From Campylobacterota bacterium (GTDB lineage Bacteria > Campylobacterota > Campylobacteria > Campylobacterales > Sulfurimonadaceae), in contig JAYEMF010000077.1 of assembly GCA_034717975.1 (NCBI GenBank), positions 1 to 42,671 of the forward strand: 42,671 nucleotides of DNA. The letters run 5' to 3'. How positions within the stretch are numbered: position 1 is the stretch's first letter; each line of letters begins with the position of its first letter. Made by a program: the position numbers and the translations under genes. The notes beneath the pieces are model-generated. The model saw only the letters and a list, made by a program, of their open reading frames with translations, had not been told where the DNA came from and did no database searches. Below are positions 1 through 42,671 of the stretch, piece by piece.

Positions 1-854
1 CCGGTACCAAGGATGAATGTCGCCACACGTGCTTTATAGTAATCTTCATCACCGACACGCATGGCATAAGGCGAACCGAAATAGAGATAAGCCTGTTCTG
101 TTGTACGAAGCAGAGTCTTCTCCTCAGCTTTTTTGACAACATCGTAATGAGGAAGTTCAGCGGATTGACCGACTTCAAGCACTTCAAGCAGTTCTATTAG
201 CTCTTTCTTAGCCTCATCCAAAGAGATATCACCGCCAATGACGGCAATGGCGCGAGATAGGACAAGGTGCTCTTTCAGGAACAGTTTCGTATCTTTTAAG
301 GCTATAGTTTCAACACTCTCTTTGGATCCGATTGATGGGTTGGCCAAAGGGGTGTTTTTAAAGAGCAGCGCTTTAAGGGCATGGTTGGCCACATAATCAT
401 AATCATTCTCTTTGCGGGTAATCGAACCGATAGTGACTGCTTTGACTTTACGCAGACTCTCTTCCGTCAGGTTTGGCTCTTTCAGCAGTGATGACAACAG
501 CTCATTACCCGAAGCGAACTCCTCTTTGAGCGAGCTCATCTCCATGACAAAGGTTTCCGTACCCGTATTGGCACTCAGATGAATCGCCTTGGCATCAAGC
601 GCCTTGGCAAACCCGATACTTCCTTGTGAAAGTGTCCCTTCATTCATCATCTTGGCACTCAGTTTTGCCAGACCAGCATGCTTCTCATCGGTGATCGAGC
701 CGCTGTTACGAAAAACAAGCTGCATCGAGACGATCGGAAGCCGTTTCTCCTCCTCATAGATCAAAGGGACTTTAACGCCCTTCACTTCAATAAAATCAAT
801 TGTTGCTGCCATAACCACCTGTCCAAATAAAAATAGTGCTAAAAAAAATCTCAC
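1..854 (-). CDS. M16 (pitrilysin) family peptidase-like protein, probably non-catalytic subunit; 3' end runs off the window
   Basis: Manual translation from GTG at 854, overlapping the mqnC stop: MRFFLALFLFGQVVMAATIDFIEVKGVKVPLIYEEEKRLPIVSMQLVFRNSGS...GLAKLSAKMMNEGT. M16 N-terminal pattern with the HxxEH motif replaced. Confidence 0.8.
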   Translation of the reverse strand, partial: MRFFLALFLFGQVVMAATIDFIEVKGVKVPLIYEEEKRLPIVSMQLVFRNSGSITDEKHAGLAKLSAKMMNEGTLSQGSIGFAKALDAKAIHLSANTGTETFVMEMSSLKEEFASGNELLSSLLKEPNLTEESLRKVKAVTIGSITRKENDYDYVANHALKALLFKNTPLANPSIGSKESVETIALKDTKLFLKEHLVLSRAIAVIGGDISLDEAKKELIELLEVLEVGQSAELPHYDVVKKAEEKTLLRTTEQAYLYFGSPYAMRVGDEDYYKARVATFILGT

Positions 855-1900
855 GCAAAAAGCTCCAATGTCTCATACGCTGTATTGCGGATTGCCGGTC
901 TCTCTCCGATATCGCTGATAAGTCTTACCATCTCATCTTTGGCCATTCTAAACCCTGCTCCGGCACTACGGACGACATTCTCTTCCATCATGGTCGAACC
1001 AAGGTCATTAGCACCGTAAAGCAGTGCCATCTGACCGATGTATGGTCCCTGCGTCACCCATGAGCTCTGGATATTTGGCACATTATCCAAAAAGAGTCGC
1101 GCTACAGCCAAAAGACGAAGGTAGCGGTTGGATGACTGCTTCTCTATATTTGGAAAGAGTTTCATCAGCTCTGTATTTTCTCCCTGGAACGACCACATAA
1201 TGAACGCTCTGAAGCCGCCTGTCTCATCCTGAAGACGACGTACCATATCGAAATGCTCGACAATATCTTCATCGCTCTCCAAGGTTCCGTACATCATCGT
1301 TGCTGTTGACTTGATACCCAGTTTATGCGCTTTTCGATGGATATCGATCCATACTTCAGCATCGATCTTTTTCGGAGCGATCACATCACGCACTTCATCA
1401 CTTAAAATCTCCGCTCCGGCTCCCGGAATGGATGCAAGACCTTTGGCCTGAAGACGCGTCAATACTTCCTCGACACTGATACGTGACACTTTGGCAATAA
1501 AATCGATCTCGATCGCCGAAAAACCGTGAATAGTGATCTGCGGATACTTGGTATGGATATGTTCAACCAGATCTTCATACCACTCGATTTTCAGTTTGGG
1601 ATGCACACCACCCTGAAAAAGAATCTGTGTCCCGCCGATCTCCAGCAGTTCATCGATCTTGGCATCGATCTCATCAAAAGTGAGCACATAAGCGTCATCA
1701 TCTTTTTCATGCCGGTAGAAGGCACAGAACTTACAGTCAACCCAGCATATATTTGTGTAGTTGATATTACGATCTACGACAAAGGTAGTGATCCCTTTTG
1801 GATGAAGCTCTTTTTTTCGGGCCGTGGCCATTTTACCAAGCTCTTTGAGATCGCCTTCTTTGATGAGGCGGAGCGCCTCTTCTTTGGTCATTCTACTCAT
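851..1900 (-). CDS. mqnC: Cyclic dehypoxanthine futalosine synthase (radical SAM, futalosine menaquinone pathway)
   Basis: NINYTNICWVDCKFCAF CxxxCxxC motif, QGGVHP, GANDLGSTMMEENVV. Start moved to ATG at 1900 (MSRMTK) to avoid overlap with nusB. Confidence 0.9.
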   Translation of the reverse strand: MSRMTKEEALRLIKEGDLKELGKMATARKKELHPKGITTFVVDRNINYTNICWVDCKFCAFYRHEKDDDAYVLTFDEIDAKIDELLEIGGTQILFQGGVHPKLKIEWYEDLVEHIHTKYPQITIHGFSAIEIDFIAKVSRISVEEVLTRLQAKGLASIPGAGAEILSDEVRDVIAPKKIDAEVWIDIHRKAHKLGIKSTATMMYGTLESDEDIVEHFDMVRRLQDETGGFRAFIMWSFQGENTELMKLFPNIEKQSSNRYLRLLAVARLFLDNVPNIQSSWVTQGPYIGQMALLYGANDLGSTMMEENVVRSAGAGFRMAKDEMVRLISDIGERPAIRNTAYETLELFA

Positions 1901-1910
1901 ATTTTGCTGG

Positions 1911-2312
1911 CTACTCTTTATCTTTTGATATAGCGTCAAGCACGCCATTAATGAATTTTGGAGACTGCTCCGTGCCAAACGCTTTGGTAATCTCTATCGC
2001 TTCATTGATAATCACGGCAGAGTCCAGTTCACCAAACAGGATTTCATAAGCGCCCAAACGGAGTGTCGCACGTTCGATGGAGCCAAGACGTCCAAAATCC
2101 CACTCTTTCAGATGCGTTTCGATCGCTTTATCGATCGTTTCGAGATTATCCATAACTCCGCGGAAAAGAGCCATGGCAAAATCTTTCTGCTTGTTACGGA
2201 TCTTTTTATCTTCCAAAATCTCATCCGAATATTCGGCAATGGTCTGGTTACCAAGATCGAAAGCATAGAGCAGGCTCACAACAGCCATGCGGGCATGATG
2301 ACGTGTTGCCAT
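1911..2312 (-). CDS. nusB: Transcription antitermination factor NusB
   Basis: MATRHHAR, INEAIEITKAFG, FINGVLD; directly downstream of ribH. Confidence 0.97.
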   Translation of the reverse strand: MATRHHARMAVVSLLYAFDLGNQTIAEYSDEILEDKKIRNKQKDFAMALFRGVMDNLETIDKAIETHLKEWDFGRLGSIERATLRLGAYEILFGELDSAVIINEAIEITKAFGTEQSPKFINGVLDAISKDKE

Positions 2313-2314
2313 TG

Positions 2315-2782
2315 CTAATCGATCTCGCTATATAGATCTAACATCTCAATGACTGTAGTCATCGCTTCAAAACCTTTATTTCCGGCTTTTGTCCCCGCTC
2401 GCTCAATGGCTTGTTCAATGGTATCGGTAGTTAAAAGTCCAAAAGATACAGGCTTTTGATACTTCAGTGACATGGTAGCTATCCCTTTGGTTGCCTCGGC
2501 AGATACATAATCAAAGTGAGGGGTAGCACCACGGATAACTGCACCTAAAGCACAAATGGCGTCATATTTTCCAGACGCGAGCAGCTTATCTACAATCATT
2601 GGAAGCTCAAAGGCTCCAGGAACCAGAACATGTGTGATATCATCAATATTGCCACCATGACGATCAAATGCGTCCTTGGCTCCCTCCACTAAACGATCTA
2701 CTATAAAGTGATTCCATCTTGTACTGACAATCGCAATTTTCTTGCCATTTTGAACTTGTAATCTTCCCTCAATAACTTGCAT
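2315..2782 (-). CDS. ribH: 6,7-dimethyl-8-ribityllumazine synthase
   Basis: [35 protein letters not shown]. Confidence 0.98.
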
Positions 2783-2799
2783 TTTTATCCTTTATTTAC

Positions 2800-3591
2800 T
2801 TATATAGTCTGAATTTTCTGTATTGTTTCTGTCAGTTGTTTCAACTCTTCGAGTTTTAGCATATTTGGTCCGTCGCTTAAGGCAACCGATGGATCAAAAT
2901 GGGTCTCAAAAAAGAAACCGTCTACCCCGACCGCTGCAGCTGCTTTGGCCAGGTGCGGTACCATCGAGCTGTCTCCCGATGTCGTGCCACCGCCTCCGCC
3001 TGGCATCTGAACCGAGTGGGTAGCATCAAAGACAACCGGTGCAAATTCACGCATAATGACGAGCGAACGCATATCTACTACGAGGTTGCCATAGCCGAAT
3101 GTCGAACCGCGCTCCGTCAGCAACACCTTGTTTGCCTTGGCATTCTCGTAACTCACCTCATCACATCCACGTGTTTTAAGCACTTTCAAGACGGAGTACT
3201 TCATATCGTTAGGGTTCATAAACTGCCCTTTTTTGATATTGACAATTTTATCTGTCTTGGCAGCTGCAACAAGCAGATCAGTCTGGCGGCATAGGAATGC
3301 CGGGATCTGCAAGATATCGACTACTTCCGCAACCGGTTCGATCTGATAGCTCTCATGCACATCCGTTACGATCTGGTAACCAAAATCGTCTTTGACTTTT
3401 TGCAGCAGACGCAGCCCCTCTTCAAGACCCGGACCGCGATAACTCTCCAGTGATGTACGGTTGGCTTTATCGTAACTGGCTTTGAAATAAAAGTCATATC
3501 GTGTATCATCACGATAGTTTTCTAAAGACTTGGCAATAGAGAAGAGGTTTTCCTCGCTCTCTATGACACAGGGACCAGCCATTAGAATCAT
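2800..3591 (-). CDS. kdsA: KDO-8-phosphate synthase
   Basis: [38 protein letters not shown]. Confidence 0.98.
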
Positions 3592-3869
3592 TCTGATTCC
3601 TTCTGAATGTTATTTCCATTCTTAGCTTTGTCAAGATCATAATCATAAGCATCTGTACCCAGACGACGATCTTCATACTCGCTCTTTGCACCCTCATCGA
3701 TGCTCTGGTAGATCGTCTCAGAAATATCAATATTTTTGTCATGGTTATAGATGATCCATGCGCCGACAGCCAATACAGCGGCACTCATCATCAAATGTCC
3801 TCCACGAAAAAATTGAATCGCAATGACAGCGATCACGCCAAGTGTAATATAATAAATATATCCATCCAT
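3588..3869 (-). CDS. Hypothetical small membrane protein (2 predicted TM helices, acidic tail)
   Basis: 93-aa ORF with AAGG-type RBS; stop overlaps the kdsA start (ATGA). Confidence 0.75.
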
Positions 3870-3871
3870 TT

Positions 3872-4768
3872 TTATCCCTTATTTTTACGTGCAACCATAA
3901 GACCGCTAATTATAATCAGGATTATACCCAATAGTGTAAGCATTTCAGGAAACGAGTCACCCAAAAGCACTCCAACTGCTATGGAAAAAACGATATTTGT
4001 GTAACTTACCGCACCCACAATACCGGCTTGCGTCTCGCCATACGCTTTTGTCATATAAACCTGTGCCAGCGTCGCGAACAAGCCCATACCGACGATATAA
4101 AACCAGACCACACCTTCTGGCATGATAAATTCGCCAAACATAAAGTCCAATGAAGCTATATCGACATAAGGGGAGATTATCATTAACAGCAGCGGTCCGA
4201 CTGTCCCGACACCCATAAAAGAGAGGACAATGGCCCGGGTGTCATAATAGCGTTTGAGTTCCCGAACTGCCGTATAGGCCAGTGCCGCACCGATACCGCT
4301 GGCGATCCCCAGCAAATCGGTTTTTGACAACATCATCCCCGTCGGTTTGGTGATCAGTACAATCCCTACAAACCCGATAAAGACAGCCATCCAGCCAGTG
4401 ACCGGAAGACGCTCCTGTAAAAAAAGCCAGGCAAAGATCGCCGTAAAGATAGGCGAAGTCTTGGAGAAGGTCATCGCATCCCCAAGCGGGATGTGCGCAA
4501 TATTATAAAAAAAAGCCAAGAGGGCCAAAAACCCCATCAAACCACGAAAAAAGAGTAAAAAAGGTTTTCCACCTTTATGCTTCATCGGCTTTTTCAAGAT
4601 TGCCGCGCCAATGATCAAAACACCAAAAACATTACGAAAAAAGACTATTTCAAGTGAGGGCATACTTTCACTGGCCAATTTAGCGAAGGCACCCATAAGC
4701 GCGAACAAGAGTGAAGCGATAAGCATAAAAAGGACACCTCGGTCCATGGAAGCGATATAATGTTTCAA
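3872..4768 (-). CDS. DMT/EamA family permease
   Basis: About 10 hydrophobic segments in two EamA repeats (EIVFFRN, SPIFTAIFAWLFLQER, YMTKAY). Confidence 0.92.
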   Translation of the reverse strand: MKHYIASMDRGVLFMLIASLLFALMGAFAKLASESMPSLEIVFFRNVFGVLIIGAAILKKPMKHKGGKPFLLFFRGLMGFLALLAFFYNIAHIPLGDAMTFSKTSPIFTAIFAWLFLQERLPVTGWMAVFIGFVGIVLITKPTGMMLSKTDLLGIASGIGAALAYTAVRELKRYYDTRAIVLSFMGVGTVGPLLLMIISPYVDIASLDFMFGEFIMPEGVVWFYIVGMGLFATLAQVYMTKAYGETQAGIVGAVSYTNIVFSIAVGVLLGDSFPEMLTLLGIILIIISGLMVARKNKG

Positions 4769-4857
4769 ATAATGACTTTATTTTTTACCGAAGTGTATTC
4801 AAAGTATCATTACAAACGATTTACTGATTAAAACTATAATTTCACCAAAGGTTAACA

Positions 4858-5616
4858 ATGACACAATTTATATTTTTCTTCCTTGTCGGACTTTTTCTCG
4901 TATGGGTATTTAGAAGCTACCGACGCTACGAACAGGTCAACTATACACAACAGCAGTTTCAGAACTTCGAGCTGACACAGGAGCATCTGGCACGCAGTGA
5001 GCTTGGACTTTTTGTGGCTCTGACCGCCAAAATCGCCAAAGCCGACGGCCGCGTAGATAAATTGGAAGCTGAACTCGTTGGCAATATGTTCAGCGATATC
5101 AGCGCCGTTTTTCCTGAACCTGAACGTACCAAAGAGATGCTCAAAGAGATCTTTAAAATTGAAAAAGAGATCGTCTATAACATCGATGAGATTGCCCTTG
5201 CTCTGCAGCGTCTTATCGGACGTGATCGTCATAAGCGTCATATGATGATGGCTTTTTTGGTCAATCTGGCCTACATTGACGGCCACCTCAGCCATGCTGA
5301 AGAGAAGATGCTGCTTAAAATTGCCGCCTTTTTACAGTTTGAGAACAACGAAATTGAAGCGATGCTTTCTCAGGCAGCGGGCATGCATCAACACGCCACC
5401 ACACAAAGCTCACTCGAAGAGGCTTACACCCTACTGGAGTGCTCTGCAGACGACTCGCTCGATACGATCAAAAAACGTTATCGCAAACTGGTACGCCAAT
5501 ACCATCCGGACATCATCAAAGCACAGGGCGCTGACGACGACTATATCGCCCAATCAACTGAAAAAGTTCAAGAGATCAATGCGGCGTATGAGATGGTCAA
5601 GAAAAGCAGAGGCTAA
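4858..5616 (+). CDS. DjlA-like co-chaperone (N-terminal TM, TerB-like domain, C-terminal J domain)
   Basis: AKIAKADGRV, LAYIDGHL, YRKLVRQYHPD (HPD motif), EINAAYE. Confidence 0.88.
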   Translation: MTQFIFFFLVGLFLVWVFRSYRRYEQVNYTQQQFQNFELTQEHLARSELGLFVALTAKIAKADGRVDKLEAELVGNMFSDISAVFPEPERTKEMLKEIFKIEKEIVYNIDEIALALQRLIGRDRHKRHMMMAFLVNLAYIDGHLSHAEEKMLLKIAAFLQFENNEIEAMLSQAAGMHQHATTQSSLEEAYTLLECSADDSLDTIKKRYRKLVRQYHPDIIKAQGADDDYIAQSTEKVQEINAAYEMVKKSRG

Positions 5617-6083
5617 GGGAGAGGCAAGTCGTTGATCTCAATACCCATAATCCATTCATAAGGGATAGCCATGGTTCTTTTCCCGCTTGAGATCAGATAG
5701 AACCTCAGATATTCATCGATCTGTTCCGTATCAAAAAGTCCCCTTTTGGCGACCTCTTCTTTAGCGATAGCACTAATCAAAACGGCTTGCTGAAACTGCT
5801 CCTGGAGTTCAGCATCCGGCAGAACATACTCAATCCGGTCGCCACTTCTTAACAACACCGGCTTCAAGGAGTGCATAGCCTTTTGAGCAGATGAGCTTGC
5901 CAGAAAACCAAATACGACCACCCCGACAGCCACACGATAATCCAGCCAGTAAAAGATCAATGCCCCTGTGGCGATCAAAAGCCACCACCCATACAGTACA
6001 ACCTGTTCAAATCTTTCAAACAGCACTACCCGCATAACCAAAAACAGAGCGGCGACGGTCTGAAGCCATGCCCGTTTATTCAT
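5613..6083 (-). CDS. Hypothetical membrane protein
   Basis: Likely start MNKRAW at 6083, overlapping the upstream PRTase stop; N-terminal hydrophobic segments and a soluble C-terminus. Confidence 0.65.
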   Translation of the reverse strand: MNKRAWLQTVAALFLVMRVVLFERFEQVVLYGWWLLIATGALIFYWLDYRVAVGVVVFGFLASSSAQKAMHSLKPVLLRSGDRIEYVLPDAELQEQFQQAVLISAIAKEEVAKRGLFDTEQIDEYLRFYLISSGKRTMAIPYEWIMGIEINDLPLP

Positions 6084-6516
6084 ACTCTTTTTCCCAGAAG
6101 AATCCGATCCACTCTGTCGCTTCACGCACTTTAAAATCGGGTGAGACCGATGCGGTGGATTTGTAAAACAGAGCAGCGGTTTTGATCTGAACATCCGGCG
6201 AACTACGCTGAAGTGTTTCAAGGACTGCCTGCAGGGTTTCTCCACTATCAACGATATCATCGACAATCAGAACACGTTTGGCATTGCTAAGATCACAACT
6301 TCCATAGACACTCACGCTATCACGCTGGCAATCACCATCATAGGATTCAACATGAATCGTCTGGACATTACGTACACCAAGCCCATACCCCATTACCTGT
6401 CCAAGCATCATGCCACCACGGGCGATGGCCACAATCAGATCCGGCTGATAGGGCTTGACCTGTTCAATTAAACATTTTGTATCTTTTTCAAAGGCTTCAT
6501 AAGCATAATTTATCAT
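6076..6516 (-). CDS. Type I phosphoribosyltransferase (gpt/purine PRTase-like)
   Basis: IVAIARGG, VLIVDDIVDSGETL PRPP loop, WIGFFWE C-terminus. Confidence 0.9.
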   Translation of the reverse strand: MINYAYEAFEKDTKCLIEQVKPYQPDLIVAIARGGMMLGQVMGYGLGVRNVQTIHVESYDGDCQRDSVSVYGSCDLSNAKRVLIVDDIVDSGETLQAVLETLQRSSPDVQIKTAALFYKSTASVSPDFKVREATEWIGFFWEKEYE

Positions 6517-6576
6517 GCCGCATTATATACCATCCAAGTCTTTTTTTGCTATGATATTTTCAAAAAAGGCTTACTT

Positions 6577-7677
6577 TTGCAATTTTCATTACCCCCTGAG
6601 ATTCAGGAATTTCTTCAATACACTTTTTTGGGTAACAGCGTTGAGACATGGCTGAAAGGGATTGGAATCTTCATTCTCTTTCTAATTCTTCGTTTCAAAC
6701 TTGTCCAGGCGTCGATCGCCGTCATTCGTGGCCTGACACATAAAACTGACACTACCTTTGATGACAAGATTGTTGATGTCATTGAGCATCCTCTGCGATG
6801 GGGTATTCTCCTGATAGGTCTCTATTTTGCCTTGAATGTTTTTATCATCCCCGACACAACCGAAGTGATGCTGTCGCACTTCTTACGTTCAATTGTCATT
6901 TTACTGGCCGTGTGGATCGCCCACCGGGTCATTACGGTCTTTTCCCAGTCGCTTCAGAAACTCTCCCGGCACTTTAAATCAGAGTTGAGTGAAAGTCTGA
7001 TCAGACTCGTCATCTCCATCCTCAAAGCATTTATACTTATCATCGGTGCCATCACGATCTTTCAGGAGTGGGGCTTTAATGTTAACGGCTTTCTTGCCTC
7101 ACTCGGGCTCGTCGGTATGGCTCTGGCGCTCGCGGCAAAAGATACCGCTGCCAACTTCTTCGGATCGATCATGATCTTTACCGACCGCCCTTTTAAGATC
7201 GGCGACTGGATCAAAACACCGGATGTCGAGGGAACCATCGAAGAAATCGGCATGCGTTCGACCAAAGTACGCACCTTTGCCCAGGCGCTGGTCACTGTCC
7301 CCAATGCGAATTTGGCCGGTAAAGCGATCTTAAACTGGTCACGTATGGGTAAACGCCGGATCAAGATGAACATAGGCTTGACCTACTCCACCACATCGTC
7401 ACAGATGCAGACTATTCTGGCAGAGATCCGTACGCTTTTGGGTGAAGACAGCGATGTTCACCCCGACACCATTCATATCTACTTCACCGATTTTCAAGAT
7501 AGTGCACTGGGAATTTTTTGCTACTTCTTCACCAACACAACAAACTGGGGCGAATATATGCAGGTACGAGAACGGCTTAACCTTGAGATCATGAGGATTG
7601 TAGAGCACAACGGTGCGGCCTTCGCCTTCCCTTCCCAATCCATTTATGTTGAAAATATGGAGCCTGCTGCTCAGTGA
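6577..7677 (+). CDS. MscS family mechanosensitive channel
   Basis: LGLVGMALALAAKDTAANFFG, DRPFKIGDWI, GTIEEIGMRST, FAFPSQ; TTG start. Confidence 0.95.
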   Translation: MQFSLPPEIQEFLQYTFLGNSVETWLKGIGIFILFLILRFKLVQASIAVIRGLTHKTDTTFDDKIVDVIEHPLRWGILLIGLYFALNVFIIPDTTEVMLSHFLRSIVILLAVWIAHRVITVFSQSLQKLSRHFKSELSESLIRLVISILKAFILIIGAITIFQEWGFNVNGFLASLGLVGMALALAAKDTAANFFGSIMIFTDRPFKIGDWIKTPDVEGTIEEIGMRSTKVRTFAQALVTVPNANLAGKAILNWSRMGKRRIKMNIGLTYSTTSSQMQTILAEIRTLLGEDSDVHPDTIHIYFTDFQDSALGIFCYFFTNTTNWGEYMQVRERLNLEIMRIVEHNGAAFAFPSQSIYVENMEPAAQ

Positions 7678-7754
7678 AGAGTGAATGACAGACGGTGAAT
7701 AGTGCCACTCGCCATTCATCAAAAAAACTCCCCAGTTTTAGATATACTTCCATT

Positions 7755-9191
7755 ATGAAAAAATTAGCCATTATCGGCCGGCCAAATGTCGGCAAAAGTT
7801 CTTTCTTCAACCGCTTGCTCAAAGAGCGTGATGCCATCACCTCCGAGCAGGCCGGTACAACACGCGATATCAAAAAACGCGTAACAAAAATCCTTGAAAG
7901 AGAGGTTGAAGTACTCGATACCGGTGGACTTGATGAAGGCAATGAACTCTTTGACCGCATCAAGGAGAAATCCCTTCAGGCTGCCCATGAAGCTGATATT
8001 ATCCTCTACATGGTCGATGGAAAATCCCTTCCCGAAGAGGATGACAAAAAACTTTTTTACGAACTGGAGCAGATGGGTAAAAGCGTCGCCCTTGTCGTCA
8101 ATAAAATTGACAATGACAAAATGAAAGAGAAGCTATGGGAGTATTATGAGTTTGGTACCGATACCATTTTCGGTATCTCCGTTTCCCATAACCGCCATAT
8201 CAATGCCCTGCTGGAGTGGATAGCTAACCAGCTTCCCGAACCTGAAAGTCCGGAACAACCTCAGGAAGTTGTCGTAAAAGAGGATAGGTTCGATCAGTTT
8301 GACTCCTTTCTTGACCACTATGACGATGAAGAAGATGAGGATGAAGATCAGTCTGTTTACGATGAAAACGACAATATCCGCGAATACGATGAAGAAGCCG
8401 CCAACAACCTCCGCGTAGCTATCATCGGACGGGTCAATGTAGGAAAAAGTTCACTGCTTAATGCCCTGCTGAAAGAGGAGCGCTCTGTTGTCAGCTCCAT
8501 TGCCGGGACAACGATTGATCCTATCGATGAAGAGATCAGCTATAAAGATAAAAAGATCACCTTTATCGATACGGCCGGTATTAGAAAACGGGGTAAGATC
8601 CTGGGGATTGAAAAGTATGCGCTGATGCGTACGGAAAAAATGCTAGATGAAGCGGACATCGCCCTGGTCGTCCTCGATGCCAGCCAACCCTTTCTCGATC
8701 TCGATGAAAAAATCGCCGGTCTCGTCGATAAAAACAGACTGGCCTGCCTTATCGTGCTGAACAAATGGGATATCGCCCCTTCTGACGAATATGACAAGAT
8801 CATCCAGGACGTACGTGACCGCTTTAAATTCCTGCACTACGCCCCGATCATCACCATTTCGGCATTGACAAAACAGCGCGTTCATAAGATGTACGACATG
8901 CTCTTGAAGATCAATGAAAGCTATTCACAGCGTATCCCGACTTCACGTCTGAATGAAGTCCTTGAGTGGTCTATGCGAAAGCACCCTATTCCATCCATGA
9001 ACGGCCAGATGATCCGTATCTACTATGCGACGCAGTATGAAACACGTCCGCCACGGATTGCCTTGATCATGAACAAACCTAAAGGGCTGCACTTTACCTA
9101 TCGACGCTATCTGACCAATCAGTTGCGTGAAGCGTTTGATTTTGAGGGAACTCCGCTTCTGTTTAAAGCGAAGAAGCGAGGGGAAAAGTAG
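7755..9191 (+). CDS. der: Ribosome biogenesis GTPase Der (EngA)
   Basis: Two P-loops (GRPNVGKS, GRVNVGKS), DTGG/DTAG, NKID/NKWD, acidic linker, KH-like C-terminus. Start MKKLAIIG at 7755. Confidence 0.97.
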   Translation: MKKLAIIGRPNVGKSSFFNRLLKERDAITSEQAGTTRDIKKRVTKILEREVEVLDTGGLDEGNELFDRIKEKSLQAAHEADIILYMVDGKSLPEEDDKKLFYELEQMGKSVALVVNKIDNDKMKEKLWEYYEFGTDTIFGISVSHNRHINALLEWIANQLPEPESPEQPQEVVVKEDRFDQFDSFLDHYDDEEDEDEDQSVYDENDNIREYDEEAANNLRVAIIGRVNVGKSSLLNALLKEERSVVSSIAGTTIDPIDEEISYKDKKITFIDTAGIRKRGKILGIEKYALMRTEKMLDEADIALVVLDASQPFLDLDEKIAGLVDKNRLACLIVLNKWDIAPSDEYDKIIQDVRDRFKFLHYAPIITISALTKQRVHKMYDMLLKINESYSQRIPTSRLNEVLEWSMRKHPIPSMNGQMIRIYYATQYETRPPRIALIMNKPKGLHFTYRRYLTNQLREAFDFEGTPLLFKAKKRGEK

Positions 9192-9205
9192 AGATGAATG
9201 CGTAA

Positions 9206-9231
9206 AAAAATGCCGATTTCTTGGCATTTTT
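9206..9231. terminator. Probable bidirectional intrinsic terminator between der and hemJ
   Basis: AAAAATGCCGA-TTTC-TTGGCATTTTT hairpin between convergent genes. Confidence 0.6.
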
Positions 9232-9291
9232 AGCTTTGAAACCGGAGTGTTCTCGGACTAAGCGAGACCACGGAGGCTTGAAAGAAAAGAA

Positions 9292-9726
9292 TTAAACAGG
9301 TTTAACAATCACCATGATGACAATGATCAGCATGATGATCGTCGGAACTTCGTTGTAAGCTCTGAAAAATTTTCCGCTTTTTGTACAACTTCCATCCAAT
9401 AACTTTTTACGAAAATATCCCAGCGAGAAATGGTATACGATCAATACCAGCGCTGCCGTCAATTTGATATGCAGCCACATTCCGCTTTGAAAGAGTGCCG
9501 GATTCAAGGCGATCATCGCACTACCGCTAATTACAGTTGCCCATAGCGCCGGTGTTCCAATAAAATTGTAGAGTTTGTTTTCCTGGATCCTTACAACATC
9601 AACAAAACCGCTGTTCTCTTTGTGCTCTTGATGATACACATAAAGACGCGGCTGATAAAAAAGCATCGCCATCCAGCTGCTAAAACTCATCACATGAAAC
9701 GCTAGTACCCATGTATAATATTCCAT
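9292..9726 (-). CDS. hemJ: Protoporphyrinogen IX oxidase HemJ
   Basis: FHVMSFSSWMAMLFYQPRLYVYH, WLHIKL, FFRAYNEVPT, VIVKP. Confidence 0.93.
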   Translation of the reverse strand: MEYYTWVLAFHVMSFSSWMAMLFYQPRLYVYHQEHKENSGFVDVVRIQENKLYNFIGTPALWATVISGSAMIALNPALFQSGMWLHIKLTAALVLIVYHFSLGYFRKKLLDGSCTKSGKFFRAYNEVPTIIMLIIVIMVIVKPV

Positions 9727-9829
9727 AATTCTCCTAATGACAAAATTGTAACCATTTACTCGTAGAAAATGACCATTTCGCTCATTTTACTTACGGGGTA
9801 TCCTTTTAGGGCACCTTTAAGGTTGCTCG

Positions 9830-10483
9830 TTAGAAATTTTTCTCGATATAGAGCATATTGTAATTATACCCACCCTCTTTGACGTTGTTGATCGTACCGT
9901 ATATACCCGAACGGTGCTTGATAAAAAAGCCGAAAGAGGTGTCAAAGAGCGGCTTATACATAAAGAGCCGTCCGATATCAACATCCAGCGTAAACTCCAT
10001 ATAGTTCAACAGCCGGGATTGGTTATCCCGGTCAAACTCCGCCTCCATCTTCTCGACAAGCGGAATATCCGAGACATATGAAAAACCGTTGCCGGCACCA
10101 AGACGCAGCCTGTTTTTCCACATATCGATATTCCAGTAAAGTTTAAAATAGAGGATCCCCTCGTAGACATCCTCTTGCTCATATACCTTTCCGTAGGTGA
10201 TGACACTCGGATCTCTCTGGATATAGGTCCCCTCCTCCTGAAAATAATAAAAAGCACCCTTGAGATAGATATCTACGGGCCATCCGCCCACTGCTTCGCT
10301 GAGCCGATATCCGCCGTCGATACCGTAGGCCATGAGATTTTCCGGATGCGTCTCATTTTCACCCTCTACGATTTCAGGCAGATTGCTCAGCGATGCCTTT
10401 CCCAGGGCAAAACGCAGCGAATAGTCACCGGCACCCTGTAAAAATGAAAAACATACCAGTATAAGAAGAAGAGATCGCAGCAT
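9830..10483 (-). CDS. Putative outer-membrane beta-barrel protein with HRSG motif
   Basis: Signal peptide MLRSLLLILVCFSFLQG, aromatic-rich alternating strands, C-terminal YIEKNF (terminal Phe). Start may be 10501 instead. Confidence 0.6.
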   Translation of the reverse strand: MLRSLLLILVCFSFLQGAGDYSLRFALGKASLSNLPEIVEGENETHPENLMAYGIDGGYRLSEAVGGWPVDIYLKGAFYYFQEEGTYIQRDPSVITYGKVYEQEDVYEGILYFKLYWNIDMWKNRLRLGAGNGFSYVSDIPLVEKMEAEFDRDNQSRLLNYMEFTLDVDIGRLFMYKPLFDTSFGFFIKHRSGIYGTINNVKEGGYNYNMLYIEKNF

Positions 10484-10516
10484 AGCATCCCCATTTTTCA
10501 ATCTGAACAGAGTATA

Positions 10517-10948
10517 TCAGATAGTTTGACTTACCCATTGCTGAAGCTGATCAGCCGAAAGTGCGCCGGAGAGACGATCGATCTCCCGGTTGTTTTTAAA
10601 TGCGATAATCGTGGGTATGGAACGGATGCCGAAACGGGCTGCAACTTCCTGCTGTGCTTCAGTATCTACTTTTCCAAAACGGGCTTTCAGCGGAAATGAC
10701 CCGGCTACCTGTTCGAAAACAGGAGCCATCATCTTACATGGCCCACACCACGATGCCCAAAAATCGACGATAACAACAATATCGTTATTGGCAACATGAT
10801 TATCAAACCCCGCTCTATCAAAAGCAATTGGTTTTGTTGCTAAGAGAGATTGCTGACAATGGCCACAGCTGGCTTTTGAATAGCTCTCTCGCAGCGGAAT
10901 GGCATTGACCTTTCCGCAATGTGGACAGACAATCCTGATCTTTGACAC
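10517..10948 (-). CDS. trxC: Thioredoxin 2 (Zn-binding TrxC)
   Basis: N-terminal CPHC...CGHC zinc site plus WCGPC active site; GTG start. Confidence 0.93.
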   Translation of the reverse strand: MSKIRIVCPHCGKVNAIPLRESYSKASCGHCQQSLLATKPIAFDRAGFDNHVANNDIVVIVDFWASWCGPCKMMAPVFEQVAGSFPLKARFGKVDTEAQQEVAARFGIRSIPTIIAFKNNREIDRLSGALSADQLQQWVSQTI

Positions 10949-10950
10949 GA

Positions 10951-11283
10951 TTATTCTGCTTCTACGACTTCCATATCTTTGATTGACTCATTACTATGAG
11001 AGATTACTTTATCATGCAGGCGGCGAAGTGCTTTTAATGCACGGTCTATGGCAAGATCAATAGCAGCATCCAGAGCATCATCTTCTTGCTTGATAACGAT
11101 TGGCGAATTGTGGGCAATGTGCATATCAAACTCAACACTAATACCTTTTTTCTCTTTAGCCAAAATGACATTGATCGTCGTGATATCCAGATTATATTTT
11201 TTAAATTGCTCAATTGCACCTTCGATATGTGCTTTTGTGTGGTCGTTCAGCGTAATGTCTTTTGTACGAATTTGCGTATTCAT
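10951..11283 (-). CDS. Ribosome hibernation factor HPF/RaiA family (short form)
   Basis: Fold-typical pattern with DALDAAIDLAIDRALKALRRLHDK; AGGAG RBS. Confidence 0.85.
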   Translation of the reverse strand: MNTQIRTKDITLNDHTKAHIEGAIEQFKKYNLDITTINVILAKEKKGISVEFDMHIAHNSPIVIKQEDDALDAAIDLAIDRALKALRRLHDKVISHSNESIKDMEVVEAE

Positions 11284-11423
11284 TTCGTAACTCCTTTAAT
11301 CTATTTTATTACTTAAAATATAACACATCCTTACTGAATAATCTGCCACACATACCAGCTAATATTTAGGCCTATCCAGGTTTTGCGCTATAATTTCGCA
11401 ATTTTTTATAAGGCTATATCTAT

Positions 11424-12389
11424 ATGCGACTTTTAACCGGTATCCAACCCTCTGGAGATCTGCACATCGGAAATTACTTTGGCTCTATCAAACCGATGAT
11501 CGCCGAGCAGGAGAAGAACGAAATCTTTGCCTTTATTGCCAACTATCACGCCATGACGACTGTCAGTGACGGTAAACGTCTTGCTGAACTGACCATGCAG
11601 GCGGCAACTGACTTTTTGGCTTTGGGAATGGATCCCCAGCGCAGTACCTTCTGGGTACAGTCTGATGTCAAAGAGGTGCTTGAGCTCTATTGGATACTCT
11701 CATCTTTCACACCGATGGGACTGCTGGAACGTGCACACAGCTACAAAGACAAAACGGCTAAAGGGATTGCCGCCAATCACAGCCTTTTCTCTTACCCGGT
11801 CCTGATGGCGGCAGACATCCTGCTTTTCAACTCTCAAATTGTCCCTGTCGGCAAAGATCAGATCCAGCATGTTGAGATTGCCCGTGACATTGCCATCAAG
11901 TTCAATAATGCCTATGGTGAAATTTTCACCCTGCCCGAATACCGTGTAGATGAAAATGTTGCAACCGTACCGGGTGTCGATGGTCAGAAGATGAGTAAAA
12001 GTTATGGCAATACCATCAATATCTTCGGCGAAGAGAAGAAACAGCAAAAGGTGGTCAAAAAAATTATCACGGAATCTGTTCCTATGGAAGAGCCCAAAGA
12101 GTATGAGAACTGCAATATCTACAACATTGCCAAACTCTACCTGGATGAAGAGAAACAGATCGCTTTACAGGAACGCTATAAACGCGGCGGTGAAGGGCAT
12201 GGGCACTTCAAGCTCTATCTGGCTGAAGTGATCTGGGACTACTATACGCCTTATCGTGAAAAAAGGGCTTACTATGAAACGCATCAGGATGAAGTCCGTG
12301 ACATCTTGGCTCACGGTGCGGCCAAAGCACGTGAAAGTGCGATGGAAGTAATTGAAAAAGTACGAAGTGCTACGGGGATTAGTTATTAG
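11424..12389 (+). CDS. trpS: Tryptophanyl-tRNA synthetase
   Basis: TGIQPSGDLHIGNY (HIGH), YPVLMAADIL, VPVGKDQ, KMSKS. Confidence 0.98.
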   Translation: MRLLTGIQPSGDLHIGNYFGSIKPMIAEQEKNEIFAFIANYHAMTTVSDGKRLAELTMQAATDFLALGMDPQRSTFWVQSDVKEVLELYWILSSFTPMGLLERAHSYKDKTAKGIAANHSLFSYPVLMAADILLFNSQIVPVGKDQIQHVEIARDIAIKFNNAYGEIFTLPEYRVDENVATVPGVDGQKMSKSYGNTINIFGEEKKQQKVVKKIITESVPMEEPKEYENCNIYNIAKLYLDEEKQIALQERYKRGGEGHGHFKLYLAEVIWDYYTPYREKRAYYETHQDEVRDILAHGAAKARESAMEVIEKVRSATGISY

Positions 12390-12393
12390 GAGT

Positions 12394-12417
12394 TAAAAGC
12401 CCGTAGAAAGGCTTTTA
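12394..12417. terminator. Probable bidirectional terminator between trpS and the cytochrome gene
   Basis: TAAAAGCC-N8-GGCTTTTA hairpin between convergent genes. Confidence 0.6.
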
Positions 12418-12418
12418 C

Positions 12419-13609
12419 TTATGGACGAAAAACTCTTTTATCGATAAACATCTTCTTTGACCAAATCGGCTCTTTCAATTTTAAAATCGAATGTACCTCG
12501 TCATTCACTAAACGATAATACAGTTCAACATTTACAACACCTGTTCCCTCTACCCATGGAAACTTAACAGTTCGTGAACCATTGGCTGGAATCGAAATAT
12601 CTTTTGTCGCCTCAACCGCGAGATGCGGGATCGTCGGCTTACCCCGTTTACTAGTATATTTCTGTGTCATTGAAACAGTTTTGGAAGCTATGGATTTCTG
12701 ACCGGATTTGTAGGTTGCATCGATGATCAGTTCACGTGCTCCGAATCCCGATGGAAGATTGTGAGGATTGTCATTGTTGATCGTAACCAGCAGTTCATTG
12801 CCTTTTTTGGCCACACTCAGTGTCAAGGCCCCTTCCCACAGTGATGGCGTATGGGCACCGACAAAACCATGTTCGCGGACCATACGTTTTTTTGGCTTGT
12901 TGTTTTCGATCGCAAGGTTGCTGGCGACACCTGGTTTCTTCGGGCTCATATGACAATCTGCACACAGTTTTTCAGAATCACCCATCTCTTTTTCCATATT
13001 GGCAAAGAGTAAACCGCTTTGCGAACGATCATTCGCATGACAGACAAAACAGAGTTTATTGGACTCTTCTTTAAAGAAATCCCTGCTTTGTGTTTTATGA
13101 TAAGGTGATTTGGCATCATCAATCGGACCGCTCATTATTCCTACCGGATTCCAGTGCAGACGATGAGTCCCTCGCACAGTTTCATCAGCTTTTTCATCAA
13201 TCTTGTCAACACTGTGGCAGACCAGACAGTTGATCCCCTCATTCAGTGAATCACTTTCAAGTGCCTTATTGACTGCTGAACCTCCATCGAGTTTCATCGC
13301 CGCCATAATCTCATAATCCATACCTGTCTTTGTAACAGCAATACGTGGATTATGGCATGCAGCACACTCGATTTTAATGGCATTTTTTGATTTTCGGCTT
13401 TTTCGACCGACATAATCAATTGATTTACGGAGGTATTCGTTGTTGTTGTAATGTGATTTTGAGTGCCAAGAGTCTGACCACTCATGTACTTTCTCAGTAT
13501 GACACGGTTTACATTTTGCAGAGTCACTGTATTTGTTATTTAACTCAGGCGCAGCTTCACCAAACAATAATCCTGTCAACCAAACTACACCAAGAACAAT
13601 ACGCACCAT
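12419..13609 (-). CDS. Periplasmic pentaheme c-type cytochrome with heme-free C-terminal domain
   Basis: Five CxxCH motifs (CKPCH, CAACH, CLVCH, CFVCH, CADCH), Sec-type signal MVRIVLGVVWLTGLLFG, PHNLPSG motif; RBS GAGGGAG before ATG 13609. Confidence 0.9.
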   Translation of the reverse strand: MVRIVLGVVWLTGLLFGEAAPELNNKYSDSAKCKPCHTEKVHEWSDSWHSKSHYNNNEYLRKSIDYVGRKSRKSKNAIKIECAACHNPRIAVTKTGMDYEIMAAMKLDGGSAVNKALESDSLNEGINCLVCHSVDKIDEKADETVRGTHRLHWNPVGIMSGPIDDAKSPYHKTQSRDFFKEESNKLCFVCHANDRSQSGLLFANMEKEMGDSEKLCADCHMSPKKPGVASNLAIENNKPKKRMVREHGFVGAHTPSLWEGALTLSVAKKGNELLVTINNDNPHNLPSGFGARELIIDATYKSGQKSIASKTVSMTQKYTSKRGKPTIPHLAVEATKDISIPANGSRTVKFPWVEGTGVVNVELYYRLVNDEVHSILKLKEPIWSKKMFIDKRVFRP

Positions 13610-13759
13610 ACTTACTCCCTCAATACTATTTTGAAGATATGAATGATCAATACAGCCGGTTTCCTGACTACTAAAAATTCCATACAATTTAAATAAAATA
13701 TCATAGCATAATTCCTGCTTATCTAACTCAAAATTCTACTAATTCCTTGCCAACTATGC

Positions 13760-13773
13760 TTGATCTTCATCAA
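13760..13773 (+). promoter_or_regulatory. Crp/Fnr-family (Nss-type) binding box upstream of the NIT-like gene
   Basis: TTGATCTTCATCAA is a perfect TTGAT-N4-ATCAA; TATAAT at 13797-13802 lies 23 nt downstream (class II geometry). Confidence 0.75.
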
Positions 13774-13826
13774 AGAATAGTAATATGTATTTTAGTTATA
13801 ATAACCATCAAAAAAGGGAAATATTA

Positions 13827-14672
13827 ATGCGTACGATACTACTTTTGTTTATGCTGGTAATTATGAATGCCTCCGCTTTTTCACTGTTTGATAAAACAGA
13901 TGAAGAACAGATAGCGAAAATCGCCTATATTGATTCGCTGAAAGATCTTATAGTAGCCACCCAGAAAACAAGGGGTTTGACCAATAATTTCATGAATGGC
14001 AATGTTGTCGCTCAACTGCTCGTCTACCACGAACGCAGTGAGATGAAAAAAGCGCTTAGGGCCCTGAAACGTCAGAAAATGTCGGTTGACACAACAACGC
14101 AACAGAAGATCGTTGAACTTAAGAAAGCACTCAAGCAGCTCAATAAAAAAGCGTTTAAACAACCAAGCGGCCAAACCTTTCAGAATTATACGGAGATGAT
14201 CAATGAAATGCTTGCATTGGGCAGCAATATAGCCCAAAACTCATTTAGCAAAAACGAAAAGTTTACACAGCAGGCAACCGCATTGATGATGAGTGTCGTA
14301 CTTCCACTTACGGAGCAGATAGGTAAGACCCGGGGACTAGGTTCGGGGATCGTAGCACGTGGCCACTCACTGGATATTGAAGTACCTAAAATGACCGGTT
14401 TTGTAAACGAAGCGGAACGTTTATCAGGCAAGTTGGCTGCAGACACCAAATCCATCTATGCATCAAACAGCAAAAAGTATCCATCCGACCTCGTCAATAA
14501 AGTGGAAATGATCAACGCAGATATCCGTGCCTATGTAGCACTGACTCGGGAGAAGGTTATCGGTCAAAAAGAGATTAAGCTCGATCCAAACATCTATTTC
14601 GACCAGGGAACTGCAGCTATTTCAAAAGTATTGACAGTTTTCACCATCAACAAAACCGCCCTGACACAATAG
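13827..14672 (+). CDS. Exported stand-alone NIT-like (nitrate/nitrite-sensing domain) protein
   Basis: Signal peptide MRTILLLFMLVIMNASA; two helical repeats LIVATQKTRGLT and EQIGKTRGLGSG resembling the NIT Arg motifs; no TM or output domain. Start at 13827 after AAAGGG. Confidence 0.7.
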   Translation: MRTILLLFMLVIMNASAFSLFDKTDEEQIAKIAYIDSLKDLIVATQKTRGLTNNFMNGNVVAQLLVYHERSEMKKALRALKRQKMSVDTTTQQKIVELKKALKQLNKKAFKQPSGQTFQNYTEMINEMLALGSNIAQNSFSKNEKFTQQATALMMSVVLPLTEQIGKTRGLGSGIVARGHSLDIEVPKMTGFVNEAERLSGKLAADTKSIYASNSKKYPSDLVNKVEMINADIRAYVALTREKVIGQKEIKLDPNIYFDQGTAAISKVLTVFTINKTALTQ

Positions 14673-14686
14673 GCGGTAGGGCACTA

Positions 14687-15607
14687 TCAGCGCTGTCGGT
14701 CCAGCCAGACCATCAGCCCTTTTTGGGCATGCAGACGGTTCTCCGCCTCATCAAAGATTACGCTCTGACTTCCTTCAAGTACCTCTTCACTCACTTCCTG
14801 TCCACGGTAAGCCGGCAGACAGTGCAGAAAAATTGCATTGGCATCGGCACGGTTCATAATCATCCGGTCAACCATAAAGCCGTCAAAAGCTCTCAAGCGC
14901 TCCTCTTTCTCATCTTCCTGCCCCATAGAGGCCCAGGTGTCCGTTGTGACGACAGTAGCCCCTTCGACAGCAACATGCGGATCATTCGTGACAATGATCT
15001 TTGCACCACTGTGCCGTGCCAGCTCGTAGGCATCTTCCAGGACAGATGGATCAACTTCATAACCATGCGGTGTCGCAATACGCAGTTCAAACCCAAGTTT
15101 TGCCGCCAGCATCAGCCATGAATGCGTCATATTATTTCCATCACCGATATAGGCCACAATTTGGTTATCGGTATGTCCATGTTCAATCATCGTCATATAG
15201 TCGGCCAGGAGTTGTACAGGATGGTAGGAGTCGGTCAATCCATTAATGACCGGTACTTTTGAGTGAGCAGCAAACTCTTCAAGCATACTATGTGCAAAAG
15301 TACGGATCATGACCATATCGCACATCGATGAGATCACCCGTGCGGTATCTTTGACCGGCTCACCACGGCCAAGATGAATATCGCGATTAGAGAGAAAAAG
15401 GCCATGACCACCCAGTTGAAATATACCTGTTTCAAAACTTACACGAGTCCGTGTCGAGCTCTTCTCGAAGATCATCGCCAATGTTTTATTTGGCATATAG
15501 GGCTTGGTCTCACCGGCTTTAAGTCTCCGCTTGATAGTACGTCCAAGTTCAATAATCTCTAATATCTCTTCTTTAGAATAATCTTTAAGTGTTAAAAAGT
15601 GTCGCAA
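14687..15607 (-). CDS. argF: Ornithine carbamoyltransferase
   Basis: [36 protein letters not shown] start. Confidence 0.97.
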
Positions 15608-15656
15608 TACTGTTCCTAATATTCTATTTTATTTCTTTGGTTTAAATGATAACACA

Positions 15657-16625
15657 CTATCCCAATAGTTTTGCCACTTCTTTGGCGTGATAACTGATGA
15701 TTATGTCGGCGCCGGCACGTTTAAAGCCTACCATCGTCTCCATAACCACCCGATCGTAATCGATCAGATCATGCTGTCCGGCAAGCTTCAGCATGGCGTA
15801 TTCACCACTGACATTGTAAGCGGCTAGCGGCAGATGTGTCGTATCTTTGATCTCCCGTAAGATATCAAGGTAGGCCAAAGCCGGTTTGACCATCAAAATA
15901 TCAGCGCCCTGCGCCTCATCAGATAAACTTTCGTTAAGTGCTTCACGACGGTTTGCCGGATCCATCTGATAGCTGCTGCGATCTCCAAAACTCGGTACCG
16001 ATTCTGCCACATCACGAAAGGGTCCGTAATAGCCGCTAGAAAATTTGGTCGAGTAGCTCATGATCGGCAGATTTTCGTAACCGCCGCCATCGAGTGCATC
16101 ACGAAGGGTTGTGATAATACCATCCATCATGCCTGATGGTGCGATCAGGTCTGCACCTGCTTTGGCATGAACCAAAGCCTGCTTTGCGGAGAGCTTCAGG
16201 GTTGCATCATTGTCGACTGTCTCATGGACATGATCGATGATCCCGCAGTGGCCATGATCAGTGTATTCGCAAAAACAGAGATCCGTTGCCACGAACATAT
16301 CCGGATGGGCACGTTTTATCTCACGTACTGCCGTTGCAATGATCCCATGATCACATACAGCATCCGAGCCCACGGAATCTTTCGTCTCCGGGATACCGAA
16401 CAGGATGATCGAATAGATCCCCAAGGCCTTAAGCGCTTCACACTCTCTAATCGCCTCATCCAGACTCATCTGGTAGACACCCGGCATCGAAGCGACTTCC
16501 GTCTTGATCCCTTCTCCCGGACGGATAAAAAGCGGGTAGATGAAATCATTGACACTTACGGCCGTCTCTCGGACCAGTGCGCGAAGATGGGGATTGAGGC
16601 GTGTACGTCTGAAACGTTGAAACAT
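15657..16625 (-). CDS. hemB: Porphobilinogen synthase
   Basis: [41 protein letters not shown]. Confidence 0.98.
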
Positions 16626-16737
16626 TAATTTCCTTTAGAAGAGGTGTGCTTTAGACAAACTTGCTATAATCACACCGAATAAACAGCTAGTCAATAACTG
16701 TGAAAGCGACAATTTTACCTATAAAAAGTTTAAAGTA

Positions 16738-17301
16738 ATGAATATAACTACTTCCGAGGCCGCCAATCTTCCTTCACGTTTTGGGGCATTTAAAGTCAAA
16801 GCGTTCAAAGAGGGACACAAAGAGCACCTTGTCATCTATAAAGAGCCTATGAGTGACATACCGATCGTTCGTGTCCACTCCGAATGCCTAACCGGCGATG
16901 CGATCGGCAGTCTGAAATGTGACTGTCGTGATCAGCTTGAGTATGCCATGCAAAGCATTGAAGCCGAAGGCGGTATGATCATCTATCTTCGTCAGGAAGG
17001 GCGCAATATCGGGCTGCTCAACAAGATCAACGCCTATGCACTCCAGGATCAGGGGCTTAATACCATCGAAGCCAACCATCAGCTTGGTTTTTCAGCCGAT
17101 GAGCGTACCTATGAGATAGTCACAACCATTCTGCACCATTTTGACATTCATAAAATTCGGTTGCTTACCAACAACCCTGAAAAGATCAAATCGCTTGAAG
17201 ATATCGAGATTGTTGAACGCCTGCCGATCATCATTGATCCAAACGCGCATAATGAAGAGTATTTAAAAGTCAAAAAAGATCAGATGGGGCATCTGCTTTA
17301 G
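16738..17301 (+). CDS. ribA: GTP cyclohydrolase II
   Basis: VRVHSECLTGD..SLKCDC, QEGRNIGL, LLTNNPEK. Confidence 0.97.
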   Translation: MNITTSEAANLPSRFGAFKVKAFKEGHKEHLVIYKEPMSDIPIVRVHSECLTGDAIGSLKCDCRDQLEYAMQSIEAEGGMIIYLRQEGRNIGLLNKINAYALQDQGLNTIEANHQLGFSADERTYEIVTTILHHFDIHKIRLLTNNPEKIKSLEDIEIVERLPIIIDPNAHNEEYLKVKKDQMGHLL

Positions 17302-17425
17302 AAGCCTCTTCTAACCATTACCAAAGGTATCACTGCCTTTATTGCTTTCTGTAATTACGGCCATCACCTCCTCTATTTTTAGCACTCAACAGTATAATTA
17401 GGCAATTTTTTTTAAGGCAATCAGC

Positions 17426-19351
17426 GTGTTAAGCATTAGATCATTTCTCCAACTTCTACAAGAGTCGTTCCGCGATCTTCTTCCTATTATTCTTGTCATC
17501 CTCTTCTTCCAGCTGGCAATTATCCAGACGGTTCCCGAAGGATGGCTGGCAACCTCCATCGGTCTGGCTATTGTCGGTGTCGGTCTGGCGGTCTTCTTGC
17601 TTGGTCTTGAAGTCGGTATCTTCCCGGTCGGTGAGGGACTCGCGAGTGATTTTGCGCATAAAGGTTCCACTCCGCTTATCCTCGCTTTTGCCTTCCTCAT
17701 CGGTTTTGGTACGACAATCGCCGAACCGGCCCTCGTGGTCATTGCCGAAAAAGCGGCCAGTATAAGTTCCGGACGGATCGACGCGACCGTCCTGCGTATG
17801 GTCGTCGCTTTTTCTGTCGGTCTGGCTATTGTACTTGGCTCCTGGAGGATCATCCGGGGAACACCGATCCACTACTACATTATTGCCGGTTATATCTTGG
17901 TGGTAGCCACAACCGCCTATGCTCCCCATGAGATCGTCGGTCTTGCCTACGACCTGGGTGGCGTTACCACCTCAACCGTCACCGTACCGCTTGTAGCTGC
18001 TTTGGGTATTGGACTTGCAAGTACCATTAAAGGCCGCAGTCCCGTCCTCGATGGATTTGGACTCATTGCCTTTGCTTCCCTTACTCCGATGATCTTCGTT
18101 CAGATCTACGGTATCGCCGTATATGAGCTGGTTGAAGCGAAAGAAGTTGCAGCCGTTGTTGTTGAAGCTAAAAGCAGTAAAGCCTTTGACTTTTCAATTG
18201 CCAGCATTGCCAGTGGCCTGTTTGGTGTCGTCAAAGATGTCGTTCCTATCTTAGCCATTATTTTCTTTTTCCAGTACGCCATCTTACGTAAACCGATTAA
18301 GCAGCTCAAAACGGTACTGATCGGCTTTGCTCTTGTTATGGTCGGTCTGTATGCCTTCATCCTCGGTCTTGAGATGGGGCTCTTCTCGCTCGGTGAGACG
18401 ATGGCCTACCAACTCACCCAGGGTGACAGCAACTTTATCATCTATGCATTCGGTTTTGCCATCGGTTTTGCAACGACAATGGCTGAACCGTCACTCACTG
18501 CCATTGCCCGCAAAGCGAAAGAAATCAGTGATGACAAGATCAATGATTTCGCCCTGCGTATCTTTGTCGCTTTTGGTGTTGCTTTCGGGATCGCACTGGG
18601 TTCATTTCGTATTGTTGACGGCGGGCATATTGTCTACTACATCGTCACCGGCTATGTCATCGTTATTGCTCTTACTTTTATGGCACCAAAATATATCATC
18701 CCTATCGCTTACGACAGCGGCGGGGTAACCACCTCTACCGTTACGGTTCCGCTTGTTGCAGCACTTGGACTCGGACTGGCAACGAACATTGACGGGCGTG
18801 ATCCGCTGATCGACGGTTTCGGTCTTATTGCTTTTGCTTCACTCTTCCCGATGATTACGGTCATGCTCTACGGGGTGATCACCGACAAAATGGGTGTCAA
18901 AGGGCATCACGAACTCGAGCAGGAACATATGCTTGAACTGCGCCATGCACTTGAAGATGCGAACAACATGAACCTGACTACGATCAATGTAGATGGAACC
19001 GATGTCCGCCACTCCTTTATCATGCCGTTCTCATCCGTACATATCATCGTACCGGAGAGACGTAAAGAACGGGCCCTTCTTGCCGCCAAAGATGCCGGCG
19101 CAAGCGGTGTCACCATTACGCAGGCTCACGGTATGGGACTTGAAGAGATGGAGAACTTCTACAACCGTCTACAGCATGAAGATACCGATGTCGATCTGAT
19201 GTTCCTCTTGCCAACATCAAAAGTCGATGAACTGATCCAACATGTTATGCATGAACTTGACATTACGGGTGAAGGAGAAGGAATCGCCTTTGCCTATCCG
19301 GTTTCACACCTCAAGGGGCTCTCGCTCAAGAGCGAGCATCTGCAAAACTAG
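17426..19351 (+). CDS. DUF1538-type membrane protein: tandem duplicated membrane domain fused to a C-terminal PII-like domain
   Basis: Duplicated motifs (TIAEP/TMAEP; AYD(L/S)GGVTTSTVTVPLVAALG(I/L)GLA; DGFGLIAFASL) and a C-terminal GASGVTITQAHGMG...GEGIAFAYPV PII-like pattern; GTG start. Confidence 0.8.
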   Translation: MLSIRSFLQLLQESFRDLLPIILVILFFQLAIIQTVPEGWLATSIGLAIVGVGLAVFLLGLEVGIFPVGEGLASDFAHKGSTPLILAFAFLIGFGTTIAEPALVVIAEKAASISSGRIDATVLRMVVAFSVGLAIVLGSWRIIRGTPIHYYIIAGYILVVATTAYAPHEIVGLAYDLGGVTTSTVTVPLVAALGIGLASTIKGRSPVLDGFGLIAFASLTPMIFVQIYGIAVYELVEAKEVAAVVVEAKSSKAFDFSIASIASGLFGVVKDVVPILAIIFFFQYAILRKPIKQLKTVLIGFALVMVGLYAFILGLEMGLFSLGETMAYQLTQGDSNFIIYAFGFAIGFATTMAEPSLTAIARKAKEISDDKINDFALRIFVAFGVAFGIALGSFRIVDGGHIVYYIVTGYVIVIALTFMAPKYIIPIAYDSGGVTTSTVTVPLVAALGLGLATNIDGRDPLIDGFGLIAFASLFPMITVMLYGVITDKMGVKGHHELEQEHMLELRHALEDANNMNLTTINVDGTDVRHSFIMPFSSVHIIVPERRKERALLAAKDAGASGVTITQAHGMGLEEMENFYNRLQHEDTDVDLMFLLPTSKVDELIQHVMHELDITGEGEGIAFAYPVSHLKGLSLKSEHLQN

Positions 19352-19622
19352 TACCAGACTACACCTATTTTGATGGTGTCTGAAAGCGTAGAGTGCATGG
19401 AGTGCAAGCTAGGGTATTGTAAGCGTACTTTATGTACGTTTGCAATATCATAGTGCCGTCAATCTGTGTGCTATACGCTTTCCCTTTGGGTGGTTTAAAA
19501 AAACAGCCATTTGCCGCACTTTGACAGTTTGAAACAGATAGACTGCTCCTGCACTGCCAAAGCACAACAACTAACTGTTTTTTAAATCACAGACATCATC
19601 AAAATAGGTGTAATCTGGTACT
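19350..19622. mobile_element. MITE-like element with 33-bp terminal inverted repeats
   Basis: AGTACCAGACTACACCTATTTTGATGGTGTCTG (19350-19382) matches the reverse complement of 19590-19622 with 2 mismatches; two internal long hairpins; no credible ORF. Confidence 0.75.
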
Positions 19623-19662
19623 GGCTATCATTACAGATGCAATAATCGAAAAGGAGTAGAGA

Positions 19663-20247
19663 GTGCATAACCTGAAGACGCAACTTGACAATGCCGGTCT
19701 GCTGTTCACTGACGACCTTTTCGAGAGATTGAAACGCTATAGTGAACACCTTTTTAAGTGGAATCGTATTCATAACCTTACCGGTGTTAAAAATAAAGCC
19801 GAATTAAATGAGTTTATCTACGATGCGCTCTATCCCATCTCCTTTCTTCCAGCACTCAAGCAGGCGATGGACATCGGAACAGGGGCTGGTTTTCCGGGTC
19901 TGATTCTTGCTATGGCCCTACCGGAAACTCATTTTACATTGGTCGAACCACTGAAAAAGCGCGCCAGTTTTTTACAGTTTATCAAAGCTGATCTTGGACT
20001 GGATAACGTGAGTGTCAAAAGCTGTCGGGTCGAAGAGCTGGAACCTGAACCTATGGAGCTTATTACCTCCCGCGCAGTTACCGACACCAAACTGCTTTTA
20101 AAACTCAGTCAGCCTTTTATGGTACAAGGGACACTCCTGCTTTTTTACAAAGGGGAAAAAGTGTTTGAAGAGGTCGATCCGTCACTGAAGCACCAGATTA
20201 TTCAGACGGACAAACGACACTATCTACTAATCGAGAATGCATCATGA
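19663..20247 (+). CDS. rsmG: 16S rRNA m7G527 methyltransferase
   Basis: WNRIHNLTG, MDIGTGAGFPG, EPLKKRASFL, ITSRAV; GTG start with AGGAG RBS. Confidence 0.95.
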   Translation: MHNLKTQLDNAGLLFTDDLFERLKRYSEHLFKWNRIHNLTGVKNKAELNEFIYDALYPISFLPALKQAMDIGTGAGFPGLILAMALPETHFTLVEPLKKRASFLQFIKADLGLDNVSVKSCRVEELEPEPMELITSRAVTDTKLLLKLSQPFMVQGTLLLFYKGEKVFEEVDPSLKHQIIQTDKRHYLLIENAS

Positions 20248-20468
20248 TCAAATACCTCCTGGTTATCGCCGTTATTGCCGCTGTCTACTTTTTCTTTATC
20301 AAGAAAAAAAGCGTCAAAAAACCCTCAGAGCCAAACAGAAAATCAACCAGAAAACTGGATGATGAAGATATGGTTGAGTGTGCCAAGTGCAACACCTATG
20401 TTCGCGTTGATGAAGCCTTTATCAAAAATGGCCAGTACTTCTGCTCGCAAGAGTGTATGAACAGCTAA
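20244..20468 (+). CDS. PP0621-like small membrane protein with Cys-rich metal-binding motif
   Basis: N-terminal TM, MVECAKCNTYV...YFCSQEC. Confidence 0.8.
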   Translation: MIKYLLVIAVIAAVYFFFIKKKSVKKPSEPNRKSTRKLDDEDMVECAKCNTYVRVDEAFIKNGQYFCSQECMNS

Positions 20469-20479
20469 AAGGGGAGAAG

Positions 20480-20872
20480 ATGCTACTTTTTGGTCACCGT
20501 TTTATCGCTTCGGAGCGTTTCTATCACATCGATAATAGCGATGCGATTGTCCACACGCCTTCCAATAGCCTTCTCTATCTCTCTTTTTCTGAAAACAATC
20601 TCGATATTATCGATCATATGCGCGCCAATCATCTAAAATTTGCACTCGAATGCCATACACTCACTGAAGTGATCTATGCCAATACCCTTGACGCCGCCTA
20701 TATTGTCGTGGACGAAGCCCTTTCAAAAAGTGCCCAAAATGCAGCAGACAGCTATCTGTTTGATGCAAAGGTTCTCGTACATATCGATAGTGAAGATAAA
20801 ATTGAAACAATGGCCTCCGAGGGGATCGACGGCGTTCTTTTTTCAGAAGGTATCGTTAAAATCAGCGGCTAG
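20480..20872 (+). CDS. Hypothetical protein
   Basis: Start MLLFGH at 20480 after GGGGAG RBS; co-oriented with rsmG. Confidence 0.75.
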   Translation: MLLFGHRFIASERFYHIDNSDAIVHTPSNSLLYLSFSENNLDIIDHMRANHLKFALECHTLTEVIYANTLDAAYIVVDEALSKSAQNAADSYLFDAKVLVHIDSEDKIETMASEGIDGVLFSEGIVKISG

Positions 20873-20880
20873 ATCGGCTT

Positions 20881-21900
20881 CTACTCAATAACAATGCGTT
20901 TGATATACGAACGCATTCCCACCATTATCTCATAGCCGATTGTCCCGGCCACCTTTGCGATCAAATTGGCATCATCAAAGATCAATAAGTTCTCATCATC
21001 AGCCCCGAACGAGCAGCTATCCATCGACACTCTGCCAAGCAGGGGTTTGCCTTCTGGTGAAACATAGTTATTGGAGAGTGTGCGGAACAGGCCATCCGCG
21101 TATCCAATGTCATAAGTAGAGACCCTCTTTGCATCATCAGCCGTGTAGGTTCCGTTGTAACCCACCCGTTGTGATGGCAGCAGCTCTCTCGAAGCGATCT
21201 TCTCTCCCCATAGCGACATCACCGGTTTGAGCTCGGGCTGCATCAGTGTACTGTCCATCTCTAGGCATCCATATACTGCGATACCTACCCGTACCATCGC
21301 TTCATCCTCGGGAAATGAACGAAAGAGCGAAGCGGAGTTATTGCTGTGAAAACGCAGCGGATCAATACTATATCTTTTTGCCAGTTGAGTGGCGTGTGCT
21401 TTGATCTGTTCAAAGTTTTTTCTCTGCCAGAACCACTCGGAACTCAGAGTATCACCGCTTCGCTGATGGGTAAAGAGACCTTCAAACTGCAGGCCGGCCG
21501 CTTTGATCATCTTAAAAGCCGCTTCGAGCTGTGATGGTGTTATGCCATTACGGTGCATACCGCTGTCGACTTTCAGTTCGACACGGCACCCTTTTGGAAA
21601 CAGTTCGATCTGTTCAATCGCATTAATGGTATAACAGATGGTCTCACTGGCTTCTTTGGGGATATCCGCCAGCACCAAAATATAATTGAAATAGCGGCTG
21701 ACAGCAACGGCCTCGACATGCGTTCGCACAACCGCACGGCTGATACCATACTCTGAGGCAAGGCCGGCGATGATCTCAAGACCATGCCCATAAGCGTTAT
21801 CTTTCAAGACCAGGGCAACCTTTTCTACATCTCTTGAGTGCTGCTTGATGGTATCCAGATTATGAAAAAGTGCCGAACGGCTGAGTGTGATATATGCCAT
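20881..21900 (-). CDS. alr: Alanine racemase
   Basis: LVLKDNAYGHG PLP-lysine motif, KVDSGMHRNG, IGYADG, GRVSMD. Confidence 0.96.
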   Translation of the reverse strand: MAYITLSRSALFHNLDTIKQHSRDVEKVALVLKDNAYGHGLEIIAGLASEYGISRAVVRTHVEAVAVSRYFNYILVLADIPKEASETICYTINAIEQIELFPKGCRVELKVDSGMHRNGITPSQLEAAFKMIKAAGLQFEGLFTHQRSGDTLSSEWFWQRKNFEQIKAHATQLAKRYSIDPLRFHSNNSASLFRSFPEDEAMVRVGIAVYGCLEMDSTLMQPELKPVMSLWGEKIASRELLPSQRVGYNGTYTADDAKRVSTYDIGYADGLFRTLSNNYVSPEGKPLLGRVSMDSCSFGADDENLLIFDDANLIAKVAGTIGYEIMVGMRSYIKRIVIE

Positions 21901-22039
21901 AGGGCATTATAGCCAACCGTTGATTTGAGGCCTGCATGATTGAGTGAACTTCCAGGCCAGGCGAGATGATAATAAAAACAATATTTTATGATATCTGTTG
22001 TGATATAATGGTTTTAATCGGATCTCAAGAGGGTGTATT

Positions 22040-23260
22040 ATGGAATTATCTATCTATCTGGCGCGTCAACCTATTTATGACCTTAAAGGCAATATAGCTG
22101 CCTACGAGCTTCTCTATCGCAATACCGAGAAGAACAGCACTTCTGTCAACAACCACATGCATGCAACTGCACGTGTATTGGTGAATGCCCTGAACTATAT
22201 CGGTCTGAACAATCTGACCAAAGGCCACATAGCTTTTATCAAAGTTGATCACACCACTATACTGGATGATATTATCTACTCCATAGCACCATCTCACTTT
22301 GTTCTGGAGATACTGGAGAGTTCTGTCATCTCATCCGAACTGCTTAAACGGATCGAGTATCTCCATACCAAAGGCTACCGTTTTGCACTCAACCATTTTC
22401 ATGACAGTCCGGAGTTCATACTGCAGTTCCAGTCTCTCTTTGACGCCATTGATTATGTCAAGATCGATATAAGCGAAACGGATGGAGCCGATGCGATCAT
22501 AACAAAACTCAAAGAACACAACCTCACATTTATTGCCGAAAAAATTGAAGATGAAACTCACTATGAAAACTCTAAAAAAGCCGGATGTGAACTCTTTCAG
22601 GGCTATCATCTTGCCAAACCGATTCTCTTTAAAAAAGAGCGTGTCGATCCCGACAGCTCTTTACTGATTGAGCTGATCTATCTTCTGCGGACCAATGCAC
22701 CGCTTGATGAGCTGCTTGAAAAGTTTAACAAGTCACCCTATCTTACGATCACTCTGCTCAAGTTCATCCATCTTCATGAAGGGCTGAAGCAAGATACCCT
22801 CGCATCCATTGAACAGGCACTAATTTTGATTGGTCGTGAGCGCCTGGGTAACTGGCTTGAGCTAATGGTCTATGCCTACGATAAAGAGAGTGAAGAAGAA
22901 GCATCGTTTACCAAACGTCTCAGTGAACAGGCACATCAGCGAGCTTCACTGATGGAAGAGCTGGCCAGACGTACCAAATCTTCTGACCGCTTCGCCCATG
23001 CCGCCTATATGACAGGCCTCCTCTCCATGGCGGAAGCGATGTTTCAAAATGGATACACCGATATTCTGAAACAGATCCATGTCGATAAAAATATTGCCGA
23101 TGCACTCGTGAAAAAAAATGGAGAACTGGGCCAGCTGCTCGGGCTCGCCATTGCCGTTGAGAGAAACGATATCCATACCATCAACGCTATTATCGGGCAG
23201 CTCTATATCTCCCAAAATGAGCTTAACGCCTGTATATTGGCTAGTTACCGTCGGAATTAG
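22040..23260 (+). CDS. EAL + HDOD domain signal-transduction protein (YuxH/PdeH-like)
   Basis: ARQPIYD, AYELLYR, IAEKIE, LFQGY, HDOD-like SIEQALILIG and AYMTGLLS. Confidence 0.88.
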   Translation: MELSIYLARQPIYDLKGNIAAYELLYRNTEKNSTSVNNHMHATARVLVNALNYIGLNNLTKGHIAFIKVDHTTILDDIIYSIAPSHFVLEILESSVISSELLKRIEYLHTKGYRFALNHFHDSPEFILQFQSLFDAIDYVKIDISETDGADAIITKLKEHNLTFIAEKIEDETHYENSKKAGCELFQGYHLAKPILFKKERVDPDSSLLIELIYLLRTNAPLDELLEKFNKSPYLTITLLKFIHLHEGLKQDTLASIEQALILIGRERLGNWLELMVYAYDKESEEEASFTKRLSEQAHQRASLMEELARRTKSSDRFAHAAYMTGLLSMAEAMFQNGYTDILKQIHVDKNIADALVKKNGELGQLLGLAIAVERNDIHTINAIIGQLYISQNELNACILASYRRN

Positions 23261-23277
23261 ACTGTTTAACTGCCGTC

Positions 23278-23305
23278 TCGCTATGCTCCGAGAAGAGCAT
23301 AGTGA
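23278..23305 (+). terminator. Hairpin downstream of the EAL-HDOD gene, possible terminator
   Basis: TCGCTATGCTC-CGAGAA-GAGCATAGTGA; no U-tract on the + strand. Confidence 0.4.
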
Positions 23306-23496
23306 AACCGCTATAAAGAAAGAAGGCTGAACCTCCAGCCAATAAAATAATCAAAACTATTTTTTTAGTACGTTCATTCATTTGTGTACTTTGACGTAAT
23401 CAAGCTGAAGGTTGCAAGTAAAAAGAAGAAGAATGTTGTCAAATATTGTCAAAAAAAGAGAGTATTTAATTCTACACTTAACAATCTAGCAAAGAA

Positions 23497-23514
23497 TTGT
23501 TACATTAATGTTAA
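23497..23514 (+). promoter_or_regulatory. Candidate regulator site upstream of nosZ, shared with the nosA-like promoter
   Basis: TTGTTACATTAATGTTAA; 17/18 identical to the reverse complement of 34810-34827. Confidence 0.55.
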
Positions 23515-23631
23515 ATTTTGAAAACATTAGTAATTAAAATCTTTCAAATAAGTTTAATTTAAAACTATTTACTTTAGCATGAGAATAAGTCTGATTATAT
23601 TTTAATATAATTAAACTGCTGTGTTTTAGGC

Positions 23632-23701
23632 TAATGCTTGGAGTATCGGTAAACCGCTTTTCCCACCTTGGACAAGGGTTTATCCATACTTCGAAGCATT
23701 A
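23632..23701 (+). promoter_or_regulatory. Long hairpin in the predicted nosZ 5' leader
   Basis: TAATGCTT/AAGCATTA closing a ~30-bp imperfect stem, downstream of TATAAT at 23606-23611. Confidence 0.6.
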
Positions 23702-23763
23702 AACGGAGTGTGATAAACAAGTTACATTTGTTTAGTTTAAAACAAAATTTAAGGAGTCGATTT

Positions 23764-26358
23764 ATGAATAGCTTACATAAAATTTCATCCTTGCTCGTAG
23801 GAACTGCACTGACAGCTACTGTTGCATCAGCTGCCGGCGGTGCCCTCGAGAAAGTGATGAAAGAGCGTGGTCTGACAGAGAACGATGTCATCCGCGCGGC
23901 AAAAACCTATACACCGACGGGTGGTCGTGAAGACTACATCGTTTTCAGTTCAGGTGGTCAATCAGGTCAAATGATCGTTTACGGTGTACCGTCAATGAGA
24001 ATTTTAAAATACATCGCCGTCTTTACACCGGAGCCTTGGCAAGGGTACGGATACGATGTAGACAGTCTTAAGATCCTGCGTCAGGGTAATATCCGTGGCC
24101 GTGAGATCAACTGGGGTGATACACACCACCCGGCACTCTCTGAGAAAAATGGTAAATATGACGGTAAATGGCTGGTCATCAATGATAAAGCCAACCCGCG
24201 TGTTGCTGTTATCGATCTGGAAGACTTTGAGACAAAACAGATCGTAGTCAACCCGGTTTTTAAATCTGAGCACGGTGGGGCATTCTTTACACAAAACAGT
24301 GAGTATATTATCGAAGCATGTCAGTACGCTGCACCATTCGATAACAACTACCACCCGATCGAAGAGTACAAAGAGACCTACCGTGGTGGGGCTACAATGT
24401 GGAAATTCGATGCTAAAAAAGGTCGCATCAACGAGAAAGACTCTTTCACGATCGAGATGCCTCCATATATGCAAGACCTTAGTGATGCGGGTAAAAACGT
24501 TTCTCACGGCTGGGCATTCACCAACTCATTCAACTCTGAAATGTATACCGGTGGTATTGAAGTAGGCATGCCGCCGAATGAAGCAGGTATGTCTCGTAAC
24601 GATACCGACTTTTTGCACGTATATAACTGGAAAAAGCTGGCTAAGCTGGCAAAAGACAAGAAAAATGTAAAAATGTACAATGGCCACCCAGTCATTATGA
24701 TGGATACAGCCATTAAACACAATGCACTTTTCCTTATTCCTGAGCCAAAATCACCGCACGGTGTCGACGTTTCACCTGATGGTGAATACATCACAGTCTG
24801 TGGTAAGCTCGATACACACGCGTCTGTTTACAGTTTCTCTAAAATCATGAAACTGATCAAGAACAAAGACTTTGCAGGGAAAGATCCGTACGGGATTCCT
24901 ATCCTGGATATGAAAAAATCACTGCATGGTCAGGTTGAACTGGGTCTTGGGCCTTTACATAACCAGTACTCAAACGTAGATGGTGAGATCTATACTTCAC
25001 TGTACGTTGACTCACAGGTTGTTAAATGGAACTATAAGACTTTGAAAGTACTTGACAAAGTAAACGTCCACTACAACATCGGTCACCTTTGTGGTATGGA
25101 AGGTAAATCGGCAGATCCTCAGGGTGAGTACATCATCGCACTGAACAAACTGTCTATTGACCGCTTCAATCCGGTTGGTCCTTTGCATCCGCAAAATCAC
25201 CAGCTGATCGATATCCGCGGTAAAAAGATGGACCTTCTTGTCGATATGCCACTGCCACTGGGTGAACCTCACCAGGCCGTAGCGATCCGTGCAAGCAAAC
25301 TGCATCCGCATGTACGTTATAAAATGGGTACAAATACCAAAACCGGTAAGATTCATAAAGGTAAAACTCTTGCAGGCCAGGAGCGCATCGAGCGTAAAGG
25401 CAACAAAGTCACTGTCTATGCAACAATGGTTCGTTCACACATCAATCCTGAACGTATCACGGTTAACAAAGGTGACGAAGTTACTATGCACCTGACCAAC
25501 CTTGAACGTGCCCAGGATGAGACACACGGTTTCACTGTTGACCACTTTGATGTTCACGCTTCACTGGAGCCGGGTGAAACTTCTACTATCAGATTTATTG
25601 CAGACATCGAGGGTGTATTCCCTTACTACTGTACAGAGTTCTGTTCAGCGCTTCACCTTGAGATGATGGGTTACCTGATGGTTAAAGATCCGAACAAAAA
25701 ATATGTATCGGCTCAAAAACTCAAAATGAAAACAATGTCTGCTGCGGAGCTAAAAGCCGAATATGACAAAACTGTTGCCGTCAATGCTGCGACGGATGCT
25801 GTTATCCAGAGTGTTGTTGCCTTCTTGAAAGAGAACGGTTTTGACAAACATCCTACTGTTGCAGCTCTTGTAACGGATGCCTTTGACCAGTATGGCCAAA
25901 TCCCTGGAGAGAAGAAAAAATCTGATGCAGCGGTTAAAGCCGGTGACATGGAAAAAGCGATCCTGTTTGAAAACATGATCTGGCAGTACATGGTTAAGAC
26001 GGCAGATGTCGGTATCCGTGCAAAAGACCTGCTGGTCCTTAAAATCGCAACTAAACAGACACCTGCACAGGAACGCGGTCAACGTGCATTCGACGAAGGT
26101 GGATGTTCAGGTTGTCACGTTGTCGGTAAAGTCAGTTCCGGTCCGGACCTCACTGGTGTACTTCAACGTCATGAGAATGCTGAGAAATGGGTTTATGACT
26201 TTATCAAAGACCCTGAAAAAATGTATGGTGATCCATATGTTAAAGGGATGATCGACTACTTCAACCTCAAAATGCCTAACCAGCATATGACCAAAGAAGA
26301 GACAAAAGATATCATCGAGTACTTCAAATGGATTGACGAGAACGCCAATCTGTTCTAA
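23764..26358 (+). CDS. nosZ: Clade II cytochrome c nitrous oxide reductase (cNosZ)
   Basis: Sec-type signal without twin-arginine; CuZ His motifs DTHH, SEHG, SPHG, GPLH, NIGH, EPH; CuA motif CTEFCSALHLEM; C-terminal heme c CSGCH. Start MNSLHK at 23764 after AAGGAG. Confidence 0.98.
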   Translation: MNSLHKISSLLVGTALTATVASAAGGALEKVMKERGLTENDVIRAAKTYTPTGGREDYIVFSSGGQSGQMIVYGVPSMRILKYIAVFTPEPWQGYGYDVDSLKILRQGNIRGREINWGDTHHPALSEKNGKYDGKWLVINDKANPRVAVIDLEDFETKQIVVNPVFKSEHGGAFFTQNSEYIIEACQYAAPFDNNYHPIEEYKETYRGGATMWKFDAKKGRINEKDSFTIEMPPYMQDLSDAGKNVSHGWAFTNSFNSEMYTGGIEVGMPPNEAGMSRNDTDFLHVYNWKKLAKLAKDKKNVKMYNGHPVIMMDTAIKHNALFLIPEPKSPHGVDVSPDGEYITVCGKLDTHASVYSFSKIMKLIKNKDFAGKDPYGIPILDMKKSLHGQVELGLGPLHNQYSNVDGEIYTSLYVDSQVVKWNYKTLKVLDKVNVHYNIGHLCGMEGKSADPQGEYIIALNKLSIDRFNPVGPLHPQNHQLIDIRGKKMDLLVDMPLPLGEPHQAVAIRASKLHPHVRYKMGTNTKTGKIHKGKTLAGQERIERKGNKVTVYATMVRSHINPERITVNKGDEVTMHLTNLERAQDETHGFTVDHFDVHASLEPGETSTIRFIADIEGVFPYYCTEFCSALHLEMMGYLMVKDPNKKYVSAQKLKMKTMSAAELKAEYDKTVAVNAATDAVIQSVVAFLKENGFDKHPTVAALVTDAFDQYGQIPGEKKKSDAAVKAGDMEKAILFENMIWQYMVKTADVGIRAKDLLVLKIATKQTPAQERGQRAFDEGGCSGCHVVGKVSSGPDLTGVLQRHENAEKWVYDFIKDPEKMYGDPYVKGMIDYFNLKMPNQHMTKEETKDIIEYFKWIDENANLF

Positions 26359-26365
26359 TCAAACC

Positions 26366-26393
26366 AAACAGGAAAGGAGTCCCTTTCCTGTTT
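26366..26393 (+). terminator. Intrinsic terminator after nosZ
   Basis: AAACAGGAAAGG-AGTC-CCTTTCCTGTTT, perfect 12-bp stem. Confidence 0.8.
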
Positions 26394-26394
26394 A

Positions 26395-26408
26395 TTGACA
26401 AGCGTCAA
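26395..26408 (+). promoter_or_regulatory. Crp/Fnr (Nss)-type box upstream of nosB
   Basis: TTGACAAGCGTCAA (TTGA-N6-TCAA); candidate -10 TAAACT at 26431-26436, 22 nt downstream; second candidate TGTTATACT at 26471-26479. Confidence 0.6.
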
Positions 26409-26515
26409 TGACTTTCTTCACAAAATAACCTAAACTACTTAAAATTATAGATTTTATTTATCAAATTATCTGTTATACTTTTATAAATAAGATCTAATAA
26501 AAACAAGGCAGTACG

Positions 26516-27301
26516 ATGCATCCAAGTCTACTAAAATCAAAAATTTTCGCAACCATTGCGTTACTTATTCTGACCTTCTCATTTACCTTTCCGATGATTG
26601 CTTTTCATGGCACACTCAATGCGGTTCACGAAGAGAGAATCGATGATATCTCTCCGTTTACGGCAAGTGTATGGAACTTTTACAGCAAGGGAAGATACAT
26701 CAGTACCACTACTCCTGAACCAGCACATAATGACCTGATGGGGATGATCGAGCACTCAGCTGAACTGGGTGTGGCATCTTTGCCTATCTGGGCCGTCTCG
26801 CTTGAAGCTCCCAACTACCCGAAAGAGGCATTTCCGGAAGGGATCCCGGTCTTTTTTCACTTTGATGGTTACAGCGGGGAAGTTCACGAAATGAACACCA
26901 TCAACCACTACGTTGGTATGGACCCTATGTGGGTTGGTGGAACTATTGAGAGAGAGATCGGTATTTATGCTCTTCTGGCACTCACTCTGGGCATTATCTA
27001 TTTTATTGCCTACAACAAAAAGATATTGACCTATATTATGCTTGTACCGGTGTCGCTGCCTGTCCTGTTTATGGCTGACTACTCCTACTGGCTCTACTGG
27101 TTCGGACACAACCTGCATGACTGGGGTGCATTCAAGATCAAACCGTTTATGCCGACGGTCTTTGGCGATGGAAAAATTGCACAGTTTGTGACACACTCCT
27201 ACCCGACCATCGGTTTTTATATGATCCTCCTTATCTCACTCTTCGCGCTTTTAGCAGTTATGGCAAGAAAAAAAGCCAATGACGAGATGGCAGCAGAGTA
27301 G
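26516..27301 (+). CDS. nosB: NosB membrane protein
   Basis: LEAPNYP, EMNTINHYVGM, WLYWFGHNL, PFMPTVFGDGKIAQF; directly after a clade II nosZ. Confidence 0.9.
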   Translation: MHPSLLKSKIFATIALLILTFSFTFPMIAFHGTLNAVHEERIDDISPFTASVWNFYSKGRYISTTTPEPAHNDLMGMIEHSAELGVASLPIWAVSLEAPNYPKEAFPEGIPVFFHFDGYSGEVHEMNTINHYVGMDPMWVGGTIEREIGIYALLALTLGIIYFIAYNKKILTYIMLVPVSLPVLFMADYSYWLYWFGHNLHDWGAFKIKPFMPTVFGDGKIAQFVTHSYPTIGFYMILLISLFALLAVMARKKANDEMAAE

Positions 27302-27307
27302 CCTTTG

Positions 27308-28525
27308 ATGATTAGCCGTATCGCCTCGATCTTAGCACTGTTATTTGCACTTTCTGGTGCATCAGTGCTTCAAGAGGCGATCGACAGTGCCGAAGCGGGT
27401 TCGATTATTCGGCTCAATCCCGGTGTTTACAAAGGCAGTCTGCTAATTACCAAACCGATCACTATTGAAGGCAAATCAGAAGGTGTTGTCATCGATGGTG
27501 AAGGCGAAGGCACTGTCATTACCATCAAAAGCTCCTATGTCACTCTGAAAAACCTGACCATTACCAACAGCGGTGCCCAGCATGAAAAACTTGACTGCGG
27601 TATCAGTATCGGGGATGCCAAACACTGCGAAGTCTCCGACTGTACCATTACCGACTCACTTTTCGGCATCGATATGCAGATGACCAATAATTCAATCATC
27701 CAGAACAACTATATCACCTCCAAAGATTTTGATCTGGGACTGCGCGGCGACGGACTTCGCCTCTGGTACAGCAATGACAACCTTATTAAAGGCAACAGCC
27801 TGGTCAAATCAAGAGATATGGTTGTCTGGTATTCGCATGGCAATATTATCGAAGAGAACTACGGTGAGTACTGCCGCTACTCCCTGCACTTTATGTATGC
27901 AGGTAAGAACTATGTGCGCAACAACAGTTACAAGTATAACTCTGTCGGTATCTTCTTTATGTACAGTAAAGACACTATTGCCACCGGAAATATCGTTAAA
28001 AGTTCACTCGGTGCTACGGGAATGGGGATCGGGTTGAAAGATGTCTCTAACTTTACCATTGAAGAAAACACCGTTATCTACAATGCTCAGGGAATTTACA
28101 TCGACCGTTCCCCCTTTGAGCCAGATACTAACAACTTCATCAACCGTAACAAGATCCTCTATAACGCCGAAGCACTCCATTTTCACTCGCTGAGTGAAAA
28201 TAATATTATAAAATATAATACTTTATTGGGTAATATTGAGGACATTGTTAATGATTCGCGCGGGAGCAATACTCAGGACAATGAGTTCGAAGGCAACTAC
28301 TGGGACAGTTATGCCGGATTTGACCGCAATAATGACAATATCGGTGATACACCGCACAAAGTCTACCAGTATGCGGACAAACTCTGGCTCTATAACCCGG
28401 AAGTGAAGTTTTTTTATGGTTCACCGGTAATCTCACTGCTGAACTTTTTAGCAAAGTTGGCCCCGTTTAGCGAGCCGATTTTTTTACTTGAAGATGAAAA
28501 ACCCAGACTAAGGGAGAAAAGCTGA
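27308..28525 (+). CDS. nosD: NosD, CuZ maturation periplasmic protein
   Basis: Beta-helix repeats, RGDGLRLWYS, RYSLHFMY, GNYWDSY. Start may be TTG at 27305. Confidence 0.95.
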   Translation: MISRIASILALLFALSGASVLQEAIDSAEAGSIIRLNPGVYKGSLLITKPITIEGKSEGVVIDGEGEGTVITIKSSYVTLKNLTITNSGAQHEKLDCGISIGDAKHCEVSDCTITDSLFGIDMQMTNNSIIQNNYITSKDFDLGLRGDGLRLWYSNDNLIKGNSLVKSRDMVVWYSHGNIIEENYGEYCRYSLHFMYAGKNYVRNNSYKYNSVGIFFMYSKDTIATGNIVKSSLGATGMGIGLKDVSNFTIEENTVIYNAQGIYIDRSPFEPDTNNFINRNKILYNAEALHFHSLSENNIIKYNTLLGNIEDIVNDSRGSNTQDNEFEGNYWDSYAGFDRNNDNIGDTPHKVYQYADKLWLYNPEVKFFYGSPVISLLNFLAKLAPFSEPIFLLEDEKPRLREKS

Positions 28526-28527
28526 TC

Positions 28528-29265
28528 ATGGCAAAAACAGTAAATAAAGAGCGACGCGAATTTATCCAGTACTCGACACTCGGTATATTGGGAGCAGTAC
28601 TTGCAGGTGGAATCGTTGGCGTACCTTACCTCAATGCGGAAGAGACACGTTTACGGCCTCCGGGAGCGATTGATGAACACACCTTTCTTGGCCTCTGCAT
28701 AAAATGCGGTCAATGTGAGCAGGTCTGTCCTTATCACTCTATCCACCTTGCCGATATCTTTATGGGAGCTGGAGAGGGAACACCATACATCGATGCCCGT
28801 GAGCGTGCCTGTTATGCCTGTGAAGCCGTTCCATGCGTTCTGGCCTGTCCAAGCGGTGCACTTGACCATGCATGTGAAAAGGCGACCGATATTAGAATGG
28901 GGATAGCCGTACTTGAATTTCCAGATGCCTGTATCGCCATGACCAATACACCGGTTCCTAAAAAACACATCGATAGAATGCATACGCATCCGAATACCAG
29001 ACAACTTGAACAGGATGTCCTCGATAAAGTCGATGCCTTTGAGGGTGAGCAGTGTTCCATGTGTGCCGATATCTGTCCACTTCCGAATCCTCTGAGTGCC
29101 ATTGCGATGATCCCGGATGCCGCTGGCGGTAAACGTCCCGAGATCTATGACGGCTGTGTAGGATGCGGGGTCTGTGAAGAGGTTTGTCCTGTTGATATGC
29201 CGGCCATCGTTGTCAAGCCCAGACTGACTTATGAAGATTACTATGAAAAAGGGATACGTTCATGA
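28528..29265 (+). CDS. nosG: NosG (NapG-like) polyferredoxin
   Basis: Tat-like ERREFI, LRPPGA, CIKCGQCEQVCP, CVGCGVCEEVCP. Confidence 0.9.
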   Translation: MAKTVNKERREFIQYSTLGILGAVLAGGIVGVPYLNAEETRLRPPGAIDEHTFLGLCIKCGQCEQVCPYHSIHLADIFMGAGEGTPYIDARERACYACEAVPCVLACPSGALDHACEKATDIRMGIAVLEFPDACIAMTNTPVPKKHIDRMHTHPNTRQLEQDVLDKVDAFEGEQCSMCADICPLPNPLSAIAMIPDAAGGKRPEIYDGCVGCGVCEEVCPVDMPAIVVKPRLTYEDYYEKGIRS

Positions 29266-29837
29266 AACCTTACGCTTTAGCTCTCACGGCACTTCTGCTT
29301 CTGGCTGGATGCGGTGAAAAAAAAGAGGAAGAGAAACAAACTCAGGCTCCTGTAGCTGCTGTCACGGCCGGGGAAATTGAAGTTTCCAAAAACATCAAAG
29401 CCTACGAGCAGAAAGTAGAAGAGAAGGCTACCGATAAAACACAGAGTAAATCCTACTACTACGATTACAATGTAGAAGAGAAAAAAAGTGCTCCAGCAGA
29501 AAAACGAAGCGCCATTGACGCCAATCTACACGTGCGCAGTCCCTATGAACAGGTGGAGATCGAACTGTTGGTCCACAAACTGAGTAAAGATTTTATCGTC
29601 AGATGTTCTGCATGCCATAATGATTATGCCAACGGAATCATCGGACCTTCCCTGCTGGACAAGGATGCCAAGTTTATCTTCAATACGATAGCTGCCTATA
29701 AAACCGGCGAAAAAGAGAATGTCCTGATGAGTGCGCTGGTCAAGCAGATGAGTGATGAGCAGATACAAAAACTTGCCAACGAAATTGCCGAATTCAATAT
29801 AGAAATTAAAAAAATGAGATCAGGAAGAGGAAACTAA
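29262..29837 (+). CDS. nosC1: NosC1 monoheme cytochrome c (lipoprotein)
   Basis: Lipobox LLAGC, CSACH, distal Met in NVLM; position within the nos cluster. Confidence 0.85.
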   Translation: MKPYALALTALLLLAGCGEKKEEEKQTQAPVAAVTAGEIEVSKNIKAYEQKVEEKATDKTQSKSYYYDYNVEEKKSAPAEKRSAIDANLHVRSPYEQVEIELLVHKLSKDFIVRCSACHNDYANGIIGPSLLDKDAKFIFNTIAAYKTGEKENVLMSALVKQMSDEQIQKLANEIAEFNIEIKKMRSGRGN

Positions 29838-29839
29838 TA

Positions 29840-30316
29840 ATGAAAAATATTATTGTAGGAGCACTGACACTGCTAATTGTCGGGCTCATGGCGATGACCG
29901 CCATGCGGGGCGGAGCTTACCATGGCGGCGAGGTTAAAGTGATCAGTGATATGGCAGGCAAAATGGGGCAGAGCAGCCAGGCCACTGCACCGGTAGCTAA
30001 AGATGACCGTAAGATCGAACAGGACAAGCTGAAAGCCCTGAGAGACAAAGCCGGCAATATCGGCGGTTTCAAAGTATCCAAGAACTACAAAATGAAGTGT
30101 GCCTCATGTCACGGAATTAACGGCGAGGGGATCATCGGACCAAAACTTATCGGTTTGAAAAGCGATGTGGTTTACCAGCAACTCCTCGATTATAAAGCGG
30201 GACGAAAAGAGAATCTAGTCATGAAGGGACTGCTGCTCAAGCTCGATGAAGCAGCACTTAAAGAGTATGCCGATGAAATCGGAGAATTTGAAGCAAGAGC
30301 GAAAGCCGAACAATAA
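29840..30316 (+). CDS. nosC2: NosC2 monoheme cytochrome c
   Basis: N-terminal hydrophobic anchor, CASCH, GPKL, NLVM. Confidence 0.85.
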   Translation: MKNIIVGALTLLIVGLMAMTAMRGGAYHGGEVKVISDMAGKMGQSSQATAPVAKDDRKIEQDKLKALRDKAGNIGGFKVSKNYKMKCASCHGINGEGIIGPKLIGLKSDVVYQQLLDYKAGRKENLVMKGLLLKLDEAALKEYADEIGEFEARAKAEQ

Positions 30317-30333
30317 TATCTTTGGAGTAAACG

Positions 30334-31239
30334 ATGGATCAGTATAATTCCCGAACAACGATCAAAAACACCACGTTTTTATCGACCTTTACCACCAAAA
30401 CAAAAGAGGGCAAAACAAAGCTTAGCTATAGAACCAAACGGTGGATACTGGTCATCGCCATCCATCTCACCTTCTTTTTATCATTTGCGATCGATATTCA
30501 GGTCCTTGAGGGAACGCTCAGCGGTTCACGCTTTCTGGGCTTTCACCTTATCGATCCCCTCATGACAATGGAGACATTTTTAGCCACGCACCATCTTCAT
30601 ATCAATATGATTATAGGCACTGTGACCATCATCATCGTCTACCTGCTCATCGGCGGTCGCACCTACTGTGCATGGGTCTGTCCATACGGTCTGCTAAGCG
30701 AGATCGGTGAAAAATTCCATAACACTCTGGTCGATAAAAAGATCATCAAATCAAGAGCCTTCGACAACCGTGTACGCTATATCTTCTGGGCGATCTTTCT
30801 CATCCTTGCATTTACCAGCGGCTATATCATATTTGAGACCATCAATGTCGTTGGTATCATGAGTCGTGCCGTAGCCTACGGCTGGTCTGTATCTCTGATG
30901 TGGGTCATTGCCGTATTGGCTATTGAGACATTCTACTCACGCCGGGCCTGGTGCCGCTATGTCTGCCCTGTCGGAACAACATACGGGCTGATGGGACCGA
31001 TCAGTGCAACCCGAATTGAGTGGAACGACAACTGTGACCACTGTATGGTCTGCCATGATGTCTGTTTTGAGAACCAGGTACTTGAACTGACCAAAGCAAA
31101 ATATGATAAAGAGCGTGAAGAGAAAGGCATAAAAACTGAGTTCGTCACCGGAGCAGACTGCACACTCTGCGGGCGCTGTATCGATGTCTGCCATGAGGAT
31201 GCCCTCAACTTTGAATTCAGACTGAAGTCGATTGTATGA
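30334..31239 (+). CDS. nosH: NosH (NapH-like) membrane Fe-S quinol dehydrogenase subunit
   Basis: GGRTYCAWVCP, WCRYVCP, CDHCMVCHDVC, CTLCGRCIDVC. Confidence 0.9.
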   Translation: MDQYNSRTTIKNTTFLSTFTTKTKEGKTKLSYRTKRWILVIAIHLTFFLSFAIDIQVLEGTLSGSRFLGFHLIDPLMTMETFLATHHLHINMIIGTVTIIIVYLLIGGRTYCAWVCPYGLLSEIGEKFHNTLVDKKIIKSRAFDNRVRYIFWAIFLILAFTSGYIIFETINVVGIMSRAVAYGWSVSLMWVIAVLAIETFYSRRAWCRYVCPVGTTYGLMGPISATRIEWNDNCDHCMVCHDVCFENQVLELTKAKYDKEREEKGIKTEFVTGADCTLCGRCIDVCHEDALNFEFRLKSIV

Positions 31240-31874
31240 TAGAAGTAACTGGTATTACCAAGAAATTTGGCAAAGCCGTCTCACTGGACAATGTCTCGAT
31301 CAATTTCGAACAAAATGATGCCGTCGCCCTGATGGGTGCCAACGGTGCAGGAAAAACAACGCTGATTCGCCTGATTTTGGGTTATTATCACGCTAACAGC
31401 GGCTCCATTCGCATCAACGGCATGGACCCGATCAAAGAGCGCATAGATATCCTTCAGCATGTCAGTTTCGTTCCGCAGCTTCCCCCTCCGATCAAACTAA
31501 ACCTGAACGAACTGATCGGCTACGTCTGCAGCAGTTCCAATGTCAGAAAAGAAGAGATCTTTCACTATGCCCATGAGATGGAACTTGATCTCAAGCCAAA
31601 TCTCAATAAATCCTTTTTTACCCTCTCCGGCGGGATGAAACAAAAACTGCTTATCGCTATTTCACTTGCCAAAAAGAGCAATATTATGATCTACGATGAG
31701 CCAACGGCAAATCTTGACCCTAAAGCAAGAGACAATTTCTACCGCCTGTTAAAAGAGCATGAACAGGATAAGATCGCGCTCTTCGTTACCCACCGGCTTG
31801 ATGAGATCAAATCCATTGTCAACCGCCAGATCTACATGGATCTTGGAACGATCGTATCGGACGAGCGTGTTTAA
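31236..31874 (+). CDS. nosF: NosF ABC transporter ATPase
   Basis: GANGAGKTT, LSGGMKQK, YDEPT. Confidence 0.9.
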   Translation: MIEVTGITKKFGKAVSLDNVSINFEQNDAVALMGANGAGKTTLIRLILGYYHANSGSIRINGMDPIKERIDILQHVSFVPQLPPPIKLNLNELIGYVCSSSNVRKEEIFHYAHEMELDLKPNLNKSFFTLSGGMKQKLLIAISLAKKSNIMIYDEPTANLDPKARDNFYRLLKEHEQDKIALFVTHRLDEIKSIVNRQIYMDLGTIVSDERV

Positions 31875-32334
31875 AGCGTGGCTTGTTGCAGTCGGAATGC
31901 TGCTAACTATCGGCTTTAGCGGCTGTGAACAGAAGATCTCTACAGAGCTGCACAAGGTACACTGGGACAGAGACATGTGTGAACGATGCAAGATGGTCGT
32001 CAGTGACCGTAAGCATACCGTGCAGGTCATCAACCCTCAAAACGGCAGAAGCTATATGTATGACGACATCGGCTGTACGGTACTCTGGTTTATTGAAGAG
32101 AAGATCGAGTGGGCCGATGAAGCCGTTATCTGGATCACGGACACAAAGACTGGAGAGTGGATCAATGCAAGGACCGCTTTTTACGATACGATGAACATCA
32201 CACCAATGGCCTATGGAATTTCAGCGCATAAAGACAGATCCTCCATTAAAGAGGGTGAAGAGATCATCGATTTTGACGAAGTTAAAAAAAGAGTGATCAA
32301 GATTGAAGAGAACTATAACAAGAAGAGCTATTAA
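31867..32334 (+). CDS. nosL: NosL copper chaperone lipoprotein
   Basis: GTG start at 31867, lipobox FSGC, CERCKM, YDDIGC, TPMAYG. Confidence 0.88.
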   Translation: MFKAWLVAVGMLLTIGFSGCEQKISTELHKVHWDRDMCERCKMVVSDRKHTVQVINPQNGRSYMYDDIGCTVLWFIEEKIEWADEAVIWITDTKTGEWINARTAFYDTMNITPMAYGISAHKDRSSIKEGEEIIDFDEVKKRVIKIEENYNKKSY

Positions 32335-33162
32335 ATGAAAAATCTGCTACTTATCGCCTATCTCGACCTTAAAGAGTCCATCCGGGCCCGCTGGTTTGTA
32401 ATCTATTCGCTCGTCTTTGGCGGATTGATCGCCCTCTTTTTCATTGCCGGTATCACCGAGTCTCAGGTCATGGGCTTCAGCGGTCTTAGCCGACTGCTTC
32501 TGATGTATATCCAGGTAACCATCATCATTCTGCCTATCTTCATTCTTATCACAACCGTACGTTCCATCTCCGGTGATCGTGACAGCCATATTTTGGAGTA
32601 TATGCTCTCCTTTCCAATCTCACTGGCTCAGTACTATTGGGGAAAGGTGTTCGGTCGTTTTATAACTGTCTTTCTGCCGGTCTTCATGGCGATGGTCTTC
32701 GCCATTATCTATGGTACTTTTAAAGGGGCAGCCGTCCCATGGGAGATCTTCTTCCTCTATACCGGTCTGCTCTTTTCGCTGAGTTCCGTCTTTCTGGGGA
32801 TCGCTTTTTTCATCTCATCGATTGTCAAATCATCGGAGATGGCACTGGGGATCTCATTTTTTGTCTGGATCCTTCTGCTGGCATTCATCGACATCGCTCT
32901 GATCAGCCTTATGTTACAAAACCGTATGAGTGAAGAGCTCATCATCTCCATCGCCTTCATCAATCCGATGGAGATATTTCGTGTCGCCGCCATCAGCCTT
33001 TTTGATCCGGAGCTGACAGTCATGGGTCCGGTTGCTTTTTATATCCTTGACACACTGCCACAAAAGATTTTTGTCCTGATTTCGATTGTTTATCCACTTC
33101 TATTGGGCATTATATTTGCCTTTTTCGGGTACAGTGTCTTCCGTAAAAAAGATTTGGTATAG
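32335..33162 (+). CDS. nosY: NosY ABC transporter permease
   Basis: DLKESIRARWF, ISGDRDSHILEYMLSFP, about 6 TM segments. Confidence 0.9.
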   Translation: MKNLLLIAYLDLKESIRARWFVIYSLVFGGLIALFFIAGITESQVMGFSGLSRLLLMYIQVTIIILPIFILITTVRSISGDRDSHILEYMLSFPISLAQYYWGKVFGRFITVFLPVFMAMVFAIIYGTFKGAAVPWEIFFLYTGLLFSLSSVFLGIAFFISSIVKSSEMALGISFFVWILLLAFIDIALISLMLQNRMSEELIISIAFINPMEIFRVAAISLFDPELTVMGPVAFYILDTLPQKIFVLISIVYPLLLGIIFAFFGYSVFRKKDLV

Positions 33163-33253
33163 AAGACTATCGCTAAGGTCGCTTCGGCAGCAGACCCCCG
33201 CGCTGTTAGCGCTCTATGTAAACCGGACCAAACAACTGTGAAATTTCTTAACT

Positions 33254-33397
33254 TAATTACTTCAACTTTCGCACATGCCGTCACCCCGGACTTGATCCGG
33301 GGTCCACAGCTGCAAGGTCTTAAACATAAAAACCACTAGATTCCGGGTCAAGCCCGGAATGACAGCCGTTTTTCATGTGCGAAAGTTGAGTTAATTA
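33254..33397. repeat. Nested palindromic repeat, MITE-like
   Basis: Perfect 16-bp IR TCAACTTTCGCACATG (33262-33277 / 33374-33389) enclosing two mutually inverted 27-nt hairpin units (33280-33306, 33337-33363). Confidence 0.75.
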
Positions 33398-33425
33398 CAA
33401 TATAAAACTTAACCGAAGGAATGAA

Positions 33426-33899
33426 ATGATAAAAAAAACTGCACTGGTATTCATTGCCACTACTGCCCTTTTAATGGCTGCGCCTATCGAAGTATCAAAA
33501 GAGAAACGCTGCCTGATCCGTCAGATCAAGGTCTATGAGAACCCTGCATGGATCGCCAAAGCAGTGACACGCCAGAAAAAAGATGTCTACTTCTCCAGTC
33601 CAAAATCGATGTTCGAGTATTACTTTAACCCTATTCGCTGGACGGAGTTGGGTGCCATCAGTCCGGATGACGTCACCAGCGTGAGTGTCACTGACTTCAA
33701 AACCCTTGAAGCCACCGACGCCAGAAGTGCTTATTTTGTCTACGGCAGCGCTATTGTCGGCCCAGCTGGTGATGATCTTGTCCCGTTTGCCGAACAGAAA
33801 GATGCTGAAGCGTTTATGAAAAAATATAACGGAAAGAGGATTCTCCGGTTTAGTGAGATCAAACTCAGCCTGATCAATCTTATTAACGGCAGGATTTAA
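33426..33899 (+). CDS. Second NosL-family protein (non-lipoprotein, degenerate Cys motif)
   Basis: Signal peptide, YFSSPKSMFEYY, VTDF, AYFVYGS, GPAGDDLVPF, AEAFMKKYNG; CLIRQI where CxxCxM is usual. Confidence 0.8.
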   Translation: MIKKTALVFIATTALLMAAPIEVSKEKRCLIRQIKVYENPAWIAKAVTRQKKDVYFSSPKSMFEYYFNPIRWTELGAISPDDVTSVSVTDFKTLEATDARSAYFVYGSAIVGPAGDDLVPFAEQKDAEAFMKKYNGKRILRFSEIKLSLINLINGRI

Positions 33900-34218
33900 T
33901 TTCATAATTGACCACGAAGGTCTTCCTATATGTCAATCTGATTCAGGAGCGAAAAAATGGTAAGTTGCCACTCTACCGACAAGTCAGTTGGCCGGGGTCA
34001 ATAAAATACTGATTGTCAATTTTTTCTTTCCGATAACAGTGACGTCATAAAAACTCAAAAGTTAGTCAAATACGAAGGCAGCAAAAACCACTCAGACCTC
34101 AATCAAGCCCATACGTCAGACCAGACAATCTTCCCGAGCAGCCAAAAAATGTTTTTTTGTTTCTTGTTTTGCGCCAAAAAAAGAAAGAAGAGACTATACA
34201 ATCAAAGAAAAAATTGTT

Positions 34219-34677
34219 CTACGACAAAATCTCGCGAAGTTGAATAGCGAACCATAGGATGCCAAGGTTCAGAAAAAAGATAAGCAGCGAACTGCCTCGG
34301 GAGATAAAATGCTGCAGTTTTGATCGCTCTTTGGTGTGGGTTTTAAGTGCAATATACATATGAATGATCGTCAGAAAAGTCAATACGCCGACATAATAAA
34401 GTTTGTGGCTCATCGCATAAGCCAGCTGTGTCAGTTCACCCTCTTGCGTCAGTACATCCCACATATTGAAGTGGAAGAAAAGGATTGTTCCTGTCGTCCA
34501 AAGCGAAATCAGCCAGACCGTCTCAAAATAGCCATATAAAGGGCCAAGATGTTCGTAAACCTGCTTTTGGGCATCTTTATCACGCAGGAAGACACCAAGG
34601 GCAAAAAGCAGCAATGCCCCGCCGATCCATGCTGTAGCCGAAAGCAGATGTATATATAAAACGGTTTGAAAAAACAT
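34219..34677 (-). CDS. CopD-like small membrane protein (4 TM)
   Basis: HLLSATAWIGG first-helix motif, several His residues, four hydrophobic segments. Confidence 0.65.
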   Translation of the reverse strand: MFFQTVLYIHLLSATAWIGGALLLFALGVFLRDKDAQKQVYEHLGPLYGYFETVWLISLWTTGTILFFHFNMWDVLTQEGELTQLAYAMSHKLYYVGVLTFLTIIHMYIALKTHTKERSKLQHFISRGSSLLIFFLNLGILWFAIQLREILS

Positions 34678-34710
34678 GCTGCATTATACAAAAGAGTGCA
34701 TACGATTTTC

Positions 34711-34724
34711 TTGATATAAATCAT
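34711..34724 (-). promoter_or_regulatory. Crp/Fnr (Nss)-type box for the CopD-like gene
   Basis: TTGATATAAATCAT (1 mismatch to TTGAT-N4-ATCAA), 22 nt from the minus-strand TATAAT at 34683-34688. Confidence 0.6.
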
Positions 34725-34809
34725 CTCCTTCAACCCTCTCAAACCCCCATACTGACAGTGTTACGAAAAGTATAAATTTAAATTATTGTTTCAATAAAGT
34801 CTTACAGAA

Positions 34810-34827
34810 TTAACACTAATGTAACAA
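34810..34827 (-). promoter_or_regulatory. Candidate regulator site upstream of the TonB receptor, shared with the nosZ promoter
   Basis: TTAACACTAATGTAACAA, reverse complement TTGTTACATTAGTGTTAA. Confidence 0.55.
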
Positions 34828-34868
34828 AACTTTCAATAATATAATTATGTTTATAATAAATAGGAGTA

Positions 34869-36929
34869 ATGATGAATAAATATATCTACCTGTCACTCGC
34901 TGCCGCAGCAATGTTGAATGCTGCTGAAGTAACTATGGATGCGATCGACGTCAAATCTACCACTATCAAAGATGTCAGTGGTGAAGAGATCAAGTCTGCT
35001 GACGTTGCCGAAGCATTGGCGAACAAGGTTCCGAGTATCCAGCTCATCCGTCGAAGTGGAATTGCCAATGATATCATTCTTCGCGGTATGAAAAAAGACA
35101 ATATCAATGTTCTTGTTGATGGTACCAAAGTATGCGGAGCCTGTCCAAACCGCATGGACCCGCCAACTTCACATGTACTGACTAATAATATAGAGAGTAT
35201 TGAAGTCGTTGAAGGCCCTTATGATGTAGAGCACTTTGGCGCACTTGCCGGTGGTGTCTATGTCACTACAGTGCAACCAACAAAAGAATTCAGTGGTGAG
35301 ATTAATCTCAATGCCGGTCGATGGAACTATCAGAAGATCTCTGCGCAGGCCAGTGGCGGTACAGACACTTTCAGAGTTTTGCTCAGTGCATCAAAAGAGA
35401 AGAGTGACCAGTACGAAGATGGCGATGGCAATGATTTTGCAGAGCAGATTGACAATTTTGCTGGAACCACTGCATCACTACAGGGCGTAAAATTTCAAGA
35501 TCAATATAGAGATATGGAAGCCTATGATAAACAAACATTTATGGGTAAAGTATATATAGATATCACAGATGATCAGGAGCTTCAACTTGGTTATACTGCC
35601 AACAGAAGTGATGACATCCTCTATCCAACAAGTAAGATGGATGCCATCTATGATGACTCCAATATCTATGACCTGCAATATTCACTTAAAAACCTCGGCT
35701 CTCTCTCCAAAGAGATTAAAGTTCAGGCCTACCGTTCAGATGTAGCACACCCAATGTCGACAAAATACAGAAAAGCATCTCTGAATGATCCAAAGAATCC
35801 TGGTAATCCAAATGAAGTCACAAGCTACCTTGAAACTGAAATGACAGGACTCAAAATTCAAAATAGCCTTGATGTGGATGACAATACCGAATTAACCGTA
35901 GGTGTCGATACCAGTCTGAGAAATTGGGATGGTGAATATATCAAAAACGGTGTAGTGATGAAATACCCACCAACTTCACCAACTCCTGGAAAAATCAAAA
36001 AAAGTATCGATGACGTTGACACTAAAAACATTGCTCTGTTTCTTGAAGCAGAACAGCATCTTGGAAAAGCCGATGTTCAAGTAGGTGCTCGCTATGATGA
36101 TACTTCAGTTACACCATCGAGTGTACATCCTGAAAATGATTACAGTGCTTTGAACGGATTTATCTTTACGACCTATAATACAAGTGATACCCTCAAAGTA
36201 TTTGGCGGACTCGGTGCATCGTCTCGTGTTCCAGATGGAAGAGAGTTGTATTTCACAGCCAGCAATGCACCAAGCAATCAAGCTACAGTTGGTACCACAA
36301 ATCTTAAACAGACTAAAAACTATCAAGCTGATCTCGGAGTTGAGAACAACTATGATAACTTCACTCTTAAAACGAGTGTGTTCTATAGTGTTTTAAAAGA
36401 CTACATCTACTATAACGCTGATAAATCACTGAGTAGATTTGAGAACATTGATGCGACAAGATATGGTCTGGAAATCACCGGTTCTTACTATGCAACCGAT
36501 GCGCTCTGGCTTGATTTTGGATTGGCCTGTCAACGCGGTAAAAAAGATGATGCTCTTGCTGGTCAGACAGACAAAGATCTGGCGGAGACTCCACCGTTAA
36601 AAGCCAATGCCTCTATAAACTATGAATATGCCACAAACAGTACTGCTACCATAGCCGTTGTAGCTGCTGACAGATGGGATAAAATTGATAGTGATAATGG
36701 GGAGCAGGCGATCGCAGGTTACGGTATTGTCAATATGAAAGTCAACTATGAATTTACAAAGAACTTTGATTTGACAATTGGTATGGATAATGCATTTGAT
36801 AAAACGTATGCTATTACAAATACCTATAAAGACTTAACTCTGATTTATGACACTACTACCAATGATGATGTCATGCTGATGAACGAACCGGGACGTTACT
36901 ACTACGCCAACCTTAGAATCAAATTCTAA
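34869..36929 (+). CDS. nosA: TonB-dependent copper receptor, OprC/NosA-like
   Basis: Plug motif GACPNRMDPP (CxxxM), HPM motif, EPGRYYYANLRIKF C-terminus, signal peptide; adjacent to the nos cluster. Start may be 34872. Confidence 0.8.
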   Translation: MMNKYIYLSLAAAAMLNAAEVTMDAIDVKSTTIKDVSGEEIKSADVAEALANKVPSIQLIRRSGIANDIILRGMKKDNINVLVDGTKVCGACPNRMDPPTSHVLTNNIESIEVVEGPYDVEHFGALAGGVYVTTVQPTKEFSGEINLNAGRWNYQKISAQASGGTDTFRVLLSASKEKSDQYEDGDGNDFAEQIDNFAGTTASLQGVKFQDQYRDMEAYDKQTFMGKVYIDITDDQELQLGYTANRSDDILYPTSKMDAIYDDSNIYDLQYSLKNLGSLSKEIKVQAYRSDVAHPMSTKYRKASLNDPKNPGNPNEVTSYLETEMTGLKIQNSLDVDDNTELTVGVDTSLRNWDGEYIKNGVVMKYPPTSPTPGKIKKSIDDVDTKNIALFLEAEQHLGKADVQVGARYDDTSVTPSSVHPENDYSALNGFIFTTYNTSDTLKVFGGLGASSRVPDGRELYFTASNAPSNQATVGTTNLKQTKNYQADLGVENNYDNFTLKTSVFYSVLKDYIYYNADKSLSRFENIDATRYGLEITGSYYATDALWLDFGLACQRGKKDDALAGQTDKDLAETPPLKANASINYEYATNSTATIAVVAADRWDKIDSDNGEQAIAGYGIVNMKVNYEFTKNFDLTIGMDNAFDKTYAITNTYKDLTLIYDTTTNDDVMLMNEPGRYYYANLRIKF

Positions 36930-36936
36930 CTTCCAA

Positions 36937-36996
36937 TACAGAGGCATCCGCCTTTGTACACTCATTTTTCATTCAAGCCCATCATCTGCGATGGGC
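36937..36996. terminator. Two hairpins between the convergent TonB receptor gene and lon
   Basis: TACAGAGGC-ATCC-GCCTTTGTA (36937-36958) and GCCCATC-N6-GATGGGC (36977-36996). Confidence 0.5.
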
Positions 36997-37018
36997 CTCC
37001 ATCTCTCAGACGATAGAC

Positions 37019-39445
37019 CTACTCATCAATCAGAAGATGTTTGATGACCTCTTCCACACGTGAAACCGCAACGATCTCAACAACCTCTTTGACCTCATCG
37101 GGGATATCTTCAATATCACGCTCATAATTTTTCTCAGGAATAAGCACCTTGTTCATCCCTGCTTTATGCGCTGCGATCAGTTTCTCTTTCAAACCGCCTA
37201 TCGGCAGGACATTGCCGCTAAGCGAGAGCTCGCCCGTCATCGCAATGTCTGCACGCACTTTTTTATCGCTCAAGATCGAAGCCACGGCCGTTGCCATGGC
37301 AATACCCGCACTTGGTCCATCTTTTGGTGTTGCACCGTCGGGAACATGAATATGCAGGTCGTAGCGTTTGTACACTTCGCTTGCATCGACTTCGGTCTGC
37401 TCCTCATTCTCTTTAAACGTTTTAGGAATGCTAGCATGGTCAATGGAGAGTTTTTTTGTATCGATCTGGGTTTTGACCACACTCATAGCGATGCGAGCCG
37501 ACTCTTTCATCACATCACCCAGGCTTCCGGTCAGCTGCATCGTCCCTTTGCCTTTGATACGGATCACTTCGATCTTCAGGACATCACCGCCGACAGCGGT
37601 CCAGGCCAGACCATTGACCACTCCGATGCGGGGGACATTATCGGTTTTATCGATCTCGAAGACAGTCTTGTCCAGAAATGATTTCAGGTTTTTGATTGAG
37701 ACCGAAACCTTATGGATCTCCGGATTTTCCAGGATCTGCTTGGCAGATTTACGGACGATGTCAGCAATGCGGCGGCGAAGGTTGCGGACACCCGATTCTC
37801 GGGTATAGCTGTGTATAAGTTCTTTCAGCGCCGGTTTGGAGATCGACAGCTCAGAGGCTTTCAGTCCATGTTTTTTAAGCTCCTGCGGCAGCAGGTAGCG
37901 CTTGCCGATCTCGAACTTCTCCTGCGGGGTATAGCTGCTGACAGAGATAAACTCCATGCGGTCTCTCAGCGGTGCAGGAATACGGCCGACATCGTTAGCC
38001 GTAGCAATAAAGATCGCTCTGCTCAGATCAATGTTGAAGTTGAGATAGTAGTCTCTGAAGCTCGTATTCTGCTCAGGGTCAAGGATCTCCAGCAGTACAG
38101 CCGTCGGGTCGCCCCGATGCGACATAGCCACTTTATCGATCTCATCGAGGACGATCACCGGATTCATCTTCTTCGCATCGATAAGCCCCTGAACAATACG
38201 TCCCGGCATCGCACCAATGTAGGTACGGCGATGACCGCGCAGTTCATTCACATCCTCGAGACCGCCTAAAGCAATACGGATCAGCGGGCGTTTTAAAGCC
38301 GTCGCAATGGAGTTGGCCAATGAGGTCTTCCCCACACCCGGAGGGCCTGCAAAACAGAGAATAGCACCACGCCCCTCTCTGTCGCTGATACCCCGCAGTT
38401 CAAGCAGCTCTTTCACCGAGAAAAACTCGGCAATACGCTCTTTCGGTTTTTTCAGGGAGAAGTGGTCCTGATCCAGCTGGCGTTCAACATCCTGGATCTT
38501 CAGCGGTTTTTTCGCTTCATCGCCAAACGGGATATCGAGTACCCACTCTAGATAGGTCTGGATCATCCCGGCATCGGCAGAGTCCGGATGCATACGCGCA
38601 AGTCGTTCAAGCTGCTTGGCAATCTCTTTGTAGGCATCTTCGCCCATCTTCTCTTTTTTGGCTTCAAGCTTCTGACGGTACTCTTCGATCTCCTCTTCAC
38701 GCTGGGTATCGGTCCCCAGCTCCTGCTGGATCTGCTTAAGCTGCTCTTTGAGGAAGTACTCTTTATTGACCTTCTCCATACGGGTCTGGACTTTTGAGCG
38801 GATCTCTTTTTGAAGACGTGAACCTTCAATCTCTCCTATCAGCAGATCGATCAGCATCAAAAAGCGCTGTTCAATGTCTGATTCGACAAAGAGCTCGTAG
38901 GCCTGCTCTTTTTTAAGTTTTACCGTGCTGCAGATAAGATCGGCAATGCGGTTGTACTCATGATTCTCTTCGATGGTGCGCAGCAGGTCCGGCGGAAAGT
39001 AGTTACTCACCTGAGCAAGGTTTCGTACCTTTTCGCGCAACACTTCCAAAATGGCATCCATTTTCAGTTCATTTGCCGGCAGCGGCTCGATCGTGTCGAT
39101 ATGCCCTTGCAGATAGAGCTCATTTTCCACTTCATTCAAGACACGTCCGCGTGCAAGCCCCTGAAAAAGCACTTTGACCCTGCCATCAGGAAGGGCCACT
39201 TTTCGCATGATCGATCCGACGACACCGGCATCATAAAGTGCATCAAAGTCACGTTCACTCTCTCGACCCGGTTTGGTCGGACAGACGATAACAAGAGAGT
39301 TATTGTTGATCGCTTCGGCTGCTGCAGCGATATTGCTCTCATCACTTAGAAAAAGCGGAGAGATCATAAAGGGGTATAAAAAAAGCTCATCTTCGGCAAT
39401 AATCGGCAGATCTGCCGGGAATGGATCATAGTTGCTTAAGTGCAT
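37019..39445 (-). CDS. lon: ATP-dependent protease La
   Basis: GPPGVGKTS, RGHRRTYIGAMPG, PKDGPSAG catalytic Ser, IGGLKEK. Confidence 0.98.
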   Translation of the reverse strand: MHLSNYDPFPADLPIIAEDELFLYPFMISPLFLSDESNIAAAAEAINNNSLVIVCPTKPGRESERDFDALYDAGVVGSIMRKVALPDGRVKVLFQGLARGRVLNEVENELYLQGHIDTIEPLPANELKMDAILEVLREKVRNLAQVSNYFPPDLLRTIEENHEYNRIADLICSTVKLKKEQAYELFVESDIEQRFLMLIDLLIGEIEGSRLQKEIRSKVQTRMEKVNKEYFLKEQLKQIQQELGTDTQREEEIEEYRQKLEAKKEKMGEDAYKEIAKQLERLARMHPDSADAGMIQTYLEWVLDIPFGDEAKKPLKIQDVERQLDQDHFSLKKPKERIAEFFSVKELLELRGISDREGRGAILCFAGPPGVGKTSLANSIATALKRPLIRIALGGLEDVNELRGHRRTYIGAMPGRIVQGLIDAKKMNPVIVLDEIDKVAMSHRGDPTAVLLEILDPEQNTSFRDYYLNFNIDLSRAIFIATANDVGRIPAPLRDRMEFISVSSYTPQEKFEIGKRYLLPQELKKHGLKASELSISKPALKELIHSYTRESGVRNLRRRIADIVRKSAKQILENPEIHKVSVSIKNLKSFLDKTVFEIDKTDNVPRIGVVNGLAWTAVGGDVLKIEVIRIKGKGTMQLTGSLGDVMKESARIAMSVVKTQIDTKKLSIDHASIPKTFKENEEQTEVDASEVYKRYDLHIHVPDGATPKDGPSAGIAMATAVASILSDKKVRADIAMTGELSLSGNVLPIGGLKEKLIAAHKAGMNKVLIPEKNYERDIEDIPDEVKEVVEIVAVSRVEEVIKHLLIDE

Positions 39446-39488
39446 TTCATCTCCTGTGTAAAGAAATAATTAATAGTGGAGAAACGAT

Positions 39489-40292
39489 TCAGAGTGGTCT
39501 GTCGGGCCGCTGAGAGGTCATTGCCTCTTCACGCTCTTCTTGATGCTGAAGATCTTCACCCGTACCATCATTGTCAAGATCATCATCGCCGGCATGACGT
39601 GAAACAACACTCTGCGTATCAGGGATCATAAAGGCATACCAGCTCTCAGTACCGTCACCTTCAAATATCTCCCGATACCAGGCTACATCAGCCGCTTCAA
39701 CCTCTTCCCAGTTGATCCACGGCTGCGGCTTGATATTTCGGTAATACTCCGCTCCCTTTGGCTTGTCCAAGCGTTCATACAGACTGGCAATAGTCTCATT
39801 GAGCGCTGCTTCGGCAAGGTAGAGGCGTAAAAGCATCGTATCTACAACCGGTGCATACTGTGAGGTGGGATAAGTACGCTTAAATGCCTGTCCCTCTTTG
39901 ATCGCTTCTTGGATAAGTCCCTGATCACGACGCGGATTTGGCAGTGCCATATATTTGGCTTTGATCTTTAAGAACTCTGTATACTCACGCTCTTTTGGAT
40001 TGGCATAGCGCTTGATATACTCGTTTAAAAAGTGTTCGCTCAGCAGATACTCTTCATAATACATATGGGATATTGCCAGGATCAACGTAGCCTCAGCCAA
40101 TAACGGCGAACCGATATGTTCACTCTGCAGAGAGCTGTAGTAGTTGTCTGCCTTGTCCAGGTAACCATCGCCGACTGCTGCTATCATCTTTTCATACCAG
40201 TACGCAGCAGGCTGATTGTACTCATCAATATCTTTACTACAGCCTGTAAAGAGTACAACCAGGATAACGGCTGTGCCAAAAAATTTCATCAT
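39489..40292 (-). CDS. bamD: Outer membrane assembly lipoprotein BamD
   Basis: Lipobox FTGC, TPR-like helices, SEHIGSPL, PRRDQ; lon-bamD-fliW-proC synteny. Confidence 0.85.
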   Translation of the reverse strand: MMKFFGTAVILVVLFTGCSKDIDEYNQPAAYWYEKMIAAVGDGYLDKADNYYSSLQSEHIGSPLLAEATLILAISHMYYEEYLLSEHFLNEYIKRYANPKEREYTEFLKIKAKYMALPNPRRDQGLIQEAIKEGQAFKRTYPTSQYAPVVDTMLLRLYLAEAALNETIASLYERLDKPKGAEYYRNIKPQPWINWEEVEAADVAWYREIFEGDGTESWYAFMIPDTQSVVSRHAGDDDLDNDGTGEDLQHQEEREEAMTSQRPDRPL

Positions 40293-40451
40293 ATTGTATT
40301 ATTCCGTATGTTAGAGGATCTCTCGATATATTGGTTGATATTCTACCAAAATGACTTTAAACAAGGGTTTTCAGAACTACCCTAACATGGAATATGCTAC
40401 AATAATGCCAACTTAAATACAGGGGCAACTGCTCTTAATTACGGGACTGCT

Positions 40452-40844
40452 ATGCTATTTGATCTGAAAGTACCTTTACTTGGATTTGAATCCATTGAAA
40501 AAATGGAACTCGAAAAAATCGATGATATTTTTATGCGTCTGAAAACACCCGATGCGGAAGAGGCCTCCTTTACGCTTATTGATCCTTTTATTTTGCGTGA
40601 TTACGCCTTTGACATTCCGACTGCCACGCAGACGCTGATGGATATTAACGATGAGAGCAATCTTCTGATCTTCAATATTATTGTTATTCAAAATCCTATT
40701 GAGGACTCAGTGGTCAATTTTGCGGCACCGCTTGTCTTCAATACCGATAACAATACAATGGCCCAGGTTATCCTCAGCAATGACCCTGAAAATCTTGTTG
40801 CCGCGCCAATTTCAAACTTTTTACCAACCAAACAAGATGCCTAA
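40452..40844 (+). CDS. fliW: Flagellar assembly factor FliW
   Basis: PLLGFE, FTLIDPF, VVNFAAPLVFN, MAQVIL. Confidence 0.92.
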   Translation: MLFDLKVPLLGFESIEKMELEKIDDIFMRLKTPDAEEASFTLIDPFILRDYAFDIPTATQTLMDINDESNLLIFNIIVIQNPIEDSVVNFAAPLVFNTDNNTMAQVILSNDPENLVAAPISNFLPTKQDA

Positions 40845-41598
40845 AACTATCACCTTCATCGGCAATGGCAATATGGCTCTCTCTATTGCCAAAGGGCTGA
40901 AAGAGAGCTATGCCATTGAAGTGGTTGGACGCAATCACACTCATCTGGAAAGTTTTGAAAAAGAGCTGGGTGTTTCTGTCGCCAAACATTCGCTTGAGGG
41001 GTTCGATATCAGCGGTAAAACGGTATTGCTCTGTGTCAAACCGGCCAATATCACTGCCGTCGGTCAGCACTTATGCGGAAAAGCCTCTACCCTCTACTCG
41101 GTATTGGCCGGTACGTCACTGCAAACATTGGCTGAAAACATTCAGGCTGACGCCATCATCCGCACCATGCCAAACCTTGCCGCTACCGTCGGCAGATCCA
41201 TGACAACACTGACAGGAAATGATAGCCACAAAGATGAAGCCATCACCCTCTTTGGCGCCATTGGCACCACCTTGTGGGTCAACAGCGAAAAAGAGCTTGA
41301 CATTGCCACCGCCCTCGCCGGCAGCGGCCCGGCCTATCTTGCCCTCATCGCCGAAGCACTGGCTGACGGTGCTGTCAAGCAGGGTCTCAAGCGTGATGAT
41401 GCCATGACCCTTATGCGTGGCCTTTTCAGCGGATTTGGTGAATTGATCCAAAGCGAACATCCCGCCCTGCTGAAAGATGGTGTGATGAGTCCGGGCGGTA
41501 CTACTGCTGCAGGCTATAGCGCACTGGAGAGTGCAGGTGTCAGACGAGGCTGTATTGATGCGATAGCCAAAGCTTACGAGAGAGCGGAAGAGCTGTAA
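40837..41598 (+). CDS. proC: Pyrroline-5-carboxylate reductase
   Basis: FIGNGNMA, LCVKP, RTMPN, AGSGPAY, VMSPGGTT. Start MPKTI at 40837. Confidence 0.96.
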   Translation: MPKTITFIGNGNMALSIAKGLKESYAIEVVGRNHTHLESFEKELGVSVAKHSLEGFDISGKTVLLCVKPANITAVGQHLCGKASTLYSVLAGTSLQTLAENIQADAIIRTMPNLAATVGRSMTTLTGNDSHKDEAITLFGAIGTTLWVNSEKELDIATALAGSGPAYLALIAEALADGAVKQGLKRDDAMTLMRGLFSGFGELIQSEHPALLKDGVMSPGGTTAAGYSALESAGVRRGCIDAIAKAYERAEEL

Positions 41599-41600
41599 CT

Positions 41601-42422
41601 CTATATCCAGATATTATCCAATAGCCGCGTTTTACCGGCTACTGCTTCAACCAGAATAATCGTATTGCCCGCTTCAACATATTGAAGCGGTTTAAATCTA
41701 CGATCAACGATGGCTATGTGTTCCACTTCCAATGGCTGAAGTATTCCGGACATAATAGCTTCTATCTCAGCAACATCCGTTATCCCCTGTCCCACCATTT
41801 TGGCTGCCCGTTTTAACGATCTCGAGATCTTCAACGCCTCTTCACGCTCCTGAGCACTTAAGTAGACATTACGCGAACTTAACGCCAAGCCATCCTCTTC
41901 ACGAACTGTACTCATTGGAACGATAATCACATCCATAAAGAGCTGACGCACCATCTCCTGAATCAGCATCAGCTGCTGGGCATCTTTCTTACCAAAATAG
42001 GCTCTCGTCGGATTGACGATATTGATCAGTTTCATCACAACAGTCAAGACACCGCTAAAATGACCGGGACGGGATGTCCCTTCAAGAATATACCCACGAA
42101 CATCCGGAGCGCTCAGCCGTACTTCATCTTCACCATACATCGCAGTGGCATCAGGATAAAAAAGATAATCGACACCGGACAGTTCACACACTCTCCTGTC
42201 CGCCTCTTCCCGGCGCGGATATTTATCTAAATCTTCACCTTCCAGAAACTGCGTAGGGTTGACAAAGATAGAAACCACTACAATATCATTCTCCCTTTTT
42301 GCCGCTTCGATCAATTTTCTGTGACCACTGTGCAGCGCGCCCATCGTCGGAACAAACCCAACTGTCCCGTTCTCTTTTCTGAGTACATTTTTCAGTGCGT
42401 CCGGTGTATGAACTACCCTCAT
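41601..42422 (-). CDS. panC: Pantoate--beta-alanine ligase
   Basis: VPTMGALHSGH, FVNPTQF, RPGHFSGV, FGKKDAQQ, LALSSRN. Start MRVVH at 42422. Confidence 0.97.
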   Translation of the reverse strand: MRVVHTPDALKNVLRKENGTVGFVPTMGALHSGHRKLIEAAKRENDIVVVSIFVNPTQFLEGEDLDKYPRREEADRRVCELSGVDYLFYPDATAMYGEDEVRLSAPDVRGYILEGTSRPGHFSGVLTVVMKLINIVNPTRAYFGKKDAQQLMLIQEMVRQLFMDVIIVPMSTVREEDGLALSSRNVYLSAQEREEALKISRSLKRAAKMVGQGITDVAEIEAIMSGILQPLEVEHIAIVDRRFKPLQYVEAGNTIILVEAVAGKTRLLDNIWI

Positions 42423-42464
42423 CTTTTTAAGCCTCGATTGAATATAATCGCAATTATAACTTAT

Positions 42465-42671
42465 GGGCACCTCTAAAAACCCTGGATATCATCAGCGTTA
42501 CATACATTTTCGTGATCAAGGCAGGTTCTTGTCAGCGTAGCAGAGCTACGGTGGCAAGGTTCTAACGCAGACTCACGGACATGTATGTAACGCCCTTCGG
42601 GAGGGCAAATAAGGCACAATCTTCCGTCCTAAAATCTCTTGAATTACCTATGGGTAGTCCTTCAAAATTTT
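42465..42671. repeat. Structured palindromic repeat, probable MITE, truncated by the window end
   Basis: Perfect 13-bp IR GCGTTACATACAT (42495-42507 / 42581-42593) closing a ~100-nt hairpin; starts with a GGGCACCTCTAAAAAC terminal-like sequence. Confidence 0.6.

Follow-up and report, generated by a model that had tools for sequence, protein, structure and literature searches.

The gene at 13827-14672 encodes a protein that is predicted to be Sec-exported and soluble and to consist of a single NIT domain, with neither a membrane anchor nor an output domain, and it is a member of a family of stand-alone NIT proteins of ~280 aa in the Sulfurimonadaceae. A tie between this family and nitrate respiration is supported by genomic evidence, namely its co-occurrence with NapA, the transporter and Moco genes that adjoin its members and a Crp/Fnr-type box in front of the gene. 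We give an even chance to the explanation that the protein acts in the periplasm as an accessory sensor which binds nitrate/nitrite and is co-induced with the denitrification genes by an Nss-like regulator.

The window is the whole stretch of DNA that was analysed (42,671 nucleotides), and its host is a sulfur-oxidising, denitrifying bacterium. The features under discussion, with the evidence for each in brackets, are as follows.

11424-12389, forward strand: trpS, which bounds the conserved slot on the left (Pfam tRNA-synt_1b, synteny).
12419-13609, reverse strand: pentahaem cytochrome c gene, 396 aa, with a C-terminal Ig-like domain and without Sec/Cys (CxxCH motifs, profile, fold).
13543-14685, no strand: stretch with no nucleotide counterpart in two same-genus genomes, running from the 5' end of the cytochrome gene through the spacer and across the NIT gene.
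13733-13738, reverse strand: possible TAGAAT -10 hexamer, conjecturally that of the cytochrome gene (read from the sequence).
13760-13773, no strand: palindromic box of the Crp/Fnr (Nss/Dnr) type, TTGATCTTCATCAA, without mismatch (no other perfect match in the window).
13797-13802, forward strand: TATAAT -10 hexamer of the NIT gene, implying a putative transcription start (read from the sequence).
13827-13877, forward strand: predicted Sec signal peptide, residues 1-17, ...NASA / FSLF (hydrophobicity, A-x-A site by eye).
13827-14672, forward strand: gene of the NIT-domain protein, 281 aa, stop codon included (ORF, Pfam, model, fold match).
13959-13976, forward strand: motif 1, TQKTRG, residues 45-50, on the first long helix (alignment, helix 23-56, NasR QCERG with R50).
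14322-14348, forward strand: motif 2, GKTRGLGSG, residues 166-174, on the helix that opens the second bundle (helix 145-178, NasR GQERA with R176).
14687-15607, reverse strand: argF (ornithine carbamoyltransferase), which bounds the slot on the right (Pfam OTCace_N, OTCace).

The open frame of the NIT gene extends from 13785 to 14672 on the forward strand, and its likely start is the ATG at 13827, which has AAGGGA in front of it and coincides with the starts of the homologues in the alignment. The sequence-only reading had described the product as a signal peptide followed by a NIT domain and nothing more, to be checked by a Pfam search and by structural comparison with NasR, and each of these points was borne out. 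PF08376 (NIT) was the sole Pfam domain above its cut-off (46 bits vs 24.9, E 1.1e-11), spanning residues 40-267 of the protein and profile positions 1-226 of 239, while an NCBIfam search gave no meaningful match. Of all 19-residue windows, a mean Kyte-Doolittle value above 1.5 is reached only by those that begin at residues 1-5, and no transmembrane helix was found after the signal peptide, the highest window elsewhere reaching 1.02. The N-terminus ends in A-S-A / F, a signal-peptidase site as judged by eye, and 27 of 29 aligned family members passed our threshold of N-terminal hydrophobicity, a crude one set by ourselves that stands in for signal-peptide prediction. Pfam detected no output domain, and in the model the C-terminus is the last NIT helix.

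The AlphaFold2 model (pLDDT 93) comprises nine helices and shows, as NasR does, an all-helical fold with two four-helix bundles, the first made up of residues 23-56, 62-82, 89-111 and 114-138 and the second of residues 145-178, 185-213, 222-243 and 254-280. Its top fold match in the PDB was NasR itself (4akk; E 2.7e-4, TM 0.60, probability 1.00). When the family profile was compared with PDB sequences, NasR was not reached (best E 0.09, a designed protein), and so the kinship with NasR is visible only by Pfam and by fold.

We found 84 homologues of the NIT protein, all 258-321 aa long and with intact frames, which bears out the earlier view of a free exported domain as opposed to a truncated receptor. 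In an exhaustive profile search, all matches down to E 5e-44 were at most 338 aa long (mostly ~270-300 aa, plus shorter fragments); the first long NIT form appeared at E 2e-42, and the next matches, of ~645-680 aa, include NIT-HAMP-MCP chemoreceptors. As judged from these comparisons, the family probably either arose from the periplasmic sensor domains of such chemoreceptors or forms their sister group, and these chemoreceptors are its nearest fused relatives. Eighteen columns of the alignment are invariant, though identity to the window protein drops to 31%. The gene occurs in 46 of the 201 genomes of the bacterial family, in 12 genera, and is missing from both same-genus genomes (G001 and G002). 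For the NIT tree, 107 proteins were reduced to 90 distinct ones by keeping lengths of 230-340 aa and dropping those cut by a contig end and identical duplicates; its label 'ABC_MoaA' is noisy, an unrelated ABC ATPase having also matched. A locus scan of the genome contigs with the single protein returned just one weak Bacteroidales match; the alignment-based scan worked.

Both arginines of NasR are required for its nitrate response. In the NIT protein, QKTRG lies at residues 46-50 and GKTRG at residues 166-170, and all 29 aligned family members have the two arginines, R49 and R169; we matched these to NasR R50 and R176 from the motifs and their places on the helices rather than by superposing residues. 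The whole of TQKTRG is invariant in the 29 members. Motif 2 follows the family pattern GKxRGxGSG, invariant or nearly so, with G166, R169, G172 and G174 unchanged throughout the 29-member alignment and residue 168 being T, M, L, I or A. NasR has a Glu directly before each of its two Arg; the NIT protein has none there, and Thr48 is invariant in motif 1. Thus, the earlier statement that both Arg are kept stands, and the accompanying one, that Glu is replaced by Thr in both repeats, holds for the window protein and family-wide for motif 1 but not family-wide for motif 2. The exchange might alter ligand specificity, as the sequence-only reading suggested; long NIT receptors from related genomes likewise lack the Glu, their motifs being QVHRG and GELRG. 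For NasR, the motif QCERG was taken from mutagenesis primers given in PMC9581486, and E175/R176 form a predicted pocket (PMC7496416). In the chemoreceptors PscN and Dd15070, the ligand-binding part is a NIT domain with a micromolar KD for nitrate and nitrite (PMC12358799). The NIT domain of PA4520 binds neither, and the authors of that study proposed NIT subfamilies with other ligands (PMC6381276). Since the PA4520 domain binds neither anion, the ligand cannot be assumed from the NIT fold.

The sequence-only reading had also suspected a connection to N-oxyanions, and as a link to N-oxide respiration this was upheld. NapA (TIGR01706) was present in 41 of the 46 NIT-bearing genomes, compared with 87 of the 155 others, which corresponds to a Fisher odds ratio of 6.4 (p 2e-5) and, stratified by genus, to a Mantel-Haenszel odds ratio of 9.6 (p 3e-5), with both p values overstating the evidence because the genomes are related to one another. 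NapA was not found in the five remaining NIT-bearing genomes, two of which are 65% and 77% complete and three 91-99% complete. At four loci (L018, L020, L029 and L052), genes for an NMT1_2 binding protein, a permease and an ATPase are followed by the NIT gene and then by moaA. This transporter scores as nitrate-type, not molybdate-type, its permease matching TIGR01183 (nitrate ABC permease; 238.7 vs a cut-off of 209) and its ATPase TIGR01184 (341.6 vs 291.8). Other NIT relatives are placed between moaC and mobA, and some loci contain soxCD; Moco genes are also needed for NapA itself. As to a receptor, no NIT-type one was found in this genome at E 1e-10 or better, and we identified no partner for the NIT protein, the only linked sensor gene being an MCP gene located between trpS and NIT in L070 and L074.

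The start codons of the NIT and cytochrome genes are separated by 217 bp (13610-13826), and the two genes are arranged head to head around this shared promoter region, as had been proposed from the sequence. The palindromic box within it is centred ~42.5 bp before the putative transcription start of the NIT gene and ~40.5 bp before that of the cytochrome gene. Genome-wide, 9 of 19 perfect boxes lie no more than 300 bp upstream of a gene start, compared with 6 of 111 for composition-matched control patterns; the total count of 19 is not above that of the controls (8-25), and hence the enrichment is one of location only. Other targets of perfect boxes are nirDL, a pentahaem paralogue, YgbA_NO, hemerythrin and cytochrome c. 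Three Crp-type HTH matches in the genome exceed the cut-off. One Crp-type HTH gene is situated just upstream of napA and another adjoins a perfect box. Across the family, a box with at most one mismatch in its 10 positions was present upstream of 9 of 86 NIT genes, vs 2.5% and 1.5% in controls, and a good box was missing for most NIT genes of the other clade, located downstream of trpS. The three divergent spacers each have a box of this quality (9 of 10 positions or better), and when they are aligned with each other conservation is confined to it. A consensus scan of 12300-14800 yielded promoter and terminator sites no more frequently than shuffled sequences did. PMC11539149 and PMC6682613 give TTGA-N6-TCAA as the consensus of Nss sites and describe what NssA, NssB and NssC do. 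Taken together, we find a TTGA-N6-TCAA box at a putative class II distance from the NIT gene, the same box at denitrification genes, and regulators of the fitting type encoded in the genome; a regulator of the Crp/Fnr family (Nss/Dnr-like) probably switches the NIT gene on along with the denitrification genes, and the NIT gene may share the box with the cytochrome gene, both here and in two other divergent loci.

The divergent neighbour, expected to be a cytochrome with five CxxCH motifs, proved to be one (12419-13609, reverse strand). Read from MVRIVLG, the protein has these motifs at C33, C82, C128, C187 and C216; all five are invariant, and all 10 invariant Cys lie within them. Its family profile matched MccSep (9wt8, E 1.2e-15) and 5ze8 (E 5e-11), the latter also being a whole-length fold match (E 2.4e-20, TM 0.64), while its score against the NCBIfam ExtKL model NF040886 was 52.5 bits, below the cut-off of 250. 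In the beta-rich C-terminal part (~260-396), pLDDT exceeds 90 in most 10-residue blocks. The catalytic Sec of MccSep, U325, aligns with F289 (GFG), and there is no Cys outside the haem motifs and therefore no equivalent of Cys239, the distal ligand of haem 2; in the preprint that defines the MccSep family, a Sec or Cys at U325 and the Cys239 ligand belong to the definition (bioRxiv 10.1101/2025.11.18.688581). We accordingly describe the product as a predicted periplasmic cytochrome of the MccSep / T. tepidum c552 type. A paralogue (24% identity, E 1e-24) resides in a nirDL-norCB-nirS-nirJ cluster behind the same box, which ties this type of cytochrome to denitrification in this genome.

That the pair is located between trpS and argF was confirmed; that the two genes are linked by conservation, for which a neighbourhood survey had been suggested, was not. 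When window positions 11000-16000 were compared by blastn with G001 and G002, only 11006-13542 and 14686-15996 aligned, and both genomes have argF-cytochrome(-trpS) without NIT. The cytochrome gene follows argF in 76 of 80 cytochrome loci, with argF directly upstream and a gap of less than 60 bp in 55 of the 76, and has NIT beside it in 6 of the 80. From the other side, a cytochrome gene is present in 12 of 80 NIT loci and absent from 25 of the 37 trpS-NIT-argF loci. A trpS-NIT-argF arrangement also occurs in the cultured Sulfurimonas indica NW8N (L059). Among the 201 genomes, 46 have NIT, 123 the cytochrome and 25 both, vs 28.1 expected (odds ratio 0.69, or 0.56 when stratified by genus), and in only 9 of these 25 are the genes adjacent. 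The cytochrome gene is thus a separate and far commoner gene that normally comes after argF, a neighbour and not a fixed partner, and the two are adjacent because both occupy the trpS-argF slot. These synteny and co-occurrence counts correct the idea of a periplasmic module, in which the free NIT protein would bind an N-oxyanion and either present it to the pentahaem cytochrome, as its reductase, or regulate that cytochrome. We regard the module as distinctly unlikely. In its favour, adjacency arises in three layouts, mostly the convergent one (of the 90 distinct NIT proteins, 14 are encoded in that orientation to the cytochrome, 3 divergently and 1 co-directionally), two deep clades of NIT genes (support 100) each reach the cytochrome's side, the box recurs in all three divergent spacers and the paralogue lies behind it in the nir-nor cluster. 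Against it, co-presence does not exceed expectation, genomes of the same genus hold the cytochrome without NIT, and in argF-cytochrome loci the cytochrome gene has the box in front of it no more often than background (2 of 79). Prediction of a complex between NIT residues 22-281 and cytochrome residues 20-396, both supplied as alignments, gave a score of 0.00, which weighs neither for nor against the module.

Two further readings concern the NIT protein itself. It might bind another oxyanion (molybdate/tungstate, sulfite, thiosulfate or polysulfide) through its two Arg and the Gly-rich RGLGSG loop; Glu is replaced in both NasR motifs, with Thr invariant in motif 1, the PA4520 domain shows that a NIT domain can bind neither nitrate nor nitrite, the relatives adjoin moaA, moaC, mobA and in some loci soxCD, and the neighbouring cytochrome is related to a polysulfide reductase (bioRxiv 10.1101/2025.11.18.688581). 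Weighed against the persistence of the NapA association within genera, the nitrate-type transporter of the relatives, a box common to nir/nor and NO-stress genes and the service that Moco genes render to NapA too, we hold this reading to be unlikely. As for the reading that a NIT chemoreceptor or kinase is in decay here and has left a gene without a function of its own, the nearest longer relatives are indeed NIT-HAMP-MCP proteins (~675 aa) and the gene is missing from both same-genus genomes, but the family data contradict it and leave it hardly any credence: the homologues are uniform in length and intact in frame, the invariant columns persist as identity falls, the family members carry a signal peptide of their own and stop precisely where the last NIT helix does, and the family is spread over 12 genera.

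We return to the accessory-sensor explanation given at the outset. According to it, a Crp/Fnr-family (Nss/Dnr-like) regulator would bind TTGATCTTCATCAA ~42 bp before the promoter start, and the NIT protein, which keeps both NasR-type arginines, would bind nitrate and/or nitrite in the periplasm and serve a membrane receptor, encoded elsewhere, as its accessory ligand binder; a less likely alternative is that it acts as an anion buffer. The analysis itself establishes the domain identity, the fold, the export signal, the family, the synteny statistics, the co-occurrence with NapA and the box with its enrichment near promoters; in this scheme, we infer the ligand, the Nss-like regulation and the existence of a receptor partner. 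A more specific form, in which the Nss-induced protein would be the missing periplasmic nitrate/nitrite detector of nitrate-respiring Sulfurimonadaceae, capturing the anion in the compartment of Nap and docking on a sensor-less membrane receptor (MCP or kinase), and would form a co-regulated pair for sensing and redox chemistry where the cytochrome adjoins, we consider a long shot; if true, it would amount to binding-protein-dependent sensing built on the NIT fold, driving taxis or gene expression.

To our knowledge, NIT is a common extracellular sensor domain that has been studied only within receptors or NasR, and we found no study of an exported stand-alone form in the searchable literature. 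In Campylobacterota, nitrate reduction is periplasmic and the pathway is regulated by cytoplasmic Crp/Fnr-type Nss proteins. In the accessible parts of PMC11539149 and PMC6682613 we found no explanation of how the nitrate signal reaches these proteins. A secreted NIT protein that tracks NapA and has an Nss-type box is an easily purified candidate for the perception of nitrate/nitrite in the periplasm, relevant to abundant sulfur-oxidising denitrifiers. The analysis also draws attention to a widespread branch of MccSep/c552 pentahaem cytochromes without Sec/Cys, encoded behind argF and, as a paralogue, in a nir-nor cluster.

Among known systems, the cytochrome resembles the MccSep/ExtKL selenoprotein of Geobacter (9WT8) and c552 of Thermochromatium tepidum (5ZE8) in its five CxxCH motifs and Ig-like beta-sandwich, and differs from MccSep in having Phe289 for Sec325, in having no Cys239-type haem ligand and in scoring below the NCBIfam cut-off. 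With the Nss/Dnr regulons of Campylobacterota (Wolinella NssA, NssB and NssC; Nitrosophilus), the system shares the TTGA-N6-TCAA box, a Crp-type gene beside nap and denitrification targets, although no stand-alone NIT protein is named as a member in the available portions of PMC11539149 and PMC6682613.

The NIT protein belongs to the same Pfam family as NasR of Klebsiella oxytoca (PDB 4AKK) and, like it, has two helical bundles, each with an Arg motif on its first long helix, QCERG / GQERA in NasR corresponding to QKTRG / GKTRG here. The two differ in that NasR is a cytoplasmic protein with an ANTAR RNA-binding output attached, whereas the NIT protein is predicted to be exported, has no output and no Glu before its Arg, and is only 13-14% identical to NasR in the fold alignment. 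Nor is it fused to transmembrane helices and an output as in MCP, kinase, GGDEF, EAL or ANTAR transducers. PscN of Pectobacterium atrosepticum, Dd15070 of Dickeya dadantii and PA4520 of Pseudomonas aeruginosa have NIT domains that are extracytoplasmic as well, but tethered between two membrane helices of a receptor, while the domain described here is free. Soluble periplasmic binders without an output of their own that signal via a separate membrane sensor are found in the pairs LuxP-LuxQ, TorT-TorS and ChvE-VirA, where LuxP, TorT and ChvE show the fold of periplasmic binding proteins and their genes usually adjoin that of the sensor. Apart from the MCP in L070 and L074 no sensor is linked to the NIT genes, and the fold is that of NIT; the logic that we propose for the NIT protein would be the same as in these three pairs.

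The gene pair lies between trpS on the left and argF on the right, with 217 bp between the two start codons, and comprises the following features:

13785-14672, + strand: open frame of the NIT gene, with the ATG at 13827 as its likely start
12419-13609, - strand: cytochrome gene, divergent from the NIT gene, 396 aa with five CxxCH motifs
13760-13773, NIT-cytochrome spacer: perfect box TTGATCTTCATCAA, the sole perfect TTGAT-N4-ATCAA in the window
13797-13802, + strand: TATAAT of the NIT gene, placing the box centre ~42.5 bp before the inferred NIT transcript start
13738-13733, - strand: TAGAAT of a possible cytochrome transcript, the box centre lying ~40.5 bp before its start by inferred geometry

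The NIT start codon is preceded by AAGGGA at seven bases, and homologues begin at the same point. A Pfam scan of the 281-aa product gave a single match, to NIT (PF08376, residues 40-267, E 1.1e-11), which scored 46 bits where the gathering threshold is 24.9, and an NCBIfam scan added nothing. The N-terminus, ending in NASA/FSLF, is the one hydrophobic segment; since the maximum 19-residue Kyte-Doolittle mean beyond residue 25 is 1.02, a membrane helix is absent, as are HAMP, kinase, MCP and ANTAR domains in the Pfam scan. An AlphaFold2 model built from 29 family members (mean pLDDT 93) displayed a signal helix followed by eight helices arranged as two sets of four. In a Foldseek comparison with the PDB the top two matches were the NasR chains of 4akk (probability 1.00, TM 0.60-0.61, E 2.7e-4 and 4.2e-4), with no other match at E <0.05. 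The relationship to NasR is distant, as a sequence profile of the family did not reach it among PDB sequences. The sequence-only reading had therefore described the gene correctly (a NIT-only exported product, the divergent five-CxxCH gene, the 217-bp spacer and the trpS/argF borders), and both profile and fold bear out its NIT assignment.

That reading had also considered that homologues might all be longer, leaving a truncated receptor remnant. This is not so, as a word-indexed search found 84 homologous proteins of 258-321 aa (33-100% identity to the query by best local alignment), most with a precomputed NIT domain and, where the source was named, from Campylobacterota. When 1.84 billion representatives were searched exhaustively with the family profile, 1696 matched at E up to 0.001; all those down to E 5e-44 were of at most 338 aa, and the first long protein (645 aa) appeared at E 2e-42, followed by many of ~675 aa. 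This coherence of length rules out a set of truncations, and indicates that the free proteins are a coherent family whose nearest fused relatives, judged by profile matches, are chemoreceptor sensor domains. When six long matches were domain-scanned, four were MCPs (HAMP seen in two, NIT in two), and the remaining two were a HAMP-GAF histidine kinase and a PAS-NIT-HAMP-MCP protein.

Ninety distinct NIT proteins fell into two clades in a tree, with support of 100. Clade I holds the window protein, its homologues at loci L174 (85% identical) and L175 (56%), and genes from moaC-mobA, nitrate-transporter-moaA and NIT-MORN-NIT contexts, and clade II contains the trpS-linked genes. Tandem NIT genes occur at L025, L026, L027, L035 and L073, several with a small MORN-repeat protein between them, and at L017 a pair of NIT genes occupies the trpS-argF interval. 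At L070 (4031-5914) and, in the same position, L074, a same-strand gene between trpS and NIT encodes a 628-aa MCP with an N-terminal part of ~440 aa and the MCP signalling domain alone recognised, a possible receptor partner for the NIT protein.

The proposal that the NIT protein and the cytochrome form a conserved periplasmic N-oxyanion binding/redox module found no support at the family level. Among 80 NIT-ascertained loci from species-representative genomes, trpS stood beside NIT in 37, argF in 40 and a cytochrome homologue (49-58% identity) in just 12, each time between NIT and argF and convergent with NIT. Among 80 cytochrome-ascertained loci (L094-L173), NIT was present in 6 and trpS directly followed the cytochrome in 36; the constant neighbour was instead argF, immediately upstream and in the same orientation in 76, with contig ends interrupting three of the other four. 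The gap between them was often <60 bp (55/76), suggesting that the cytochrome is co-transcribed with this arginine-biosynthesis gene. Across Sulfurimonadaceae and Sulfuricurvum, argF and the Sec/Cys-less pentahaem cytochrome that follows it are near-constant neighbours. Two same-genus genomes carry argF, a gap of ~180-190 bp, the cytochrome and, where the contig extends far enough, trpS; they lack NIT, and nothing in them matches window 13543-14685 at the nucleotide level.

We then considered co-occurrence in 201 evenly drawn Sulfurimonadaceae genomes, counting strong stand-alone NIT matches. NIT was present in 46, the cytochrome in 123 and both in 25 (28.1 expected; odds ratio 0.69, p 0.30; genus-stratified 0.56), the two being adjacent in just nine of the 25: six convergent, two divergent (the window's own genome and G054) and one co-directional. 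The divergent layout occurs with clade I genes (the window, L175) and with a clade II gene (G054), so the adjacency arose more than once, which speaks for a functional pair; against it stand these co-occurrence counts and the trpS-argF slot itself, into which all adjacencies fall and in which each gene is also found alone. From gene order, we read the two as apparently sharing residence in this slot, a functional pair being the less likely alternative.

It is NIT, rather than the cytochrome, that the box accompanies, since boxes matching at least 9/10 positions precede 9/86 NIT genes (2.5% in shuffles, 1.5% in random windows), including all three divergent loci and the moaC-NIT spacers, whereas before cytochromes downstream of argF they are at background level (2/79). 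The genome holds 19 perfect boxes, not above composition-matched controls; nine of these, compared to 6/111 sites of six control patterns, are intergenic and no more than 300 bp from a gene start. Besides the NIT-cytochrome spacer, the targets among these nine comprise:

nirDL
a gene for a 389-aa pentahaem protein paralogous to the window cytochrome (24% identity, E 1e-24)
a gene of the YgbA_NO family
a hemerythrin/cupin pair
a gene for a small cytochrome c
a gene for a PAS protein
the region upstream of a Crp-type regulator gene, common to a divergent 115-aa ORF

Another Crp-type HTH gene lies just upstream of napA. The paralogue belongs to a denitrification cluster on contig C149 (32190-41500; L217 8190-17500), which runs nirDL, a 128-aa ORF, the paralogue, a 111-aa ORF, norC-like cytochrome c, norB-like COX1 protein, nirS (cd1), cytochrome c and nirJ-like radical-SAM genes, and contains two perfect TTGATACATATCAA boxes and one with a single mismatch. 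The box fits TTGA-N6-TCAA, a consensus used for Campylobacterota Nss-type regulators (PMC11539149), of which those of Wolinella are reported to respond to nitrate, NO and N2O (PMC6682613). In the window's genome, NIT and cytochrome may plausibly be co-regulated through one box.

A clade II-type nos cluster (window 23668-33896), 9 kb downstream, is consistent with a denitrifying host. It encodes NosZ (896 aa; nos_propeller, cupredoxin and C-terminal cytochrome c domains), NosD, two 4Fe-4S proteins, an ABC ATPase, an ABC-2 permease and NosL, and the window scan gave no box with ≤1 mismatch before nosZ. Directly upstream of nosZ lies a gene (22040-23257) whose 406-aa product matches part of the EAL domain, and 17426-19351 encodes a membrane protein of 641 aa in which two DUF1538 halves are fused to a C-terminal P-II-like domain. 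Just past the cluster, a one-mismatch box TTGATATAAATCAT (34711-34724) sits between a 152-aa ORF (34219-34677, -) and a TonB-dependent receptor gene (34869-36929).

NapA (TIGR01706) was detected in 41/46 NIT-bearing genomes versus 87/155 others, giving an odds ratio of 6.4 in Fisher's test (p 2e-5) and of 9.6 with Mantel-Haenszel stratification by genus (p 3e-5), p values that are optimistic because the genomes are related to one another; two of the five NIT-bearing genomes without detected NapA are incomplete. The difference recurred within genera (g2, 17/17 vs 26/37; g8, 8/8 vs 2/8; g7, 4/5 vs 3/12). Gene context points the same way: at L018, L020, L029 and L052 NIT and moaA follow genes for an NMT1_2 binding protein, for a permease and for an ATPase, of which the permease and the ATPase score above the cut-offs of NCBIfam models of nitrate ABC transporter subunits; in six loci NIT lies between moaC and mobA; and in eleven clade II loci it adjoins aroC and the same DUF6781-DUF493-moaC-mobA string. 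A few genes from moaC-NIT-mobA, several clade I loci (L021 505-3080, L015, L023, L046, L176) carry a gene for a dihaem cytochrome c as well as soxC, for a sulfite dehydrogenase scoring 588 bits with TIGR04555. The NIT finding is real, a secreted, output-less variant of a known sensor domain, and genome content suggests that it is associated with nitrate respiration, with its ligand, partner and regulator putative.

The cytochrome may carry electrons or act as an enzyme. Its family profile matches Geobacter MccSep (9wt8, E 1.2e-15), reported as a polysulfide-reducing selenoprotein (bioRxiv 10.1101/2025.11.18.688581), and T. tepidum pentahaem c552 (5ze8, E 5e-11), to which its model (pLDDT 77, Ig-like C-terminus mostly >90) aligns over the whole length (E 2.4e-20, TM 0.64). 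MccSep Sec325 aligns with Phe289, inside an invariant NPHN-x-P-x-GFG motif, and the family has no Cys outside its haem motifs, and so it fails the defining Sec/Cys features as given in that preprint.

Among NIT domains, those of two plant-pathogen chemoreceptors, which are periplasmic, are reported to bind nitrate and nitrite (PMC12358799); that of PA4520 binds neither (PMC6381276). In NasR the motifs, read from mutagenesis primers, are QCERG and GQERA, the response to nitrate is lost in the R50A and R176A mutants (PMC9581486), and E175/R176 are named as pocket residues (PMC7496416). The free family has 18 invariant alignment columns, including T45-Q46-K47-T48-R49-G50 and G166, R169, G172 and G174. 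The suggestion that both Arg are kept and that Thr replaces Glu in both repeats holds for the window protein; across the family the two Arg (R49, R169) are kept and the Thr of motif 1 is invariant, and in motif 2 that position varies. Long NIT receptors in related genomes (a HAMP-PAS-GGDEF-EAL protein) read QVHRG and GELRGLGSG, and so loss of the NasR Glu is a trait of this NIT branch, extending beyond the free form.
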